From an uncultured cyanobacterium (GTDB lineage: Bacteria; Cyanobacteriota; Cyanobacteriia; Cyanobacteriales; Cyanobacteriaceae), in contig CAVQBA010000006.1 in NCBI GenBank assembly GCA_963710605.1, positions 288,001 through 352,000 on the forward strand: a DNA stretch of 64,000 nucleotides, written 5' to 3'. Position 1 is the stretch's first letter, and each line of letters begins with the position of its first letter. The notes beneath the pieces were generated by a model. That model was not told the origin of the DNA. It made no database searches and was given only the letters and a program-made list of their open reading frames with translations. This document shows positions 1 through 64,000 of this stretch, piece by piece. Both the position numbers and the translations under genes were made by a program.

Positions 1-306
1 GATTAATTGACGATTACCTGTCAAATTAACGATAGAATGAGCTTTATTAACATCAATACCTGTATCCGCATCAAATACATCGTTAGTTAGATTTAACCAA
101 GCAATAATAGAGATTGCCGAAAATAAAAACGTTAGATAAATATTGAGGTTAAACAATCCCGTTTCCCAGTATGCAAAAGCAGTGGCAAAACTAATGGGAA
201 TTACTGCTACTGTGTACATTGGTGGCTTGATAGCACCGTACCAAAGTTGACTCTGATTTGGTGATTGTTCAACAATCGGTAATATTTGTTCTTTAGCAAT
301 ACTCAT
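1..306 (-). CDS. menA: 1,4-dihydroxy-2-naphthoate phytyl/prenyltransferase, N-terminal part (runs off the window)
   Basis: My minus-strand translation from ATG at 306 reads MSIAKEQ...LWYGAIKPPMYTVAVIP...AWLNLTNDVFDADTGIDVNK, with the UbiA/MenA NDxxD motif; divergent from menF. Confidence 0.9.
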   Translation of the reverse strand, partial: MSIAKEQILPIVEQSPNQSQLWYGAIKPPMYTVAVIPISFATAFAYWETGLFNLNIYLTFLFSAISIIAWLNLTNDVFDADTGIDVNKAHSIVNLTGNRQLI

Positions 307-573
307 GGTCTGTGGTTTAAAATGATACTTTAAATAAGTTTTTATACTTAATCAATCAAATTTTAATGATTTGGAGTTGTCTTTATCTCTATTGTTACAG
401 GATAGTAGATCAATTACTTCAATCTTAGTTTTCGTTAACATTTTGATAAATAACTTCATTTATGAATTTTTATTTTTACTTTTAATTCTCAGTACCGACA
501 GAAATTATAATTTTAAAATATCCAGTAATAAAATTATCTTTTTTAAAATCTTTATTATTAATTATTCACCATT

Positions 574-1998
574 ATGGTCGTAATTCCTAATCCTCCTAAT
601 ATAATAGATTATCTTTATGAATTGAAAAATTTAATTTTTTCTAGTAGTTTATCTGCCAATAATACTCATAATAATCAACCAATTTATTCTTTTTCACAAG
701 AAATAGATGCAATAGATCCTTTAATCTTTTTCTCAGTTCTACAAGAGTCAAATAAAGTATCTTTTTACTGGCAAAATAATCAAAAAAAAGAAGCGATCGT
801 GGCTATAGGAGCGATTAAAATCCTTAATATAGATTCTCCCAAACAGTTTCGTCAACTCAAAGAGAAACGTTTTGATAATTGTCAAGATTTTATTTTAGAA
901 AATCAAAAATTTATTACTTATACTAATGAAGATGTAGCATTTCATAATAGTTATTTTTTTTCCTATTTTAGTTTTTTTGCCAAAAATAATATTCAGAACA
1001 ATTTTTCTGATAGTAGTATTTTTCTTCCTTATTTACAATTAACGAAAAAAGATAAAAAATATATTTTAACTATTAATACTCATAATAAAATTGAGTTAGT
1101 AAAGAAATATTTAAATCAACGTAATTTTAGTCAACAGTTAAAAGCGATATATCAAAATCAAGAACAAAAAACTCACAATACTAAATACGAAATTGACGAG
1201 AAACAATATGATGGTTTTGAAGATAAAGTAAAAAATGCCCTCGAAACGATCGCTACCAAGAAATTAAGTAAAATAGTTGTAGCTCATGCTTTAGAAGTAA
1301 AAACAAAAGATAATTTTCGGATTGTCAAATCGTTACAAAACTTAAGGAAAAATCATCCAGATTGTTATATTTTTGCTCTTGGTAATCACACAGAAGAATA
1401 TTTTATTGGTGCTAGTCCAGAAAGACTACTTTCAGTCAAAAAAAATCAGTTGATTAGTGATGCCTTAGCAGGTTCAGCACCGAGGGGAAAACAGTCGCAA
1501 GAAGATATTTTAATCGGTGAACAATTATTACAAGGAGAAAAAGAAAAAAGAGAACATCAAGTTGTGGGGCAATTTATTTATGAACAACTTAAAAAAATGA
1601 ATTTATTGCCTCAAAAAGCACCTTTACAATTATTAAAGTTATCTAATATTCAACATTTATGGACACCTATTTATGCTGAATTAAATAACAATATTCATCC
1701 TTTAAAAATTATCAGTAAACTACATCCTACTCCCGCCGTAGCAGGTGAACCTGTTGATATTGCTTGCCAAGAAATTGCTAAATTAGAAGACTTTGAACGA
1801 TCGTTATACGCCTCACCTATTGGCTGGATTAATCTCAATGGTGATTGTGAATTTATTGTGGGTATTCGTTCAGCTTTGATTAAACACAATAAAGCAACTT
1901 TTTATGCAGGAGCGGGTATTGTCGCCGGTTCACAGCCAAAGCAGGAATTAATTGAAATTAAGCTTAAATTTCAAGCTCTTTTACAAGCACTAATATAA
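574..1998 (+). CDS. menF: Isochorismate synthase
   Basis: Chorismate-binding motifs FIGASPERL, ALAGSAPRG, KEKREH, LHPTPAVAG, AGAGIVAGS; next to menA. Confidence 0.92.
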   Translation: MVVIPNPPNIIDYLYELKNLIFSSSLSANNTHNNQPIYSFSQEIDAIDPLIFFSVLQESNKVSFYWQNNQKKEAIVAIGAIKILNIDSPKQFRQLKEKRFDNCQDFILENQKFITYTNEDVAFHNSYFFSYFSFFAKNNIQNNFSDSSIFLPYLQLTKKDKKYILTINTHNKIELVKKYLNQRNFSQQLKAIYQNQEQKTHNTKYEIDEKQYDGFEDKVKNALETIATKKLSKIVVAHALEVKTKDNFRIVKSLQNLRKNHPDCYIFALGNHTEEYFIGASPERLLSVKKNQLISDALAGSAPRGKQSQEDILIGEQLLQGEKEKREHQVVGQFIYEQLKKMNLLPQKAPLQLLKLSNIQHLWTPIYAELNNNIHPLKIISKLHPTPAVAGEPVDIACQEIAKLEDFERSLYASPIGWINLNGDCEFIVGIRSALIKHNKATFYAGAGIVAGSQPKQELIEIKLKFQALLQALI

Positions 1999-2058
1999 GA
2001 ATTGACAATCAATATTTTTATTTTATTTAAATTGTTTATTACCAAATTTTGAATGGAT

Positions 2059-2094
2059 TTCCCCATCCTTTGAAGGAGGGGTTAGGGGTGGTTG
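2059..2094. repeat. Dispersed hairpin repeat (TCCCC..CCTT..AAGGAGGGGTTAGGGGTGG family)
   Basis: Similar copies at 56718-56754, 56804-56839 and, inverted, 34854-34886; lies between convergent genes. Confidence 0.75.
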
Positions 2095-2119
2095 ATATCT
2101 CTTTTAACTTAATTATTAA

Positions 2120-3224
2120 TTACAAAGATATAACTAAATAAGCATCTTGGAATTTTGCTCCTTTAACAGGTTTACCTTTAAGAATAGGAGGTAACAAAAT
2201 ATTTCTTCTTTGCTCACCTGCACTAATAGTTATTTCTGGTTCATGATTGAGTAAGTTTGACCTCTTTTTTCTTAAATCCAGGTAAATGTACTTTAACTTC
2301 TCTATTGTTAGTATCAACGATTAAAGGATGAGGTGCTTGAGTTGCCTGTATTTGAAAATCAGGTAAACTGTTAATCAATTCCTCCCAATGATCATTTTCT
2401 TTTGAGTTTAGATTGGTGATGCTTAAAGGTGCAAATTCATCAACTAGATTGATAGTCGTTTCATCAGGGTTAAGAGATAAAACACCACCGATAGTTAAAC
2501 CCACTTGTTGTGCACTTCCCCAACAATATTTGGCGGAAGCGATCGTTTCTGTCTCTGAATTAGTAACTAAAAAAGCGGCTACTCGCTCAGGATTACTAAT
2601 CGCTTTGATACCGTTATCTAACATCTGATTCGCTTGGTTAGTTGGTTGAGAAGCTAAATCATTACCACTCCAAGAAACATTTAAAATAGCACTGGTCACC
2701 GGTTGAATAAAAGGAGATAAAGTTTTGACTATGTCTGAGTTTTCTAATAAGTTACGTACTCTTCTGATATACCAACTTAGAGTATCAGGAATGCCGAACA
2801 TTCTTAAAACATCTAGACTACTATTACCGTCATAGATAATAACATCATAATCACCTGTTTGGTCTTGCTCTCGTAAATAGTTTAAAGCTAAAGCTTCATC
2901 CATACCCGGAATTATAGCTAATTCTTCCGCAAATATATTATTTAAAATAGGCGATCGTAAATACTTACGCTCTTGTTTTTTAACCTCATCCCAACTATCG
3001 GTTAATAACTGAGTCGGTTTTAATCGAATAACAGATAAATTAGAACTAATTGTTTGGATTCCTGATTCTATTTCTGTGCCTAATTGTGAAGCAAAAGCAG
3101 AGCTGTAATCTTGTGTTACTAATAATACTCTTTTTCCTTCTTGAGCATATTTTTTAGCGGATGCGATCGCAATTGTGGTTTTACCGACACCACCTTTACC
3201 GAGAAAAGTTAATATAAAAGCCAT
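2120..3224 (-). pseudogene. ArsA/Get3-family ATPase with C-terminal alpha-crystallin-like domain, frameshifted near 2241-2245
   Basis: GKGGVGKTT P-loop; the ORF stops at KLTQS* while the expected tail PEITISAGEQRRNILLP...AKFQDAYLVISL continues in another frame (2120..2317); removing one base rejoins them. Confidence 0.8.
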
Positions 3225-3340
3225 TTGATAAAAAAAAACTATCTAGTTGAGAAATATAATGATGGGCAATGGCTGATTAAGAAGAAATATAAGTGCAGTT
3301 TCCTCAATAATCATTGCTCATAACCCTAGTGTTACACAAA

Positions 3341-3541
3341 TTATTTAACTACTTTAACTTCATCTTCAAAAAACCAACCTGTAGTAGAATCAGGAAATTC
3401 AACAAAGACACCAACACCGCTACCGTCAGTCATTTTAAAAGATTTAATTACTGCTTCTTGTCCTTGTTGGGCTTTTTCGATGTATTTATCATTGACTTTT
3501 TCTTTAAGACGGCAAACTTTTACTTTTTGTCCTACTTCCAT
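3341..3541 (-). CDS. petP: Cytochrome b6f-associated protein PetP (DUF2862)
   Basis: MEVGQKVKV...FKMTDGSGVGVFVEF...WFFEDE matches the cyanobacterial PetP pattern. Confidence 0.8.
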   Translation of the reverse strand: MEVGQKVKVCRLKEKVNDKYIEKAQQGQEAVIKSFKMTDGSGVGVFVEFPDSTTGWFFEDEVKVVK

Positions 3542-3725
3542 GATAGTTTCTCTAAAATTATTTTCTTAACAACTCTTAATTTTAACGGAATTTGGTCATT
3601 TTCTCGTCAAAGAATCTAGTTTAGTTGATAGTTGATAGCGGTCATTGGACGAAGAAGTCTTCTAAAGCAATGAATAATTGACCAAGACGTTGATAGTTAA
3701 AAACTAAAAACTAAAATATGATATT

Positions 3726-4358
3726 TCATTCATAAAAAACAGTTAGATATTGCCAATGATATTCATCTTCTAAAGAAGTTTGCTTCTGTTTTAGTAAAGC
3801 TATTTCTAGCAAGCTTTGGGTACTAAAAGCTATTTTTTCAGGAGCTTGTATTTTGATTAGCTTACCTGAACAACTCTTTTTTTGCTCGATCGTTTCTTGC
3901 CATTGTAAAGGTGTAAATTTAGCCTCTGTAGTGATAACTTTGAGCGGTTGTTGAGGAGTTATAAACTGATAAATTGCCCCAAAAACATTCTCGTTATGAG
4001 ATTGAATCTCGACAGCGATATATTGTTCTGGTTGTAACTTGTCGTGATGATACCAAGCGATCGCTATTAAAGTAGAAATACCATAAACAGGTACTTGTAA
4101 CTGTTGAGCTAGAGTTTTAGCCGTAACGACTCCAATTCTAGTACTAGTATAACTACCAGGACCATTCGCCACAGCAATAAAATCTAAATCTTGCCATGAT
4201 TGAGGTTGAATAAATTCAGCTAATTTGATCTGTATTTCATTCGCTAATTGCCTACCTAAATCCCATGACTGTTGCCGAAACGAACCTTGATGATTAACCA
4301 AACAAATTCCTAATTCTCCTGTAGTGGTATGTAAAGCTAATCCTTGTGGTGTTGTCAT
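3726..4358 (-). CDS. tsaB: tRNA threonylcarbamoyladenosine biosynthesis protein TsaB
   Basis: LALHTT N-terminus; AVANGPGSYTSTRIGVVTAKTLA motif. Confidence 0.9.
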   Translation of the reverse strand: MTTPQGLALHTTTGELGICLVNHQGSFRQQSWDLGRQLANEIQIKLAEFIQPQSWQDLDFIAVANGPGSYTSTRIGVVTAKTLAQQLQVPVYGISTLIAIAWYHHDKLQPEQYIAVEIQSHNENVFGAIYQFITPQQPLKVITTEAKFTPLQWQETIEQKKSCSGKLIKIQAPEKIAFSTQSLLEIALLKQKQTSLEDEYHWQYLTVFYE

Positions 4359-4643
4359 GATGATAGTTGATAGTTAGTAATTAATAATTGATAATTAATA
4401 ATTAATAATTGTGCTTGCTGATTATGATTTCGATTTAAGACAAAGATGCAAATACTCAATTGTCAATTGTTCTATGAATAATAGTATTATAGAATTAATC
4501 AATAACAATAGGCAAAAGAGTTAAGAGAACAAAAAATCTGAAACTCAAACACAATCAAAATATTTAATGTATGTTGTTTGTGACTCTATTGAAACTCTTA
4601 AACAAAAAAAAGCAATTTATTTAATTATTCAAATATAAGCTTT

Positions 4644-5828
4644 ATGGCTCAAATAGAAACTAGAACAGAACCCATGGTAATTAACATGGGGCCTCATCAC
4701 CCTTCAATGCACGGGGTGTTAAGACTCATTGTTACCTTAGATGGAGAAGATGTCATCGATTGCGAACCAGTAATTGGTTATCTACATCGAGGCATGGAAA
4801 AAATTGCTGAAAATCGGACTAACGTAATGTTTGTTCCTTATGTAAGTCGTTGGGATTACGCAGCAGGAATGTTTAACGAAGCCATTACTGTTAATGCACC
4901 AGAAAAACTTGCTGATATAGAAGTGCCTAAAAGGGCTCAATATATTCGGGTGATTATGCTCGAATTAAATCGTATCGCTAACCATCTACTTTGGCTTGGC
5001 CGATTTTTAGCTGATGTGGGCGCACAAACACCTTTCTTTTACATTTTCCGTGAAAGAGAAATGATTTATGATTTGTGGGAATCAGCTAGTGGTATGCGTT
5101 TAATTAATAATAATTATTTCCGTATTGGTGGAGTTGCTGTCGATTTGCCTTACGGTTGGATGGACAAATGCGAAGATTTTTGTGAATATTTTTTACCTAA
5201 AGTTGATGAGTACGAACAATTAATTACTAATAATCCTATTTTCCGTAGAAGAGTAGAAGGTGTTGGTACTATTACTCGTGAACAAGCAATCAATTGGGGT
5301 TTATCTGGTCCTATGTTACGTGCTTCGGGGGTGAAGTGGGATTTACGTAAAGTCGATCATTATGAGTGTTATGACGATTTTGATTGGGATGTACATTGGG
5401 AAACTTCAGGTGATTGTTTCGCTCGTTACGTAGTTCGTGTACGAGAAATGCGTGAATCAATTAAAATTATTCGTCAAGCAATGAAAGCAATACCCGGTGG
5501 TGCTTACGAAAATTTAGAAGCCAAACGAATGACTGAAGGTAAAAAATCTCAGTGGAATGATTTTGAGTATCAGTATATCGCTAAAAAAGTACCGCCTACT
5601 TTTAAAATACCTGCTGGTGAACATTATGTTCGTGTAGAGACAGGTAAAGGCGAGTTAGGAGTATTTATTGTTGGGCAAGATGATGTTTTCCCTAATCGTT
5701 GGAAAATACGCGCTCCTGACTTTAATAATTTACAAATTTTACCTGATTTACTTAAAGGGGTAAAACTTGCTGATATTATGCCGATTCTTGGTAGTATCGA
5801 TATTATTATGGGTTCTGTCGATCGATAA
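4644..5828 (+). CDS. ndhH: NDH-1 subunit H
   Basis: [25 protein letters not shown]-terminal DIIMGSVDR. Confidence 0.98.
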
Positions 5829-5927
5829 TTTTAACTCGAACAAATATCATTAGTTTTCGGATTTAAGTATTTAAGTAGTAATATTAAATACATGGTGGGC
5901 TATGCCCACCTTACTACCACCTAATCT

Positions 5928-5966
5928 TCAATTCTCAATTCTCAATTCTCAATTCTCAATTCTCAA
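5928..5966. repeat. Heptamer tandem repeat (AATTCTC)n, preceded by a GGTGGGC-TAT-GCCCACC hairpin at 5894-5910
   Basis: Read directly from the sequence. Confidence 0.9.
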
Positions 5967-5970
5967 AAGT

Positions 5971-6681
5971 ATGTGTGGTAGATTTACCTTAACTAAAACA
6001 AAAGAGCAAATTATTGATTATCTTTCTTCTTTGTCAGTGCCAGTCGATAATTTAGATAGTTTTTCTCCTAGTTATAATATAGCCCCTACACAAAAGGTAA
6101 TGACGATCGTTTCAGTAGATAATCAATTATCTTGTCGGTGGCAACGTTGGGGATTAATCCCTAAATGGACAAAAAAAGCGAGTAAGACTAATCCTTTGAT
6201 TAATGCTCGGATGGAAACCTTATCACAAAAACCTTCATTTAAAGACGCATTTATTCATCGTCGGTGCTTGATTTTAGCCGATGGTTTTTATGAATGGAAT
6301 CGCCATTCTTACGGCAAAAACCCACTTTACTTTCATTTACCAAATCAAGAATTATTCGCTTTTGCTAGTTTATGGGAATCTTGGCAAAATTCTGAGGGTA
6401 AAACAATCAATAGTGCCACCATTATCAATACCTCAGCACAAGGAGTGATGGAGGAAATTCACCCAAGGATGCCCGTTATTTTATCACCTTCGGTTTATCA
6501 GCAATGGTTGAATCCACAATTAAATTCACCATCAGATTTGAGTTTGTTATTACAAAACACTCAACAAAACTTTACTTATTATCCAGTTAGTCAGCAAGTT
6601 AATTTTGTGAAAAATAATTACCCTGATTTATTAAAAAAAGAAACCCTTAAGCGTACACAACAACTAAGTTTATTTGAATAA
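5971..6681 (+). CDS. SRAP/YedK (HMCES-like) abasic-site-protecting protein
   Basis: Real start is MCGRF at 5971 (catalytic Cys2); motifs SYNIAP, WGLIP, INARME, GFYEW, HPRMPVIL. Confidence 0.92.
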   Translation: MCGRFTLTKTKEQIIDYLSSLSVPVDNLDSFSPSYNIAPTQKVMTIVSVDNQLSCRWQRWGLIPKWTKKASKTNPLINARMETLSQKPSFKDAFIHRRCLILADGFYEWNRHSYGKNPLYFHLPNQELFAFASLWESWQNSEGKTINSATIINTSAQGVMEEIHPRMPVILSPSVYQQWLNPQLNSPSDLSLLLQNTQQNFTYYPVSQQVNFVKNNYPDLLKKETLKRTQQLSLFE

Positions 6682-6831
6682 AAATCTCAAAAAATTAGTT
6701 TTATCTTTTGATTAATAATTAATTATTTAACTCATTTTTAATTAGCAAAATAAGACAATAAGCCCACTGGTTACTTTGGAATGCAAAATTCTCCTATATA
6801 ATAACTTTGTGTAATTTTAATTGTTGAGATA

Positions 6832-7890
6832 ATGAATTTTATTAATGATTGGAGTCTAATTATTAAGATTGTTATTCCTGTAATCACTATTTTAGTAGCA
6901 GGATTAATTGGCTATATTATTGATAGGCGTTTAAAAAGTTTTAGAAAAAACCTTGACCCTGAAAGTTTTTTAGGTCAATATTCTTCTTTAATCAAATCGT
7001 TTGAAGGCTCAATCACTACTTTAGCAGTAGTAGGAGCGATCGCTTTAGTATTACCAATAATGTATTTACCTCCTACATTCAATAGTTTAGCGGAGAAAAT
7101 ATTAATTGTAATAGCTTTAGGAATGGCCACTTTAGTTGTTTCTCGTTTAGCCGTTAATACAATTCAGTTGTATAGTATTCAACACGAAACTACAGTTTCC
7201 TTAACTTCATTATTTGAATATTTAACTAAAGTTATTATCTTTAGTATTGGTTTTCTGATTATTATTCAATCAATAGGAATTCAGATAACTGCTTTAATCA
7301 CCGCTTTTGGGGTAGGTAGTTTATCAATTGGTTTAGCATTTCAAAGTACATTGGGAAACTTAATTTCGGGTGTTAATATTATTATTTCTCGTAAAATAAG
7401 ACCGGGAGATTATATTAAATTAAAAGACGGTGAAGAGGGTTATGTTCTTGATGTCGAACTAAAATACACAATCATCAGAGATATTTACAATAATGTAATT
7501 GTTATTCCTAATGGTAGTATTGTCGATGCTAGTTTTAAAAACTATACCCTAGAAGAACCGTGGATGCTAATTCCAATCAAGGTAGGTGTTAGCTACGATA
7601 GTGATTTAGAAAAGGTAGAACAAGTTACTTTAAATACAGCTAAAAAAATTATTCAAGAGATGGAAAATGGAATAACTGATTTTGAACCGTTTTTGAGATA
7701 TGAAAGTTTTGATTATTTTGCCATTACTTTAGTCGTCTATTTAAAAATTAATGAATATTACGATCGTTTGGTAGTAACTCATCAATTTATTAAGGAAATT
7801 CACCGCAATTATCAATTAGAAGATATTAAAATGGCTTTTCCTCTTTCCGAAAATTTTTTAATGTTCAAAGATAATCAAACATTTAAATAA
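6832..7890 (+). CDS. Small-conductance mechanosensitive channel, MscS family
   Basis: TM helices followed by GLAFQSTLGNLISG, GDYI, IPN, VGVSYDSDL. Confidence 0.9.
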   Translation: MNFINDWSLIIKIVIPVITILVAGLIGYIIDRRLKSFRKNLDPESFLGQYSSLIKSFEGSITTLAVVGAIALVLPIMYLPPTFNSLAEKILIVIALGMATLVVSRLAVNTIQLYSIQHETTVSLTSLFEYLTKVIIFSIGFLIIIQSIGIQITALITAFGVGSLSIGLAFQSTLGNLISGVNIIISRKIRPGDYIKLKDGEEGYVLDVELKYTIIRDIYNNVIVIPNGSIVDASFKNYTLEEPWMLIPIKVGVSYDSDLEKVEQVTLNTAKKIIQEMENGITDFEPFLRYESFDYFAITLVVYLKINEYYDRLVVTHQFIKEIHRNYQLEDIKMAFPLSENFLMFKDNQTFK

Positions 7891-9041
7891 AAGCTTTATT
7901 TATTATTAATTAAATATTATTTTCTTGATGTTGTATTATCTAATTATATTTTTGGAGATCAGCAATAGTTATTCAGAATTAATTTTTAATCAAAGATACA
8001 AAACTTTACTTAGTGGGAAAATAAATAACTACTGAGCGATTAGCGTAAGTTAATATTTTTAAATAAAATGATCAATTTAGTTGGATTAAAAAAATAAATA
8101 TGTTATATAATAAATACATATAAACAAAAACAAAAATATTCTATTGAGCAAGCTTAACTATTGCTATATTAGTTTTGTTGATCTATAACTAATCATTTTA
8201 CCAATCAAAGCGATCGTTTATTTTGGAGCTATATTTTGAGATAATTGTTTAGATTTGTGTTCTAAAATTCTAAATCAATGATTGACCACTGAAACCATTG
8301 TACTTTCAGTGAAAATGACTAGAACGATTCAACATTTGATGACAGTCAAACCAAAAAAATTGACAAAATCTTCCCAAAAAATAAAAAGGTTTGTTAACCT
8401 AGTGGTCAGGGAAGATTTATAACAATCAAGCGAAACAGACTTATGTATTATAAAAAAGATTTGTCTTTGATAAATAGAAAATATCGTTTCTGGATGCCAT
8501 TTTCTGTGAAATTCATTACAATATCTGAAGATTTCATCAAACTCATTTTTATCAAAACTTAAAAATGAATAAATTTTTCTCATCAAGAAAAAGAGTTAAT
8601 GGAATCATAAAACGATCGAGCAGGATAAATTCGATAGTTTTGTCACAAACATTTAGATATGACCTATCATAATTGTTTATTTATAATTCATTAGTCCCCA
8701 ATTATACCAGACTGGAAGACCATGAGGAAAACAGTCAACCGAATTGACTTAAATGTTAGAAAAATTAACTAATATTAGGATTTTGAACAAGACTCTGTAA
8801 TTACCAACAATACAAAAATGGCAACTTAACATTGACAGTTTTCTCGATTACTGACTAATATTGGGATCAATAAAAATTAAGCGATAAATGCTTAACAAAA
8901 CGATCGTAAGTCGTTGAGATTGTGCATTGTGTAATTTATGGTAATTAAAAAAACAGAAGACTGTTAATATCATCATCAATATTTTATATTTAACCGTTTA
9001 TCTTCTAAACAAAATTTTATAAGGAGCAAGAGGAAAACCTA

Positions 9042-10217
9042 ATGACGCAGGCACAAGAAATTTTAGCACCTATTTCACCCGCTAACGGATTAGAAGAAAT
9101 GTTGGATATGACTCCAGCGAAATTGAAAAAATCCAAACAATCAAAAAGCAATGAATTAAGCGAAGTGATTGTCGAAGCCGATTCCATTGGTGTTGCTGAT
9201 GTCAACAACAAAAAAACACGCAAAGTTAGTGGTACAAGTCGTCGTCGCACACAAACTAAAAAGAAACCTTTTACTGAAGACTCAATTCGTATTTATCTCC
9301 AAGAAATTGGTAGAATTCGTTTACTTCGGGCAGAAGAAGAGATTGAATTAGCCAGACAGATTGCTGATTTGTTAGATATGGAATCAATTCACTTAACATT
9401 AAGTGAACATTTAGGGCGAACACCAAAACACGAAGAATGGGCTCAAGCTTGCGATTTACCTAATCTACGAAGTTTTAATCGACGTTTACATATCGGTAGA
9501 AGGGCAAAAGACAAAATGGTACAATCTAACCTGCGTTTAGTTGTTTCCATCGCCAAAAAATACATGAATCGAGGTTTATCGTTTCAAGATTTGATTCAAG
9601 AAGGAAGTTTAGGTTTGATTCGGGCGGCAGAAAAATTTGATCATGAGAAAGGTTACAAATTTTCCACTTACGCTACATGGTGGATTCGTCAAGCTATAAC
9701 TCGTGCCATAGCAGATCAATCTCGAACAATTCGACTCCCAGTGCATCTTTATGAAACTATCTCTCGCATCAAAAAGACGACTAAGATGCTATCTCAAAAA
9801 ATGGGTAGAAAGCCAACTGAAGAAGAAATAGCAGAAGATATGGAAATGACCATTGAAAAACTTCGTTTCATTGCTAAATCTGCACAGCTACCTATTTCTT
9901 TAGAAACACCTATTGGTAAAGAAGAAGATTCTCGTTTAGGTGATTTTATTGAAGCTGATGGCGAAACACCAGAAGATGAAGTTTCTAAAAATCTGTTAAG
10001 AGAAGATTTAGAAAATGTACTGGATTCATTAAGCCCACGAGAGCGTGATGTTTTAAGATTACGTTATGGTTTGGATGATGGACGAATGAAAACTTTAGAA
10101 GAAATCGGACAAATATTCAATGTCACTCGTGAGCGTATTAGACAAATAGAAGCTAAAGCTTTACGTAAACTGCGTCATCCTAATCGTAATAGCATCCTCA
10201 AAGAATACATCCGATAA
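9042..10217 (+). CDS. sigA: Primary (group 1) sigma factor
   Basis: [68 protein letters not shown]. Confidence 0.97.
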
Positions 10218-10219
10218 AT

Positions 10220-10320
10220 AATTGACAATTGACAATTGACAATTGACAATTAAGTAAGAGGCAAAAAGCAATAAATAAGAAGTTTTAATTGCTAATTGCT
10301 AATCGCTAATTGTTAATTGT
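10220..10320. repeat. Heptamer tandem repeats (AATTGAC)4 and (AATTGCT)-like
   Basis: Read directly from the intergenic region after sigA. Confidence 0.85.
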
Positions 10321-10326
10321 TTTTTT

Positions 10327-11115
10327 ATGCTTAGTAGTTTACAAAATCCTTTGATTAAACAAATACGTAAGTTGCATCGTCGTCAGGAAAGACATCAGCA
10401 AAATTTACATTTGTTAGAAGGGAGTAATCTCGTTATAGCGGCGATCGAAGTCGGTTATCCTTTAGTTAATGTCTTGGCAACGTCTTTATGGGTGCAAAAA
10501 AATTCTGCTTATTGGCAACAATTACAAAATTTAGCCCAAAAAACTGAAGTTGTTACACCCGAATTGATGCAGAAATTAGCCACAACAGTTAATCCTGATG
10601 GTGTTGTTGCTACTGCCCATCGTCAAGAGGCTGACAAATCGCCACCAACTAATTTGCGATGTGGATTAGTTTTAGAAACAATTCAAGATCCCGGTAATTT
10701 AGGTACAATTATTCGCACTAGTGTAGCGACTAATGTCGATTTTATCTGGTTAAGTGAAGATAGCGTTGATTTAGATCATCCCAAAGTAATGCGTGCTTCT
10801 GTCGGTGAGTGGTTTAAAATAAAGGCTCAAAGAGAAAAAGAGCTTTTAGCTTTAGTGCAAAAATATCATCACGAAGGTGTACAAATTGTCGCCACTTCTT
10901 TGACAGCACAAAAGACTCATTGGCAAATTGATTTTCGTCAACCAACTCTTATTTTGTTAGGAAATGAAGCACAAGGATTATCGCCTCAATTAGCCAGTTT
11001 GGCGACTGAGAATGTCAAAATTCCTTTAGCTAATGATGTTGAATCTCTTAATGTTGCGATCGCTACTGCATTTATTTTAGCTGAATATCAAAGACAATTA
11101 ACGATCGAGCATTAA
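10327..11115 (+). CDS. TrmH/SpoU-family RNA methyltransferase
   Basis: IQDPGNLGTIIRT, LGNEAQGL, ESLNVAIA SPOUT motifs. Confidence 0.93.
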   Translation: MLSSLQNPLIKQIRKLHRRQERHQQNLHLLEGSNLVIAAIEVGYPLVNVLATSLWVQKNSAYWQQLQNLAQKTEVVTPELMQKLATTVNPDGVVATAHRQEADKSPPTNLRCGLVLETIQDPGNLGTIIRTSVATNVDFIWLSEDSVDLDHPKVMRASVGEWFKIKAQREKELLALVQKYHHEGVQIVATSLTAQKTHWQIDFRQPTLILLGNEAQGLSPQLASLATENVKIPLANDVESLNVAIATAFILAEYQRQLTIEH

Positions 11116-11169
11116 TGTTATTGCAGAGTAGAAAATAAGTTATCGGCAATTAATTTTGCAAAAACTTGA

Positions 11170-12030
11170 TTAAACATCAGTAATTATTCCCGTAACCACG
11201 ATCGAACTACGTTTTCTTTCTTTAGCTGTTTTTATATTCTGTTCGGCTTGTTTGAGTAACTGATGACTATCTATTGTATAGGCAGAATCGGCGATCGCAC
11301 CACCAACAAATACTTTAAGAGGCAAAGTTGTACCGTCGGCTTTTTGTAAAGGAGATTCTGTCAGCTTTTCGATGAGATATTCACCATGCTCGGTGGCTTC
11401 TTGACCAATTAATCCTAAAGTAAGATAGATAAATATATTATTGTTGGTGACTCCGATGAAGCTATCAGCCGAAGCAACACTACTTAATCGATTAGAAATG
11501 GCTCGATAAATAGCATTTTCTTGCTTTTCTAAAGTATTACTTTGATCAGATTGGGCTGGTTCGATCGATAATAAAAATACGCAGAGGGAATTGTAACGGC
11601 TATTACTCGATTGATTACTTACTTGCTGTAGTAAATAATTCGTTAAAATAACCGCTGAATCTTCTTTGAGTAAGCCTGTAACTGAATCATTTAAGCCAAA
11701 AGCTTGTACCAATTCTTCGTTTTTTTGCTCGTATATCTTACTTTGTTGTTTTTGTTGAGAAATATCTGTATCGCTTGATTGTAATTCAGATTCTAAAGCC
11801 TGAATTCTCTGACGTTGTTTAATTGTTTGCAATCCTCTTTTGATAATAGTCGGAATTGAAAGTAATAAACTGATAATAATTCCTAAGCCCAAAGTAATTA
11901 AAAGAATAATTGCTAAAGATTGTTGAAATTGCCATACACCAAGACTAATGACTACTACAGTCGAATTCTGAAACGCAAATAGAATTGCGACTATGGCGAC
12001 AATTAATCCACTAATGATGAGAATAGTCAT
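11170..12030 (-). CDS. LapA-like (DUF1049) membrane domain plus coiled coil plus degenerate GGDEF-like domain
   Basis: N-terminal AILFAFQN...W TM pair; C-terminal DSVTGLL and LLKQAEQNIKTAKE resemble GGDEF-domain ends, but there is no GGDEF motif. Confidence 0.65.
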   Translation of the reverse strand: MTILIISGLIVAIVAILFAFQNSTVVVISLGVWQFQQSLAIILLITLGLGIIISLLLSIPTIIKRGLQTIKQRQRIQALESELQSSDTDISQQKQQSKIYEQKNEELVQAFGLNDSVTGLLKEDSAVILTNYLLQQVSNQSSNSRYNSLCVFLLSIEPAQSDQSNTLEKQENAIYRAISNRLSSVASADSFIGVTNNNIFIYLTLGLIGQEATEHGEYLIEKLTESPLQKADGTTLPLKVFVGGAIADSAYTIDSHQLLKQAEQNIKTAKERKRSSIVVTGIITDV

Positions 12031-12124
12031 ACAATTTTTTAACTTTCAACTATATCGTTGATTTATATTTTCTACCTATGATTATATCAAGATCACGATT
12101 TTAATAAATAGAAGATTAATTAAA

Positions 12125-12228
12125 TATGGCAGAAAACAAGATGGTTAGGACGTTATAAATCCCCACGGGTCCCCTTATAAAGGGGGAAATACAATTAAAG
12201 TGTCCTAACTCACCCGTTACTTGCTATA
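12125..12228. mobile_element. MITE-like element: imperfect terminal inverted repeats around a CCCCTTATAAAGGGG hairpin
   Basis: TATGGCA...GTTAGGAC / GTCCTAAC...TGCTATA ends; the left end is nearly the reverse complement of 56759-56785. Confidence 0.65.
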
Positions 12229-12435
12229 GTATTGAAGTTATCTTCTGACTAACTTTTCTTTTAGACATCAAAATATAGTTTGTTGATTAAAAAGTAGTTA
12301 TCGATTAAATTTGTGACAAAGTATTCGATCGTTAAATATTGCTAAGAATTGTAAAATTTGAGTTGAAAATGAGTATAAGCTGATCAAACTTCAAAAATAA
12401 ATGTTAATAATTTTGTTACTGTTTTGGTAAATTAC

Positions 12436-13335
12436 CTATCGATCGATTTTAATTTTATATAAATCCATAATATTGAGATTAAAATTAACTTTTAGAAAAC
12501 GATTTATTTTCAATAGTTCGATCGTAAATCCTTGAACATCGTAATTTTTTTCTTGTAATTTTTTGACTAATTGATAACTTTTATTGTCAGTTAACATTTG
12601 CTCTTCAAGTTTTCTTTCTTCTTCTGATAAAGTTTCTAAAGCTAATAAAAGTAAAGTTCCTTCTCTGATACTTTGGATTTGTATAGGAGTCAAAGTTAGG
12701 TTTTGTAAAATACTTTTTTTGAGAGTAGTTTTCTGATTATTAGTTTTACTTGAACTATTCTTAGTTTGATTCTTATTTTTAGTTTTTTCTACTCCTTTTT
12801 GATTAGATTTATTGATAGTATTGAGAAAGTTAGTGGGATTGGCTATAAATTTTTTATGGACAATCGCAATTCTTGTGGCATCTCCTGCGGCAGTATGTAG
12901 TTTAATCTTTCCTACATCAACTCCTTTAAGATTTTTAACTTCTTGAGCTAACAAATTATTGAGTTGAAACAACTTATTAATAACTTCCAGTGAAAGACGA
13001 TTACCATCAGATAAGTTAGCGATATTTTCTTGTAAATCTTCTATCTTTAATTTAATCAAATCAACTTTAGCTTCTTCAAGTATTTTCAAATCTTGACGAC
13101 TATCCCAAAAAACAAAAGTATCGAAATTATATTTTTCGAGCATTTGCTTAATAATTTGTTTTAATTCTCGCAAGACAACATCTAGTTGTTGATGATAATC
13201 AAATTGATAATGGTTAAAGTTTAATTTTTTCTTGTTACTAAACCAAGCACAAGCAATTTCTGTTGGTTGTTTATGTCTTTTTAGATCAATTACTTTGTCT
13301 TTAAATTCTAAATCTATATAAGCAATTTTACTCAT
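12436..13335 (-). CDS. Hypothetical protein with DEDDh 3'-5' exonuclease-like N-terminal domain
   Basis: IAYIDLEF...EIA (ExoI), WDSRQDLKIL (ExoII), HTAAGDA (ExoIII). Confidence 0.6.
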   Translation of the reverse strand: MSKIAYIDLEFKDKVIDLKRHKQPTEIACAWFSNKKKLNFNHYQFDYHQQLDVVLRELKQIIKQMLEKYNFDTFVFWDSRQDLKILEEAKVDLIKLKIEDLQENIANLSDGNRLSLEVINKLFQLNNLLAQEVKNLKGVDVGKIKLHTAAGDATRIAIVHKKFIANPTNFLNTINKSNQKGVEKTKNKNQTKNSSSKTNNQKTTLKKSILQNLTLTPIQIQSIREGTLLLLALETLSEEERKLEEQMLTDNKSYQLVKKLQEKNYDVQGFTIELLKINRFLKVNFNLNIMDLYKIKIDR

Positions 13336-13544
13336 TGTTTTTTGGTTAGTAATTCTTGAAAAAAAGGATCATCAATAAAAAATCATTAATTTAACCTGTG
13401 AATAATCATCTAATCACATTAATCTTAAGTTATTAATTGTTAATGAATATACTCTATTTTCTTGTAAGTTAGATAACATAATAATCAAGAAAGACTAACT
13501 CGATCGAGTTGGTTTAATTATTAGTACAATCATATTAAAAATAG

Positions 13545-14000
13545 ATGACCAGTATATTAAGTGAAGCAGGTATTACTGCTGATGACTATTGTCTTTTCGG
13601 ATTAGCCACTTGTTTTGTCAGAGAAGAAGGAGAAACCAAACAAATAGAAGTTATCGAACCCATCCCCTCAGCGGCAATAGAAGCACTATTAAAAGGAATT
13701 CCGACTTCTTACAAATTAGCCGTCGCTAAAAACGTAGGTGATATTATCAATGAGGATAAGTTACAAAAACCTAGTGAATTTCCTAGTGATAGTCAATTTG
13801 GTGAAAACTTTATTGAAAGAACTTTTGCGGCTACTCGTACCTACAAAAGTAAGCCCTCCGCTCAAAAATATATAGCTTTAGGTAGCTCTAAAACAGATTT
13901 AAACTACTCTATGGAAAGAAAAAGAATTTTGAATAATGCTAAGGCTGTATCTGATGATGATAATGTCAAACAACACCCTCATACTCATAATAAAGTTTAA
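13545..14000 (+). CDS. Conserved hypothetical cyanobacterial protein
   Basis: 151-aa ORF; DDYCLFGLATCF, EPIPSA and DNVKQHPHTH look like a conserved cyanobacterial family. Confidence 0.75.
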   Translation: MTSILSEAGITADDYCLFGLATCFVREEGETKQIEVIEPIPSAAIEALLKGIPTSYKLAVAKNVGDIINEDKLQKPSEFPSDSQFGENFIERTFAATRTYKSKPSAQKYIALGSSKTDLNYSMERKRILNNAKAVSDDDNVKQHPHTHNKV

Positions 14001-14761
14001 GACAGTCTAATTGATAACGCCTAATGTGACGAAAATTATTGTGTTTGAATGTAATCGGTTTTAAGCTCTTCTAAGCTAGTTAAAAAAGGTTTTCAAGAGC
14101 TTTTTAGATAAATTATTTAATCATTACTTTAGTATAATAATCACAGCAAAATTGAAAGAAAAGCGATCGTGCTTGATTTTAGATAGCTCGATTGTAGTTA
14201 GTAAATAAATCAAATACTTTTCACATTAGACGTAATCAAATAATTTAAAAAAGTCGCTACACAGCAGAATATATAACCAATCAAATATGCTCAAACTATA
14301 CGGTGCTAGTCAAAGTCGTGCTTCAATCATTAAATGGTATCTAGAAGAAATAAACGTAAAATACGAATTTATTTCAGTCGATTTATCAGCAGGTGAACAT
14401 TTACAACCACCTTTTTTGAAATTGAATCCGATGGGTAAAGTTCCTGTTATTGTCGATGAAGAAGTTACCTTATTCGAGTCAGGAGCGATTTTACTTTATT
14501 TAGCTGAAAAATATGGGCAAGAAATTACCTCTTTAGCTCAAAGAAGTATTATTAACCAATGGATTTCATTTGCTAATTCAACTTTGTTTGTTGGTTTATT
14601 TATTGAAAAGATTAGAGAAAAAGAGATGCCCAGACTATTATCATCAATGGATAATATTTTAGCAAATAATTCTTTTATATTCGGTGAGCAATTTACAGTG
14701 GCTGATGTAGCTGTAGGTTCGATGTTAGCCTATACTCAAATCCTTTTAAAGTTAGATTTAA

Positions 14762-16141
14762 CGAGACGGGGAGTTTGAGGGGCAATAAATCCTCGCTCCT
14801 TTAGGACGGGGATACATGGACACCTCAAGTAAAATTGAAGCCCTCAACGAGCGATAAATTTTACAATCTATGTTATAATTTTATCGTAAACTTGAGTACG
14901 TGATAATGCTAAAAGTCGTCAAAGTAAGATTGTATCCCACACAGCCACAGAAAACGCAGTTATCAAAGGCGTTTGGTTGTACTCGTTGGCTACATAACCG
15001 ATTCTTGGCTTTGACAAATGAGACTTATAAAAGCACTGGTAAAGGGTTATCTCGCTATGATCTACAAAAACAGTTGCCAGAACTCAAAAAAGAACATGAG
15101 TGGCTAGGCGAAACTTACTCTCAATGTTTACAAGTAGTATGTCTAAATCTATCTCGTGCTTTCATCAACTTCTTTGAAAAACGATCGCCTTCAGGCGCCG
15201 AGCCTTCAGCTCGATCGGCTTTTCCTCGATTCAAGTCTAAACATGGCAAGCAATCATTGTCTTATCCTCAAAATGTAAAAGTGCTTGACAATTGTCTCAA
15301 GTTTCCTAAACTTGGTGAGGTCTATGCTAAAGTACATCGACCCATTGAAGGCAAGGTAAAAACGGTTACTATCAGTTTGAATAAAGCTGGTCAATACTAC
15401 GCTTCAGTTTTATTCGAGGATAGTAAAGAAAAGCCTAAGCAATCAACTGACGGAAAAGCGATTGGTATTGATATGGGATTGACTCATTTTTGCATTACCT
15501 CAGATGGTTCTAAATATGATAATCCTCGTTGGTTAGAAAAGCATGAGCGTAACCTAATACTGAAACAAAAAGCATTGTCACGCAAACAAAAGGATAGCAA
15601 TAACCGCAACAAAACAAGGGTTAAAGTTGCCAAAGTACACAATAAAATATCTCGTTGTCGAGAGGATTTTCAGCACAAGCTATCACGCAAGATAGTCAAC
15701 GAAAACCAAGTTATTGTAGTTGAAAATCTCAATATCAAAGGTATGGTCAAAAATCATTGTCTAGCTAAATCTATCTCTCAAGTAGGTTGGGGTAGTTTTA
15801 TGACAATGCTGAAATATAAAGCAGAAGATGAAGGTAAAGTATATCTAGAAATAGATCGCTTTTTCCCTAGTTCTAAAACCTGCTCTAACTGTTTGAATAT
15901 AGTTGACAGTTTACCCCTTGATATTCGTCACTGGACTTGTAATAGTTGTGGAACAAAGCATGATCGAGACATAAACGCCTCTATCAATATAAGAGATGAA
16001 GGTATGCGAATTATTTCCTCTGGAACGGGGGATAAAGCTTATTGTCCAGATGTAAGACGTAGTAGAGGCGGACGAAAGAAAACTACTACTACGCTATCTG
16101 TTGGATAAGAAGCCTCACGCCTTTAGGCTGAGGTAGTTCAC
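14762..16141 (+). mobile_element. Non-autonomous IS200/IS605-family (IS1341-type, tnpB only) element, 1380 bp
   Basis: Subterminal hairpins at 14791-14811 and 16113-16133; left target TTAA, right end TCAC; no target duplication; no tnpA. Confidence 0.9.
14906..16108 (+). CDS. tnpB: RNA-guided endonuclease TnpB
   Basis: N-terminal VRLYPT...FGCTRW; RuvC GIDMGL, VVENL, DRDINA; zinc finger CSNC...CNSC; ATG at 14906 (ORF track starts at GTG 14900). Confidence 0.95.
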   Translation: MLKVVKVRLYPTQPQKTQLSKAFGCTRWLHNRFLALTNETYKSTGKGLSRYDLQKQLPELKKEHEWLGETYSQCLQVVCLNLSRAFINFFEKRSPSGAEPSARSAFPRFKSKHGKQSLSYPQNVKVLDNCLKFPKLGEVYAKVHRPIEGKVKTVTISLNKAGQYYASVLFEDSKEKPKQSTDGKAIGIDMGLTHFCITSDGSKYDNPRWLEKHERNLILKQKALSRKQKDSNNRNKTRVKVAKVHNKISRCREDFQHKLSRKIVNENQVIVVENLNIKGMVKNHCLAKSISQVGWGSFMTMLKYKAEDEGKVYLEIDRFFPSSKTCSNCLNIVDSLPLDIRHWTCNSCGTKHDRDINASINIRDEGMRIISSGTGDKAYCPDVRRSRGGRKKTTTTLSVG

Positions 16142-16161
16142 GCTCTTATCCTCATATTAGC
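15980..16161 (+). ncRNA. Predicted omega/reRNA of TnpB; scaffold ends at 16141, guide is the downstream GST flank (5' boundary approximate)
   Basis: Inferred from the established IS605 architecture; the right-end hairpin is visible. Confidence 0.55.
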
Positions 16162-16537
16162 CAGTATCTAGAGAAAATTACTCAACGCCCTGCTTTTAAA
16201 AATACGATCGGTAAAAGATAAATAGACAATTTTGAGTAGAATCAACTATAGTAAGGCGAGTGTTAATGTTTAATTGAGCATCTTTTTTCGATTTTACTCC
16301 TTTTGCGACTCATAGTGATTTAATTGTTTTTGCCCATTAAAATCAAAAATTATTTGTAGATGATTTGTTTGAGTAACTAAATTCGAGCGATTACCAAAGA
16401 AATAGTTTACACTAGGATGTCAGAGAAAAAAGAAACAAAAATTGTCTCTATCTGTCATTAAGTAATAATATGTTTATTAAAATTATTTCCCGTATTTAAA
16501 TATATGCTGAATCGGGATTATCATCAGGAGTAATAAT

Positions 16538-18553
16538 ATGGTCAAATTTTATGCTTTTATTCTTAGCTGTTTAAGCATTGTGTCTTTAGCTACACCCGCT
16601 CAAGCAGGAAGACTATTATTTTGGCGATTTGATGATAATCAAAATCGTCTTACTTTTACAACAGATCAAGGTGTACAACCTACGGCTCAACTAATAGCTA
16701 ATCCAACTAGATTAGTGATCGATTTACCAGGTACAGTCTTGGGGAGACCGACAATTAATGAAAGCTATCGTGGCGTAATTACTAGCTTAAGAATTGGTCA
16801 ATTTAATAGTAATACAACTAGAGTTGTCGTTGAATTAGCTCAAGGATATGTCTTAGATCCACAACAAATTAAAGTCAAAGGCATTTCACCTACTCAATGG
16901 GCAGTTGATCTACCTAACCCTCAAAGAGGTAATTTTCCTTCTTCTCAAAATAATTCTTCTAATAATACCTCTAATCAAACTGTTACTCGCCCCGTTAATC
17001 CACCAACGAACAATCAGACAACTACAACTAATAATACGAGTAATTCATCTACTAGTAGTGGTGATGATGGCTTACTGATTACATCAAGTGGCTTAGTTGT
17101 TAATCTTAATGGCAGTTATCAAAATGGTATTGAAATAGAACGTAGTCAAGATCGCCGTGAAATAACGATCGAAATTGATCAACTCAAAGTTCCAACTAAT
17201 TTAATTAGATCTTGGCAGGTTAATCAATATGGTGTAAGCGAAGTTAACGTTACTCAGACCAATGAGAATAAGGCTACTGTGACGATGAAAGTCGATCGTG
17301 ATAGCCCAGAATGGCAAGCTACATTTATGCGAACAGGAGGGCTTTTGATTTGGCCTCAAGGAGGAGTTAGCAGAGTCAAAAATTTATCTTCTCCTCAAGT
17401 CATTAGTAATAACAACAACAATAACAATAACAACAGTAAATCTATTTCGGTTATTTCTCCTTCGACTAATTCTAACAATAATGTTATTGAAGTAAGTCAA
17501 AGACCAACAACTACTAATACTACTAACAATAATCAAACTGCTATTCTTGATTATCTACAAATTAGCTACAACCAATTATTGATTAAGAGTAATGTCTCTA
17601 TTCAAGCAAAAGCTAACTGGATTAATGGAAATAAAGTTTATCAAATTCGTTTAGAAAATACTAAGCTATCACCTGTATTTCAAGATCCAACTCTGCCTAA
17701 AGATAGTCCGATCGCTCGATTACGGATTTTAGAACCGAATGATAAAACAGTAATCCTCGAAATTGAACCAGCAAACGATACTCAAATTCAGCGTTTAAAC
17801 CAATTACGTAATAATCTTTGGACTTTAGCCTTAAATAAAGATCGTAATTTTGCTCGTCAAATACCAATTAACACAAGAGTTCCTATTAATCAAGGTTCAT
17901 TAACAATTGATCCATTTAATAACACTCCTACTCGTAACAACACTAATCCTAACTCTATTGCCGTTACACCAAGTCGTCCAACTACGATTAATCCTTCAGC
18001 CGTAAAATCGAAAGCTGTAGTATTTATCGATCCCGGTCATGGTGGAAAAGATCCAGGTGCGATCGGTATAGGTGGAATACAAGAAAAAAGAATTGTTATG
18101 GCAATTTCTCAAAAAGTCGCCCAAATTCTTGAGCAACAAGGAATACAAGTACGTATGACTCGTGATAGCGACTATTTTGTCAGTTTAGCAGGACGGACTA
18201 ATATGGCAAATAAAGCCAATGCTGATTTGTTTGTTAGTATTCATGCTAACTCAGCAGGAAGCAATAAACCTCAAGTAAGTGGCTACGAAACTTATTACTT
18301 TCAAACTGGTAAAGGTTTAGCTGATGTAATTCATCGTAATGTCTTAAGACGAGTTGACGTAAGAGATCGTAAAGTTAGACAAGCTCGTTTTTATGTTTTA
18401 CGTAAATCAAGTATGCCTTCTGTGTTGGTGGAAACAGGTTTTCTTACTGGTACTGAGGATGCGGCTAAATTAACGAATCCTACCTATCAAACACAAATGG
18501 CACAAGCGATCGCCTCAGGAATTATTGAGTATATTCAAGCTAATCGTCTTTAA
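16538..18553 (+). CDS. amiC: N-acetylmuramoyl-L-alanine amidase with AMIN domains
   Basis: Signal peptide; AMIN motif NPTRLVIDLPG; Amidase_3 motifs IDPGHGGKDPGA, FVSIHAN, LVETGF; upstream of murI. Confidence 0.92.
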   Translation: MVKFYAFILSCLSIVSLATPAQAGRLLFWRFDDNQNRLTFTTDQGVQPTAQLIANPTRLVIDLPGTVLGRPTINESYRGVITSLRIGQFNSNTTRVVVELAQGYVLDPQQIKVKGISPTQWAVDLPNPQRGNFPSSQNNSSNNTSNQTVTRPVNPPTNNQTTTTNNTSNSSTSSGDDGLLITSSGLVVNLNGSYQNGIEIERSQDRREITIEIDQLKVPTNLIRSWQVNQYGVSEVNVTQTNENKATVTMKVDRDSPEWQATFMRTGGLLIWPQGGVSRVKNLSSPQVISNNNNNNNNNSKSISVISPSTNSNNNVIEVSQRPTTTNTTNNNQTAILDYLQISYNQLLIKSNVSIQAKANWINGNKVYQIRLENTKLSPVFQDPTLPKDSPIARLRILEPNDKTVILEIEPANDTQIQRLNQLRNNLWTLALNKDRNFARQIPINTRVPINQGSLTIDPFNNTPTRNNTNPNSIAVTPSRPTTINPSAVKSKAVVFIDPGHGGKDPGAIGIGGIQEKRIVMAISQKVAQILEQQGIQVRMTRDSDYFVSLAGRTNMANKANADLFVSIHANSAGSNKPQVSGYETYYFQTGKGLADVIHRNVLRRVDVRDRKVRQARFYVLRKSSMPSVLVETGFLTGTEDAAKLTNPTYQTQMAQAIASGIIEYIQANRL

Positions 18554-19429
18554 TTTTGAATCAATTAATAGTTTACATACTTGGGTATTGAGAATTAGTT
18601 AACTTCTATTTAATTAATTATGGTAGCTATTTTCTCATGTGGTGTACGAACTAAAAACAAAATTATAAATAGCTTTACCTAAATAAAAAATAGTTTGTAG
18701 TTACCCCTGATGGTGTCTAAAAAGCGATTAAGATAAGGGCAATAGCCCTAACTACGAACTTAATCTTTCTGACGTTTAATTAATTGGGGCTACTTACAAG
18801 CATAGATATATTATGTATTATCGTAATTTGCTATGTGTTACATGAGTTGGAGTAATATTTTTTGGTCTTATAGTGGTAATTTAGTTAAAGTTAGGATATA
18901 TTTTATGTGAATTCTTAATCAAAAATATATACGGCTCAAAACTAATTACTGACAATCCAAAATGTGGTCATTAAATACTTACTGTCAAACTAATGATGAA
19001 ATCGCTAAAAGATCAAGTGTTCAATTTTATAATTAGTAGGTAAGAATAATTATTTTTTGCTAACAGATGATTATTGATAATTTGTCTTGAGTTGTCTATT
19101 TTTTTAAGCTAACTTCACTGAGATATTAATTACTAATGAAACAAATTATTAAATTTTATACTAAAGTTAGTTGAGATTCGATAATTAAAAAAATACTTAG
19201 TCAATACTTCTTTGGGAATAGTTACTCTTAAGTAGGGTAGCGTAGTTCTTTTTTATTTAATTTAAGATAAATAAGGGAATTAATTGAGTCTTTTTTGATC
19301 TATTTTAATATCCGTAAAAGTGAAAAATAATCAAATTATTCCTATCGGAGTATTTACATTTGTAAGTAGTTTTGCTTAAATTAAGATAATTTTAATAATC
19401 TTGAATAGCTATAATTAATCAGCAATAAT

Positions 19430-20299
19430 ATGAAACAATCTTTAGGTAATAGAATCGGTGTTTTTGATAGTGGTGTGGGGGGTTTAACGGTTCTTCGGAA
19501 ACTTTTTCGTCATTTACCGAATGAATCAATGCTTTATTTTGCTGATACTTTACGTCTTCCCTACGGAAGTCGTTCACAGCAAGAAATAATTCTTTTTGTC
19601 AGACATATATTAGATTGGATGCAACAACAACAAGTCAAAATGGTGATAATGGCTTGTAATACAAGTTCTGCATTAGCTTTACAAACTGTACAATCTGAAT
19701 ATAATTTTCCGATTTTAGGTTTAATTCATCCTGCGGCTAAAGGTGCTGTTGAAAATGGTCAAAAAATAGGCGTTATTTCTACTGTCGCTACGGCTAAAAG
19801 TAATGCTTATTACAACGCAATCAAAGAAGTTGATCATAATGTTGACGTTTGGCAAGTAGGATGTTCTGAATTCGTACCTTTGATTGAGCAAAATCGCATT
19901 TATGAATCTTATACCAAAAAAATAGCTACAGAATATTTAACTCCTTTAATTGACAATCGTATTGATAGTTTAATTTACGGTTGTACTCATTATCCTCACT
20001 TAGAAGGTGTTTTAACACAAATTTTACCTGAATCAGTTAAATTAATCGACCCAGCCAACTATTTAGTTGAAGCTGTTGAAAAAGAATTAAAACTACTCAA
20101 TTTATTAAATAACACAGGTAATTTGTTACCAACTCGTTTTTGTGTTAGTGGTAATCCTGAAGATTTTGCTAAAATTTCTAAACAATGGCTTGGTTTTACT
20201 CCCACAGTAGAAAAAGTTCATCTATCTACTGATGATAATTTGCTTGATTTACCCGTTAAAACCGAAACACTTTTAGATAATCAAAAAATATATGCCTAA
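19430..20299 (+). CDS. murI: Glutamate racemase
   Basis: IGVFDSGVGGLTV, PYG, ACNTSS, GCTHYP. Confidence 0.97.
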   Translation: MKQSLGNRIGVFDSGVGGLTVLRKLFRHLPNESMLYFADTLRLPYGSRSQQEIILFVRHILDWMQQQQVKMVIMACNTSSALALQTVQSEYNFPILGLIHPAAKGAVENGQKIGVISTVATAKSNAYYNAIKEVDHNVDVWQVGCSEFVPLIEQNRIYESYTKKIATEYLTPLIDNRIDSLIYGCTHYPHLEGVLTQILPESVKLIDPANYLVEAVEKELKLLNLLNNTGNLLPTRFCVSGNPEDFAKISKQWLGFTPTVEKVHLSTDDNLLDLPVKTETLLDNQKIYA

Positions 20300-20617
20300 A
20301 GTATTAATCTGTAATTTTGAGTATTTAGTCTAAACTAAAATCACTATAACTTCATTTTCTCCAATTACCGTTAACTTTGGTTAATTTTAATCATCGTTGA
20401 TGGTTTATTTATTTTTCAAGGTTTATTACTACCTTCAAGTCGTTTTTTTCCTTGACAAAAAGGAGAATTTTTTGTTCTGGCGGAGTATTATTAAAAAATA
20501 TCTCAATAACACAAAAAGATTATTAGTAAAAACTAAGTATTATTTCAGCTACATCTTATTTAGTTTGGATAAAATAAAAAGAGATTATTAAAAACAAAAC
20601 AATTAATTTTTTAAATT

Positions 20618-21100
20618 ATGAAAAGAAGAACAATGTTAAGTACTAGTGTAGGTACGATCGCATTTTTATTAGGAATTACAGCAACCAAATCATCAGTGAG
20701 TCAAAAACCAGACAAAATCGATATGTCAGATGCACAATGGCAAGAAAAGCTAACCTCTGAACAATATAATGTTTTAGTCAAAGAAGGAACAGAAAGACCT
20801 TTTTCGAGTAAACTATACGACGAAAAAAGAAAAGGTATCTATGCTTGTGCGGCTTGTAATACACCGTTATTTGAATCGAAAGCTAAATTTGATAGTGGCA
20901 CAGGTTGGCCTAGTTTTTATCAAACAATTGGTGATAACGTTGAAACCAAAAAAGATTTTAAACTAATTTTACCTCGTACAGAATATCATTGTGCTACATG
21001 TGATGGACATCAAGGTCATGTTTTTAATGATGGCCCCAAACCTACAGGTAAACGTTATTGTAACAATGGTGTTGCTTTAAAATTTATTGCTGAGGCATAA
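20618..21100 (+). CDS. msrB: Methionine-R-sulfoxide reductase with twin-arginine-like signal peptide
   Basis: GTERPF, CAAC, KFDSGTGWPSF, CATC, GHVFNDGP, RYCNN; N-terminal MKRRTML. Confidence 0.95.
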   Translation: MKRRTMLSTSVGTIAFLLGITATKSSVSQKPDKIDMSDAQWQEKLTSEQYNVLVKEGTERPFSSKLYDEKRKGIYACAACNTPLFESKAKFDSGTGWPSFYQTIGDNVETKKDFKLILPRTEYHCATCDGHQGHVFNDGPKPTGKRYCNNGVALKFIAEA

Positions 21101-21107
21101 TATCAAC

Positions 21108-21719
21108 ATGAAAAGATTTATTGCGATCGTTTTACTGACTTTTTTTCTAGTCGTTCCCTCTGCTTGTGCTCAAAACACCAACAGTAATAGTAATAGTACT
21201 ACCGCTACTTTTGCGGGAGGTTGCTTTTGGTGTATGGAAAGTGATTTTGATAAAGTTGATGGAGTATTATCGACAACTTCTGGCTATATAGGAGGGAAAT
21301 TAGATAACCCCACTTATAAGCAAGTTAGTCGAGGTAAAACAGGTCATGCCGAATCAGTAGAAGTAGAGTACGATCCTACTAAAGTAAGTTATCAGCAATT
21401 ATTAGATACTTTCTGGGTTAATGTTGATCCTACCGTCAAAAATCGACAGTTTTGTGACATTGGTAGTCAATATCGTACAGCTATCTTTTATCACAATGAC
21501 CAACAAAAACAGTTAGCATTAGCAAGTAAAAAAAAGATACAAGACAAACTAAATACCAAAGTTTTTACTGAAATTGTTTCTGCCACCAAATTTTATTCAG
21601 CCGAAGGTTATCATCAAGACTACTATCTTAAAAATCCACTTAAATATAAATATTATCGTTTTGCTTGTGGTAGAGATAAACGACTCACCGAACTTTGGGG
21701 CGAATCAGCTACCCATTAA
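21108..21719 (+). CDS. msrA: Methionine-S-sulfoxide reductase with signal peptide
   Basis: GGCFWCME, GHAE, YHQDY; likely start ATG 21108 (MKRFIAIVLL...PSAC). Confidence 0.95.
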   Translation: MKRFIAIVLLTFFLVVPSACAQNTNSNSNSTTATFAGGCFWCMESDFDKVDGVLSTTSGYIGGKLDNPTYKQVSRGKTGHAESVEVEYDPTKVSYQQLLDTFWVNVDPTVKNRQFCDIGSQYRTAIFYHNDQQKQLALASKKKIQDKLNTKVFTEIVSATKFYSAEGYHQDYYLKNPLKYKYYRFACGRDKRLTELWGESATH

Positions 21720-21758
21720 TCAACAATTATTAACCGATTACAATCGATCGGTTATTTT

Positions 21759-21786
21759 GTAGGGGCAGAATATATTCTGCCCCTAC
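21759..21786. repeat. GTAG-type REP-like perfect palindrome GTAGGGGCAGAATATATTCTGCCCCTAC
   Basis: Perfect inverted repeat between convergent genes; contains the stop codon of the 21783..22856 gene; may act as terminator. Confidence 0.85.
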
Positions 21787-22856
21787 TCCATGTGGTGCTT
21801 GAGGTTTTCCGTATGTTTCTGAACAACCCATTGCAAGAAACGATTCCATGCCCACCATCGATCGGGATCGTCGAATTTTTCTTGACATTTGTGACTACTG
21901 ATGTATCCAACATGACCACCATATTTAGTTAAGACTAAATCGATCGCTTTATTTTCTTCACTAATATTGGTAAGATCGTTGACTAAACTGGGTGCGAACA
22001 TCGGATCATCGATCGCATACAGAATTAAAGTCGGTTTAGTAATTTTAGACATGATAGTCAAAGGGCTACTAACTCGGTAATATTCTTCAACGGTAGCGAA
22101 ACCTAATTGAGGAATAACAAGATAGCGATCGAATTCTTGAATACTATTAGCTCGATCGATTTGTTTGCGGCTAATAAAATCAGGATGCGCTTGATGAATT
22201 TCTTCGGCTAATTGTTTTAAAGCACGAGTAATTGCTTTTTCTAAATATTTACCTAAACGATCGTTTTCTAAATAATTTAACGATCGACTTGCATCCAAAC
22301 TAGGACAAATAGCACAACCACCACCAATATCATTTTCCTCTAAATTTAATTCAGGATATTTATCTAACCTCGATGCTTCGTACAAACCCCATAAAGCTAG
22401 TTTTCCTCCTAAAGAATATCCCGTAAACCAAAATTGAGCGGGGCAACCAATTTCTTTAGCTTGACTGGCAATATGAATATAATCTTGCCCTTCATACAAA
22501 CCATCAGATGTTAGATGAGGTGACAATAAAGCTGTTTTACCATGAGCTCTCCAATCGAATAATATCACAGCATAACCTTGAGCATAGGCTTTACGTCCTA
22601 AAATTCTCAAAAACCATTGATTTTCTAATGTTCCTGTAATACCATAAGTACCGACTATCGTACCCTTAGCATTATTTGGGATAGCTACCAAAGCAAAAAT
22701 AGGTACATTATCAGCCCCCTGAAAAATATGCTCTTGATAATCAGGCTCATCATAATCGATCGTTTCTTGCCAGTTTTTCTGTGCCTGTAAAGCGATATAA
22801 ATAGTTTGAACTAAACCGTTACGTAACCAAAACTTAGGTTGATAATGCCACATCAA
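21783..22856 (-). CDS. YheT-like alpha/beta hydrolase
   Basis: GYSLGG nucleophile elbow, DDP, GGHVGY. Confidence 0.88.
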   Translation of the reverse strand: MMWHYQPKFWLRNGLVQTIYIALQAQKNWQETIDYDEPDYQEHIFQGADNVPIFALVAIPNNAKGTIVGTYGITGTLENQWFLRILGRKAYAQGYAVILFDWRAHGKTALLSPHLTSDGLYEGQDYIHIASQAKEIGCPAQFWFTGYSLGGKLALWGLYEASRLDKYPELNLEENDIGGGCAICPSLDASRSLNYLENDRLGKYLEKAITRALKQLAEEIHQAHPDFISRKQIDRANSIQEFDRYLVIPQLGFATVEEYYRVSSPLTIMSKITKPTLILYAIDDPMFAPSLVNDLTNISEENKAIDLVLTKYGGHVGYISSHKCQEKFDDPDRWWAWNRFLQWVVQKHTENLKHHME

Positions 22857-22859
22857 AAG

Positions 22860-22994
22860 AGTAAGGAGTAATGAGTAATGAGTAAGGAGTAATGAGTAAG
22901 GAGTAATGAGTAAGGATGAAGGAATAAGGAATAGAGAATAAAAATTATCAAGTAACTCTTAACTTTTAACTTTTAACTTTTAACTTTTAACTTT
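22860..22994. repeat. Heptamer tandem repeats (GAGTAAG/GAGTAAT)n and (AACTTTT)n
   Basis: Read directly from the sequence. Confidence 0.9.
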
Positions 22995-24211
22995 TACGCG
23001 CTTCTTAAAGCAACAATCGGATCTAATTTAGCGGCTTGTTTAGCAGGTACAACACCAAAAAATAAACCAATTCCACCAGAAATACCGACAGCTAAAACGA
23101 TCGTATTTACTGAAATAGCAGTTGGTAAAGGTGAAACAACGCCAACAGTAAGTAAAACGCCGATACCAATCAACGTACCAACCACACCACCAGTAACACA
23201 GATAATTACAGCTTCAATCATAAACTGTGACAAAACGTCTTGCTCAGTAGCCCCGATCGCTTTTCTCAAGCCTATTTCTTGAGTCCTTTCACTCACAGAA
23301 ACTAACATAATATTCATTACGCCAATACCGCCAACCAAAAGCGAAATACAAGCGATCGCCGCTAACATAATTGTCAATCCTCCTGTGACAGTATTGACGG
23401 TGCTTAAAATATCTTTTTGGGTTTCCACACGAAAATCATCTTCCCCAACTATTTTGTGTCTGAGTCTGAGTAAATTTTCAATTTGAAACTGAGCTGAATC
23501 AATACCGCTTGCTTCTTTCGCCGAAATAGAAATAAAACTTAATTCCATCCCATATTGTGAGGTTTTACCAACTATTTGGTTACCCATAGTTGATAGAGGT
23601 ATATAAATTGTTTCGTCTTGATTATTGCCTAAAGACGAGCCTTTAGATTCCATTATGCCGACAACTTCAAAAGAAACATTTTTAATCCGGATACTTTTAC
23701 CGATCGCATTTTCATTTGGGAAAAAATCTTGGGCAATTTGAGAGCCAAGTATAGCGATTTTATTATTTCTTTTTAAATCTAATTCATTGACAAATCTACC
23801 TTGTTGTAAATCAAAACTACGTACTATCAAAAACTCAGGTGTTGTACCAATAATCGAAACATTATTATTTTTACTCCCAGCGGTAACTAATAAACGGGAA
23901 TTTATTTGTGGTGCAACTTGATCTATACTTGGTACCTGAGATGCGATCGCTTTAGCATCAGCTAAAACTAAAGTATTTGGTGTTTCAAAAGTTGTACGAC
24001 GAGCTTCTCTACTACCTGGTACAACAAATAAAGTATTAGCACCCAAAGACTCAAATTGCTCCGAGGCTAGTTTTTGAGCCGCTTCTCCAATACCGATAAT
24101 CGCAATCACAGAAGCGTTACCAATGATGATACCCAACATGGTTAAACTACTACGCATTTTGTGGCTAACTAAAGTAGTTATCGCCATTTTCATTGAGTCA
24201 CTGAATTTCAT
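22994..24211 (-). CDS. ABC transporter permease, MacB/FtsX family
   Basis: RSSLTMLGIIIG, GGIGVMNIMLVSVSERTQEIGLRKAIGA, PAKQAAKLDPIVALR. Confidence 0.93.
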   Translation of the reverse strand: MKFSDSMKMAITTLVSHKMRSSLTMLGIIIGNASVIAIIGIGEAAQKLASEQFESLGANTLFVVPGSREARRTTFETPNTLVLADAKAIASQVPSIDQVAPQINSRLLVTAGSKNNNVSIIGTTPEFLIVRSFDLQQGRFVNELDLKRNNKIAILGSQIAQDFFPNENAIGKSIRIKNVSFEVVGIMESKGSSLGNNQDETIYIPLSTMGNQIVGKTSQYGMELSFISISAKEASGIDSAQFQIENLLRLRHKIVGEDDFRVETQKDILSTVNTVTGGLTIMLAAIACISLLVGGIGVMNIMLVSVSERTQEIGLRKAIGATEQDVLSQFMIEAVIICVTGGVVGTLIGIGVLLTVGVVSPLPTAISVNTIVLAVGISGGIGLFFGVVPAKQAAKLDPIVALRSA

Positions 24212-24365
24212 CTTCTTACGTCTATATCATTAATAATCGATCGTCTTTACTGTAATTGTAACGTCTAATCAATTAGCAATAGGGAATAGAAAATGAAGAA
24301 ATATTCTCAATTCTCACCGAATAATTGCAAAGCAAGAATTCATCTCAATTCTCAATTCTCAATTC

Positions 24366-25397
24366 TCAATTATCCCGAACTTGCCATTGATCAAAAATAT
24401 CTTTAATCAAGATTTCTTTAACTAAAATTTGACCGATGATAGTTAAAGGTAAAACTAAAAGCAAACCCAATAACCCCAAAAAGTTAGTGTAAACAACTTC
24501 ACCGACAATCACATTAGCTGGAATTAATTTGACTTTATTCGGTCTTAATTTAGCGAGGATAACTCGATCGACAATTACATGAATCACGATATAACTAATT
24601 AAAATTAACCAAGGTTTTAAACCAGAAGTAATAAAAGCGATCGCCATTGGTGAAATGACACTAACTACGACTCCAATATAAGGAGTAAATGCGAGTACTC
24701 CTGCTAATAAAGATTGAGCTAAAACCAAAGGAATTTGAAAAATATATAAGCAAATATAAGTCAAAATAACGATACTAACAATTTTGATAAAAGTATTAAT
24801 TAACCACTCTTCTAAATCTACTTTAATTATTTCAATAATAGTAGTTACTCTAGGACGATAAAAACTGGGGAAAAAACGAATAAATCCTTTTTTATATGCA
24901 ATTGGATCAGCTAAAAACATTAATGTTAAAGCAAATAACAACAAACTGCTTAGTAAAGAGCCTAAAAATCCGGAAATGAAACCTAAACCTTTAGTTAATA
25001 ATTCTCGGAAAATTGCTTGTATTTGTGGTAATATTTCTTCTAAATTAAAGATGAACTGACTAAACTCTGGAGAGATATTGTCTCTTATTTGATCTAAGCG
25101 GATAATAAGTTTGTCTAACCCTACAGGTACTAACTCAAATAGTTGTTGAAATTGAAGAAATAAAGATGGAACAACTAAAGTCGTAAAAGATAAAATCAGA
25201 ATAACAAAACTAATACCTGATACTAAAATAGCATATTGTCTTTTAATATTAATTAGTTCTAGTTTTTTGACAATAAAATTAAGTGTTGAAGCTAAAATTA
25301 CAGCAGTAAAAACCAATAAAATTAGCTTTCTTATTTGCCAAATAATATAGACTAAAATAATAACTGTACTAAAGCTAATCCATTTGGCGAAATTCAT
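24366..25397 (-). CDS. AI-2E (PerM-like) family transporter
   Basis: Multi-TM protein; LAFTPYIG and LGLLGLLLVLPL patterns. Confidence 0.8.
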   Translation of the reverse strand: MNFAKWISFSTVIILVYIIWQIRKLILLVFTAVILASTLNFIVKKLELINIKRQYAILVSGISFVILILSFTTLVVPSLFLQFQQLFELVPVGLDKLIIRLDQIRDNISPEFSQFIFNLEEILPQIQAIFRELLTKGLGFISGFLGSLLSSLLLFALTLMFLADPIAYKKGFIRFFPSFYRPRVTTIIEIIKVDLEEWLINTFIKIVSIVILTYICLYIFQIPLVLAQSLLAGVLAFTPYIGVVVSVISPMAIAFITSGLKPWLILISYIVIHVIVDRVILAKLRPNKVKLIPANVIVGEVVYTNFLGLLGLLLVLPLTIIGQILVKEILIKDIFDQWQVRDN

Positions 25398-25593
25398 TAA
25401 TATTTTTTTTGCTTAAAAAAAGTTGATAGTGGTTAACGATTGTTAAAAAGTTTTTAGTTATGACTAAAAGCCATTAATTATCAATAAAATTTTAATTTTG
25501 TGGTTATCTATCAATAGATAATTATTTTATTTTTGTTGAGTATCTCGTGTACTCAACATGACTGATACTATGGATTCACAGAATAAAAATTAC

Positions 25594-25791
25594 TTAACTT
25601 TTAAACTGCTTATGTCTAAGTAAAAGAATAAATAACAAACTTAGTACAGGTGATAAAATAATTGATAAAGCTAAATAGATTTGATGATCACTAATCAACC
25701 AATTATCTAAACCGTATTTGATAAAAAAAGACATGATAGCTGAAAAAAGAGTAACTTTACTAATAAAAAATAACTGATCTTTGGTCAACAT
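25594..25791 (-). CDS. Small two-TM hypothetical protein
   Basis: KVTLFSAIMSFFIKYG...LALSIILSP pattern of small cyanobacterial membrane proteins. Confidence 0.6.
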   Translation of the reverse strand: MLTKDQLFFISKVTLFSAIMSFFIKYGLDNWLISDHQIYLALSIILSPVLSLLFILLLRHKQFKS

Positions 25792-26094
25792 AATATTACA
25801 AAAGCAAAATAAAATAAAGTTTTTTCTAGTTTAAATATTAATTTGTTATCATTAAGCTGAAGTATTAAAATTATATATGATCAATACATTAAAAAAGCAT
25901 TCAACTTATAAGTTAATTTAACTAGCTATTGTATAAATTAATTAATAATATAATCAAATAATAATCATTAGGTTACTAAATTTAATTTAACTCAATTTGT
26001 TTTAATCAAGTTTAAAAAAATTACTTATTACTTATTAATATATTCTTAAATAAGTAGTTTGTAATCTAATTTATTTATTGATAGACTAAAATTT

Positions 26095-26652
26095 TTATTT
26101 TAATTTCTTTTTGATAAAAGATACGATTTGATTCATTTGTTTTTTGAGAATAACAACTTCAGATTCTAATTTAGTAACCTTAGCTTGTAGCTGTTTGACT
26201 TGAATACTGTCGTCGGATACATTACCTGTTGTTGCTGTAGCCGAAGAAGTTGAACCAACATTAAGTTTAGCTAATTGCTTGGATTTCTCCATCGATTCAC
26301 GAATTCCTTGAATTAGCTGTTTTTGATCGAAGGGTTTTTCTAAGAAAGAAAAAAACTCAAACGGTTCGCGTATCTTCTCGGTTACTTCATCTTTTCTTCC
26401 TGACATCATTAGCAAAGGAATTGCTTTAAGTGTAGGATCTTTTTGGATGGTTTGATAAACTTCATAACCGCTTTTTTTAGGCAAAAAGAAGTCCAACATA
26501 ATCAAATTAGGATTACAACTTCTCACTAATTCTAGTGCTTGTAGTCCATCTTTTGCTTCTACGACTTCAAATTTTCCCTCTGGTAACATATCTTTGACAG
26601 TTCTTCTGATGACCATACTGTCATCGATAACTAAAATTTTGTGGGTAGGCAC
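26095..26652 (-). CDS. Response regulator: receiver domain plus C-terminal coiled coil
   Basis: ILVIDDS, LIMLD, KPF; no DNA-binding domain visible. Confidence 0.9.
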   Translation of the reverse strand: MPTHKILVIDDSMVIRRTVKDMLPEGKFEVVEAKDGLQALELVRSCNPNLIMLDFFLPKKSGYEVYQTIQKDPTLKAIPLLMMSGRKDEVTEKIREPFEFFSFLEKPFDQKQLIQGIRESMEKSKQLAKLNVGSTSSATATTGNVSDDSIQVKQLQAKVTKLESEVVILKKQMNQIVSFIKKKLK

Positions 26653-26751
26653 AAATAAACTCCTTACAACTATAAAAACTCTAAGTAACTATTAGATTAA
26701 GTATATTAAACTATGATGAAAAGTGATTATTTTCTCTAATTTTTTCTAATC

Positions 26752-27654
26752 ATGATTAATGATGTTAATACAGATTTGAACCTAAAGTCTAATTTAGTTA
26801 ATTTACCTCCTTGGTTACGATCGTCTATTGGTAAAGCATCACAAATTTCTCATGTGCAAAAAATAATCAAAGAAAGAAACATTCATACTATCTGTGAAGA
26901 AGGGCGTTGTCCAAATCGAGCCGAATGTTATTCTCAAGGTACAGCAACTTTTCTGTTGATGGGACTTATTTGCACCCGTAATTGTGGTTTTTGCCAAGTT
27001 TCTAAAGGAGTACCTCCTCAAGATTTAGATGCCGATGAGCCTCAAAAAGTAGCCGAATCCGTTAACTTACTCCAGCTTAAGTATGTCGTATTGACTTCGG
27101 TAGCTAGGGATGATTTAGAGGATGGGGGTGCTAGTTGGTTTGTTAAGGTTATTAACGCTATTCGGCACTCAAATCCTGACACCAAAATAGAAGTTCTTAC
27201 TCCCGATTTTGGAACGAGAAAAAATGCTCAATGGCAACAAAGAAAAAGTATTAAAACTATTGTTGATGTTCATCCTGCTTGTTATAACCATAATTTAGAA
27301 ACTGTGGCTAGATTACAAAATACTGTTCGTAGAGGGGCAAAATACGATCGTTCTTTACGAGTATTAAAGATAGTTAAAGAATTAAATCCTCAGATACCAA
27401 CAAAATCAGGCTTAATGTTAGGCTTAGGAGAAACCAAGTCCGAAATTATTTCGACTTTGGAAGATTTGAGGAAAGTAAAATGCGATCGTCTTACATTAGG
27501 ACAATATTTACGACCATCTTTAGCTCATTTACCTGTCGAAAAATATTGGACTCCTACAGAATTTACGGAACTAAAAACTATAGCTGAGAGTCTTGGTTTT
27601 ATAAAAGTAAGTAGTGGACCTTTAGTTAGAAGTTCTTATCACGCTGAAGATTAA
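26752..27654 (+). CDS. lipA: Lipoyl synthase
   Basis: [27 protein letters not shown]. Confidence 0.96.
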
Positions 27655-28108
27655 ATTTAATTAATTTTCTAATTTTTTAATAATTTAACTTAATCTTATC
27701 TATTAACTGTAATAATTAATACATATTTTTATTTTATTTTATAGCTTACTGTTATAATTAGCAAGTCATTTATTCCTATTGGTTGATGGACACTTTTTTA
27801 CTTTAGTTTATGATAAAATATCAGGAAAATTGGCTATATTAATGTTTATAATCAAATCAATGATTCAAAGCATGAGTATAATAAATAAGAACTTACTCTT
27901 GTCAAATCTGTAGATCAAAATCTAAAATATAAACAAATTTTATTAATAATTAAAGTGCTAAAGTATCATCTTTATCAAAACTTTAATAAATAAGTAGTTA
28001 TTAATGCTGATCTACTAATTATTTTCAGTATAATTACTGAAAGCAATAATTAAAAAATAGTTAATAATTAAGACAAATGATATCTAACAAATATCTGAAA
28101 TTAGACCT

Positions 28109-28813
28109 ATGACATTATCAAAACGTATTCCTTTGACAAATAGCTCTCAAACCATTAAACAAAATAAGAAATTGTCTTCAAACTATACTATTTCATCTTC
28201 ATCAGTTCATCCTTCAGTCAAAAGTTTTATTAAAAGACTAATTGATATAGCTGGTGCGATCGTGGGTTTAGTTCTAACCGCAATTATTATTATTCCATTA
28301 GCAATAATAATCAAATTAGATAGTAATGGACCTATTTTGTATAGTCAAATTCGTTGTGGCTTAGGTAATAAAAAGTTTCGGATTTGGAAATTTCGTTCGA
28401 TGTATGTAGATGCAGATCAAAAAAAGCATTTAGTTAAAAATAATGCGAAAGGACATATTTTTAAAAATGATCAAAATCCTCGCATCACTAGGGTAGGTAA
28501 GTTTATTCGTCGTAGTAGTTTAGATGAATTTCCTCAATTTTGGAATGTTTTATTAGGGGATATGAGTTTAGTCGGTACTCGCCCTCCTACTCCTGATGAA
28601 GTTGAAAATTATGATGAGCATCATTTACAACGATTAAATATTAAACCCGGAATAACAGGAGAGTGGCAAGTAAATGGTAGATCGTCAATTGAAGATTTTG
28701 AAGATATTGTTAAATTAGATTTAGAATATCAACATAAATGGTCTAACTTATATGATCTTAGTTTAATTCTTCAAACAATTTCTGTAGTTTTTAAATGTAA
28801 AGGGGCTCATTAA
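28109..28813 (+). CDS. Initiating polyprenyl-phosphate sugar transferase (WcaJ/RfbP C-terminal type)
   Basis: KRLIDI, WKFRSM, PRITRVG, SLDEFPQ, GDMSLVGTRP, KPGITG. Confidence 0.92.
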   Translation: MTLSKRIPLTNSSQTIKQNKKLSSNYTISSSSVHPSVKSFIKRLIDIAGAIVGLVLTAIIIIPLAIIIKLDSNGPILYSQIRCGLGNKKFRIWKFRSMYVDADQKKHLVKNNAKGHIFKNDQNPRITRVGKFIRRSSLDEFPQFWNVLLGDMSLVGTRPPTPDEVENYDEHHLQRLNIKPGITGEWQVNGRSSIEDFEDIVKLDLEYQHKWSNLYDLSLILQTISVVFKCKGAH

Positions 28814-28865
28814 TCAAAAATTAATATATGATATACAGAAGAAATTTGCTAACTAGTTCGATCGT

Positions 28866-29600
28866 ATGATCAAATATCAAACACAAAAAAGTTTTTCACT
28901 TAAAGTAGTTAACGTCTTCAAAATTATCATTGTCTTAATTATTGTTTCAGGAGTAGGTAATTTATTTGTTGCTGAGGAAAAAAAAACAGAGCTGAAAAAA
29001 GCTAGTCAGCAAATTATCTCTACTATCTCTGGAAGCCCTCCTCTGGCTATGAAAGGTGGTAATCCTCGTATCAGAGCTTTAATGCGAACGATTAGTTCTA
29101 GCGAAGCAAATTATATTAAACCTTATAATGTTATTTATGGTGGTGAGCATATAGAGGATTTGAGTCAACATCCTAATGTATGTATCAAAATTAGTAATGG
29201 TCCTAACAGAGGTAATTGTTCTACTGCCGCTGGAAGATATCAGTTTTTAAACACTACTTGGGCGGAAAAATCAGCTTTATATCATTCTGAGCCTAATTCA
29301 TTTGTTGTCTGGAAAAAATATAGTTTTGAAGCGATACATCAAGACGAAGTTTTATACAAATGGTTAACTGATTCACAAGCTTGGGAAAAAGATATTGTTT
29401 TGTTATTAGAAGAAGGAAATATAGAAAAAGTTTTAGAAGTTTTATCCCCTACTTGGACAAGTTTAGGTTATGGCATCGAAGATAATGTTATGACTAGGCA
29501 TTTACCGACTATTTACCGTAAACTGCTTAAAGAAGAATTTAAAAATATTAATCGTCAATCAATCATTAATCATCAACAATCCACTGTCAATGGAGAATAG
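28866..29600 (+). CDS. Membrane-anchored lambda-lysozyme-like muramidase (GH104 type)
   Basis: RALMRTISSSE, YNVIYGG, STAAGRYQFLNTTW, WTSL; N-terminal TM segment. Confidence 0.8.
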   Translation: MIKYQTQKSFSLKVVNVFKIIIVLIIVSGVGNLFVAEEKKTELKKASQQIISTISGSPPLAMKGGNPRIRALMRTISSSEANYIKPYNVIYGGEHIEDLSQHPNVCIKISNGPNRGNCSTAAGRYQFLNTTWAEKSALYHSEPNSFVVWKKYSFEAIHQDEVLYKWLTDSQAWEKDIVLLLEEGNIEKVLEVLSPTWTSLGYGIEDNVMTRHLPTIYRKLLKEEFKNINRQSIINHQQSTVNGE

Positions 29601-29954
29601 AAAACGATCGATTAACTAGTCTTTCGTCCACTGTTAAACAAAATCATAAAATTAATCTGTGTTTTTTTTTGATTAATCTGTGTTTTTTTTTGATTAATTT
29701 GCTGATTAGTATTTCTTCATTTTCAGCTATCATCATCATCATCGTAATTATATTTAGCATTAATTCTGGTTGATTAAATATAATTACGACAAAAACCTAA
29801 TCAACTTTAGATGATTTATCTAACAAATTAAATATAATTAGATCAATAAGTAATTTTATTAGATAAACTTAAGTGAGTTGATTAAGTAATTAACGATCGT
29901 TTTCTGAGCTATACGTACGTATATTATTTTTGTTTTTTCCGCTCAAATTAGTAA

Positions 29955-31193
29955 TTAACTAAAATTCATCTTCGTCGTGATTCTTTTCATTGCTTCGATT
30001 ACATTGTTTCGACTATTAAAAGCACTTAAACGGAAATAACCTTCTCCTGCCGCACCAAAACCCGAACCCGGTGTACCGACAATATTGACGTTATAAAGTA
30101 GTTTATCAAAGAAATCCCAACTAGATACACCATCAGGAGTTTTAACCCAAACATAAGGTGCATTAACACCACCATAGACATCTAATCGGGCCGAGGTCAA
30201 TTCTTCACGAATAATTCGAGCGTTTTCGAGATAAAAACTAACTAATTCACTAATTTGTTTTTTTCCTGACTCAGAATAAACCGCTTCAGCACCACGTTGT
30301 ACGATATAAGAAACACCGTTAAATTTAGTTGATTGACGACGATTCCATAATTTCCAAATTTCAACTTCACTACCGTCACTAGCTTTACCTTTAAGATTTT
30401 TAGGCACTACAGTGAAGGCACAACGAGTACCTGTGAAACCAGCATTTTTAGAAAAAGAACGAAATTCGATCGCACAATCTCTCGCACCTTCGATTTCGTA
30501 TATCGAATGAGGTAATGTTTCATCAGTAATAAACGCTTCATAAGCCGCATCAAAAAGAATGATAGCGTCATTTTCTAAGGCATATTTCACCCATGATTGC
30601 AAATACTCTTTAGTTGCCGTTGCCCCAGTTGGGTTGTTAGGGAAACAAAGATAGATTAAATCAACCGACTCGGTGGGTAACTGTGCCGTAAAATCATTAT
30701 CCGCACTGATAGGTAAATAAACTAAACCTTCATATTCTCCTTTTTCGTTGGCTTCGCCCGTGTTACCTGCCATAACATTGGTATCAACATAAACAGGGTA
30801 AACAGGGTCAGTTACAGCAATTTTGTTATCTGAGCCAAAAATATCGAGTATATTACCACAGTCACACTTAGAACCATCGGAGATAAAGATTTCATCGGCG
30901 GATACATCACACCCACGACTTTGGAAATCATGTTGAGCGATCGCTTCTCTCAACCAAGGATAACCTTGCTCCGGGCCATAACCACGAAAACTTGCCCTAT
31001 CTGCCATCTCGACGATCGCCTCTTTCATTGCCTCCCTAGAAGCGTCTGGTAAAGGTTCGGTAACGTCTCCAATACCTAGTTTAATAATATTGGCATTAGG
31101 ATTGTCTTGAGCAAAAGCATTTACTCGTCTGCCAATTTCAGGAAATAAATAACCTGCTTTTAGTTTTAAATAATTATCGTTTATTCTCGCCAT
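29955..31193 (-). CDS. dapL: LL-diaminopimelate aminotransferase
   Basis: [41 protein letters not shown]. Confidence 0.97.
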
Positions 31194-31257
31194 TCTAAAT
31201 CAATTGTTCGCTAATTGTTTTTAGTTTATCATTATTTTTAAACCCTAATTATTAGTT

Positions 31258-32061
31258 ATGAAAATTCCTTCTGTTTTAACCATTGCCGGTTCAGATAGTG
31301 GTGGTGGTGCAGGTATTCAAGCTGATTTAAAAACCTTTGTCTGTCATCAAGTACATGGTGCGAGTGTCATTACTTGTATCACAGCTCAAAATACTCATGC
31401 TGTTACTGATGTGATGGCTATACCTGAATCGATGATATTGAGTCAACTAGAAGCCGTTACCAGTGATTTAGAAATCGCCGCCCTTAAAACTGGTATGTTA
31501 CTTAACTCAGAAATTATCTTAACAGTAGCTAATTTTTTAAAGCAAAAATCATTACCAAATATTGTAGTTGATCCTGTGATGGTTTCACGTACAGGATCGG
31601 TTTTAATTGACGAAAAGGCAATAACAACTATGGTTGAGGAATTAATTCCTTTAGCTTTACTTGTAACGCCTAATATTTATGAAGCTCAAATTTTGAGTGG
31701 GATAAAAACGATCGATAATATTGACGATATGCTACAAGCCGCCCATAAGATTTATCAGTTAGGAGCAAAAAATATTTTGATTAAAGGTGGTAATGCTAAA
31801 GATAAATTGAAAGCGATCGATCTTTTTTATGATGGTAAGCAAATGCAAACTCAACAAGCAGAAGTTGTTAACACTTCTAATACACATGGCACAGGTTGTA
31901 CATCAAGTGCGGCAATTACAGCTAACTTAGCTCAAGGTAAATCGTTATTTAACGCTGTTGCTCAAGCAAAAGAATATGTTACCCACGCCTTAGAATTTGG
32001 CTTGGATATAGGTTCAGGAAATGGTCCTGTTGGACATATTTATCCCGTTATTAATAATTAA
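31258..32061 (+). CDS. thiD: Hydroxymethylpyrimidine/phosphomethylpyrimidine kinase
   Basis: IAGSDSGGGAGIQADLK, DPVM, THGTGC. Confidence 0.96.
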   Translation: MKIPSVLTIAGSDSGGGAGIQADLKTFVCHQVHGASVITCITAQNTHAVTDVMAIPESMILSQLEAVTSDLEIAALKTGMLLNSEIILTVANFLKQKSLPNIVVDPVMVSRTGSVLIDEKAITTMVEELIPLALLVTPNIYEAQILSGIKTIDNIDDMLQAAHKIYQLGAKNILIKGGNAKDKLKAIDLFYDGKQMQTQQAEVVNTSNTHGTGCTSSAAITANLAQGKSLFNAVAQAKEYVTHALEFGLDIGSGNGPVGHIYPVINN

Positions 32062-32094
32062 ATTAACTCTTAACTCTTAACTTTTAACTTTTAA

Positions 32095-32427
32095 CTAATT
32101 GTTACCACAACAAGTATCGATACCGAGACTTTTAAGAATTAAATCACTAACAGCGTTGGCGATCGCAAATTCGCTATAAAAACTTTTTTGAAAATCAAAA
32201 GATTGCATCTCTGTTACGATCGCAATTACTAAACTACCCAAATCATTTTCGCCTTCTAAACGATGACGCATAAAAATTTGTGATGCCCTTAAAGCAATAG
32301 TTTGATTAATTAATTCAGGTAAAAACTCCTCGTCTAACCATTGGTGTAAACTCACCTTTAGCCATTCTTTTTCTTGTTCAGGATTTTCGACAGGAGGTAA
32401 AACAATCGGTGGAATAGGTTCAGACAT
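32095..32427 (-). CDS. Conserved hypothetical cyanobacterial protein
   Basis: 110-aa ORF with WLDEEFLPE and EFAIANAVSDL. Confidence 0.75.
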   Translation of the reverse strand: MSEPIPPIVLPPVENPEQEKEWLKVSLHQWLDEEFLPELINQTIALRASQIFMRHRLEGENDLGSLVIAIVTEMQSFDFQKSFYSEFAIANAVSDLILKSLGIDTCCGNN

Positions 32428-32494
32428 GATTAAATATAAATATAAAGATAAATTTTTTTCTTAATACAAATTATATATATTTGCTTGAAGATTT

Positions 32495-33070
32495 ATGATC
32501 GATATTCCCTCCATTATTCAGGGATATGCCCATGGTAACTTTTTAATGGCTGATGATAATAATCGTCTTAGTTGGTATTCTAGCAACGAAAGAACCCTTA
32601 TTCCTCTAAACGATCGATTTCGCTATCCCAAATCTTTAAAAAGAGTCTTAAATCAAAATCGTTTTTCGGTGGCGATTGATCAAGATTTTGTGGGTGTATG
32701 TGAAGGTTGTGCTAATCGAGAAAGTACTTGGATTTCTGAGGAATTAATCAATATTTATTTAGAATTACATAATGCAGGATGGGCGCATAGCTTTGAAACG
32801 TGGCAAAATGGACAATTAGCAGGAGGAATTTTGGGAATTGTTATTCGTGGTGCTTTTATTGGCGAATCAATGTTTTATAATATTCCTGAAGGCTCTAAAG
32901 TGGCAATGGTTAAATTAGTTGAGCATTTACAAACCCAAAAATTTATTTTATTTGATGCTCAAATGCAAAATCCTCATTTAGCCCGATTTGGTAGCTACGT
33001 CATTAATAACGAATCTTATATCGATTTATTATCCAAAGCACTTGATTCTAAAGCTAATTTTGTTAATTAA
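32495..33070 (+). CDS. aat: Leucyl/phenylalanyl-tRNA-protein transferase
   Basis: TWIS, AHSFETW, FIGESMF, SKVAM, FDAQ, HLARFG. Confidence 0.93.
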   Translation: MIDIPSIIQGYAHGNFLMADDNNRLSWYSSNERTLIPLNDRFRYPKSLKRVLNQNRFSVAIDQDFVGVCEGCANRESTWISEELINIYLELHNAGWAHSFETWQNGQLAGGILGIVIRGAFIGESMFYNIPEGSKVAMVKLVEHLQTQKFILFDAQMQNPHLARFGSYVINNESYIDLLSKALDSKANFVN

Positions 33071-33282
33071 TAATTAATAATTAAATACAGGGATAGCTTT
33101 TATATTTATTGATAAATTACGATCGAAAAAAACACGTTTACACTAAAATTTTTAATGTCTAATTACTGCTTAGTAAGCATGAAGAATGAAAAGACGTTTG
33201 TACCAAAAGTCTGTACTAAGAAGTAAAAAGTATCAATTGAAAATTGTTCGTTTAACTATCAACTATCAACTATCCACTATTA

Positions 33283-34806
33283 ATGATACTTACAGATGAT
33301 TTATTAATCAAATACAAACGTTGTAGTCGGCATACCTTTCTTAATTTTTATGGTGATGAAAGTCAACAATCTCCAGAAAAAGATTTTTGTCTCCAATTAA
33401 AAAAAGAAAAAATCACTCAATCCCAAGAAGTTTTACATCTCTACAATTTACCTCATAACCAACCTAGTAAATTGTCGCAAAAAGATAATTCTCTTGCTAA
33501 TCTAGCTAGTATTACCGAAAAACTAATGTCTGAAGGGGTTGAATGTATCTATCAAGGTGTAATTCAATACGAATTTAAAGACGATCGAACTCAACAAGAA
33601 TTTACTATATCAGGTTCGCCGACATTATTAATTAAAGACACTCAACAATCTAGTCGTTGGGGTAACTGGAGTTATTTTGCGGTGAATACTCATTTGGGTA
33701 GAAGTAACAAAAAAGAATATAAATTAATTTCAGGGTTACACGCTTATATCTTGAGTGACATTCAAAAAGTAACCCCTCAACGCTCAGAAATTGTTTTACG
33801 TAACTCTTCAAGAATATATCGTACTGTTTTATCTCTTTGGATGAGTCGAGCCGAAGAATTAGTCACTCGATGTGCTTCAATGTTAAGTAATAAAGATGAG
33901 CCTGAAATTTTTATTTCTCGTCAACGTTGTAGTCTTTGCCCTTGGTATGATAGTTGTTATACGATCGCTAAAGTGAATCAACATCTATCTTTAATTGCCG
34001 GTATTACACCTAGCCGATTAGAAGTTTTACTTGATGAAGGAATTTATAATTTTCCTTTACTCGCCCAAACTCCTTTATCTATTCTCGAATTACTTTTTAA
34101 ACCCGAAATTGCTCGGGCTATTTACAAACAAACTCAATCTTTACATTTAGATAAACCGATCGCTAAACGTAACAATTTAAGACAAATTCCTACCGCTAAA
34201 ATTGAATTATACTTTGATATTGAAGCTCAAGCCGATCGTCATCTTCATTATTTGTTAGGAGTATTAGTTGTCAACCGGGATACCCAAGAAACAGAATACC
34301 ATAGTTTTTTAGCTAAAACCGCAGAAGAAGAAGAAACTATCTGGCAGAAATTTGTTGAGTTTGTTAATCAATATGAAAACGCACCTATTTTTCATTACGC
34401 TGAATACGAAGCTGAAACAATCAAACTTTTAGCTAATCTTTATCATACTAGTCCTCATCAATTAGAATCGCTCTTAAATCGTTGTTTTGATTTACATCAA
34501 TATTTAATTACTTCTTGGTATTTTCCTATCCAAAATTATTCACTTAAATCTGTCGCTAATTGGTTAGATTTTTATTGGCGAGATCCTATTACAGGAGTTG
34601 TTCCTGATGATAAAATTACTTTAGCAGGAGATCAATGTGTTTTCTGGTATGAGCAATGGATTAATACAAATCAGACTGTTTGGCTTGATTATATCTTGAT
34701 TTATAATTATGATGATTGCTTTGCTACTTACAAACTTAAAGAATGTTTAGATAATTTGTTATCCACACACGAAAATGAATTTCCTAAACTAATTATCGAT
34801 CGTTAA
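33283..34806 (+). CDS. TM0106-family RecB-like nuclease with C-terminal RNase H-like domain
   Basis: RCSR, CSLCPW...C, YFDIE, YSLKSVA, YNYDDC. Confidence 0.85.
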   Translation: MILTDDLLIKYKRCSRHTFLNFYGDESQQSPEKDFCLQLKKEKITQSQEVLHLYNLPHNQPSKLSQKDNSLANLASITEKLMSEGVECIYQGVIQYEFKDDRTQQEFTISGSPTLLIKDTQQSSRWGNWSYFAVNTHLGRSNKKEYKLISGLHAYILSDIQKVTPQRSEIVLRNSSRIYRTVLSLWMSRAEELVTRCASMLSNKDEPEIFISRQRCSLCPWYDSCYTIAKVNQHLSLIAGITPSRLEVLLDEGIYNFPLLAQTPLSILELLFKPEIARAIYKQTQSLHLDKPIAKRNNLRQIPTAKIELYFDIEAQADRHLHYLLGVLVVNRDTQETEYHSFLAKTAEEEETIWQKFVEFVNQYENAPIFHYAEYEAETIKLLANLYHTSPHQLESLLNRCFDLHQYLITSWYFPIQNYSLKSVANWLDFYWRDPITGVVPDDKITLAGDQCVFWYEQWINTNQTVWLDYILIYNYDDCFATYKLKECLDNLLSTHENEFPKLIIDR

Positions 34807-35390
34807 TCGTGAAAATCAGCACTTAGCAGATAATGAGTTGGTTTTTAAGGTTTAACCACCCTTAACCCGTCTTTTTAAAGAAGGGCTGAGATGTTCAAAG
34901 GAAGAAGAAAATAGCTATCTGCTCACAATAAATAGCTATCTGCTCAAAACAAATAGCTAGAAGCTATTACTACTCGAATCGAGCGATTTAGATACATGAT
35001 CGTTTTACTATTAAGAAAAAACAGCTACATTTACTGCTATTTCTGGCGTTGTAGAAAGTACAAAAATAAGACATGAAACAGCCCTGCTCTTTTTAAAGAA
35101 GGGAAACTTGAATGTTGAAATTTATTTTCTTTTTTTCATAATGTAATTGTCGTTACCAATATTTTTTCATTTTAGGTAATTTTTTTGCCTCTTTTTTTGA
35201 TTATGTTAAGGAACATAAAGTTTTATTAAAAACTAAATGGAAGTTAGTTATTTGATAGATGTTAGATAGCTGAAAATGATACCGTAGAAGAGTCAGAGTA
35301 GAAAGTGTAAAGTTCAAGATAACTAGTAAATAATCTAAGTAACTTGATTGTCTTTTATCTACTTTTTTAGACACGTCAAACGTTTTCAAG

Positions 35391-35633
35391 GTGACTGTTA
35401 TGTTGATATCTTTATTTTTAATTCTTTTACTATTAACTACTATTGTTAATGCTGTTTTTTATCAACGTACTCGCCAAGATATACATTTGATTTTATCGAT
35501 CGTTACTGGGATAATATTTGTGATCTGGGGATTAGTAATTGCACATTGGACAATACATATTTTTGCATTACTGGCTTTACTCTGCATTCGCATTCCTGAA
35601 TTTAAAACTAAAGCTGTTAAAGTATATAAATAA
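35391..35633 (+). CDS. Small membrane protein
   Basis: Hydrophobic 80-aa ORF with about three TM segments. Confidence 0.55.
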   Translation: MTVMLISLFLILLLLTTIVNAVFYQRTRQDIHLILSIVTGIIFVIWGLVIAHWTIHIFALLALLCIRIPEFKTKAVKVYK

Positions 35634-35875
35634 AGCTTGGGCGAAAAGGTAATTAATGGATTATAAGAAACTCAATAACCGAAGCTAAAAATACAGTTTT
35701 ATTCATGTGAGTCAAATATTGTTGATGATGGGTTACGGCTAAGTTATCAATGAATTTATACCAAGTTGGTAATCGATAATTACCTAACCCATCCTACAAG
35801 AAATGCTAAAGTTAGTGATAAAATTATTATTACCTTTAATTAGTAAACGATCGATAAAACAGGAGAGAGAAATAA

Positions 35876-36520
35876 TTGGCTAGAGTGAGAGTACGCCAAC
35901 ACGTAAATCCACTAAGTGATAAATACCAACAATCGATCGTATTACCCGATTGGAATCAAGTATATGCTAATTTAGATTTACCATTTCATCTTGATTTAGG
36001 TTGTGCTAGAGGACGTTTTTTGTTAGAAATGGCACAAACACAGCCAGACTATAACTATTTAGGAGTTGAGATAAGAGAAGCTTTGGTCATTGAAGCAAAT
36101 CAAATTAAGACCGAAAATAATTTAGAAAACGTACATTATTTATTCGCTAATATCAATCATAGTTTACAAAATTTATTAGAATCTTTACCTAATAATCAAT
36201 TAAAACTAATTTCGATCCAATTTCCTGATCCTTGGTTTAAGAAAAAACACCATAAAAGAAGAGTTATTCAACCAGATATTGTTAATATCATCCATCAATA
36301 TCTAGCAGATGATGGTCAAATATTTTTGCAATCTGATGTGCAAGAAATAGCGACGCAAATGTGTGATTTGTTTTTAGCCCACGAAGGTTTTAAACCTCTT
36401 GATTCAAAAGTTTGGTTATCAGAAAATCCTTTACCTGTAATGACGGAAAGAGAAATAGCTACTATCAATAAAAACGAACCTATTTATCGTACAGTTATGG
36501 TTAAATCTTATGAGGATTGA
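35876..36520 (+). CDS. trmB: tRNA (guanine-N7)-methyltransferase
   Basis: RVRQHVNP, DLGCARG, FPDPWFKKKHHKRR, TERE. Confidence 0.96.
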   Translation: MARVRVRQHVNPLSDKYQQSIVLPDWNQVYANLDLPFHLDLGCARGRFLLEMAQTQPDYNYLGVEIREALVIEANQIKTENNLENVHYLFANINHSLQNLLESLPNNQLKLISIQFPDPWFKKKHHKRRVIQPDIVNIIHQYLADDGQIFLQSDVQEIATQMCDLFLAHEGFKPLDSKVWLSENPLPVMTEREIATINKNEPIYRTVMVKSYED

Positions 36521-36718
36521 TGATGCTATTTATTTATCTAATTGGCTTTATCTAAATATTCACTTTTGTAAACATTTTTTCAGTTTAATTCATTAATATT
36601 TGAGGATTCTATTAATATCTTCTTGTCATAGAAACAATCTGTAATCGATCGCTATCTTAAAACAAGAGTAGAATAAATATAATCTTAGTTATCTTCGTAT
36701 ATAATACGATCGAAACTC

Positions 36719-38149
36719 ATGACTAAAATAACATTTCTAACTCCAGAGCAAGAAGCATTAATTCCTGAATACCAAAAAAAGTGGAAAAAGATTGCTTTAT
36801 CAACCGAAAGAATCGATCGAGAAAGTGCGACACAAGCGGTGAAAGAAGCATATAAAATAATGCGTCAAAGTGAACCTGAAATCATATTTTGTGCTAGCCC
36901 ATTTGAAGCTTTGGAGCGATTACAAACTTATGTCGAGCAAGTGAAGATAGTAGAGATATTTGATGAGAATCAAGACAATCAAACTAATCCAGAAGAAACG
37001 ATGAGTGATCGATTTTCTCCTCTTCAATTTACGCTTAAATTTTTTACAGTTATCAAAAATATATTTCAACTAAACAAAAGACAAAGCAAAATTAAAAACA
37101 CGGCAATATATAAATTAATTAATAAAATTAACTCTCAAGGATTAAAATCTTTTAACAAGCAAATAAAGGTTTCTATTCCTGAAAATATAACTAGTGCAGA
37201 TATAAGTAAATAATCATTTTTAAATTCATTACCATTTCGGGCTAAGTCTAAAGAGAGAAAATCTTCAGAAATATTTGATCGTTCATACAAATTAGTAGAA
37301 TCACAACAAGAGTCTTTTGTCAACTCACTCGATAATCTTGAAAAAAGTTTTTCTTGGCTTCCTTTTAATCTTAACCAAAAAATATTTCGCTCGTGGTTAA
37401 CAAATTACGTACAAGGTTTATTTGTCAACATGATTTATGGAGCGGATTATCCTAGTTTTAATCGAATATTTTATTTGAATGTTTCTTCTGAGCAACAAGA
37501 ATTTATGAGGAGATTTCAATTTTTATTAGAAAATCCGCCTGTTTTTATGAGTGAATATGCTAGAAATTGTATTTTTATTGATTTTTGTTTTTCTGTCTTA
37601 AATTTTGACTATAACGATCGACAATGGCAAGTTTTAGAAAATTTGGTACTTGAATGTGGCACTGTTTTTGTTTGGAATAATGTTTGTCTTGTTTGCGATC
37701 GACCCTCTAAAATTTTATTAGATGAAAATAATCAATTTCACGGAGAAGGTGAATCAGCGATAGAATTTGCTGACGGTAATAAAATTTACGCTTATAACGG
37801 TACTTATTTACCTGAAAAATATAGCCAAATCGAACCGAGTCAATGGCAATCTCAATGGGTTTTAGAAGAAAAAAATAAACAATTACAATTAATTTTAATT
37901 AAAGGTATTGGTGCAATTCGTATTTGTGAAGAGTTACCTTTCGAGCAAGTTGATGTGATGGGAGAATATACTTTACTCAAATTCGAGGGTATTGGTCGTA
38001 TTAGAACTAATATTCTTAAAAGAATTAATGCTCAAACTGGCGAAATTAAGGCTGAATTTGTACCGTGGAATAATCGTACTATCACAGAAGCGATCGAGTA
38101 TGCTAATCAATATATATCAGCAGAAGACTTTCCTTTAGTTGAAAATTAA
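36719..38149 (+). pseudogene. DUF6745-like protein split by one in-frame TAA at 37211-37213
   Basis: ORFs 36719..37213 and 37430..38149 are in the same frame and the sequence between them is open; LTPEQEALIP...W N-terminus and CDRP...HGEG..AIEFADG. Confidence 0.75.
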
Positions 38150-38213
38150 TAATTATCAATTTGAAATTATACTCATTCAGTCTTAAGTTCCAAGTAGGCT
38201 TTTAAATCTTCTG

Positions 38214-38242
38214 GTAGGGACGTAGCACTGCTACGTCCCTAC
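38214..38242. repeat. GTAG-type REP-like palindrome GTAGGGACGTAGCA-C-TGCTACGTCCCTAC
   Basis: Perfect 14-bp inverted repeat. Confidence 0.9.
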
Positions 38243-38279
38243 ATTATAATAATTGGTTTTTATTTAAAATTATTATAAA

Positions 38280-38440
38280 TATAGCTAAATGAATTTATAA
38301 TTGCACTTTTTCGGTTGATGAAAGTCTCCCCTTTGAAGGGGAAAAGCTGTCACCTGAATTCATTTGGCTGTGCTTGTAAGCTCCGTGAGATTCAGAGGGG
38401 TTGGCGAAAGTATAAGTAATCACAAATTCATTCGGCTATA
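38280..38440. mobile_element. MITE-like element (TATAGC..AATGAATTT inverted ends) containing an interrupted hairpin repeat
   Basis: 17-bp terminal inverted repeats with 2 mismatches. Confidence 0.65.
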
Positions 38441-38468
38441 ATTATCTTTTCGATGATAAATAAAAAAA

Positions 38469-39317
38469 ATGAACGATCGAGGTGTAATTTTAAATCAAGG
38501 TAATGGTGCTTGGGCATTTAGTCATCATGCTCAACGTTTAGCTCGTAGTTTGTGGTTAAAAATCGGCGATTCACCAGCCCCGTTAAATTATGTATTGTGG
38601 TGTGAAGACGATCGATTATACTCAAATATTAATTCTTTTATTCCCTTAAGTGGAATCAAGATTGCCTCAGATAAACGTCTGATAGCTCAAAAATTTATTG
38701 AATATAACGTTGCTACACCAAAAACTTTTTTGATTGAAACCAAAGATGAATTGAGTGATTTTCTGAGGAAAAATAATAATCAACAGTGGTGTTTGAAATG
38801 GCCGACAGGATGTGGTGGAATGGGGCATCAATTAATTAATAGCCAAAATTATCAACAAATTGCCGATGATTATCCTCGACCGTTTGTAGTGCAAAAATTT
38901 GTGCAAATGGAGAAACCAAAAGTTTATCGTACTTATTGTGTTGCCGAGGAAATCTTTGGTTGGAATGTCCGTCAGTATGCTCAAGAAGTCGATCGTGTTT
39001 CTCCTTGGGTATCTCATGCTAACGGTGCAAGATATAATGTTACTAGAAATATTCCCGATGAAGCAAAATTAGTAGCGACTAAAGCACTCAAAGCCACAAA
39101 TTTATATTCTTCTTTTGGGTGTGTCGATTTAATTATTGATGATGATAAATGGAAAGCTCTTGAAGTAGGTACAGATGGTATTTATAATTATGTCGATCGA
39201 GATTTTAATAATTCAGCGTTAGAAGATTTAATTAACAAAAAGTTAGCGCTCGCATTTTGGTCAAAAATTGGCGAACCGCCTTGGGGTAAAGGAGAATGGT
39301 ATTATCAAAAACTATAA
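38469..39317 (+). CDS. ATP-grasp (RimK-like) protein
   Basis: SDK, TPKT, LKWPTGCGGMG, VVQKFV, GCVD, ALEV. Confidence 0.75.
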   Translation: MNDRGVILNQGNGAWAFSHHAQRLARSLWLKIGDSPAPLNYVLWCEDDRLYSNINSFIPLSGIKIASDKRLIAQKFIEYNVATPKTFLIETKDELSDFLRKNNNQQWCLKWPTGCGGMGHQLINSQNYQQIADDYPRPFVVQKFVQMEKPKVYRTYCVAEEIFGWNVRQYAQEVDRVSPWVSHANGARYNVTRNIPDEAKLVATKALKATNLYSSFGCVDLIIDDDKWKALEVGTDGIYNYVDRDFNNSALEDLINKKLALAFWSKIGEPPWGKGEWYYQKL

Positions 39318-39544
39318 GTACCTGTGCAAAATTATTTGTACATTTTTTTGTAGGGGTGCAAGCGGTGGAATCCCGCGTCGGCGAAAGACGCAAACGGTCA
39401 GAACCCGCGACGACGGCAAGTCGCAAGGGAAGGCTGACCAAGACGGGAACGTCCACCAAGACGGTTTGCACCCTTTATTTAGTAATAGGTTCATGGATAT
39501 GAAATAATTGTTAAAATGCACAATTAATTTTGTTTACCTACTTA
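39315..39544. mobile_element. MITE-like element with ~32-bp imperfect inverted ends, enclosing a REP hairpin that carries two nested ~50-nt structured insertions
   Basis: TAAGTA......CAAAATTA.TTGT.CATTTT at both ends in inverted orientation; GC-rich core 39350-39474. Confidence 0.8.
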
Positions 39545-39654
39545 GATGAGAATTAGAATTACTATTAATTAAAAAAATAACTATTAAATTTGAGTGATTA
39601 TAGTTAACAAAGGCTAACTAAATCCTCTTTTTCAAGGTTGTAAGCCTTGCACCT

Positions 39655-41250
39655 TTAATTATTTTTTTTGGTATAAACTCGATAATCAATATCAGGGAAA
39701 ATATTATCTAGTGCCTCTAGTTTAGTTAACCAAGCACTATCAATTTTACGATCGCAAATTTGTTTATAAAGACGATGAAATCTTAGTAAATGATTTTTAG
39801 TTCTTTTCTCAGCATAAGGCACCATTGTACCTGTACGCATAATAAAAGCCCAATCGGAGGACTGTGCCAGTAATAACTCCCTTGCGGCTTGATTTAAAGC
39901 ACGACGCTCTAATTCGTCTTCAGCATATCGATTCGCTAATTCGATCATTCTTTCGGTAGCACTATGTAAATGAGGATAAATCCAACTATTAGTTTCATTC
40001 AACCAATATTGATGAAAACCTTGAAAACCCCAGCTTGATTGAGCAGGTTTTGCTAATTGATGAACCGTATTTTTTTGTAGATAACCCGCTAAATGAGTCA
40101 TTTCGATCGTATCTTGATCAAACCATGTTTTCCTGAATAAAAAGTCGATAAATTGTGGTCCTTCATACCACCAATGTCCATACAATTCAGCATCATAAGG
40201 AGAGACGATTAATGGTTGTTTACCCATCACTCCCATCAAATGTTGAACTTGTAATGCTCGATTTTGTAAAAAATTACCTGCGTGTTCGGCCGCCTTTTCT
40301 GTTGCCCAGTAAGGATCATAAAGCTCTTTTTGCTCTAAATTAGCCTGACGATGAGTGATTTTATGATATTTAACCCCAACATTTTTTCTTTCGCCGTTGG
40401 GCATGATATATGGCTTAATATATTCATAATCAGCTGACCAACCTAAGTCTTTATAAAACTCACGGTAATTACTATCTCCTGGGTAACCTACTTGCGATGA
40501 CCAAACTTGTTGTGATGATTCGTTATCTCGACTAAAAACGGCTACTCCTGTCTCTGTAAGTATTGGTGCATAAGTACCATATTTAGGTCGAGGATTAGCG
40601 TTGGTGATACCATGACCATCGGTGATAAAATATCTTAAACCCGCAGAAGCGATCGCTTTTTCTAGACCTTGAAAATAAGCACATTCAGGTAACCAAATAC
40701 CTTTAGGGGCTTGACCAAAATGTTGTTGATAATCTTCGCAAGCTACTTCAATTTGTGCTTTAACTGCTGAAGGATACATCTGCATTAGCGGTAAATATCC
40801 ATGAGTTGCACCAGAAGTAATAATATCTAAATTGTTGCTATCTTGGAAATTTTTAAACGCAGTAACTAAATCACCTTGGTATTTTGCCCATGTTTTACTA
40901 ACAGAATCAAATTCTTGCTGATAATGTTGGGCTAAGTATTTGATATGTCCATTGTATTGATTATTTTTGACTTCTAAAGCAATTAATTCTTGTAATTTTT
41001 GTAAATATTTTTCGTATTCTGCTTGTAAATATTCATCCTTTAACATTGCAATCAAAGGAGGTGTTAAACTCATGGTGAGTTTGAAATCTACTCCATCCGC
41101 TTTCAGTTTTTCAAATTTTTGGATTAGAGGAATATAAGTTTCGGTAATGGCTTCGTATAACCATTCTTCTTCTAAAACGTAGTTTGGTTGTGGGTGGCGA
41201 ACAAAGGGTAAATGTGCGTGTAATACTAAAGCAAGATAGCCAAGAGTCAT
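39655..41250 (-). CDS. GH57-family glucan branching enzyme (DUF1957)
   Basis: LVLHAHLPFVRH, EAITETYIP, GIWLPECAY, PYDAELYGHWWYEGP, AQSSDWAF. Confidence 0.93.
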   Translation of the reverse strand: MTLGYLALVLHAHLPFVRHPQPNYVLEEEWLYEAITETYIPLIQKFEKLKADGVDFKLTMSLTPPLIAMLKDEYLQAEYEKYLQKLQELIALEVKNNQYNGHIKYLAQHYQQEFDSVSKTWAKYQGDLVTAFKNFQDSNNLDIITSGATHGYLPLMQMYPSAVKAQIEVACEDYQQHFGQAPKGIWLPECAYFQGLEKAIASAGLRYFITDGHGITNANPRPKYGTYAPILTETGVAVFSRDNESSQQVWSSQVGYPGDSNYREFYKDLGWSADYEYIKPYIMPNGERKNVGVKYHKITHRQANLEQKELYDPYWATEKAAEHAGNFLQNRALQVQHLMGVMGKQPLIVSPYDAELYGHWWYEGPQFIDFLFRKTWFDQDTIEMTHLAGYLQKNTVHQLAKPAQSSWGFQGFHQYWLNETNSWIYPHLHSATERMIELANRYAEDELERRALNQAARELLLAQSSDWAFIMRTGTMVPYAEKRTKNHLLRFHRLYKQICDRKIDSAWLTKLEALDNIFPDIDYRVYTKKNN

Positions 41251-41257
41251 AATAAAT

Positions 41258-41298
41258 GAGTAAGGAGTAAGGAGTAAGGAGTAAGGAGTAAGGAGTAA
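41258..41298. repeat. Heptamer tandem repeat (GAGTAAG)n
   Basis: Read directly from the sequence. Confidence 0.9.
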
Positions 41299-41320
41299 TT
41301 AATTATTAATTATTCATTTT

Positions 41321-41851
41321 TTATTCAAGTAGATTAACAGAAAAATCTAGTGGTTTACCTCTAATATCAGTAACTGCTATATCCCATTGTCCGTTATTAG
41401 CAACTTCAAATGTTATTCTTTCTCCATTACTACTAATTAAAGGATTTCTTATTTCTCGGCTATTTTTAGTAATTAAAGCTCTTTTTTGTTGTGTAGTTCG
41501 ATCGTATAAATATAAACCCGATTTGTTTTCGTCTGCTACCATCATAAAAACCAAATAACGACCATCTTCAGAAATAGAAGGATTAGAAGCAACTTCATTA
41601 AAAGCATTCAAACCCGGTAAATCTATTAAGCGACGTGTTTGAGCATTAAATAGATAAATATCTTGTGAGCCATTACGATCGCTACTATAAGTAATGAAAG
41701 CACCTGAGACAGAAGGATGTAATTCAGCCGATCGAGTATTAAAACTTCTACCGTTATCAGAAAAAGGAAAATTTAATAAACGAGGATAATTACTACAACT
41801 AGTTAATAAACCTAAAAATAAAAGGATTTTAATTAATATTAATAATCTCAT
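41321..41851 (-). CDS. TolB-like (PD40 repeat) lipoprotein
   Basis: Lipobox LLTSC; SDRNGSQDIYL and PSISEDGRYLVF repeats. Confidence 0.8.
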   Translation of the reverse strand: MRLLILIKILLFLGLLTSCSNYPRLLNFPFSDNGRSFNTRSAELHPSVSGAFITYSSDRNGSQDIYLFNAQTRRLIDLPGLNAFNEVASNPSISEDGRYLVFMMVADENKSGLYLYDRTTQQKRALITKNSREIRNPLISSNGERITFEVANNGQWDIAVTDIRGKPLDFSVNLLE

Positions 41852-41994
41852 AGTTTCTATTTTTCATCCCTATCTATTAAAACTGAGCAAAAAAACTCAA
41901 AAATATTAATTGCGAACGAGATAAACTCATTTTACTCTTCTTTGTATAATAATTTACCAATAAAGAGCAAACAATTAACTTATGATATTTGAAT

Positions 41995-42024
41995 CTTTAA
42001 TGATTCTTTACCTAATGTTAAACT
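41995..42024 (+). promoter_or_regulatory. Pho-box-like (SphR/PhoB) site upstream of the first pstS
   Basis: CTTTAATG-att-CTTTACCT-aat-GTTAAACT: three 8-mers at 11-bp period resembling the cyanobacterial CTTAACCT-type repeat. Confidence 0.55.
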
Positions 42025-42077
42025 TCGTCAGGTAGTTAGATATAAATAATAATCAGGATAAATAGATCTGAATCTAA

Positions 42078-43157
42078 ATGTCAATAATTAAACCAACTAA
42101 AATCTTTAAACGTACTTTCGGCTCTTGTTTGTCTTTGTGTTTAGGATTATTATCAACTTCTTGTGGCAATAACTCCCCGATTACATCAAACAAAACTGTC
42201 TCCTTACAAGGCTCTGGTACTTCTTTTCCTGCACCTTTATATCAAAGATGGATTCAAGAATATAGTGATAATTATAACAATATTACGATCGATTACGAGT
42301 CAATAAACAGTGGTATCGGGATACAAGATTTTATGGCAGAAAATGTTGATTTTGGAGCGACAGACGCACCTTTAACAACAGAAGAAAGAGCTAGATATCC
42401 TGAAGATAGAGGTCAAGCAATTCAAATACCAATGACAGGGGGTTTACTCGTTTTTGCTTATAATCTATCTGATTATGAAGATAGTCAAAATATTCGTTTA
42501 TCTCGTCAGACTTATTGCGGTATTGTTAAAGGTGAAATCACTAACTGGAATGATCCTGCTATCATAGCTGATAATCCTGATGCACGTTTACCTAATTTGC
42601 CTCTAATTTTCGTTCATCGTGATGACAGTAGTGGTACTACTTTCTTATTTGCTAATCATCTACAAGAAGTTTGTGATAATTGGGAGTTAGGGGCGAGTAA
42701 AGTCGTTGAATGGCCAGTAGGAATAGGTGCTGATGGAAATGAAGGTATCAGTGCTTTAATTCAACAAACCCAAGGTACAATTGGATATCTTCAATATTCT
42801 TATGCTGAAAATGAAAATATACAAGTGGCAACGCTAGAAAATCAAGCAGGTAATTTTATTAAACCTAGCTCAGAAAGTGCTTCTAGGGCATTTACAATTG
42901 ACCAAATACCTGAAGATTTGGTAATATTGATTCCCGATCCTCAAGACACGAATGCTTATCCGATAGTCGGTTTAACTTGGTTACTGGTGTATAGCAGATA
43001 CGACGAAGAACCAGATAAAGCTAGAGTAATGCGAGATTTTGTGGAATGGAGTTTGACTCAAGGAGATGAGATTGCTTCCGAGTTAGGTTATTTTCCTCTT
43101 CCCGATCAATTACAAACAAGGGTACTTAATACAATCCAAAATAACTTAGAACAATAA
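42078..43157 (+). CDS. pstS: Phosphate-binding lipoprotein PstS, copy 1
   Basis: Lipobox-like STSC; GSGTSFPAP, DFGATD, HRDDSSGTT, YPIVGLTW. Confidence 0.92.
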   Translation: MSIIKPTKIFKRTFGSCLSLCLGLLSTSCGNNSPITSNKTVSLQGSGTSFPAPLYQRWIQEYSDNYNNITIDYESINSGIGIQDFMAENVDFGATDAPLTTEERARYPEDRGQAIQIPMTGGLLVFAYNLSDYEDSQNIRLSRQTYCGIVKGEITNWNDPAIIADNPDARLPNLPLIFVHRDDSSGTTFLFANHLQEVCDNWELGASKVVEWPVGIGADGNEGISALIQQTQGTIGYLQYSYAENENIQVATLENQAGNFIKPSSESASRAFTIDQIPEDLVILIPDPQDTNAYPIVGLTWLLVYSRYDEEPDKARVMRDFVEWSLTQGDEIASELGYFPLPDQLQTRVLNTIQNNLEQ

Positions 43158-43443
43158 TAACACCGAAAATACGATCGTAATCTATCTAAAATTCACTTAT
43201 TTTCTTTCATTACGGTCTTTTTTTTATGATTTTACCAAAAATAAAAATGAGTAAATCGATCGAATTATAGGTAAAAAAGCTAATTCCAGAATAAATTATT
43301 AATAATAATCTATTCTAAAAAAAATAGTATTTAGACTTGAAAAAAGTTTTTTCTCTATTTTAGTTCAAAATAAACTTATTTTATTTTTATTAGTATAACA
43401 AGTTACTAAATGATCAAAAATAAATGCTTTATAATATCCTAAT

Positions 43444-43473
43444 ATTTATCAATTCTTTACCTGATTTTAAACT
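43444..43473 (+). promoter_or_regulatory. Pho-box-like site upstream of the second pstS
   Basis: ATTTATCA-att-CTTTACCT-gat-TTTAAACT, at the same distance from the ATG as in copy 1. Confidence 0.55.
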
Positions 43474-43526
43474 AGACTAGGTAGCTTAAATACATGATGA
43501 ATAAGATGAGTAAAATCTGAATTAAA

Positions 43527-44600
43527 ATGTCAATAATTAAAACGACTAAAAAAATTAAGCAGACTTTTAGTTCATGTTTATTTTTGTGTTTAGGCTTGTT
43601 GTCAGCATGTGAAACAAAATCTCCTGTTGCTTCAAATACAACTGTCTTGATACAGGGTGCTGGGGCTTCTTTTCCCGCTCCGTTGTATCAAAAATGGATT
43701 CAAGAATATACTGATAATTATGAAAACATAAAGATTGATTATGAATCGGTAGGCAGTGGTAAAGGTATCCAAAATTTTATGGCAGAAAATGTTGACTTTG
43801 GTGCCACAGATGCTCCTTTAAAATTGGAAGAAAAAGCAAGATATCCTCAAAATAGAGGTCAGGTAATTCAGATTCCTGTCACAGGAGGTTTACTCGTTTT
43901 AGCTTACAATTTATCGAACTATGAAGATACTCAAGACATTCGTTTATCTCGTCAAACTTACTGTGGTATCGTCAAAGGTGAAATCACTAACTGGAATCAT
44001 CCAGCGATTGTGGCTAATAATCCTGAGGCACGATTACCCGATCTACCTTTAATCTTTATACATCGAGATGATAGTAGTGGTAGTACTTTTTTATTTACTA
44101 ATCATCTACAAGAAGTTTGTGATGATTGGCAATTAGGGGCGGGAAAAGAAGTTGAATGGGATGTAGGAATAGGTGGTGATGGTAATGAAGGTGTAAGTAC
44201 TTTAATTCAACAAACACAAGGCACAATTGGGTATATTGAATATTCTTATGCTAAAACCAAAAACCTGCAAACTGCTTATTTAGAAAATCAAGCGGGTAAT
44301 TTTATTAAACCTTCATCAGATAATGCTTCTAAGTCATTTGTCATTGATACTATTCCTGAAGACTTTGCCATAACAGTCACAAATCCTCAAGCTATTGATG
44401 GTTATCCTATAGTTGGTTTAACTTGGCTGTTAATCTATAGCCAATATGACGATCGAGATAAGGCAAAAACAATACAAAACTTCGTTGAGTGGAGTTTAAC
44501 TCAAGGAGATGATATTGCCTCCGAGTTAGGCTATTTTCCTCTCCCCGATCGATTACAAACAGAAGTATTAAACAAAGTAAAAAACAACCTATCACAATAA
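43527..44600 (+). CDS. pstS: Phosphate-binding lipoprotein PstS, copy 2
   Basis: Lipobox LSAC; GAGASFPAP, GSGKG, DFGATD, HRDDSSGST; colinear paralogue of copy 1. Confidence 0.92.
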   Translation: MSIIKTTKKIKQTFSSCLFLCLGLLSACETKSPVASNTTVLIQGAGASFPAPLYQKWIQEYTDNYENIKIDYESVGSGKGIQNFMAENVDFGATDAPLKLEEKARYPQNRGQVIQIPVTGGLLVLAYNLSNYEDTQDIRLSRQTYCGIVKGEITNWNHPAIVANNPEARLPDLPLIFIHRDDSSGSTFLFTNHLQEVCDDWQLGAGKEVEWDVGIGGDGNEGVSTLIQQTQGTIGYIEYSYAKTKNLQTAYLENQAGNFIKPSSDNASKSFVIDTIPEDFAITVTNPQAIDGYPIVGLTWLLIYSQYDDRDKAKTIQNFVEWSLTQGDDIASELGYFPLPDRLQTEVLNKVKNNLSQ

Positions 44601-44718
44601 GACAATTGATAAATTGATAATAATAACTAATTATCATAAGTTTAGTTTATTAATTGTACATTTTGCATAATAAAAAATAATGAGTACCAAAATAACATAA
44701 GCTTAAAAAAGAACTACC

Positions 44719-45852
44719 ATGAGTACCGTTTTAAAAACTAGAAAGATGTCTCAATCTCCTAAAAGTATAGTCGCAATACCTTATAAAGTTATTCAAGGAT
44801 TAATTGCGAAGAAAGTATCAGGTAAATTGACAATAGAAGATCCCAATGATATCTCTATTGTTTGGGTATTATACTTAAATGATGGCAAAATTAATTTTGC
44901 TACTAGCCAAGGCGGTAAAATCCAACGAATTGTTTATATTCTGACTAAATACTATCCTGGTTACTCATGGGAAATACCTCAGCAAGTTGATGATGATTAT
45001 CAATTTTTTGAGCAGTTATATCAAAACAAATTACTAACAAAAGAAAAATATCGACAAATTCTTTGGGTATATACTCAAGAAGCACTAATTCAATGTTTAT
45101 CATTATCTAGAGCAAAAGTTAGCTTTAGTAAAGAAAATAATTTAGGAGAAATTGTTTTGAATGCTAGTATTAAAAAGCTAGTAAATCCTATCAAGAGAGA
45201 TATTAGCTTATGGGCAAAACAAAAGCAATCAGTTTCTTCACCATTTATCCGCCCTGTGATTCAAAAATGGCCTTCTCTTCAGTATCATTTGATCAACAAG
45301 CAAACCATACTAAAAAAACTCGAAAAACTCAAACCTTACTTTAATGATGAATGTACATTATACGAAATTGCCGAACATTCTGAATTTACAACTTTAGAAT
45401 TAGCTACAATTATCACACCTTTAATTAAAGAAAAATTAATTATCATCAAAACATTTAAAGACATACCAGTGAGGAGAAAACCTGTGGTAGCTTGTATTGA
45501 TGATAGTGCCGCAATACAAAGAGTTGTTAAAATGACTTTGATAGCTGGAGGATTTGAGGTAGTTAGTATAACAGAACCAGCTCTTGCAATTAGTTCTTTT
45601 GTACGGAAAAAACCTGATTTAATTTTAATGGATATTAATATGCCTAACATTGATGGCTATAAATTATCTTATATGATTAGACAATCAACTTTGCTAGCAG
45701 ATATACCTATTTTAATGTTGACAGGTAGAGATGGAGTACTCGATCGAGTGAAGGCAAAAATGGTCGGTGCAGTCGGTTATGTATCTAAACCGTTTGAGCC
45801 GCAAGAATTGATAAAATCAATCAATGAACATATGATGCAAAATAAAATTTAA
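44719..45852 (+). CDS. PatA-type response regulator (PATAN plus receiver)
   Basis: N-terminal SGKL...W.LYL..GKI.FA; C-terminal ACIDDS, LILMDINMP, KPF; first gene of a taxis cluster. Confidence 0.88.
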   Translation: MSTVLKTRKMSQSPKSIVAIPYKVIQGLIAKKVSGKLTIEDPNDISIVWVLYLNDGKINFATSQGGKIQRIVYILTKYYPGYSWEIPQQVDDDYQFFEQLYQNKLLTKEKYRQILWVYTQEALIQCLSLSRAKVSFSKENNLGEIVLNASIKKLVNPIKRDISLWAKQKQSVSSPFIRPVIQKWPSLQYHLINKQTILKKLEKLKPYFNDECTLYEIAEHSEFTTLELATIITPLIKEKLIIIKTFKDIPVRRKPVVACIDDSAAIQRVVKMTLIAGGFEVVSITEPALAISSFVRKKPDLILMDINMPNIDGYKLSYMIRQSTLLADIPILMLTGRDGVLDRVKAKMVGAVGYVSKPFEPQELIKSINEHMMQNKI

Positions 45853-45870
45853 TTAAGGAAAAATTATTTA

Positions 45871-46233
45871 ATGAAAAAAATTTTAGTAGTGGATGATTCT
45901 AAATCTCAGCAAAAATTAGTCAACGGTTTGCTTAAAACTTTAAATGTAGAAATTGCTTCTGCTGAAGATGGTAATTCAGCTTTAAAGTGGTTGGGTGAAA
46001 ATGATTTACCAGATGTTATTTTAATGGATATTGTGATGCCTGATATGAGTGGATTAGATGTGTGTCGTCATATCCGCCAAGAAATGAATCATAAAGCCGT
46101 ACCGATTATTTTTGTAACTACAAAGAGCGAAGATTTTGATAAGTTTTGGGCATTAAGACAAGGAGGAAATGATTATATCACTAAGCCCTATAGCCCGATG
46201 GTTTTGATCAATACTGTTAAAAATTATTTATAA
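45871..46233 (+). CDS. CheY-like single-domain receiver
   Basis: ILVVDDS, DVILMDIVMP, DKFWALRQG, KPY. Confidence 0.92.
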   Translation: MKKILVVDDSKSQQKLVNGLLKTLNVEIASAEDGNSALKWLGENDLPDVILMDIVMPDMSGLDVCRHIRQEMNHKAVPIIFVTTKSEDFDKFWALRQGGNDYITKPYSPMVLINTVKNYL

Positions 46234-46257
46234 ATGTTTAATTAATAACTTTAGTAT

Positions 46258-46701
46258 ATGGATTATTTTATCGTCGAGTTAGCTCAAAAAACATCAACAA
46301 TCGCCATTCCTCTGGAGCAAGTTCAAGAAGTAATTAGTGTTAATGCTGTTGACATTTGCCCTATCCCCGGAGTTAGTGAGGCTATTTTGGGGATGATGAA
46401 TCAAAGAGGAAACTTAATCTGGTTATTAGATTTATCACTACTTTTGCTAAATGATCGTACCTTAAATAATCAAATACGATCGGCTAAAGTGATTATCGCC
46501 ACAATCGAACAAAAAAAAATTGGTTTAATAGTAAGTAAGTTACAAGAAATAAAAGAGTTGTTAATAATTAATCCTCAAAGGGAAATATCTAATTATCAAA
46601 CAACTGATTATTTTATCGGTATTACCGACAATGAGCTAGCAGAACCAATTGCTGTGATTGATTTAGACAAAATTAATCATTATTTAAGTCTTCGTAATTA
46701 A
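46258..46701 (+). CDS. cheW: CheW-like adaptor
   Basis: IPLEQVQEV, PIPGV...LGMMNQRGNLIWLLDL. Confidence 0.9.
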   Translation: MDYFIVELAQKTSTIAIPLEQVQEVISVNAVDICPIPGVSEAILGMMNQRGNLIWLLDLSLLLLNDRTLNNQIRSAKVIIATIEQKKIGLIVSKLQEIKELLIINPQREISNYQTTDYFIGITDNELAEPIAVIDLDKINHYLSLRN

Positions 46702-46754
46702 TAATTTATTCAATCTACTACTATTACTACTACTTCTTTATAAGGTATTAAATT

Positions 46755-49343
46755 ATGACTCAAATTGAAAGTAAACGCGATCTAATTCAATCTCAATTTT
46801 CTCCTGATATTATTGAATTACAAAATGCTGTTAATGATAATCCTGAAGATTTAATTAATAAATTATCTTTAGCGATCGCACTTGAACAAGAAAAACACTA
46901 TCAAGAAGCGTTCGATGTTTATCAAGATATCATTAAAAATGACGAAGAAAAAGTCTTATCTGATACCGCTCAAGAAGCAATTAATAACCTTAAAGCTCAA
47001 AACTTAATTGTTACTCCTGAAGTAGAAATAGCTCAAAAACAAGAGCCGATACAAAAGCAAAAGCTACAAGTAATTGAGCAAAAGAAAGAAAAAAGTGATT
47101 TACTTTACAAATTAGCTAGTTTACCGATTGGTTCAAAACAATTTATTGCTTTATTAGTATCTAGTTTAATTTCGATTTTAGGGGTTGTTTTAGCAGGGAG
47201 ATTTATTGCTACTACCTTGGGTGAGGCTCAATTAGAAAGACAAGCGGTGACAGAATTAGAAGTCTCCTTAAACAACTATCAATCTCGTATTAACGAAACA
47301 GAATCAGGATTTAGAGGGCAAGCAGATAACAGCACGGTGATTGAAGCGGCTAAGATTTATCGAGCGACAGGCTTAGTACCAAATAATTTGGAAACTAATT
47401 TAAGAAGAATTTTAGTTAATGAAGTATCATCTCGTCAAATTGAGTACGCTACACTAATTGGTTTAGATAGTAAAGTAATTGCTAGTGCTAATAAAGATCG
47501 ATTCGGAATTATTTTCAACCCGAATAATTTGTTAGAAGAAACATTAAAAAATCCTCGTCGATTCCAAACAAATGCGATCGTCTCAGCCGAAGAAATTGCC
47601 ACCGAACAACCACCATTTTATGAAAGAATTAAAGACCAAGATGTATTAATGAACTTTACTTTCACCCCTGTAGTCGATCCAGCGGCAAATATAATCGTTG
47701 GTTTTTTAGTTGGTGGAGAAATAGTTGATGGTAAAACTTTATTCTTAAGAAAAACGCTAGAGACAATCGGTGGTGGTTATGGAGCAATTTATGCTTATAA
47801 AAATGACGAATTAGTTTTGGTTACCTCGGCATTACAAGAAGCCGGTAGCGATGAAGTTGAGACAAACATACCCTTACCCGATTTAAGCATTATTGAACAA
47901 GCACGAAGAGGGGTTGGTGGCGACTTAGTCCAACATCTGAAAATTGAGGATAAATGGTACTCTGTGGCGGTAAAAGCCCTACCTAACTATCAAGGGGAAG
48001 AAATTGCTTTTCTAGTTAGAGGTACACCAGAAGCCCAATTACAAACATTACTTAATCAAAGTTTGACTTATCAATTATTAGTTGGTTTAGCGACTTTATT
48101 AGTAGCAATTCTATTAGCCCTTTTACTCGGAAAAGCATTAACTCGCCCAATTTTGAAACTACAACAAACAGCCGAGAAAATTGGTGCGGGTGAGCAAAAT
48201 GTAAGAGCGGAAGTTACCAGTAATGATGAAGTAGGGCAACTAGCACAGACATTAAACGAAATGGCGGCACAAATTGAAATCTCTAATGCCGAAATCGAAC
48301 AATTAGCTCAACAACAAGAAGCAGAAGCAAAACTACAAAGACAGCAAAGAGAAGAATTACAGAAAAACGTGATCAATCTCTTACTCGAAATTGAAGGTGC
48401 AAGTAGAGGGGATTTGACTGTAAAAGCTGGGGTAGTAGCAGGGGAAGTTGGTTCTATTGCAGATGCTTTTAATACTACCATTAGAGGGTTAAGAAAACTG
48501 GTACAACAAGTAATCGATTCAGCCACCTTGGTACAACAAACAGCTTTAAGTAATGGACAATTAGTTAATAACTTAGCTCAAAACTCTAACAAACAAGATC
48601 AATCTATTCAAACAGTCGGGGTATCAATTGAAGAAATTGCTCAAAAGAGTGAAAATATTAGTGAATCAGCTCAAAATGCGTCTTCGATCGCTCGTGAGTC
48701 TCGTTTAACTGCCCAAGAAGGAGAAAAACTAATTGATGATACCGTAGATAATATCTATCAAATTCGTCATACTGTAGCTGATACCGCTAAAAAAGCCAAG
48801 CGTCTAGCTGATTCTTCTCAAGAAATTTCTAAGATTGTCAGTATTATTTCCAGTATTTCTGAGAAAACAAACCTCTTAGCTTTCAACGCTTCAATTGAGG
48901 CGGCAAGGGCGGGAGAAAATGGTCAAGGTTTTCGGGTAGTAGCCGATGAAGTACGAAGACTAGCAGAACAGGTTACATTTTCGACTCAAGAAATTGAACA
49001 ATTAGTTATCGGTATTCAAGAAGAAACAGGTCAGATGATGAGTATGATGGAAGAAAGTACGACTCAGGTAGTCACAGGTACTAATTTAGTTAAAAGTACT
49101 AAAGATAACCTACAAAAACTTGCTCTAATTAGTAATCAAATTGATACACTCTTAGAATCAATTACTGCTAGTACTGTACAGCAAAAATTAATTTCGCAAA
49201 AAGTGAATAATCAAATGCAAGAAGTAGCGGTAGTAACCAAACAAACAGCAGTTGAATCGAATACTGTATCTCAATCTTTACAAGAGTTAGTGACTGTAGC
49301 AACAGATATGCAAAAATCGGCTTCTGACTTCCAAGTAAACTAA
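46755..49343 (+). CDS. Methyl-accepting chemotaxis protein: TPR-like N-terminus, two TM, large periplasmic sensor, HAMP, signalling domain
   Basis: [13 protein letters not shown] (HAMP); [33 protein letters not shown]. Confidence 0.95.
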
Positions 49344-49441
49344 TTTAGTTAATAGTTAAGAGTTAAAAGTTAAGAGTTAACTAGCGAATACTTAAATTCT
49401 TAATTATTCATTATTCATTATTAATTATTAATTATTAGATC

Positions 49442-52210
49442 ATGCTTGATGATAACATTTTGGCTTTAATTGCTATTGAATCACGGACTTGTTTTTTAGA
49501 AGAAGATGCCCCAGAATTTTTAGGTATTTTAAAACAAGGAATTCCTCAATTACAATCTGTTTTCCAACAAGAGGGTGAAAACGATCGATTACTTGCAGTG
49601 TATCAAGAATTAGGTAGAGCGGCACATTCAATTAAAGGTGGTGCGGCAATGGCAGGGATGAGTCTTATCACTCAACTTGCTCACCCGATGGAAGATCTTT
49701 TTGAAGCATTACAACATAATCGTATCATCGAGATAGAAACAGCGATCGAATTATTGTCTCATTCAACTCAAGAGTTAGAAAGTTTAATTGAAGATGAAAA
49801 TAACAATCTTACTCATGACTCAAAAATTAAGGAAGAAAATGAGCTTAAAGTTGAAGAATTAGTTACCGTTTTACAAGAGTTTTTAGCATCTGCCCAACCA
49901 GATAATCAAACAGCCGAGATTGGTTTACCTGATCATGATTTTATTAAAACTGCTTTACGTGATGATTTATCAGATTGTATTAATCGAGTACAAGAATTTA
50001 TTGATAATCAAGATTTAGCAACTGACAAAAACTTAAGAGAAAGTTTACATATTTTGTTAGAAGAATGTCAGCTATTAGGACAGGCTTTAAGTTGTGACTG
50101 GTTAGTCGAAATTAGCCAAATTGTTAAAGATTTGGAAGTAGATAATAGTTTACCTTTAATTGATTTTGTTCAGTTATCTATTCAAGAAATAAATAAGCAG
50201 AAAGAGTTGTTTTTATCTAGTGATTCAGATTTTAATTTAGAATTATCTAGCGATTTTAAGAAATTACTAAAACCAACTAAAGTTGAAGTCTTAACTCAGA
50301 CGCAACAAGTTAAGCCGACTATTATTCAAGCTAAAACTAAAACTAAAACTAACGATCGTAAATTAAGAGTGCCTTTAGATAAAATCAATAATATGGGAGA
50401 CTCAGTTGGGCAATTGCTAATTTTTTATGAGCAACTAAGTTTGTATGAAAAGCAGATGAAACTTGCAAGCACAAACCTTAAAAAAAGAACTAAATCATTG
50501 TCTCCTTTAAAAGAAGAATTACAGTCATTTTATGACCAACTAACTATTAATGAAAAACTAAATATTTCCTCTTCATCTAATCAGTTAGCTAAAACTACTG
50601 CCGTTTTAATACCAGAAAAAACAGCCGAATTTGATAGCTTGGAATTCGATCGTTATAATAACACTCATACAACTCTACAAAGCTTAACCGAATTAATCGT
50701 TCAAGTCGAAGAAGTTAGAGAAGATTTTGACTTAGTTAATCGAGACTTCCAAGAAACCTTGATTGATATGCGTAAATCTCTTGATAACTTAGACAAAGAC
50801 TTAAGACAAGTTAGATTAATACCTTTCAATAATCTGGCGAGTAGTTTTATCAAACCATTAGCAAAACTGAATCAAACCTATCAAAAACCAGTAGAATTAA
50901 TCATTGAAGGAAAAGATACTTTAGTTGACCAAAATATCATCGAAGCCTTACGTACTCCATTAAACCATCTAATTAGAAATGCTTTTGACCATGGTATCGA
51001 ATCCCCAGAAATTCGTCAACAATCAGGAAAATCATTACTCGCCCAAATTACCTTAACCGCAAAAATTGAAGGAAACAATGTTGTTATTTCTATAATCGAT
51101 GATGGTAAAGGTATCGATATCGACAAAGTAGCTACAAAAGCAAAATCATTAGGTTTACTTGATTCACAGTCAAATTCATCAGCAAATCGAGAAGAAATCT
51201 TAGAGACAATTTTTTCTCCCGGTTTTTCGACGGCTAATCAAGTTACTGAATTGTCAGGTAGAGGAGTAGGGATGGATGTAGTTAAAGCCGAAATAGAAAA
51301 ACTTAGAGGCACAATTCAAATTGACACAGCACAAGGTAAAGGTAGTCAATTTCAGTTAAAAATACCGATGACACTAAACATCATTTCTTTACTGTTAGTG
51401 AAAATGGGTACACAAATAGTGGCAATTCCTTCGGCTGATGTTAAAAGAATTATTCGTTTAAATGATTATCAAAAAAATGAAAATCAACAATTATCTTTTG
51501 AGGATGAATTAATTCAGTTTTATCCCCTCGATTGTATTTTACCCTATCAAAACGATCGACAAGATCAATTTTCTCAACCCTATGTCGGTTTACTCATTAA
51601 TGTAGCAAACAAAAAAATTATCGTTGGTGTTGATGCTGTAGTTGATGAAAAACCTCTAGTAACTAAAAGTTTAGATGATACAGTTGCCACTCCTCCTTAC
51701 CTAGCAGGTTGTACAATCTTAGGTGATGGTAAAGTTGTGCCTATCTTTATTCCTGATTATTTTAATTCCTTACTGGTAAAATCAAATTCTCAAGCTGATA
51801 ACAACCATCAAGATAATCAACCCAAAGTAATCAAAACGGAGAATATATCAATCATGGTAATAGACGATTCTGTCGCCCTTAGACGTATTCTCACTCGTGT
51901 ATTAACCCAAATTGGTTATCAGGTAACTCAATGTCGTGATGGTAAAGAAGCATGGAATACATTACAAAATACTAATCAGAATTTCGATTTAGCTATTTGC
52001 GATTTAGAAATGCCCGGTTTTGATGGTTATAAAGTATTACAATTAATTCGAGTTAGTGATAAATGGGCTAATTTACCTGTGATTATTCTTACTTCCCGTG
52101 ATAATGATTTACATCGTCGTAAAGCTTTTGATTTGGGGGCAAACGATTATCTCACCAAACCTTTTAACCCTCTAGCTATCGTTGAAAAAGTAGCCAGTTT
52201 TTTTGCATAA
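49442..52210 (+). CDS. cheA: Hybrid CheA-like histidine kinase (Hpt, HATPase, CheW, receiver)
   Basis: RAAHSIKG, HLIRNAFDHGIE, DDGKGID, SGRGVGMDVV, C-terminal IDDS...CDLEMP...KPF. Confidence 0.95.
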   Translation: MLDDNILALIAIESRTCFLEEDAPEFLGILKQGIPQLQSVFQQEGENDRLLAVYQELGRAAHSIKGGAAMAGMSLITQLAHPMEDLFEALQHNRIIEIETAIELLSHSTQELESLIEDENNNLTHDSKIKEENELKVEELVTVLQEFLASAQPDNQTAEIGLPDHDFIKTALRDDLSDCINRVQEFIDNQDLATDKNLRESLHILLEECQLLGQALSCDWLVEISQIVKDLEVDNSLPLIDFVQLSIQEINKQKELFLSSDSDFNLELSSDFKKLLKPTKVEVLTQTQQVKPTIIQAKTKTKTNDRKLRVPLDKINNMGDSVGQLLIFYEQLSLYEKQMKLASTNLKKRTKSLSPLKEELQSFYDQLTINEKLNISSSSNQLAKTTAVLIPEKTAEFDSLEFDRYNNTHTTLQSLTELIVQVEEVREDFDLVNRDFQETLIDMRKSLDNLDKDLRQVRLIPFNNLASSFIKPLAKLNQTYQKPVELIIEGKDTLVDQNIIEALRTPLNHLIRNAFDHGIESPEIRQQSGKSLLAQITLTAKIEGNNVVISIIDDGKGIDIDKVATKAKSLGLLDSQSNSSANREEILETIFSPGFSTANQVTELSGRGVGMDVVKAEIEKLRGTIQIDTAQGKGSQFQLKIPMTLNIISLLLVKMGTQIVAIPSADVKRIIRLNDYQKNENQQLSFEDELIQFYPLDCILPYQNDRQDQFSQPYVGLLINVANKKIIVGVDAVVDEKPLVTKSLDDTVATPPYLAGCTILGDGKVVPIFIPDYFNSLLVKSNSQADNNHQDNQPKVIKTENISIMVIDDSVALRRILTRVLTQIGYQVTQCRDGKEAWNTLQNTNQNFDLAICDLEMPGFDGYKVLQLIRVSDKWANLPVIILTSRDNDLHRRKAFDLGANDYLTKPFNPLAIVEKVASFFA

Positions 52211-52456
52211 TTAATCAAACCTCAATCTCAATATATCTACAGTCTAAACAGAGTCTGACTTGTCTTAAGTATAAAAAACTGATAGATTATTTAAATACCT
52301 ATTTTTGGTTAATTATTTTGGATATAAGTTAGTTTGTTGCACAATACCAATTACTAGCGAATATAAGTATAATTTAAGACACTACACAGAAGATAATGTT
52401 ATAACCATTAATATTATTTGCCAGTCATAATTATTTATTTAAATTAATCTTATCCA

Positions 52457-53155
52457 ATGAAAATAGTTTTCAATACTTCTCCTGTCAAAATTATTAAATA
52501 CCTGAGTATCGTATTTATCATTCTCAGTATCTTAAATTTGATGGTACAACTATCCAAATATGCTTTTGGTTATCGAGAAGCATGGATGTTTATTTTTAAT
52601 ATGGATAGGGAAGTAAATTTTCCTACCTTATATACTGTTATATTACTTGGTCTGAGTGCTTTTATTCTTTTACAAATTGTCAAGTTAGAAAGCAATCAGC
52701 AAAAGTCATTAGTGCCATATTGGAAAAGATTACACTATATCTTTATTTATTTAGCTTTAGACGAAGCATTTCAAATTCATGAGTTATTTATTATTCCTGA
52801 ATTGGGTAAGCAACTACCCGGTATCTTCCATTTTTTATGGGTAATTCCTTATGGGTTAATTACGCTTTATTTTGCTAATTATTTTTTAAAGTTTGTTTTT
52901 AAGTTACCAAGAAAAATCAATCGATTATTGTTAGTTTCTGGCACTTTTTATATTGGTGGGGCGTTAGGAATGGAAATGGTAGAAGGTGTTTGGGTAAGAA
53001 TTGCCGGCGGAATGCAAAATTTGATTTATGCTTTACTTGCTAGTGTTGAAGAAATGATGGAAATTACTGGTTTACTTATTTTTATTTATACTTTACTTAT
53101 TTATATTATTCAATATTATCAACAAAGTATAAATGTAGAGATCAATATTAAGTAA
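52457..53155 (+). CDS. Multi-TM hypothetical membrane protein
   Basis: Hydrophobic; FNMDRE.NFPTLY, LALDE...IHE, VEEMME. Confidence 0.75.
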   Translation: MKIVFNTSPVKIIKYLSIVFIILSILNLMVQLSKYAFGYREAWMFIFNMDREVNFPTLYTVILLGLSAFILLQIVKLESNQQKSLVPYWKRLHYIFIYLALDEAFQIHELFIIPELGKQLPGIFHFLWVIPYGLITLYFANYFLKFVFKLPRKINRLLLVSGTFYIGGALGMEMVEGVWVRIAGGMQNLIYALLASVEEMMEITGLLIFIYTLLIYIIQYYQQSINVEINIK

Positions 53156-53292
53156 AAAGTTAAGTGTTAGGAATTAATAATTAGGTGTTATCACCGATGA
53201 AAGTAAGAAGTAAAAAGTATTAATTCTCACCAAATAATTGCGGACAGTGCCAGAATTTATCACTGGTTTTATTATTATCTATTATCTGTTAT

Positions 53293-55179
53293 ATGAATGA
53301 TTTAGTTTTTTTTTGTTTATTATCTTTAGGTAGTTTAATTGCTATTTATTTGTTTTGGTTTGTTTGTCAGTTTAATGGTAAAACTATTCTTTATTATCTT
53401 GGTAGTTTTAATCGGCATATTCCAACTGAAAATTTTTTATTAACAAATACTAAAAATAATCATCAAGATTCAGTAACTATTTATTTAATAGGCATAATGC
53501 CTGTCGCAGTCTTAAGCATTCTTACCGCAAGATTCGATCGATGTTTTAATAGTTTATTCGCTACCTTGGTTTTTGAATTTGTTGTTTTTATTCTCTTTTT
53601 ATTTATCCCTTCAGTAATTAAAAAGCAAGCCTATTTTTTCGGTATTCAAACTATTAAAAATAATTTAAACGTAGTGTTTTATGCCAGTTTATGGTGTTTG
53701 TCATTTGCTTTGTGGGCAACTATTAGTCATCAGCAACCTTTAGATTATATGATTTCTAACACTAATCCTGATATGTGGGCTTATGTTAGACGTTTTGGGG
53801 CAATGACTACTGATAATCTATTTTTTTATCGTGGTTTTGATAGTTTTACTTTTGAAAATAATTCGGCTTGTGCTTATTTGTTAGGTAGTCCGAAAAAGTT
53901 TAGTTCTTTTTTAGGCTCTATAATAGTCTATATTTTTGGTGGCTCATCAATCGGTATTGGTGTGTTTCAAGGAACATTAGGAGGTATTTTATTTCTTTGT
54001 TTATTTAAAGAATGGTTTACCATCAAATTAACAACTAAAAATGGGTTTTCTGGCGGAAAATTCTTATTAATAACTTGGGCTTTATCTTCTCCTTCAATTT
54101 ATTGGTTAATGATTAGTGCTTATTTTTCTAATGCTTTATTTGTCATCATGGTTTGTTTGGCTTTAAGGCAAGGAAGAAATGTTGCTATTAATTGTCAAGT
54201 TGATTCAGTTACCAATTTATTTTGTTTTGCTTCACTTTTAATTATTGTTTTTGCTTTTTATCCTGCTTTTTTACCTGTAATTATTTTTGTTTATTCGATC
54301 GTTATCTTAGTTTATCTACCGAGTAATTGTTGGCAATTATCCAAACTTAGCCAAATTATTGGTAAATTTTTTGCCGTAATATTTATTTGTGGTTTAGTAT
54401 TTTATTTTATTTTTCCTACCCAATTAGGTTTAGAAGAAGTCCAAAAAAGCTTGAATGTTTTAACCGCCCATGGCTCGAATTTTGTCCCGCTTAATCCTTG
54501 GAGTTTGTTACAAGAAAAACCAAAACCAATGGCATTACAAAGAGATTTTGGTTGGTATTTTAATATTGTAATCAGTTTACCAATTAGTATATTTATCGGC
54601 TGGAAACTATGGCAAAAATATCAACGTTGTGATGGTTATTTAGCTCGTCGTGACCTGTTAGCGGGGATCGTTGGGGTGGGGATTTATCTGGGTTATTTAC
54701 TCGCTTATATTCCCCTAGAACATAGTTACCGCTTAATGAAAATAGTAATTTCACTTGTGTATCCGATCGCTATTTTTGGCGTTTTACCTTTTATTATGTG
54801 GAGTAAAAATAAACTTGAAGGGAAATCGAATCTTGTGAAGCAAATATTTTTAGTATTAGCGATCGCTCATGTTATATTTCATATTCATAAAGTATTTGAC
54901 CTCAATCCATATCCGACGGGTAACTTCACCATAACCAATCCTGAAAAACTAAAGTATGTGCAAAATATTACCCTTGTAGCTTGCCCTGAAGTTCATGTTA
55001 GTCAGTTTTATGAAAGATTAGTTGGTTTAAAAATTGCCCGACTTTATCCTAATTTACAAGTAAATGTGATTAAATTTCCTGAAGATATAGAACAAATTAC
55101 TAACCCTGAAACGATCGTTTATGGTGAAACGAGGATTGAAAATAAAACTGAACAAAAAACCTGTCATTTTTCTTTTTAA
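53293..55179 (+). CDS. Large polytopic membrane protein of unknown function
   Basis: 628-aa ORF with many TM segments and loop NTNPDMWAY. Confidence 0.7.
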   Translation: MNDLVFFCLLSLGSLIAIYLFWFVCQFNGKTILYYLGSFNRHIPTENFLLTNTKNNHQDSVTIYLIGIMPVAVLSILTARFDRCFNSLFATLVFEFVVFILFLFIPSVIKKQAYFFGIQTIKNNLNVVFYASLWCLSFALWATISHQQPLDYMISNTNPDMWAYVRRFGAMTTDNLFFYRGFDSFTFENNSACAYLLGSPKKFSSFLGSIIVYIFGGSSIGIGVFQGTLGGILFLCLFKEWFTIKLTTKNGFSGGKFLLITWALSSPSIYWLMISAYFSNALFVIMVCLALRQGRNVAINCQVDSVTNLFCFASLLIIVFAFYPAFLPVIIFVYSIVILVYLPSNCWQLSKLSQIIGKFFAVIFICGLVFYFIFPTQLGLEEVQKSLNVLTAHGSNFVPLNPWSLLQEKPKPMALQRDFGWYFNIVISLPISIFIGWKLWQKYQRCDGYLARRDLLAGIVGVGIYLGYLLAYIPLEHSYRLMKIVISLVYPIAIFGVLPFIMWSKNKLEGKSNLVKQIFLVLAIAHVIFHIHKVFDLNPYPTGNFTITNPEKLKYVQNITLVACPEVHVSQFYERLVGLKIARLYPNLQVNVIKFPEDIEQITNPETIVYGETRIENKTEQKTCHFSF

Positions 55180-55295
55180 AAAAATAAATAAATAATTAAT
55201 TATTAATTAGTATCTCAATGATTAGAAAGCGATAATTTACTGGTAAAATGTGATGTGGAATTATTAAAAGTGGGGAGATAAAAAAAGGGAATTTT

Positions 55296-56669
55296 ATGAA
55301 AATATTATTTGTGGCGGCAGAAGCAACACCGATTGCTAAAGTAGGAGGAATGGGTGATGTGGTTGGTGCATTACCTAAAGTCTTAAAAAAACTAGGTCAT
55401 GATGTCCGAATTATTTTGCCTTATTATGGCTATCTCCCGCAAATATTAGACATCTCTTATTATCCTGTTTGGGGAGGAGATACCATGGGGCAACACTTTG
55501 AAATATTTGAAAGTAAATTACCCGATACCGATATCCCTTTGTATTTATTCGGTCATTATTCTTTTGCAGGAGATAGTATCTATGGAGGGCATGACGAATA
55601 TTGGCGATTTACTTTATTTTCTAAAGCCGCCGCTGAATTAGCTTGGAATTATTGGAAACCTGACGTGATTCATTGTCATGACTGGCATACAGGAATGATA
55701 CCCGTTTGGATGCAACATACACCCGATATTCATACTATTTTCACTATACATAATCTATCTTATCAAGGGCCATCTCGTCACGATTTACAACATATGACTT
55801 GGTGTCCAGATTATATGTGGGGCGAGAATGTGATGGCGGCGGCTTTGTATTCGGCTGATGTTGTTAATGCGGTTTCTCCTAATTATGCGATCGAAATTAA
55901 AACACCAGAATATGGTGAACACCTCAATCATGTTTTGTGTGATATTGATTATAAACTTAGGGGAATTGTTAATGGGATTGATGTGGAAAAATATAATCCC
56001 GATACAGATAAATTTATTGAAGTAAATTTTGATCATGAGACTTTAGACAATAGAATCAAGAATAAGTTACGCTTACAAGAAGAATCGGGTTTACAAGTAA
56101 ATCAAAATAAATTTCTCTTGGGAATGGTAAGCCGTTTAGTTGAACAAAAAGGGATTGATTTATTATTAAAAGTAATGGATCGTTTTTTACAACATACAGA
56201 TGCTCAAATTCTTATTTTAGGTACAGGCGATCGTTTTTATGAGTCTAAGTTATGGGAAATCTCCACTCGTCATCGAGGACGTGTTTCAATCCAGATAGTA
56301 CATAATGAAGCTATTTCTCGTCAAGTTTATAGTGGTATTGATGCTTTTTTAATGCCCTCTCGTTTTGAGCCTTGTGGTATTAGTCAGTTGTTAGCGATGC
56401 GTTATGGTGCAATTCCGATCGTGCGTGAAACAGGTGGTTTAATTGATACAGTCGCCTTTTTTGACCCTAATAATAAATCTGGTACGGGTTATCGCTTTAA
56501 ACGTTATGATGCTTTAGATTTCTATACTTGCATGATTCGTGCTTATGAAGGTTATCGTTTTCATGAGTCATGGCAACAGCTACAAATTCGTGCCATGACT
56601 CAAGATTTTAGTTGGCACAAATCAGCTTTAGAATATATCCAAATGTATGAAGACGCAGTCAACAGTTGA
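55296..56669 (+). CDS. glgA: Glycogen synthase
   Basis: KVGGMGDV, HCHDWH, TIHN, PSRFEPCG, TGGLIDTV. Confidence 0.96.
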   Translation: MKILFVAAEATPIAKVGGMGDVVGALPKVLKKLGHDVRIILPYYGYLPQILDISYYPVWGGDTMGQHFEIFESKLPDTDIPLYLFGHYSFAGDSIYGGHDEYWRFTLFSKAAAELAWNYWKPDVIHCHDWHTGMIPVWMQHTPDIHTIFTIHNLSYQGPSRHDLQHMTWCPDYMWGENVMAAALYSADVVNAVSPNYAIEIKTPEYGEHLNHVLCDIDYKLRGIVNGIDVEKYNPDTDKFIEVNFDHETLDNRIKNKLRLQEESGLQVNQNKFLLGMVSRLVEQKGIDLLLKVMDRFLQHTDAQILILGTGDRFYESKLWEISTRHRGRVSIQIVHNEAISRQVYSGIDAFLMPSRFEPCGISQLLAMRYGAIPIVRETGGLIDTVAFFDPNNKSGTGYRFKRYDALDFYTCMIRAYEGYRFHESWQQLQIRAMTQDFSWHKSALEYIQMYEDAVNS

Positions 56670-56717
56670 GAATCATTAAACTACAACAATGAATCTCTGT
56701 AATATATGTATAGAAAA

Positions 56718-56839
56718 GTTCCCCTCCTTCTGTAAGGAGGGGTTAGGGGTGGTTTCTTGTCCTAACCATATTGTTGTCTGCTATATATAATATTACAAAA
56801 AAAGTTCCCCTCTTTTATTTGGAGGGGTTAGGGGTGGTT
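56718..56839. repeat. Two direct copies of the GGAGGGGTTAGGGGTGG hairpin repeat with a MITE-type end between them
   Basis: Copies at 56718-56754 and 56804-56839; GTCCTAACC...CTGCTATA at 56759-56785. Confidence 0.8.
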
Positions 56840-56890
56840 GAAACCTTGATAAGTTTCTCTCTCAATATTGTTTATTTTTAATCGTGAAAA

Positions 56891-58397
56891 CTAACTTCCT
56901 AAGACAAATAAAGTAAATAACGTGCCTGTATTCCACAATCCATGTACCAAAATCGAAGCAAGTAAACTACGAGAGCGAGTATAGACAATACCGAGTATGA
57001 TACCAAGAGTAGCTAAAGGAAGAGTTTCGGCTAAACTAAGATGAGCGATCGCAAATACTAAACCACTGACTATAATCGCACCACTCACAGGCAAATAACG
57101 AGTCAGAGAAGGAAGCAAAAAACCTCTAAATAGAATTTCTTCAAATATCGGTGCGGCAATAGAAGCCGTTACAAACAATATAGCAATAGCAATCTTATCT
57201 TGAGACTGTAATGTCAATAACAATAATGGATTACTACCACCTTTACCTTGCCAGATTTGTTGATTCAAAAACGATACCAAAAAAACGATCGGAATAGCAG
57301 TTAAATAACCTCCAATCCCCCATAGATACCAATTTTTGTTAGTAAATTTAAACCAGTTTTCAGGTAAAGGAAAATATTGCTTGATAGATAAATAAAGTAC
57401 AGTTAATCCGCCGCTTGCCATCAAGATATAAGTAAATAAGACATATAATGCTTTGCCTCTAACACTCAAACTAATCGGATTAAAACCACTTGCACCGATT
57501 ATGATTGGTAAAACTACTTGAGAGAGGAAAAAGAAACCAACAACCAAAACTTGCCAAATAATTTCTCCATCCCAAGGAGACTGCCATAATTTACCTGCAT
57601 TAGTAGCTAAAATAGATTCTTGTCTTTTTAGTAATAACTGCACTAGTAAAAAGATAATTAAACCAACACCAATGATACCGCCTACAACAGGGATAAAACT
57701 TAAGGATAATAATTGATAAATTGCTGTTTGGGCTGACTCTTGCTTGGTTAGTACAATTTGTTCTAATTTGACTCGATCGTCATTAATCTGATAAATTTTT
57801 TCAAGAGTAACATTTCTAAACCAACCTTCAAATTGATTATTAATAGTTTGCTTCTGTATTTAGACTAGTAACTTGATTGTTAATCCAAATATTATTTAAT
57901 ATCGAAGTCAAATTATTATTATCACTAACATCTCGCCAAACTACTTGTGCCGAATCTAATTTGTTTTGATATGCGTCGATGATTCCTAATTTAATTTTTA
58001 AATCATTACTTACATTTTGATTTTGTCTAATATTTTGCTTTAATAATTTGCGAGGTGTTTGAGGAGTATTACCAACTACCTCTATCTCTTCTGATGACTG
58101 AGTTTTTAAATCAGTTAAAGAATTCTCGACTAAATCTAAAGTTTTTTGATATTGTTTTTCAGCAGTTTCGTAGGGATTCGCTCCTGCTAAACTTGTACTA
58201 AGACTACTTAAATTATTATCTGATTCACTACTAGTATCATTATTTGCTAATTCAGCACTATTAAGAATAAGGTTAGTTTGATACAATTCTAGCTGAGCTT
58301 GAACTTGTGGTTCACCTAAACTTTGAGTAAGGGCGAAAACTACGCTCAATAACGAGACTACCGTCATGATGGCTAAAACAACTCGTTTTAAATTCAT
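56891..58397 (-). pseudogene. CPBP/Abi (CAAX protease-like) intramembrane metalloprotease, frameshifted near 57850
   Basis: APIFEEILFRG, FAIAH, HGLWN in the C-terminal part; the N-terminal ORF ends TEANY* while another frame runs open from QTINNQFEGWF into the C-terminal ORF. Confidence 0.8.
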
Positions 58398-58495
58398 AAA
58401 TTTTTTTTTTAATATATTTAATTAAGACTTGATTTAAATTAATTACTAGGATTAAAGAATCAAAATTGCGAACGGGCAAGTAAACAGTAATATTA

Positions 58496-59302
58496 TTAAT
58501 TAATTATCTGAACAATTTCTTTAGCTAACTGAGTATGTAGTTGATGACTAGCTTTGTAAGCTAAATAATGCCCTATAGGTATTTTACCTAATAAACTTAA
58601 ATCACCAATCAAATCTAATAGTTTATGTCTAACGGCTTCATTCTCAAATCGTAGAGGAGGATTTACCCAACCATTTTTATCGCAAACCAAGGCATTGTCT
58701 AAGCTACCACCTTTTATTAATCCTGCTTTTTTGAGTTGTTCAATTTGATCAGCAAAACCAAATGTACGAGCAGGGGCGATCGCATCTAGAAACTTTTCTC
58801 GTTCAGGATACCAACTATACCATTGATTTTGCAAGACAGGGTAAGGAAAATCAATCCCATAACTAAACTTCATTTCATCTGCTGGTAAAAAGGCACAAAA
58901 AGCATCATCTTTTCTTACCCAAATAGGCTCACTCAGAATCAATGGAGAATCGGCAAAAGGATTATGACACTCCAAATTCAAACTCTGTGCCCATATCTTA
59001 GCCGAACCATCTAATAAAGGTATTTCTGAGCCATCCACCTCAATTTTGGCATCGTGTATCCCACTCCCACACAAAGCCGCTAACAGATGCTCTACTGTTC
59101 TTATAGTAGCTTCATTGTTACTTAATTGGGTCGATAATGTGGTACTTTTAACTGAATCTATCGTTGCTTTTATAATCGGATTATCAGGCAAATCGACTCT
59201 GACAAAATAACGTCCTTTTCCTTTAGCTTCAGGAGAAATAGTTACATTTGTCTGCTCCCCAGAATGAAGTCCAATTCCTGATAATGTTAATGGTTTAAAC
59301 AT
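58496..59302 (-). CDS. lpxC: UDP-3-O-acyl-GlcNAc deacetylase
   Basis: [37 protein letters not shown]. Confidence 0.96.
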
Positions 59303-59347
59303 TAATTAATCTTAAAAAATAGTAATTACTACTCATGGTAAACAAAA

Positions 59348-60487
59348 TTAAGCCGCTTTAGGTAAAGAACCATTCTGGCTAGATAGTACCCCTTGATAAT
59401 AATTCGTTAATTGAAGTGTAGCTGAACTCCAGCCCCATTTTTCGGCTTCTAAACGAGCATTTTGCCTTAATAGCTCTCTTTCGTCTTGTTGAGCTAATAA
59501 ACGTTGGGTAGCATCAATCGCTCCATTTTCTTCATCAGGATTAAACATATAACCATTAACGCCCTCAGTGACAATATCAGGAATACCACCACGATTAGCC
59601 GCAATTACAGGGCATCCTGCCGCCATAGCTTCGAGTAACACTAAACCCAAAGTTTCAGTCGAAGAAGGAAAAACAAACGCATCTGCACAAGCATAAGCCG
59701 AAGCTAATTCTTCACCATGAAGATAACCAACAAAATTTGTATTTGTATCTGTAAAATAACGTTCTAAATCCTCTTTAGCTGAACCATTACCAACTATTGC
59801 TAGTCTAGCATTAGGGATACTTTCTAATACAGGTTTGATTTTATCAATTTCTTTTTCAGCAGATACTCTACCTACATAAAGTAACAAAGGTGCTTCAGGA
59901 TGCCCCTCAGATAAACGAGTACGCATTTGCTCAGATTTTGTTCGAGGATGAAAAGTATCTGTATCTACTCCCTTTTGCCATAAATGCACATTTTCAATTC
60001 CATGAGTAACTAATTCATCAACCATTGCATTAGAAGTACATAAATTTAACTGTGCTTGATTGTGAGCGAGTTTTAATGCTTCCCATAATAATCCTTCTAA
60101 CGCACCTAAATTGTAGTGATGTAAATATTGTGGTAAATGAGTATGGTATGAAGCAACAAGAGGTAAATTAAGTTTTTTAGCGTAATAAATACCACCTAAA
60201 CCTAAAACAGCAGGATTAACTACATGTACTAAATCTGGTTTGAATCTTTGTAAAGAAAAACGAATTGAAGGATTAGGAATTGCTAGTTTTAATTCTGGAT
60301 ATAAAGGTAAGGGAATACCCTTAATCCCGTTAATTTTTGCTCCTTTATACTCTTTTAAGCCACCTTCAGGAGAAAAAACTAAAACTTCATTTCCTTGTTT
60401 TTGTAAATGTTCGACGGTATGTTTTAAGCGAGTAACGATACCATCAACTTTAGGTAAAAACGTTTCAGTAAATAGAGCAATACGCAT
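59348..60487 (-). CDS. sqdX: Sulfoquinovosyldiacylglycerol synthase (GT4)
   Basis: MRIALFTETFLPKVDGIVTRL, ASYHTHLP, ETLGLVLLEAMAAG. Confidence 0.88.
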   Translation of the reverse strand: MRIALFTETFLPKVDGIVTRLKHTVEHLQKQGNEVLVFSPEGGLKEYKGAKINGIKGIPLPLYPELKLAIPNPSIRFSLQRFKPDLVHVVNPAVLGLGGIYYAKKLNLPLVASYHTHLPQYLHHYNLGALEGLLWEALKLAHNQAQLNLCTSNAMVDELVTHGIENVHLWQKGVDTDTFHPRTKSEQMRTRLSEGHPEAPLLLYVGRVSAEKEIDKIKPVLESIPNARLAIVGNGSAKEDLERYFTDTNTNFVGYLHGEELASAYACADAFVFPSSTETLGLVLLEAMAAGCPVIAANRGGIPDIVTEGVNGYMFNPDEENGAIDATQRLLAQQDERELLRQNARLEAEKWGWSSATLQLTNYYQGVLSSQNGSLPKAA

Positions 60488-60729
60488 AAATTCAAAAAAT
60501 AAGGATTAATTTTCTGATTACAAACACAGAATGTAATTTTTTATAGTAACAACTATATCATTACTGGTACTAATTACTTTATTTTCTTCTTTATTTATAT
60601 TTTTTTATTTAATTGTTTTTTAATTGACTATCTCTTTTTTAAAGTCAACTTAAACTAAGCTTAAACTCTCGGTTTTTAATCTAGCAATTATGGTCTTTTC
60701 TTAAGTAAAAAGTAAGTCTAATTTGATGA

Positions 60730-61277
60730 TTAATATTTGAAACTAATTATTGTCTCATCCGTAATAAGTTTAGCTAAATCAGCAATATCCTTCTCTTGCA
60801 TTCTTACTACACCATGAGATTCATTTGCTGGTATGATACTCGACTTGAGTTATACCATAAAAACCAATGTAGTTATGAGTATTAACGGCAAAACCAATTA
60901 AAGGTTGCGATAAAGATTCAATATCTATTTGAGTCATCTTAAACTCGCTGTGAGAAACTTGCCAAACATCGCACTCCTACTGTAATGATAGTAAAACTAG
61001 CAACTAATTTATTATCTTTATATACATCTAATTTACTTTGAGCTAAATCCAAGATAACACGAGAGCTAACTATGTTTTCATTGACTATAGGTAAATAAGT
61101 ACCAGAATTATTAACTGATGGTATTGAAGGGGTTTCCATCTGCCAAATTTTTTGGTTTAAATCTAATACTGGTGAAGCGGAAACATTAGGTATATTTAAA
61201 CAAAAAGTAGATAAAACGATCGTTGAGAAAAAATTACTTTTGTTTAACAAAAAAGAAAGCAACTTCACAAATTTCAT
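60730..61277 (-). pseudogene. Degraded L,D-transpeptidase (YkuD)-like gene
   Basis: Signal peptide and RVILDL...LDVY in the ORF; downstream out-of-frame fragments read YIGFYG and ESHGVVRMQEKDI (compare IGFHG and SHGCVRM). Confidence 0.65.
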
Positions 61278-61485
61278 GATAATTAATTAATTTGACAAAC
61301 AAGGGCAAAAAAATAAATAATAACTGAAGAATTACTAACCAATTTAATCATAGTTAAACAAGCTATATTCTTTCAACATAGTCTTTGTTTAAATATAATT
61401 TTTTTTAATTAGTCAGCAAATCTACAAACTATTATTAAAATGTAATTTTCACAAATTACTTAATTGGTATAATGACCAATTATTA

Positions 61486-62391
61486 TTACCATAAACCTCT
61501 TACAGGTTGGCTTTGGTTTTGCATCATCATATCATCATCATCGTCATCCATATCCATACTATTACTATTATTCATTTGACTAGTAGTATTCATCTGAGTA
61601 GTACTATCGTTATCACTATATTTTTCGACTCTAGTACTATCTAGATCATCACGATCGGATATACTACGGGTGTCAGTTCTACTAGTATTCATCTGAGTGG
61701 TACTATTATCGCTCTCATCACTATATTTTTCGACTCTAGTACTATCTAGATCATCACGATCGGATATACTACGGGTGTCAGTTCTACTAGTATTCATCTG
61801 AGTGGTACTATTATCGTTATCACCATATTTTTCGACTCTAGTACTATCTAAATCATTAGGGTCGGATACACTGCTAGTGCTAGTACTCATATTAGAAGTT
61901 CTATTCATAGAAGAAGTTTCAGTGTCACTTCCTGCTGGGTCATATACAGTAGTATCAATTTTATCGTTATCAACATCCATTCTATTCATAGATGCAGTTG
62001 AAGTACCCATTTCTCCCATCAACATTTTACTGCGTTGTGCAGTAGTATCCTTATTTAAAACAGACATCCAGTCAGATTTATCGCTACTTACTAGGTGATA
62101 TTTACCATTTGAATCTATACCTACTAGTACTCTTGTCCCAGCTTTAATATATCCATCGGTTTCAAATGAACGGCCATCTTCAACACTAATTAACATAACT
62201 TCGCGACTTTTATTAGCCACTGTTCCTAAAAGATAGTTTGTCATTTTCATTTCAGAATTAGACATATCACCTGCAAGAATTGTCCTTGAATTATCTTGTA
62301 ATAATTCTGAAGCGTTCGCCGATAAATTGGTACCTACTGCACCAAAACAAAATCCTAAACTTAGAAGTGCGATTGAATATACCTTTTTCAT
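61486..62391 (-). CDS. Secreted low-complexity protein with three 34-35-aa tandem repeats and C-terminal PVRGLW
   Basis: Signal peptide; DLDSTRVEKY...STTQMNT occurs three times; DNA repeats at about 61585-61870. Confidence 0.8.
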   Translation of the reverse strand: MKKVYSIALLSLGFCFGAVGTNLSANASELLQDNSRTILAGDMSNSEMKMTNYLLGTVANKSREVMLISVEDGRSFETDGYIKAGTRVLVGIDSNGKYHLVSSDKSDWMSVLNKDTTAQRSKMLMGEMGTSTASMNRMDVDNDKIDTTVYDPAGSDTETSSMNRTSNMSTSTSSVSDPNDLDSTRVEKYGDNDNSTTQMNTSRTDTRSISDRDDLDSTRVEKYSDESDNSTTQMNTSRTDTRSISDRDDLDSTRVEKYSDNDSTTQMNTTSQMNNSNSMDMDDDDDDMMMQNQSQPVRGLW

Positions 62392-63119
62392 ATTTGAGTA
62401 TTAACCTTTTTTTTATATGTACAATCACAATCTTATAAGTGTTTTTACAATTTGTAATGTACTTATTGGACTATATCTAAAGACATAGATTGTAACGATT
62501 TCGTAATAATTATTATTGACTATTAATTAGGTATCAATTATTTTGTTTTTTTGTATTATTAACTACAATTTATCGGGTGAAAGTTTGATTAATAAATAAT
62601 CTTATCAATAAATACTTAAAAAATAATTAAAAAGAGTTAACATAACTGAGTGAGTCGATCGTGAATTGTCTATTCGTTTTAATTAAAATTGAGACAGTCT
62701 TAATAACAGTAAAAATGTGAGCTTCAACCCCTCCTTGGGTATAGATTGCAAGGCTAATAGAATCCGTTTAATAAATTAAACTCAAATTTTAGCTTCAAAA
62801 TTGTCTCACTATTATTTGAAATGACTATATATTAATTCGCAAAGTTAATTCTCACTCACGATCGATTTTTAAACATTTAGTAAACAGAACAAGATAATGG
62901 AAAATAAAGTAATAAACGTAAATAGTTTTAATTTTTTTAGTCCTTTAGTAACTGCTATCAAATTAGGATTTTCAATACATAATTCAGTAATTTTCAACAA
63001 AAGCCCCAAAAAAAATATTTTAAGTACTTATTCTAACTAGCATATAAATAAGAGCTTCTTCTATTTGAAAAAAGAGACTTTTACTATCGACTAAAATCAG
63101 CGTTATTTACCACTTGAGT

Positions 63120-64000
63120 TCATTTAAGTACATAGTAAATTGCCCAAATAGCCATCGCTCTAAGATAATGACTAGCACGAAAAGTACCTACAGATGTAAT
63201 AGCTTCGGGTGTACGAAATTGTAAACCATTATCATATATTTGCTTAACAACAGTCTCGGCGACTTTCATTCCTTCAGATTTCATCCCATTAATAATCATA
63301 AAAGCAACAATACCGTAATTAATACCTGTCCAAACTTCTAAGGGATGGGTATCGTCAGGTTTCATTGGACTACCATCGGGTTTCAAGCCATTAGCAATAC
63401 CATATTTACCATCATGAAATTTGAGATAACAAGCGTCGTATATTTTAGCTAAAGTAGATTTGACGTATTCTGTTTCTACTAAATCTGGCAAACCTAATAT
63501 TTGAGCATAAAATTGTCCTGAAAGTTGATCTGCCATTACCACATCAGTATCGGTTTGAGTATCCAAACGGTAATATTCGCCATTCCACAACTTATCGTGG
63601 TAAGTTGCTCTTGATTTTTGTAACCAATCTTGAAAAATAGCGATCGTTTTTTCAATACCTGAAGGAAAATCATCAGGTTGCATTTGCGGATTCATCGGTG
63701 GATTATCAATTAAAATATTACCAATTGCGATCGCTGTCTCTAAGGATACAATCCATAAACCACCACAATAAGTACTAATTCCTTTAAGTTTCCAATCATC
63801 AAAAGTTTGATCGGGTGCACCTGAATTTTCGGGGATACCATCACCATCTAGATCAAATTCTTTAACATAATATAAAGTCTCGACAACACTATGCCAACAT
63901 TCCCACAAGAAATATTCGTCTTTACCACCAGTGAATAAATAATCTCGATAGACTTGTAAAACAAAATCACAACCTAAATCTTTCCATAAGTTGCAATCTT
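63120..64000 (-). CDS. GH116-family beta-glucosidase, C-terminal part (start outside the window)
   Basis: DGDGIPEN, PDQTFDDW, MADQLSGQ, EVWTG, FRTPEA, YLRAMAIW. Confidence 0.88.
   Translation of the reverse strand, partial: DCNLWKDLGCDFVLQVYRDYLFTGGKDEYFLWECWHSVVETLYYVKEFDLDGDGIPENSGAPDQTFDDWKLKGISTYCGGLWIVSLETAIAIGNILIDNPPMNPQMQPDDFPSGIEKTIAIFQDWLQKSRATYHDKLWNGEYYRLDTQTDTDVVMADQLSGQFYAQILGLPDLVETEYVKSTLAKIYDACYLKFHDGKYGIANGLKPDGSPMKPDDTHPLEVWTGINYGIVAFMIINGMKSEGMKVAETVVKQIYDNGLQFRTPEAITSVGTFRASHYLRAMAIWAIYYVLK

What the first reader, a model, noticed from the sequence alone, without database searches (positions are those of the whole stretch)
39350..39474. Two homologous ~50-nt structured elements nested one inside the other at duplicated CGG targets, with covarying stems
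Seen in sequence: a very GC-rich island in an AT-rich genome that can be dissected layer by layer. The inner unit (39395-39443, 49 nt) is CGGTCAGAACCCGCGACGACGGCAAGTCGCAAGGGAAGGCTGACCAAGA, with ACGG repeated at 39394-39397 and 39443-39446. Removing it leaves an outer unit (39363-39461, 50 nt), CGGTGGAATCCCGCGTCGGCGAAAGACGCAAACGGGAACGTCCACCAAGA, with CGGT repeated at 39363-39366 and 39462-39465. Removing that restores a simple REP-like hairpin, GTAGGGGTGCAAG-CGG-TTTGCACCCT. The two units align end to end and keep the same fold through compensatory changes: GGTGGA/TCCACC versus GGTCAG/CTGACC (three pairs) and GCGTC/GACGC versus GCGAC/GTCGC (one pair). Both keep CCC/GGG and the terminal CCAAGA. 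Established: cyanobacteria carry very small dispersed repeats (SDRs, described in Nostoc at roughly 20-30 nt) whose mobility mechanism is unresolved. Inference: this is a family of non-coding micro-elements whose single-stranded structure, not sequence, is selected, and which an unknown trans-acting enzyme inserts at CGG cores, including into one another.
Basis: partly seen in the sequence, partly recalled or inferred. Interest (0 to 1): 0.85.

Follow-up and report, generated by a model that had tools for sequence, protein, structure and literature searches.

The report
Nested 50-base mobile hairpin repeats
The GC-rich island is a small palindromic repeat of a cyanobacterium whose tip holds two copies, one inside the other, of a 50-base hairpin-forming selfish DNA element that is scattered through many cyanobacterial genomes and whose means of moving is still unknown.

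Summary
Window 39350-39474 is a 23-nt REP-type hairpin. Its loop holds an outer 50-nt unit (39362-39393 + 39445-39462) that holds a 51-nt inner unit (39394-39444). The units belong to a family (5' GCGGT ... CCAAGAC 3') with 56 covariance-model hits in this genome. The family also occurs in Okeania, Xenococcus, Waterburya, Crocosphaera and other cyanobacteria. Stem covariation is strong: 95-97% of cells paired, 7 of 14 and 11 of 14 pairs changed on both sides, 0 of 500 shuffles as good.

The 'duplicated CGG target' is not supported. About 36 empty copies of the same hairpin show the target carries no CGG, and cutting out GCGGT...CCAAGAC restores them exactly. Filled and empty alleles in other genomes also show clean 51- or 102-nt differences without target duplication. 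Units sit after an A-rich run, in heptamer arrays, in hairpin loops, at one fixed bulge of another unit (38 of 44 nestings) and inside transposase genes.

A 98.4%-identical 125-nt copy lies elsewhere, so this stack probably arrived whole. The mover is unidentified. The elements resemble Elhai's small dispersed repeats, but this family is rare in the heterocystous family sampled. This scan has noted similar nested stacks on other DNA.

The parts
39316..39341 (+). AT-rich module (AAGTACCTGTGCAAAATTATTTGTA type) that precedes this kind of REP hairpin at about 8 loci of the genome
   Evidence: C6:327325 is this locus. The same module stands next to GTAGGGGTG.. hairpins at C2:28221, C4:183114, C5:29979, C6:631103, C6:733922, C6:745140 and C7:153.
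39350..39361 (+). 5' arm of the host REP-type hairpin (GTAG + GGGTGCAA)
   Evidence: The empty form GTAGGGGTGCAAGGTTTGCACCC occurs at about 36 loci. RAYT-like genes with this hairpin beside them were seen.
39362..39393 (+). Outer unit, 5' half (GCGGTGGA...GACGCAA): P1 5' arm GGTGGA, CCC, and the GCGTC/GACGC helix
   Evidence: Uninterrupted copies of this unit type stand at e.g. C4:658901 and C6:378086.
39394..39444 (+). Inner unit, complete, 51 nt (ACGGTCAG...CTGACCAAGAC). P1 is 39396-39401 paired with 39434-39439.
   Evidence: Covariance-model hit G000:C6:327394-327444, 68.5 bits, E 4.8e-15. DNA fold -10.4 kcal/mol with the model structure.
39445..39462 (+). Outer unit, 3' half (GGGAACGTCCACCAAGAC): GGG, P1 3' arm TCCACC, tail AAGAC
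   Evidence: The nest point lies between GCAA and GGG, as in 38 of 44 nestings.
39463..39473 (+). 3' arm of the host REP-type hairpin (GGTTTGCACCC)
39634..39655 (-). Decayed second copy of the same hairpin type, in inverted orientation, touching the stop codon of the GH57 gene
   Evidence: Read (reverse strand AAGGTGCAAGGCTTACAACCTT). Not tested further.
38469..39317 (+). Upstream gene, ATP-grasp family. The element lies 32 nt after its stop.
39655..41250 (-). Downstream convergent gene, GH57 glucan branching enzyme

Best explanation
The island has three layers.

The outermost layer is a 23-nt REP-type palindrome (GTAG + GGGTGCAA / TTGCACCC). It belongs to a REP family that has RAYT-like tyrosine-transposase genes in this genome.

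In its loop sits a two-deep stack of a ~50-nt non-autonomous micro-element, 5' GCGGT-[variable P1 arm]-A..CCCGC-[small helix]-GCAA-GGGAA.G-[P1 arm]-CCAAGAC 3'.

Shown:
- The unit is a dispersed family in this genome and in many, patchily distributed cyanobacteria.
- Both of its helices are maintained by compensatory change, while the unpaired letters stay fixed.
- It is present or absent as a clean 50-51-nt block (or a 101-102-nt stack) with no target duplication.
- It lies after an A (87% of junctions outside this genome), usually an A-rich run followed by G.
- It lies in places prone to be single-stranded: hairpin tips, tandem heptamer arrays, and the AA bulge of another unit.
- It also rides inside IS genes (TnpB, IS1, DDE_5), which can carry it between genomes.

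Inferred:
- It moves as a folded single strand, most likely DNA.
- It is cut out and joined in by a structure-specific enzyme supplied in trans. A single-strand HUH/Y1-type transposase is the best guess.
- That enzyme reads the P1 stem plus the fixed unpaired letters and tolerates cargo inside the unit.
- This is why a unit holding another unit still moves as one piece, and why this 125-nt locus has a near-identical twin elsewhere.
For: Family and structure:
- 56 covariance-model hits in the own genome.
- 29 distinct contiguous units: 95.1% of cells paired, 7 of 14 pairs changed on both sides, 0 of 500 shuffles as good, slid controls 24-39% paired.
- 91 distinct units from other cyanobacteria: 97.3% paired, 11 of 14 pairs, 0 of 500, slid 25-50%.
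- The same fold is predicted with DNA parameters.

No target duplication, precise blocks:
- About 36 empty REP hairpins against 8 filled ones found by one search.
- Heptamer arrays continue in phase across the unit.
- Empty versus filled alleles: L137/L111, L147/L050 and L147/L118 (51 nt in TnpB genes); L050 versus L147 and L118 (102-nt double unit).
- L098/L096 has 95-100% identical flanks but is not a clean empty site: a few junction letters differ.
- Okeania hirsuta carries an inner unit that Okeania SIO2C9 lacks, within 95-98% identical flanks.

Target: A at -1 in 87% of 98 non-redundant junctions, with A-rich -4..-2. The nest point follows GCAA in 38 of 44 nestings.

Composite moves whole:
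- C6:775076-775200 is 98.4% identical over all 125 nt, with unrelated flanks.
- The same outer+inner pair also stands in ACTCCTT, GTTGATA and GA.AATT heptamer arrays.

Non-autonomous: no pair of matching halves encloses an ORF.

Passenger in IS genes.

Host hairpin is a true REP:
- A RAYT-like gene at C7:302324-302914 has this hairpin 650 nt away.
- A paralogue at C7:534727-535403 is broken by hairpin+unit.
- NCBIfam REP-associated tyrosine transposase matches at 59.6 bits (below the 80-bit cut-off) and 208 bits.

Single-strand preference is suggested, not proven. Targets are hairpin tips, a bulge, slippage-prone arrays and IS200/IS605 elements. TnpB genes are the only mobile gene recurrent near units, in 15 of 115 loci.
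Against: - No enzyme is identified. Y1_Tnp genes are in 51 of 61 relatives, whether or not they carry units.
- The RAYT type next to the host hairpin is in 31 of 61 relatives. It was not found in the unit-bearing G055, G048, G058 and G031.
- There is no clear strand bias of the kind single-strand transposons show. In the one near-complete genome with listed hits, 20 are + and 32 are -, with no two-arc pattern (405 of 1000 permutations as strong). In this genome 30 of 45 loci lie on the strand of negative local GC skew, which is weak and not independent.
- The target is a loose A-rich preference, not a fixed tetranucleotide. In this genome many junctions follow TT or TA.
- Almost all copies in this genome lie in other repeats (arrays, REPs, other units). 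Copying by recombination between those hosts could therefore explain part of the spread.
- G-T versus A-C counts favour the given strand only in the other genomes (24 vs 4, of which 16 come from one pair of one subfamily) and not in this one (4 vs 8).
- Junction variants at nest sites (ACCGAA or CCTGGTA in place of GGGAA) are unexplained.
Confidence: 0.6

Rival explanations
1. No dedicated mover. Units spread passively by homologous recombination, gene conversion or replication template-switching between the repeats that host them (heptamer arrays, REP hairpins, other units). Slippage makes the stacks and the orphan halves.
For: - In this genome nearly every copy lies in a repeated host, and P1 type goes with host type. 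GGTGGA units are in ACTCCTT and GA.AATT arrays and in REPs; GGTCAG units are in CCCCTCT palindromes and GTTGATA arrays.
- The phase within each array type is constant.
- P1 types and middle modules are reshuffled combinatorially.
- There is a tandem run of 19-nt 3' halves at C4:1143678-1143981.
- Extra 3' halves outnumber extra 5' halves by about 29 to 4, my tally from the listings. This is as expected from slippage between the longer 5' halves.
Against: - Nearly identical units stand in arrays of quite different heptamers, and in unique coding sequence, in distant genera. There the host offers no homology.
- Clean 51-nt differences inside diverged TnpB genes.
- Stems are kept by compensatory change, and unpaired letters are fixed, across genera. 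This points to selection on a folded form.
Confidence: 0.2
2. RNA-mediated. The unit is transcribed, folds as RNA, and is copied back into DNA by one of the genome's reverse transcriptases at A-rich nicks.
For: - The genome has 18 RVT_1 matches.
- The excess of orphan 3' halves looks like 5' truncation.
- Targets are A-rich.
- G-U pairs are tolerated in other genomes (24 vs 4).
Against: - No target duplication and no variable ends at the inspected alleles.
- No orientation bias with respect to neighbouring genes: 15 co-oriented against 12 opposed in tandem gene pairs.
- Orphan halves are equally explained by slippage.
- Expression could not be examined.
Confidence: 0.12
3. One reading: an enzyme inserts the units at CGG cores and duplicates the CGG.
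Against: - Empty REP hairpins (about 36) have no CGG.
- Empty alleles elsewhere show no duplication.
- Arrays of ACTCCTT allow only the boundaries GCGGT...CCAAGAC.
Confidence: 0.03
4. A functional structured RNA or DNA signal (terminator, mRNA stabiliser, protein-binding site) kept by the host and merely duplicated.
For: This locus lies between two convergent genes. REP-type repeats can have such roles (recalled).
Against: - No orientation preference.
- Copies lie inside transposase reading frames, some breaking them.
- Patchy distribution among close relatives: 16 of 61.
- Absent from three orthologous spacers of the sister species.
- No Rfam match.
Confidence: 0.05

Closest known systems
Small dispersed repeats (SDR) of Nostoc punctiforme and relatives (Elhai et al. 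2008, Genome Res 18:1484). The paper is not held here. I saw only what PMC5861425, PMC4390886, PMC3116915 and PMC2884548 say of it in passages. The rest is recalled.
   Same: - Far below 100 nt.
- Dispersed.
- Precise insertion without evident duplication. quotes precise insertion of SDR5 inside the HIP1 octamer.
- Association with tandem heptamers and nesting (recalled, and as other notes of this scan say).
- Mover unknown.
   Different: - SDRs are given as 21-27 nt (the finding's text and my recall give this range; one search's citing paper says 'some 20 bp') and as confined to Nostocaceae.
- This unit is 50-51 nt with a proven two-helix fold.
- It is common in unicellular, pleurocapsalean and oscillatorian genera.
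- It hits only 4 of 81 genomes of the family of a Rivularia MAG.
- Sequence identity to SDR1-8 could not be checked.
REP / REPIN elements with RAYT (TnpA-REP) transposases
   Same: - The host hairpin fits: GTAG start, short palindrome, extragenic, about 45 copies, and RAYT-like genes flanked by such hairpins.
- The units share the idea of a hairpin mobilised in trans as single-stranded DNA.
   Different: - The units have no GTAG and are not simple palindromes, having fixed asymmetric loops and tails.
- They nest at a fixed internal site.
- They do not co-occur with the RAYT type tested.
IS200/IS605 single-strand transposons and their gene-less derivatives (PATEs)
   Same: - No target duplication.
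- Seamless presence/absence.
- Dependence on hairpins.
- Insertion next to a short preferred sequence.
- Units are often found within IS200/IS605 elements.
   Different: - One stem joins both ends, instead of separate left- and right-end hairpins.
- No fixed target word.
- No sequence likeness to the ends of the IS copies of this genome: searches found only units.
- No demonstrated strand bias.
Integron attC sites
   Same: Recognised by the folded single strand rather than by sequence, with conserved unpaired bases (recalled).
   Different: The conserved inverse-core/core triplets of attC (as I recall them) are not evident in the unit sequences I read. No pattern search for them was run. The units are not tied to cassettes or to an integrase; this was not searched.
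MITEs of DDE transposons (e.g. cyanobacterial Nezha, recalled)
   Same: Small, non-autonomous, dispersed.
   Different: No terminal inverted repeats of the usual kind, no target duplication, half the size.

Membership tests
SDR (Elhai 2008) | Very small dispersed repeat, many copies per genome | tested here: met
   56 model hits in 3.9 Mb. 69-75 hits in Waterburya and Xenococcus genomes. The size is 50-51 nt against the published 21-27 nt (range per the finding's text and my recall; one search's citing paper says 'some 20 bp').
SDR (Elhai 2008) | Found within tandem heptamer repeats and within copies of each other (recalled feature) | tested here: met
SDR (Elhai 2008) | Present/absent between related strains at the same site | tested here: met
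SDR (Elhai 2008) | Confined to Nostocaceae (as PMC5861425 reports the paper) | tested here: not met
   Named hits are mostly outside that family. Only 4 of 81 genomes in the family of a Rivularia MAG have a hit.
SDR (Elhai 2008) | Sequence match to one of SDR1-SDR8 | not testable with these tools
   Paper and its tables are not held. Motif search of the held literature found nothing relevant.
REP-RAYT (host hairpin only) | Short imperfect palindrome with conserved 5' GTAG, extragenic, tens of copies | tested here: met
   40 rows with a 2-nt loop (about 36 loci after removing both-strand double counts) plus 8 filled.
REP-RAYT (host hairpin only) | RAYT gene flanked by its REPs | tested here: met
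   C7:302324-302914 has the hairpin at 301705. C1:347592-348152 lies between GTAG hairpins. NCBIfam NF047646 scores 208 bits for a paralogue but only 59.6 bits, below the 80-bit cut-off, for the C7 gene.
REP-RAYT (the 50-nt units) | GTAG-type cleavage motif and co-occurrence with a RAYT | tested here: not met
   No GTAG in units. The RAYT type is in 31 of 61 relatives without relation to unit carriage.
IS200/IS605-derived PATE | No target duplication, seamless excision | tested here: met
IS200/IS605-derived PATE | Distinct left- and right-end hairpins like those of a parent IS; fixed target tetra-/pentanucleotide | tested here: not met
   A single P1 stem joins both ends. The target is only A-rich. 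No parent IS with like ends was found.
IS200/IS605-derived PATE | Orientation bias with replication | tested here: inconclusive
MITE (DDE) | Terminal inverted repeats plus target-site duplication | tested here: not met
Any Rfam family | Score at or near the gathering threshold | tested here: not met
   Best hits were 12-20 bits against thresholds of 45-100.

The most novel reading that the evidence does not exclude
The units are a distinct class of cargo-tolerant single-strand micro-transposon, about 50 nt, among the smallest mobile DNAs. On this reading they are defined by a stem plus a handful of fixed unpaired bases. They would be mobilised in trans by an enzyme that is neither the RAYT of the host REPs nor a known IS function, integrated seamlessly after A-runs in transiently single-stranded DNA, and ferried between cyanobacterial genomes inside insertion sequences. 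A bolder tail of the same reading is that the folded unit contributes catalysis itself (a tiny self-inserting or self-excising nucleic acid), which would also explain its tolerance inside genes.
Probability: 0.3. Interest if true: 0.8.

Novelty: new member of a known kind. Interest (0 to 1): 0.6.

Why it matters
How sub-100-nt repeats such as the cyanobacterial SDRs move has been open since 2008.

This family gives that question a well-defined object:
- exact ends;
- a fold proven by covariation;
- a fixed nest point;
- a target preference;
- clean empty and filled alleles.

It has cultured carriers, by the record titles: Xenococcus PCC 7305, Crocosphaera chwakensis CCY0110, Baaleninema simplex PCC 7105 and Okeania hirsuta. 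Trap assays and stem-mutation tests are therefore feasible.

It also matters in practice:
- The units break assemblies. Many Xenococcus contigs end in one.
- They split or lengthen reading frames, among them TnpB genes now of interest as RNA-guided nucleases.
- They travel as passengers of insertion sequences.

Tried and rejected
- Rfam at a permissive E-value over 39000-39900: only chance hits of 12-20 bits.
- The search for related loci with the upstream ATP-grasp protein in genome contigs: no relative.
- Empty-site test at this very locus. GH57 orthologues in 19 relatives are only 60-73% identical and the downstream spacers are unrelated. The same-genus genome G001 (67% complete) lacks the locus.
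- At three other orthologous spacers G001 has neither heptamers nor units. This shows turnover but not boundaries.
- Plasmid collection, blastn with the 99-nt stack: no match.
- Viral contigs, exact pattern: 0.
- Sequencing runs: none was listed, and no RNA holder was listed.
- Autonomous version (matching halves around an ORF, 250-6000 nt apart): the 14 candidates were all just neighbouring units.
- IS110 family: not found in this 85%-complete genome.
- Y1_Tnp at family level: uninformative, 51 of 61. My first thought that G053 carries units without any Y1 gene was wrong, because the RAYT-type protein search finds three there.
- RAYT co-occurrence: none.
- Gene-orientation bias: none.
- Replication-arc test: none.
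- Elhai 2008 could not be read.
- The literature searches found no description of this unit. They cover only the held open-access library, and supplements were not consulted.
- Considered and dropped: a 7-nt target duplication later amplified into the arrays. REP, TnpB and nested sites show no duplication.
- Considered and dropped: base pairing between P1 and the target. Outside this genome the same P1 sits in all kinds of targets.
Full report
**1. What is at the coordinates**

The 100 nt from 39350 are 63% G+C, in a genome of 33% G+C (3.93 Mb, 7 contigs, 85% complete).

The genome has four psbA-like and two psbD-like genes, so it is a cyanobacterium.

The island lies between the stop of an ATP-grasp gene (38469-39317, +) and a convergent GH57 branching-enzyme gene (39655-41250, -).

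The stretch folds into one nested structure:
- As RNA: -62.6 kcal/mol, z -5.9, 0 of 200 shuffles as good.
- As DNA: -29.0 kcal/mol, z -3.5, 0 of 200.

No Rfam family comes near its threshold.

**2. The unit and its true ends**

Local BLAST and motif scans of the whole genome show that the two 'units' are members of a family. Its canonical form is 5' GCGGT-NNN-A-NN-CCCGC-(small helix)-GCAA-GGGAA-N-G-NNNN-CCAAGAC 3', 50-51 nt.

The scan gave these architectures among clusters with at most one mismatch:
- 28 single units;
- 12 two-deep stacks;
- 2 three-deep stacks;
- several forms with surplus 3' halves;
- 49 lone half-motifs, most of which are chance (some are tRNA T-arms).

Thirty-seven contiguous units, 29 of them distinct, were extracted.

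The ends can be fixed because many units sit in tandem heptamer arrays. In ACTCCTT arrays the array continues in phase only if exactly GCGGT...CCAAGAC is removed.

The same holds for the host of the present locus. The 23-nt hairpin GTAGGGGTGCAAGGTTTGCACCC occurs empty at about 36 loci. That figure comes from 40 rows with a 2-nt loop, four of which are the same palindrome read on both strands. The same search found it filled 8 times, and at least 6 more filled copies with variant arms are visible.

Removing 39362-39462 from the window restores that canonical hairpin letter for letter.

The repeated ACGG/CGGT is thus a by-product. Units begin (G/A)CGG, end in C, and are followed by the host's GG. 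There is no target duplication.

**3. Structure is selected**

On the 29 distinct units of this genome (alignment A1), I tested the fold P1 (6 bp), CCC/GGG and a 5-bp inner helix:
- 95.1% of 406 cells are paired.
- 7 of 14 pairs have changes on both sides.
- 0 of 500 shuffles are as good on four of five measures.
- With partners slid by 1-3 columns, only 24-39% are paired.

RNAalifold on its own finds P1 and CCC/GGG. One row (L027) is a chimera of two units and counts against the fold.

I built a covariance model, R1, and ran it over 100 of the 115 loci fetched from other cyanobacteria. L150-L164 were left out because of the source limit. It found 115 units, 91 of them distinct:
- 97.3% of cells are paired.
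- 11 of 14 pairs changed on both sides.
- 0 of 500 shuffles are as good on all five measures.
- Slid controls give 25-50%.

Two caveats apply. That alignment is fitted to the model. The loci were also chosen by an exact pattern that fixes the conserved columns but leaves the stem letters free.

P1 takes the forms GGTGGA, GGTCAG, GGTGAG, GGTCGG, GGTGCG, GTTCAG and GGTGAA, each with its complement.

The unpaired letters are nearly invariant: the 5' GC, the T and A within the 5' arm region, the AA bulge, GAA.G, and the tail AAGAC. That is the pattern expected of a hairpin read by a protein.

Which strand folds is not settled. G-T outnumber A-C pairs 24 to 4 in the other genomes, with 16 of the 24 from one pair of one subfamily, but the count is 4 to 8 in this genome.

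**4. Evidence for mobility**

(a) Distribution is patchy.
- R1 hits 16 of 61 relatives of the same order.
- It hits 5 of 151 genomes sampled evenly over the phylum, all in this order.
- It hits 4 of 81 genomes in the family of a Rivularia MAG.
Of the 80 listed titles, 79 name cyanobacteria: Okeania, Dapis, Xenococcus, Waterburya, Pleurocapsa, Baaleninema, Crocosphaera, Cyanothece, Spirulina, a Rivularia MAG and others. One says 'uncultured bacterium'.
- Xenococcus PCC 7305 and a Waterburya MAG have 75 and 69 hits.
- None was found in viral contigs or plasmids.

(b) Filled and empty alleles exist. A flank-to-flank BLAST among the 115 loci (127 unit blocks) gave candidates, of which I aligned six pairs.
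- TnpB genes 77-87% identical differ by exactly 51 nt (L137 vs L111; L147 vs L050 and L118).
- A 102-nt double unit in Dapis (L050) is cleanly absent from the homologous stretch after the TnpB gene in L147 and L118. There the left flank ends in G, which shows that the final A of ...CCAAGAGA belongs to the unit.
- In Okeania SIO2C9 versus SIO2B3, flanks 95-100% identical differ by one unit. A few letters at the junction also differ, so this is not a clean empty site.
- In a four-genome Okeania alignment, O. hirsuta has outer+inner units where SIO2C9 has the outer unit only. SIO2C9 has seven letters altered at the nest point, and two other species have unrelated sequence.
- The sister species G001 has neither arrays nor units at three orthologous spacers.

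(c) Target.
- Among 98 non-redundant junctions outside this genome, the base before the unit is A in 87%, positions -4 to -2 are 58-66% A, and G is commonest after the unit.
- In this genome (22 junctions) AA, GA, TA and TT precede the unit.
- Nesting is site-specific: 38 of 44 inner units follow GCAA of the host unit (15 of 15 here, 23 of 29 elsewhere).
- Three sit in the inner-helix loop and three follow a variant sequence.
- Hairpin tips, that bulge, and slippage-prone arrays all point to single-stranded targets. This is an inference.

(d) No autonomous copy was found. Fourteen pairs of matching halves 250-6000 nt apart were all separate neighbouring units.

**5. This locus probably arrived as one piece**

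G000 C6:775076-775200 is 98.4% identical over all 125 nt. It shares the unusual A that starts the inner unit, and its flanks are unrelated. A third double-filled REP is at C1:187331.

The same pair, outer GGTGGA with inner GGTCAG, also stands in ACTCCTT arrays (C4:1252497, C7:343441, C7:445577, C1:114958), in a GTTGATA array (C7:550522) and in a GA.AATT array (C6:714273).

So a unit with a unit inside behaves as a unit, and a REP with cargo can be copied as a REP.

The host hairpin is a genuine REP:
- A 197-aa RAYT-like gene at C7:302324-302914 has it 650 nt away.
- A paralogue at C7:534727-535403 is itself broken by hairpin+unit.
- C1:347592-348152 lies between GTAG hairpins.
- NCBIfam names the family, at 208 bits for one paralogue and at 59.6 bits (below the 80-bit cut-off) for the C7 gene.

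That GTAG marks REPs is recalled knowledge.

**6. Passengers in insertion sequences**

- Three IS200/IS605 copies of this genome carry a unit of a P1 type otherwise foreign to it (GGATGCG), inside the TnpB frame and shifting it.
- Units lie inside TnpB frames in G048 (two of them), Okeania and Baaleninema. They also lie in an IS1-type gene in G019 and in a DDE_5 gene in G002, where the unit brings an in-frame stop.
- I inspected 2 of the 12 hits of G002 and 1 of the 24 of G019. Their near-identical scores suggest the rest are copies of the same IS, which is an inference.
- This would explain why G002 and G019 are positive while their congeners are not.
- TnpB is the only mobile gene recurrent within 4 kb of units, in 15 of 115 loci. 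No background rate was computed.

**7. The mover**

- Y1_Tnp genes are in 51 of 61 relatives.
- The RAYT type is in 31 of 61, and was not found in four carriers.
- Reverse transcriptases are plentiful here, with 18 matches.
- IS110 was not found.
- No orientation bias to genes: 15 co-oriented, 12 opposed, 9 convergent and 8 divergent contexts, and 1 apparent ORF overlap, out of 45 loci.
- No convincing replication bias.

I therefore commit to a single-strand, hairpin-read, enzyme-in-trans mechanism as most likely, about 40% for that mechanism and 60% for the whole statement. The rivals are passive spread by recombination or slippage (about 20%) and RNA/reverse transcription (about 12%).

Two things remain unexplained. 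Surplus 3' halves outnumber surplus 5' halves by about 29 to 4 (my tally), which fits slippage between the longer 5' halves or 5' truncation. The altered letters at some nest points (ACCGAA, CCTGGTA) also have no explanation.

**8. Comparison and novelty**

The closest known things are Elhai's SDRs. I could not read that paper. Citing papers say SDRs are about 20 nt, possibly mobile, inserted precisely (SDR5 within HIP1) and confined to Nostocaceae.

The present family differs in four ways:
- It is twice that size.
- It has a demonstrated fold.
- It is widespread outside that family.
- It is rare within the heterocystous family sampled.

My searches of the held literature found no description of it. 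I file it as a new member of that known kind.

This scan has noted like things before on other DNA:
- a Russian-doll stack of 45-48-nt hairpin repeats in a cyanobacterial gene (e1-4373953);
- hairpin inserts in heptamer arrays in other phyla (e1-1080480, e1-821782);
- a tiny hairpin at the tips of larger ones (e1-716730).

Those notes are unchecked leads, not support.

Noticed in passing
G000 C1:220565-220711, C4:1172019-1172123, C7:410061-410161, C6:199804-199889: A second micro-element of about 49 nt sits inside units, just before the GCAA. It has the form TTCTTGAAAAAGTTGTTCATGGGGGA.ACCCCCAAGACCACACTTTTCC, with a GGGGG/CCCCC hairpin followed by the same AAGAC as the unit tail. It may be a minimal relative that uses the same machinery.
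   Followed up: no
window 39316-39341: An AT-rich module (AAGTACCTGTGCAAAATTATTTGTA type, itself a weak hairpin) precedes this REP type at about 8 loci. The REP is therefore sometimes part of a larger ~60-nt repeat.
   Followed up: partly
window 39634-39655 (- strand): A decayed copy of the same REP hairpin lies in inverted orientation, touching the GH57 stop codon. Together with the filled REP it may be the remains of a REPIN-like doublet.
   Followed up: no
G000 C7:534727-535403: A RAYT-like gene is split by a REP hairpin that itself carries a unit (C7:534984-535059), with another REP at 534688. The REP system has hit its own presumed transposase gene.
   Followed up: partly
G000 C4:1143678-1143981; also C1:33395, C6:367903, C4:50809: There are runs of surplus 3' halves, up to six in tandem with a 19-nt period. 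Across all data surplus 3' halves outnumber surplus 5' halves by about 29 to 4. In many of them ACCGAA replaces GGGAA. This is unexplained.
   Followed up: partly
G000, e.g. C6:427860, C6:645765, C7:218370, C4:873217: The motif used for the unit's 5' part (GCGGT...A..CCGC) also picks tRNA T-arms. The unit's first 15 nt could form a T-arm-like 4-bp stem with a 7-nt loop having T at 1 and A at 5. That fold excludes P1/P2. The letters involved never vary, so covariation cannot test it.
   Followed up: no
G000 C5:12130-29629 and C2:4791-8789: Reverse-transcriptase genes are clustered: at least six RVT_1 matches within 18 kb of contig C5.
   Followed up: no
G068 (Xenococcus sp. PCC 7305), many contigs: Many units lie within the first or last ~100 nt of contigs (e.g. 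C4:3-52, C49:19-68, C91:2-51). The repeat evidently breaks short-read assemblies.
   Followed up: no
L165 (G000 C6:520000-539999) against G001: At three orthologous intergenic spacers the sister species has neither heptamer arrays nor units. Arrays and units come and go together between species of one genus.
   Followed up: yes
L114 (Okeania sp. KiyG1) about 1420-1673: A five-deep stack of units, three of them with the same P1 (GGTCGG). This shows self-nesting or tandem amplification of halves.
   Followed up: no

Follow-up and report, generated by a model that had tools for sequence, protein, structure and literature searches.

The window, by which we mean the whole 64,000-nucleotide stretch of cyanobacterial DNA analyzed here (C6:288001-352000), carries two phosphate-binding protein genes, pstSa and pstSb, arranged head to tail upstream of a chemosensory cluster on the same strand that spans 44719-52210 and encodes PATAN-REC, CheY, CheW, MCP, and CheA-REC proteins (Table 1). 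A sequence-only reading had described two co-oriented PstS lipoproteins before a five-gene taxis cluster, and the open reading frames lie exactly as described, including the 118 bp between the pstSb stop codon and the patA ATG. Its remark that no pstC, pstA, or pstB lies nearby also held, as none was found in the window by profile matches or by tblastn with the genome's own PstC, PstA, and PstB. Genome-wide, contig C4 holds the only matches to pstC and pstA, and the PstB-type matches above the cutoff fall at C4:806 kb and C6:122.5 kb, both outside the window. The divergent beta-propeller (PD40) gene upstream of the PstS genes serves as a context marker; such a gene also flanks clade C PstS in G004, G009, G012, G017, and G001, and it directly flanks patA in G006, where PstS is missing. 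The genome also encodes type IV pilus ATPases.

Table 1. Features of the pstS-chemosensory locus, in window coordinates
Feature	Position	Strand	Description
PD40/TolB-like beta-propeller gene	41321-41851	-	Pfam PD40; context marker, divergent from the PstS genes and upstream of them
Pho-box-like triple repeat TTTAATGA-TTC-TTTACCTA-ATG-TTAAACTT	41996-42025	+	53-82 nt upstream of pstSa; score 21/24
pstSa	42078-43157	+	Orphan phosphate-binding lipoprotein, PstS clade C
Pho-box-like triple repeat before pstSb	43444-43473	+	Score 20/24; duplicated along with the gene
pstSb	43527-44600	+	Orphan phosphate-binding lipoprotein, PstS clade C
pstSb-patA intergenic spacer	44601-44718	+	118 nt, A+T-rich
PATAN(DUF4388)-REC response regulator, TaxP2 type (patA)	44719-45852	+	Pfam domains
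CheY-like single-domain response regulator, TaxY2 type	45871-46233	+	Pfam Response_reg
CheW-like coupling protein	46258-46701	+	Pfam CheW
MCP, TaxD2 type	46755-49343	+	Pfam TPR, HAMP, MCPsignal
CheA-REC hybrid kinase, TaxAY2 type	49442-52210	+	Pfam Hpt, HATPase_c, CheW, Response_reg

Both binding proteins score well above the curated cutoff of the TIGR00975 PstS equivalog (317.2 bits for PstSa and 325.5 bits for PstSb; cutoff, 205) and match Pfam PBP_like_2. Their N termini look like signal peptides ending in Cys (..LLSTSC.. and ..LLSAC..), which fits lipoproteins. The closest solved relatives of PstSb are PstS structures (E = 2e-59), which match it at the Pi-site motifs. The motifs G(A/T)SFP, SGxG, DFGATDAP, and HRDDSSG(S/T)TF of both proteins align with solved PstS and vary little or not at all across a 33-row alignment, the sole changes being conservative Thr-to-Ser substitutions. 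We take the phosphate-coordinating residues of Escherichia coli PstS to be T10/F11, S38, D56, R135, and S139-T141. The two proteins are 75% identical across the mature part and fall in clade C of the PstS tree, a monophyletic group on a long stem (support of 100/99 in one tree and SH-aLRT of 98 in another); the pair is a lineage-specific duplicate inside this distinct clade. None of the 11 clade C loci whose flanks were examined has pstCAB beside it, compared with 9 of 19 sister-clade loci that do. Orphan pstS genes are common, and clade B and eight sister-clade loci of family f35 also stand without pstCAB. The pstS gene adjoining pstCAB in the source genome reads as frameshifted; if the frameshift is real, PstSa and PstSb may be needed for uptake.

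By sequence comparison, the chemosensory cluster is an ortholog of Synechocystis Tax2 (sll1291-sll1296). The Synechocystis genome G196 has six PATAN regulators and three clusters, as described for Synechocystis, and the PATAN protein of the window gave 266 bits (39% identity) against the one in its sll1291 cluster versus 127 bits against Tax1 and 119 bits against Tax3; in the PATAN tree it lies inside the Tax2 clade (SH-aLRT, 99). The CheY protein is 55% identical to that of the G196 Tax2 cluster, the MCP aligns with its counterpart over the full length (query residues 15-861, 46%, 703 bits), and CheA does likewise (40%, 701 bits), while the Tax1 and Tax3 proteins of G196 match the PATAN, MCP, and CheA proteins of the window only partly or weakly. 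The contiguous cluster in G196 also carries the published 30-nt sll1291 PhoB site verbatim, 90 to 119 nt upstream of the PATAN open reading frame. In Synechocystis, Tax2 (sll1291) is bound by PhoB and induced by phosphate starvation, with a fold change of 5.3 under −P conditions, a ChIP enrichment of 3.78, and a reported EMSA (PMC11126600). That a cyanobacterial chemosensory cluster can be under Pho control has thus been in print since 2024, and this part of the sequence-only reading is not new. That reading had also assigned the genes to the clusters that control type IV pilus motility. A PATAN-led Che cluster is indeed present, but it is specifically of the Tax2 type, for which control of pilus motility is presumed rather than established, since disruption of Tax2 in Synechocystis gave no motility phenotype. 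We know of no cue identified to date for a Tax2-type system.

A Pho-box-like triple repeat precedes each pstS gene, scored here as three YTTAAYYW units at 11-bp spacing with a maximum of 24. The core CTTTACCT-N3-NTTAAACT is kept in the same place before the pstS genes of G004, G009, G012, G013, G015, and G017, and the 22-nt motif ATTCTTTACCTNATNTTAAACT has just two copies in the whole 3.93 Mb of the genome, one ahead of each pstS gene. The positions of the two repeats are conserved, with scores of 21/24 and 20/24 to be set against a genome background of about 0.25 per kb for at least 20/24; taken alone, the motif does not stand out statistically from the A+T-rich background. Orthologs of patA carry perfect two-unit Pho boxes at −100 to −130 in 6 genomes and boxes of 15/16 in 3 more, and those 6 are the only perfect boxes across 163.6 kb of those loci; the density of boxes that score at least 14/16 and have a TTAA core is 2.26 per kb over the 300 nt preceding patA versus 0.12 per kb in the loci. 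The box before the PATAN gene is present in eight family relatives as well as in G196 and G091. Over the 300 nt that precede patA in the source genome, the 118-nt spacer included, no two-unit box of at least 14/16 was found, and this gene appears to have lost its own Pho box. The spacer also yielded no terminator-like site on the plus strand; its fold z-score is −1.39, and its hairpin is AU-only. The distance between pstS and patA is 14 nt in G005 and 300 to 480 nt in most family members, and in most of the family patA retains its own conserved 5′ region. Because patA lies 118 nt behind pstSb with neither a Pho box of its own nor a terminator between them, the chemosensory operon probably depends for its transcription on read-through from the promoter of pstSb (and of pstSa). 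Judging from orthology, SphR/PhoB would switch on both units under Pi limitation. The Pho regulation suggested by the sequence-only reading is well supported by orthology, as is Pho coregulation of the PstS pair and the cluster: sll1291 is PhoB bound and −P induced (PMC11126600), orthologs of patA have conserved Pho boxes, and both pstS genes have conserved Pho-box-like promoters.

Clade C PstS genes lie directly upstream of a Tax2-type cluster in 8 of the 32 evaluable genomes, distributed over GTDB families f1, f9, and f31, at about 52 to 57% PstS identity. The adjacency is accordingly neither unique to this genome nor a product of chance, since the same PstS clade recurs upstream of the orthologous cluster. 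The other 24 Tax2-type clusters have no adjoining PstS, and among them is that of Synechocystis, where Tax2 is still Pho regulated. Three genomes (G009, G012, and G017) have kept both the clade C PstS and the cluster but apart, with breakpoints between pstS and the 5′ region of patA, and three others that retain the cluster (G006, G010, and G018) gave no match to clade C PstS; the link has been broken at least twice within the family of the source genome. The clade C genomes seen all carry a Tax2-type cluster, with the exception of the incomplete G001, and no clade C-type match was found in the eight family members without the cluster or in the Synechocystis genomes G196, G091, and G027. Taken as comparative genomics, these patterns favor a functional link between clade C PstS and the cluster.

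The MCP consists of a cytoplasmic N-terminal TPR region, a transmembrane helix, a periplasmic domain (47223-48053), a second transmembrane helix, a HAMP domain, and the signaling domain. The sequence-only reading had noted a large periplasmic domain and no GAF domain, and both points were borne out: hydrophobic stretches at about residues 130 to 155 and 435 to 457 flank a domain of about 280 amino acids, and the Pfam search of the MCP found no GAF or other photoreceptor domain. Pfam matches to the periplasmic domain were subthreshold only (dCache_3, E = 0.017; sCache_3_3, E = 0.0015). Its structural model (pLDDT, 92) has a double Cache/tandem PAS fold, in which a long N-terminal helix is followed by two alpha/beta modules, as in the dCache/LuxQ-periplasm superfamily. 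The best Foldseek match is the LuxQ periplasmic domain complexed with LuxP (2hj9_C; E = 6.4e-8; TM, 0.48/0.60), and there were 199 PDB matches at E values of ≤0.001, led by LuxQ, DctB, Tlp3, PctA, and TlpA domains, many of them from chemoreceptors whose dCache domain binds a small ligand directly. The domain is 33 to 41% identical to that of GAF-bearing PixJ-like MCPs and is also conserved in the MCPs of genomes without clade C PstS; being common to the PixJ-like proteins, it is not specialized for clade C PstS.

The sequence-only reading had proposed the PstS proteins as ligand-binding partners of the MCP. The predicted complex of the periplasmic domain with PstSb scored 0.40 (0.40, 0.43, and 0.00 in the three runs), compared with 0.06 for the best of three controls, and it passed a mark that 116 of 157 solved complexes and 2 of 215 mismatched pairs also reach; at scores of ≤0.60, however, just 18 of the 157 complexes do so, along with both mismatched pairs. 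The pLDDT of the partners was 89 or higher, and the runs agreed in at least 0% of contacts. The modeling lends a PstSb-MCP complex weak support. The margin over the controls speaks for the proposed partnership and the run at 0.00 against it; the score may also echo the solved LuxP-LuxQ complex.

We propose that the locus may be a phosphate starvation module of two units, the clade C PstS pair and the Tax2-type operon, in which PstS docks on the MCP, and we give this explanation nearly even chances. The first unit would provide tandem, orphan, lipoprotein-type high-affinity phosphate-binding proteins, each with its own Pho-box-like promoter, and the second the PATAN-REC, CheY, CheW, MCP, and CheA-REC proteins. 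Pi-loaded PstSa and PstSb, anchored to the membrane on its periplasmic side, would dock on the double Cache domain of the MCP in the manner of LuxP with LuxQ and of PstS with CtpL. The docked PstS would modulate CheA-REC, and the phosphorylation states of PATAN-REC and CheY would bias type IV pilus activity, such that starved cells would move, or alter their surface behavior, according to external phosphate. The element on which this depends most, PstS as a Pi coreceptor of the MCP, is plausible, at about or just short of an even chance. The observation made in the sequence-only reading is confirmed, and its interpretation is partly supported overall.

It could also well be, at somewhat less than an even chance, that the two units share only their regulation. 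PstSa and PstSb would then be ordinary additional high-affinity phosphate-binding proteins feeding the single PstCAB transporter, the shared Pho regulon and promoters would explain the adjacency, and the MCP would sense something else or would itself bind a ligand, Pi or another, in its Cache pocket. The intact Pi-site motifs, the scores above the equivalog cutoff, and the lipoprotein signals fit plain uptake equally well, orphan pstS genes are common, and the frameshifted reading of the pstCAB-linked pstS points the same way. So do the repeated breaks in linkage inside one family, the Pho regulation of Synechocystis Tax2 without any clade C PstS, the conservation of the periplasmic domain where clade C PstS is lacking, and the direct small-ligand receptors among its fold matches. 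Shared regulation alone does not, however, easily explain why a separate, long-stemmed PstS clade that never adjoins pstCAB at the loci examined has stayed directly in front of the same cluster in three families, and the complex prediction, which passed its mark weakly, also counts against it. That the adjacency is merely a relic of ancestral gene order, with two independently regulated units, is improbable: the longer spacers, the conserved 5′ region of patA, and the positions of the breakpoints in relatives would suit it, but the recurrence of the adjacency in three GTDB families speaks against it, as do the Pho-type boxes of both units, the shortening of the spacer to 118 nt here and to 14 nt in G005 along with loss of the box that belonged to patA, and the experimentally shown Pho regulation of the Synechocystis ortholog. 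A pilus biogenesis system of the Tax3/PilG-L/Hmp type with unrelated PstS neighbors is very improbable and is in fact refuted, since the generic PatA-CheY-CheW-MCP-CheA order and the names "PilJ" and "PilG" given to relatives by JGI, themselves generic labels, are outweighed by the PATAN scores (119 bits and 27% identity for Tax3 versus 266 bits for Tax2), by a Tax3 MCP (869 amino acids) that aligns only from residue 437, and by the separation of the clades in the PATAN tree (SH-aLRT, 99). The two clade C PstS genes directly before the cluster suggest a phosphate response of this system and offer a direct route to testing it.

One of the closest known systems is Tax2 of Synechocystis sp. PCC 6803 (TaxP2, TaxY2, TaxW2, TaxD2, and TaxAY2), which has the same gene order, full-length orthology of the PATAN-REC, MCP (including the N-terminal TPR and periplasmic domain), and CheA-REC proteins, and no photoreceptor domain, and whose inverted Pho box is retained by the family orthologs at about −100 to −130. 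It differs in having no clade C PstS, which precedes the operon here (in two copies) and in seven other genomes, and in having a Pho box before the PATAN gene, whereas patA of the source genome has none of its own. The pilus biogenesis chemosensory systems Tax3/PilG-PilL of Synechocystis and, presumably, Hmp of Nostoc are PATAN-led paralogs that have type IV pili as their target but belong to a different clade from the cluster of the window; the Tax3 MCP has an unrelated N-terminal half. In Halobacterium, the dCache-like transducers BasT and CosT have adjacent lipoprotein binding proteins, BasB and CosB, that bear no transporter tag in a review table (PMC8050422); likened here by description, they are archaeal and involve other binding protein families and ligands. 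Vibrio LuxP-LuxQ offers the best structural match to the MCP periplasmic domain (2hj9_C, 2hje, and 3c30), with sequence identities of 10 to 12% and moderate TM-scores of 0.45 to 0.71, and the LuxP gene lies beside the sensor gene outside any transporter (review table, PMC8050422). LuxQ is a histidine kinase, whereas the receptor here is an MCP, and LuxP belongs to Peripla_BP_4 rather than to PBP_like_2 and responds to AI-2. The mechanism we propose is that of Pseudomonas aeruginosa CtpL, which, according to Rico-Jimenez et al. (2016; PMC4926252), is stimulated by Pho-induced, Pi-loaded PstS; binding is shown there for CtpL and PstS, and the MCP of the window is a candidate for the same. The ligand-binding domain of CtpL is of the HBM four-helix type (PMC8050422), whereas that of the window MCP is modeled as a double Cache domain; its PstS is the transporter's own binding protein, whereas the PstS proteins here form a separate orphan clade beside the receptor genes; and its output is flagellar, whereas that of the system described here is presumably through type IV pili.

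The sequence-only reading had described two tandem pstS genes co-oriented with a five-gene taxis cluster, a gap of 118 bp between the second pstS and a patA-like gene, an MCP lacking a recognizable GAF photosensor and the absence of pstC, pstA and pstB nearby. A gene map built from open reading frames (ORFs), Pfam and NCBIfam agrees with this description throughout. The pstSb-patA spacer is 118 nt long, Pfam detects no GAF domain in the MCP, and the 64-kb window holds no pstCAB genes. The N termini of PstSa and PstSb consist of a hydrophobic stretch followed by a cysteine, which fits lipoproteins. Directly 3' of the CheA gene, where the AT skew is strongly negative, are two ORFs without a family match in Pfam or NCBIfam; they read as polytopic membrane proteins and are not HmpF-like. 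A gene for a GlgA-type glycogen synthase follows them.

Positions of the taxis locus in the window, of related genes on other stretches of the same genome (contigs C2, C4, C5 and C6) and of features in compared loci (L numbers) of other genomes
Feature	Position	Strand	Basis or remark
pstSa	42078-43157	+	above TIGR00975 cut-off
pstSb	43527-44600	+	above TIGR00975 cut-off
patA, PATAN(DUF4388)-REC	44719-45852	+	Pfam
CheY	45871-46233	+	Pfam
CheW	46258-46701	+	Pfam
MCP with TPR, HAMP and MCPsignal	46755-49343	+	Pfam
CheA-REC hybrid	49442-52210	+	Pfam
ORF	52457-53155	+	232 aa
ORF	53293-55179	+	628 aa
GlgA-type glycogen synthase	55296-56669		
pstS beside pstC-pstA-pstB	C4:809227-810163	-	reads as frameshifted near codon 305
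Clade-B pstS	C6:120042-120950	-	about 342 aa
Second pstB-type ATPase gene	C6:122545-123309	+	above PstB cut-off
Five further MCP genes	C2:12.4-24 kb; C4:156-164 kb; C4:1240-1244 kb; C5:75-80 kb		
Solitary PATAN-REC genes	C4:273 kb; C5:139 kb; C6:267 kb		
PD40 gene and clade-C pstS	G001:C65 (L177 4345-5661)		at contig end
Tax2-type cluster with extra CheA fragment	L037 (G027:C1:2500000-2519500), 13902-17447		fragment matches residues 1-278
Two Tax2-type PATAN-REC genes	L052, 3645-4709 and 7970-9034		3 kb apart

The cluster was assigned by reference to G196, a Synechocystis-genus genome on one contig of 3,570,114 bp, located by means of a Synechocystis PatA-type protein. As described for Synechocystis in the accessible text of bioRxiv 10.1101/2021.06.11.447907, this genome encodes six PATAN regulators and its chemosensory clusters comprise one with two MCPs (Tax1), one contiguous PATAN-CheY-CheW-MCP-CheA-REC cluster and one PATAN-CheY-MCP cluster with CheA elsewhere (Tax3). 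Since the contiguous cluster carries, 90 to 119 nt upstream of its PATAN ORF, a verbatim copy of the 30-nt sll1291 PhoB site listed in the supplement of PMC11126600, it represents Tax2. The PATAN-REC protein (39%, 266 bits), the MCP (46%, query residues 15-861) and the CheA-REC protein (40%, query residues 1-922) of the window all match their Tax2 counterparts over the full length, whereas the window PATAN protein scores 119 bits against that of Tax3 and the alignment of the Tax3 MCP (869 aa) to the window MCP begins only at residue 437. In a tree of 21 PATAN proteins, the window protein falls into a clade (SH-aLRT 99) with its family orthologues, the protein of the sll1291 cluster and three Synechocystis orphan regulators, with Tax1 and Tax3 on the opposite side; the placement of the orphans agrees with their derivation from a Tax2 gene, as stated in the same preprint text. 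These match scores and the tree rule out a Tax3/PilG-L/Hmp pilus-biogenesis identity, and the assignment of the window cluster as a Tax2-type operon is well supported. Variants of this operon occur among the compared loci. In L037, from the Synechocystis-genus genome G027, an Hpt-only CheA fragment, apparently a partly duplicated kinase N terminus, precedes the full-length CheA-REC gene, and in L052 two PATAN-REC genes lie upstream of one cluster whose CheA reads in three pieces and may be frameshifted.

Adjacency of pstS to this operon is not unique to the window's genome. Synteny proved recurrent, with PstS adjoining the orthologous cluster in 8 of the 32 evaluable clusters (those with at least 1.5 kb of sequence upstream of the PATAN gene) and in three GTDB families; eleven further loci or genomes fall outside this count owing to contig ends, incompleteness or an upstream stretch shorter than 1.1 kb. 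Within the window's family, PstS lies directly upstream of the cluster in five genomes (the window's own, G000, and G004, G005, G013 and G015). In G009, G012 and G017 both are present but apart, PstS staying with a divergent PD40/TolB-like beta-propeller gene; in G006 the PD40 gene abuts patA and PstS is absent, and G010 has neither neighbor. Outside the family, the PstS-upstream arrangement was found in G113 (locus L050), locus L048 and G156, which belong to two further families, f9 and f31. PstS trees were built from 36 rows by a careful method and from 56 rows by a quick one. All of the adjacent PstS proteins and the three separated ones form a single clade, here called clade C or PstS-C (support 100/99; SH-aLRT 98 in the 56-row tree), within which PstSa and PstSb form a lineage-specific duplicate pair (100/100). 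Transporter-linked PstS make up the sister clade, with pstCAB adjoining in 9 of 19 loci; pstCAB adjoins clade-C pstS in 0 of 11. When 401 genomes were sampled evenly across the order, PstSb had matches at E<=1e-100 in 31 genomes, ten of which fell into clade C in the 56-row tree (which lacks five of the matches), and all ten possess a Tax2-type cluster. The eight family members without such a cluster gave no clade-C-type PstS match. As kin are not independent, no p-value is attached to these counts. They amount to one ancestral PstS-C/Tax2 linkage that three families have retained and that was lost on several occasions, and a linkage of the Tax2-type cluster with a dedicated PstS clade that is both ancestral and recurrent is well supported.

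A conserved cysteine pair (PstSb residues 146 and 198) was considered as a mark of clade C; the transporter-linked sister clade has the pair too, and it is therefore no signature of a signaling role. The genus of the window has one other genome, G001, in which a clade-C pstS and a PD40 gene lie at the end of a contig. The PstS of G001 is 73% identical to that of G004 compared with 65 to 68% for the two window copies, and so the window's pair may have evolved faster since its duplication.

Phosphate control of the orthologous operon has been published. In the available parts of PMC11126600 (Nat Commun 2024), the sll1291 promoter is bound by PhoB in EMSA with a ChIP enrichment of 3.78, the fold changes under phosphate depletion are 5.3 for sll1291 and 4.3 for sll1296, and the Pho box is defined as a threefold tandem repeat with TTAA at its core; control of a Tax2-type cluster by the Pho system is therefore not new. 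For PCC 7002 under phosphate starvation, the accessible text of PMC11358556 reports that "bacterial motility" genes change with phosphate, is self-contradictory as to direction and leaves taxis genes unnamed. In the window, a Pho-box-like triple repeat lies on the plus strand 53 to 83 nt before the ATG of both pstS genes (21/24 for pstSa, 20/24 for pstSb), and its core, CTTTACCT-N3-NTTAAACT, recurs at this position in six orthologues from the family, with or without a cluster downstream. This motif by itself is not distinctive in G000. A loose whole-genome scan (three units, up to 4 mismatches) returned 994 matches, too unspecific for an A+T-rich genome, and positional conservation and strict two-unit boxes (perfect form, YTTAAYYW-N3-YTTAAYYW) were adopted after it. 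The signal of the patA orthologues is clearer than that of pstS. Perfect boxes occur at -100 to -130 of patA, on the opposite strand, in G004, G006, G009, G013, G015 and G017, and these are the only perfect boxes in 163.6 kb of those loci. Boxes matching at 15 of 16 positions are found upstream of patA in G010, G012 and G196, that of G196 being part of the PhoB site published in the supplement of PMC11126600, and one at 14 of 16 in G091, also of the genus Synechocystis. Across its 3.93 Mb, the window's genome contains 20 perfect boxes, none of them near patA, and a patA-upstream box is likewise absent from G005, L048, L050 and G156. The pstS-patA spacers measure 14 nt (G005), 118 nt (G000), 190 nt (L050), 306 nt (G013), 359 nt (G156), 393 nt (G015) and 478 nt (G004). 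That of the window contains no terminator-like site, and its fold is an AU hairpin of no significance. Judging from this arrangement, patA may be reached by read-through from the pstS promoters in the window's genome and G005, and pstS and the Tax2-type cluster are probably cotranscribed in the former. Orthology and the conserved boxes give good support to the earlier claim of Pho regulation and place the Tax2-type cluster and PstS pair, as predicted members, in the phosphate-starvation response.

The wider genome offers other phosphate and taxis genes. G000 (7 contigs, only 84.9% marker completeness) has four PstS genes of the PstSa/b type and a single pstC-pstA-pstB set, on a contig other than the window's. 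The pstS directly upstream of that set shifts frame after ..DPEGA, leaving the C-terminal 70 residues in another frame, and may be a true pseudogene or reflect an indel error in the assembly. About 208 kb upstream of the pstSa/pstSb pair is a second pstB, and some 1.6 kb from it, divergently oriented, a pstS of a third type (clade B); neither pstC nor pstA lies beside them. Five further MCP genes at four places include one PixJ-like pair with CheA (Tax1-like), and three PATAN-REC genes are solitary. No clear Tax3-type PATAN-MCP cluster was recognized with the queries used. The genome also has genes for type IV pilus ATPases, and the output of the Tax2-type system would be on type IV pili.

The periplasmic domain of the MCP (residues 157-433) was modeled from a 75-row alignment with a pLDDT of 92 and a pTM of 0.87; in the model, two alpha/beta modules come after a long helix. 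Among 199 Foldseek matches in the PDB at E<=0.001, the top one is the periplasmic domain of LuxQ in complex with its binding protein LuxP, followed by DctB, Tlp3, PctA, TlpA and other double-Cache domains; Pfam gives only sub-threshold Cache hints for this domain. Longer, GAF-bearing MCPs have the same periplasmic domain (33 to 41% identity), which means that the domain predates the PstS linkage. PstSb matches solved PstS at E 2e-59 with the phosphate-site motifs conserved. The predicted complex of the periplasmic domain with mature PstSb, a pairing that the sequence-only reading had proposed to model, scored 0.40 (runs of 0.40, 0.43 and 0.00), a verdict of "weak support" in a range (at or below 0.60) in which only 18 of 157 solved complexes, plus both passing mismatches, reach the mark attained overall by 116 of the 157 and by 2 of 215 mismatches. 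The best of three controls scored 0.06; partner pLDDT is at least 89 and between-run contact agreement at least 0%. Likeness to LuxP-LuxQ may account for the pass.

Phosphate-loaded PstS-C could be the ligand of the MCP. We tentatively propose, at somewhat less than an even chance, that Tax2 is a system for phosphate taxis or phosphate-dependent surface behavior in which clade-C PstS serves as a signaling-dedicated, phosphate-loaded coreceptor for the TaxD2-type MCP. It is nearly as likely that the PstS pair and the Tax2-type operon are merely coregulated, with no contact between PstS and MCP, because close relatives do without the linkage, PstS-C is missing from most Tax2-type clusters and these binding proteins look fully uptake competent. 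Two independent lines lead to phosphate, namely, the published PhoB control of sll1291 and a dedicated PstS paralogue that adjoins the orthologous operon in three families. According to the accessible text of bioRxiv 10.1101/2021.06.11.447907, disruption of Tax2 in Synechocystis leaves motility unaffected, and no cue is known for the MCPs of Tax2 and Tax3. If the coreceptor proposal is true, the lack of a phenotype would be explained by assays under phosphate-replete conditions, which leave the operon almost unexpressed; the published assays appear to be of this kind. The question of the Tax2 signal becomes testable through phosphate, with a bearing on the foraging of benthic and bloom-forming cyanobacteria for the nutrient that most commonly limits them.

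A literature search of titles, abstracts and passages, outside subscription-only papers, brought up the report on PhoB and Tax2 and no mention of a pstS gene next to a chemosensory cluster of cyanobacteria or of a cyanobacterial PstS-MCP pairing. What would be new here is the combination of a binding-protein-coupled kind of chemoreceptor with the Pho-regulated Tax2 system; if the proposed coreceptor role is correct, the type IV pilus chemosensory pathways of cyanobacteria would be assigned their first such receptor and, with phosphate, their first chemical cue. The binding-protein-dependent receptors in the available portion of a review include LuxQ/LuxP, CtpL/PstS, BasT/BasB and CosT/CosB, and none of the pairs given there is cyanobacterial (PMC8050422). 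The ligand domain of CtpL is classed there as HBM, whereas the periplasmic domain of the window MCP is modeled as double-Cache-like. The Tax2-type MCP would, if the proposal holds, join the few known binding-protein-dependent chemoreceptors as a Cache-type, pilus-coupled example.
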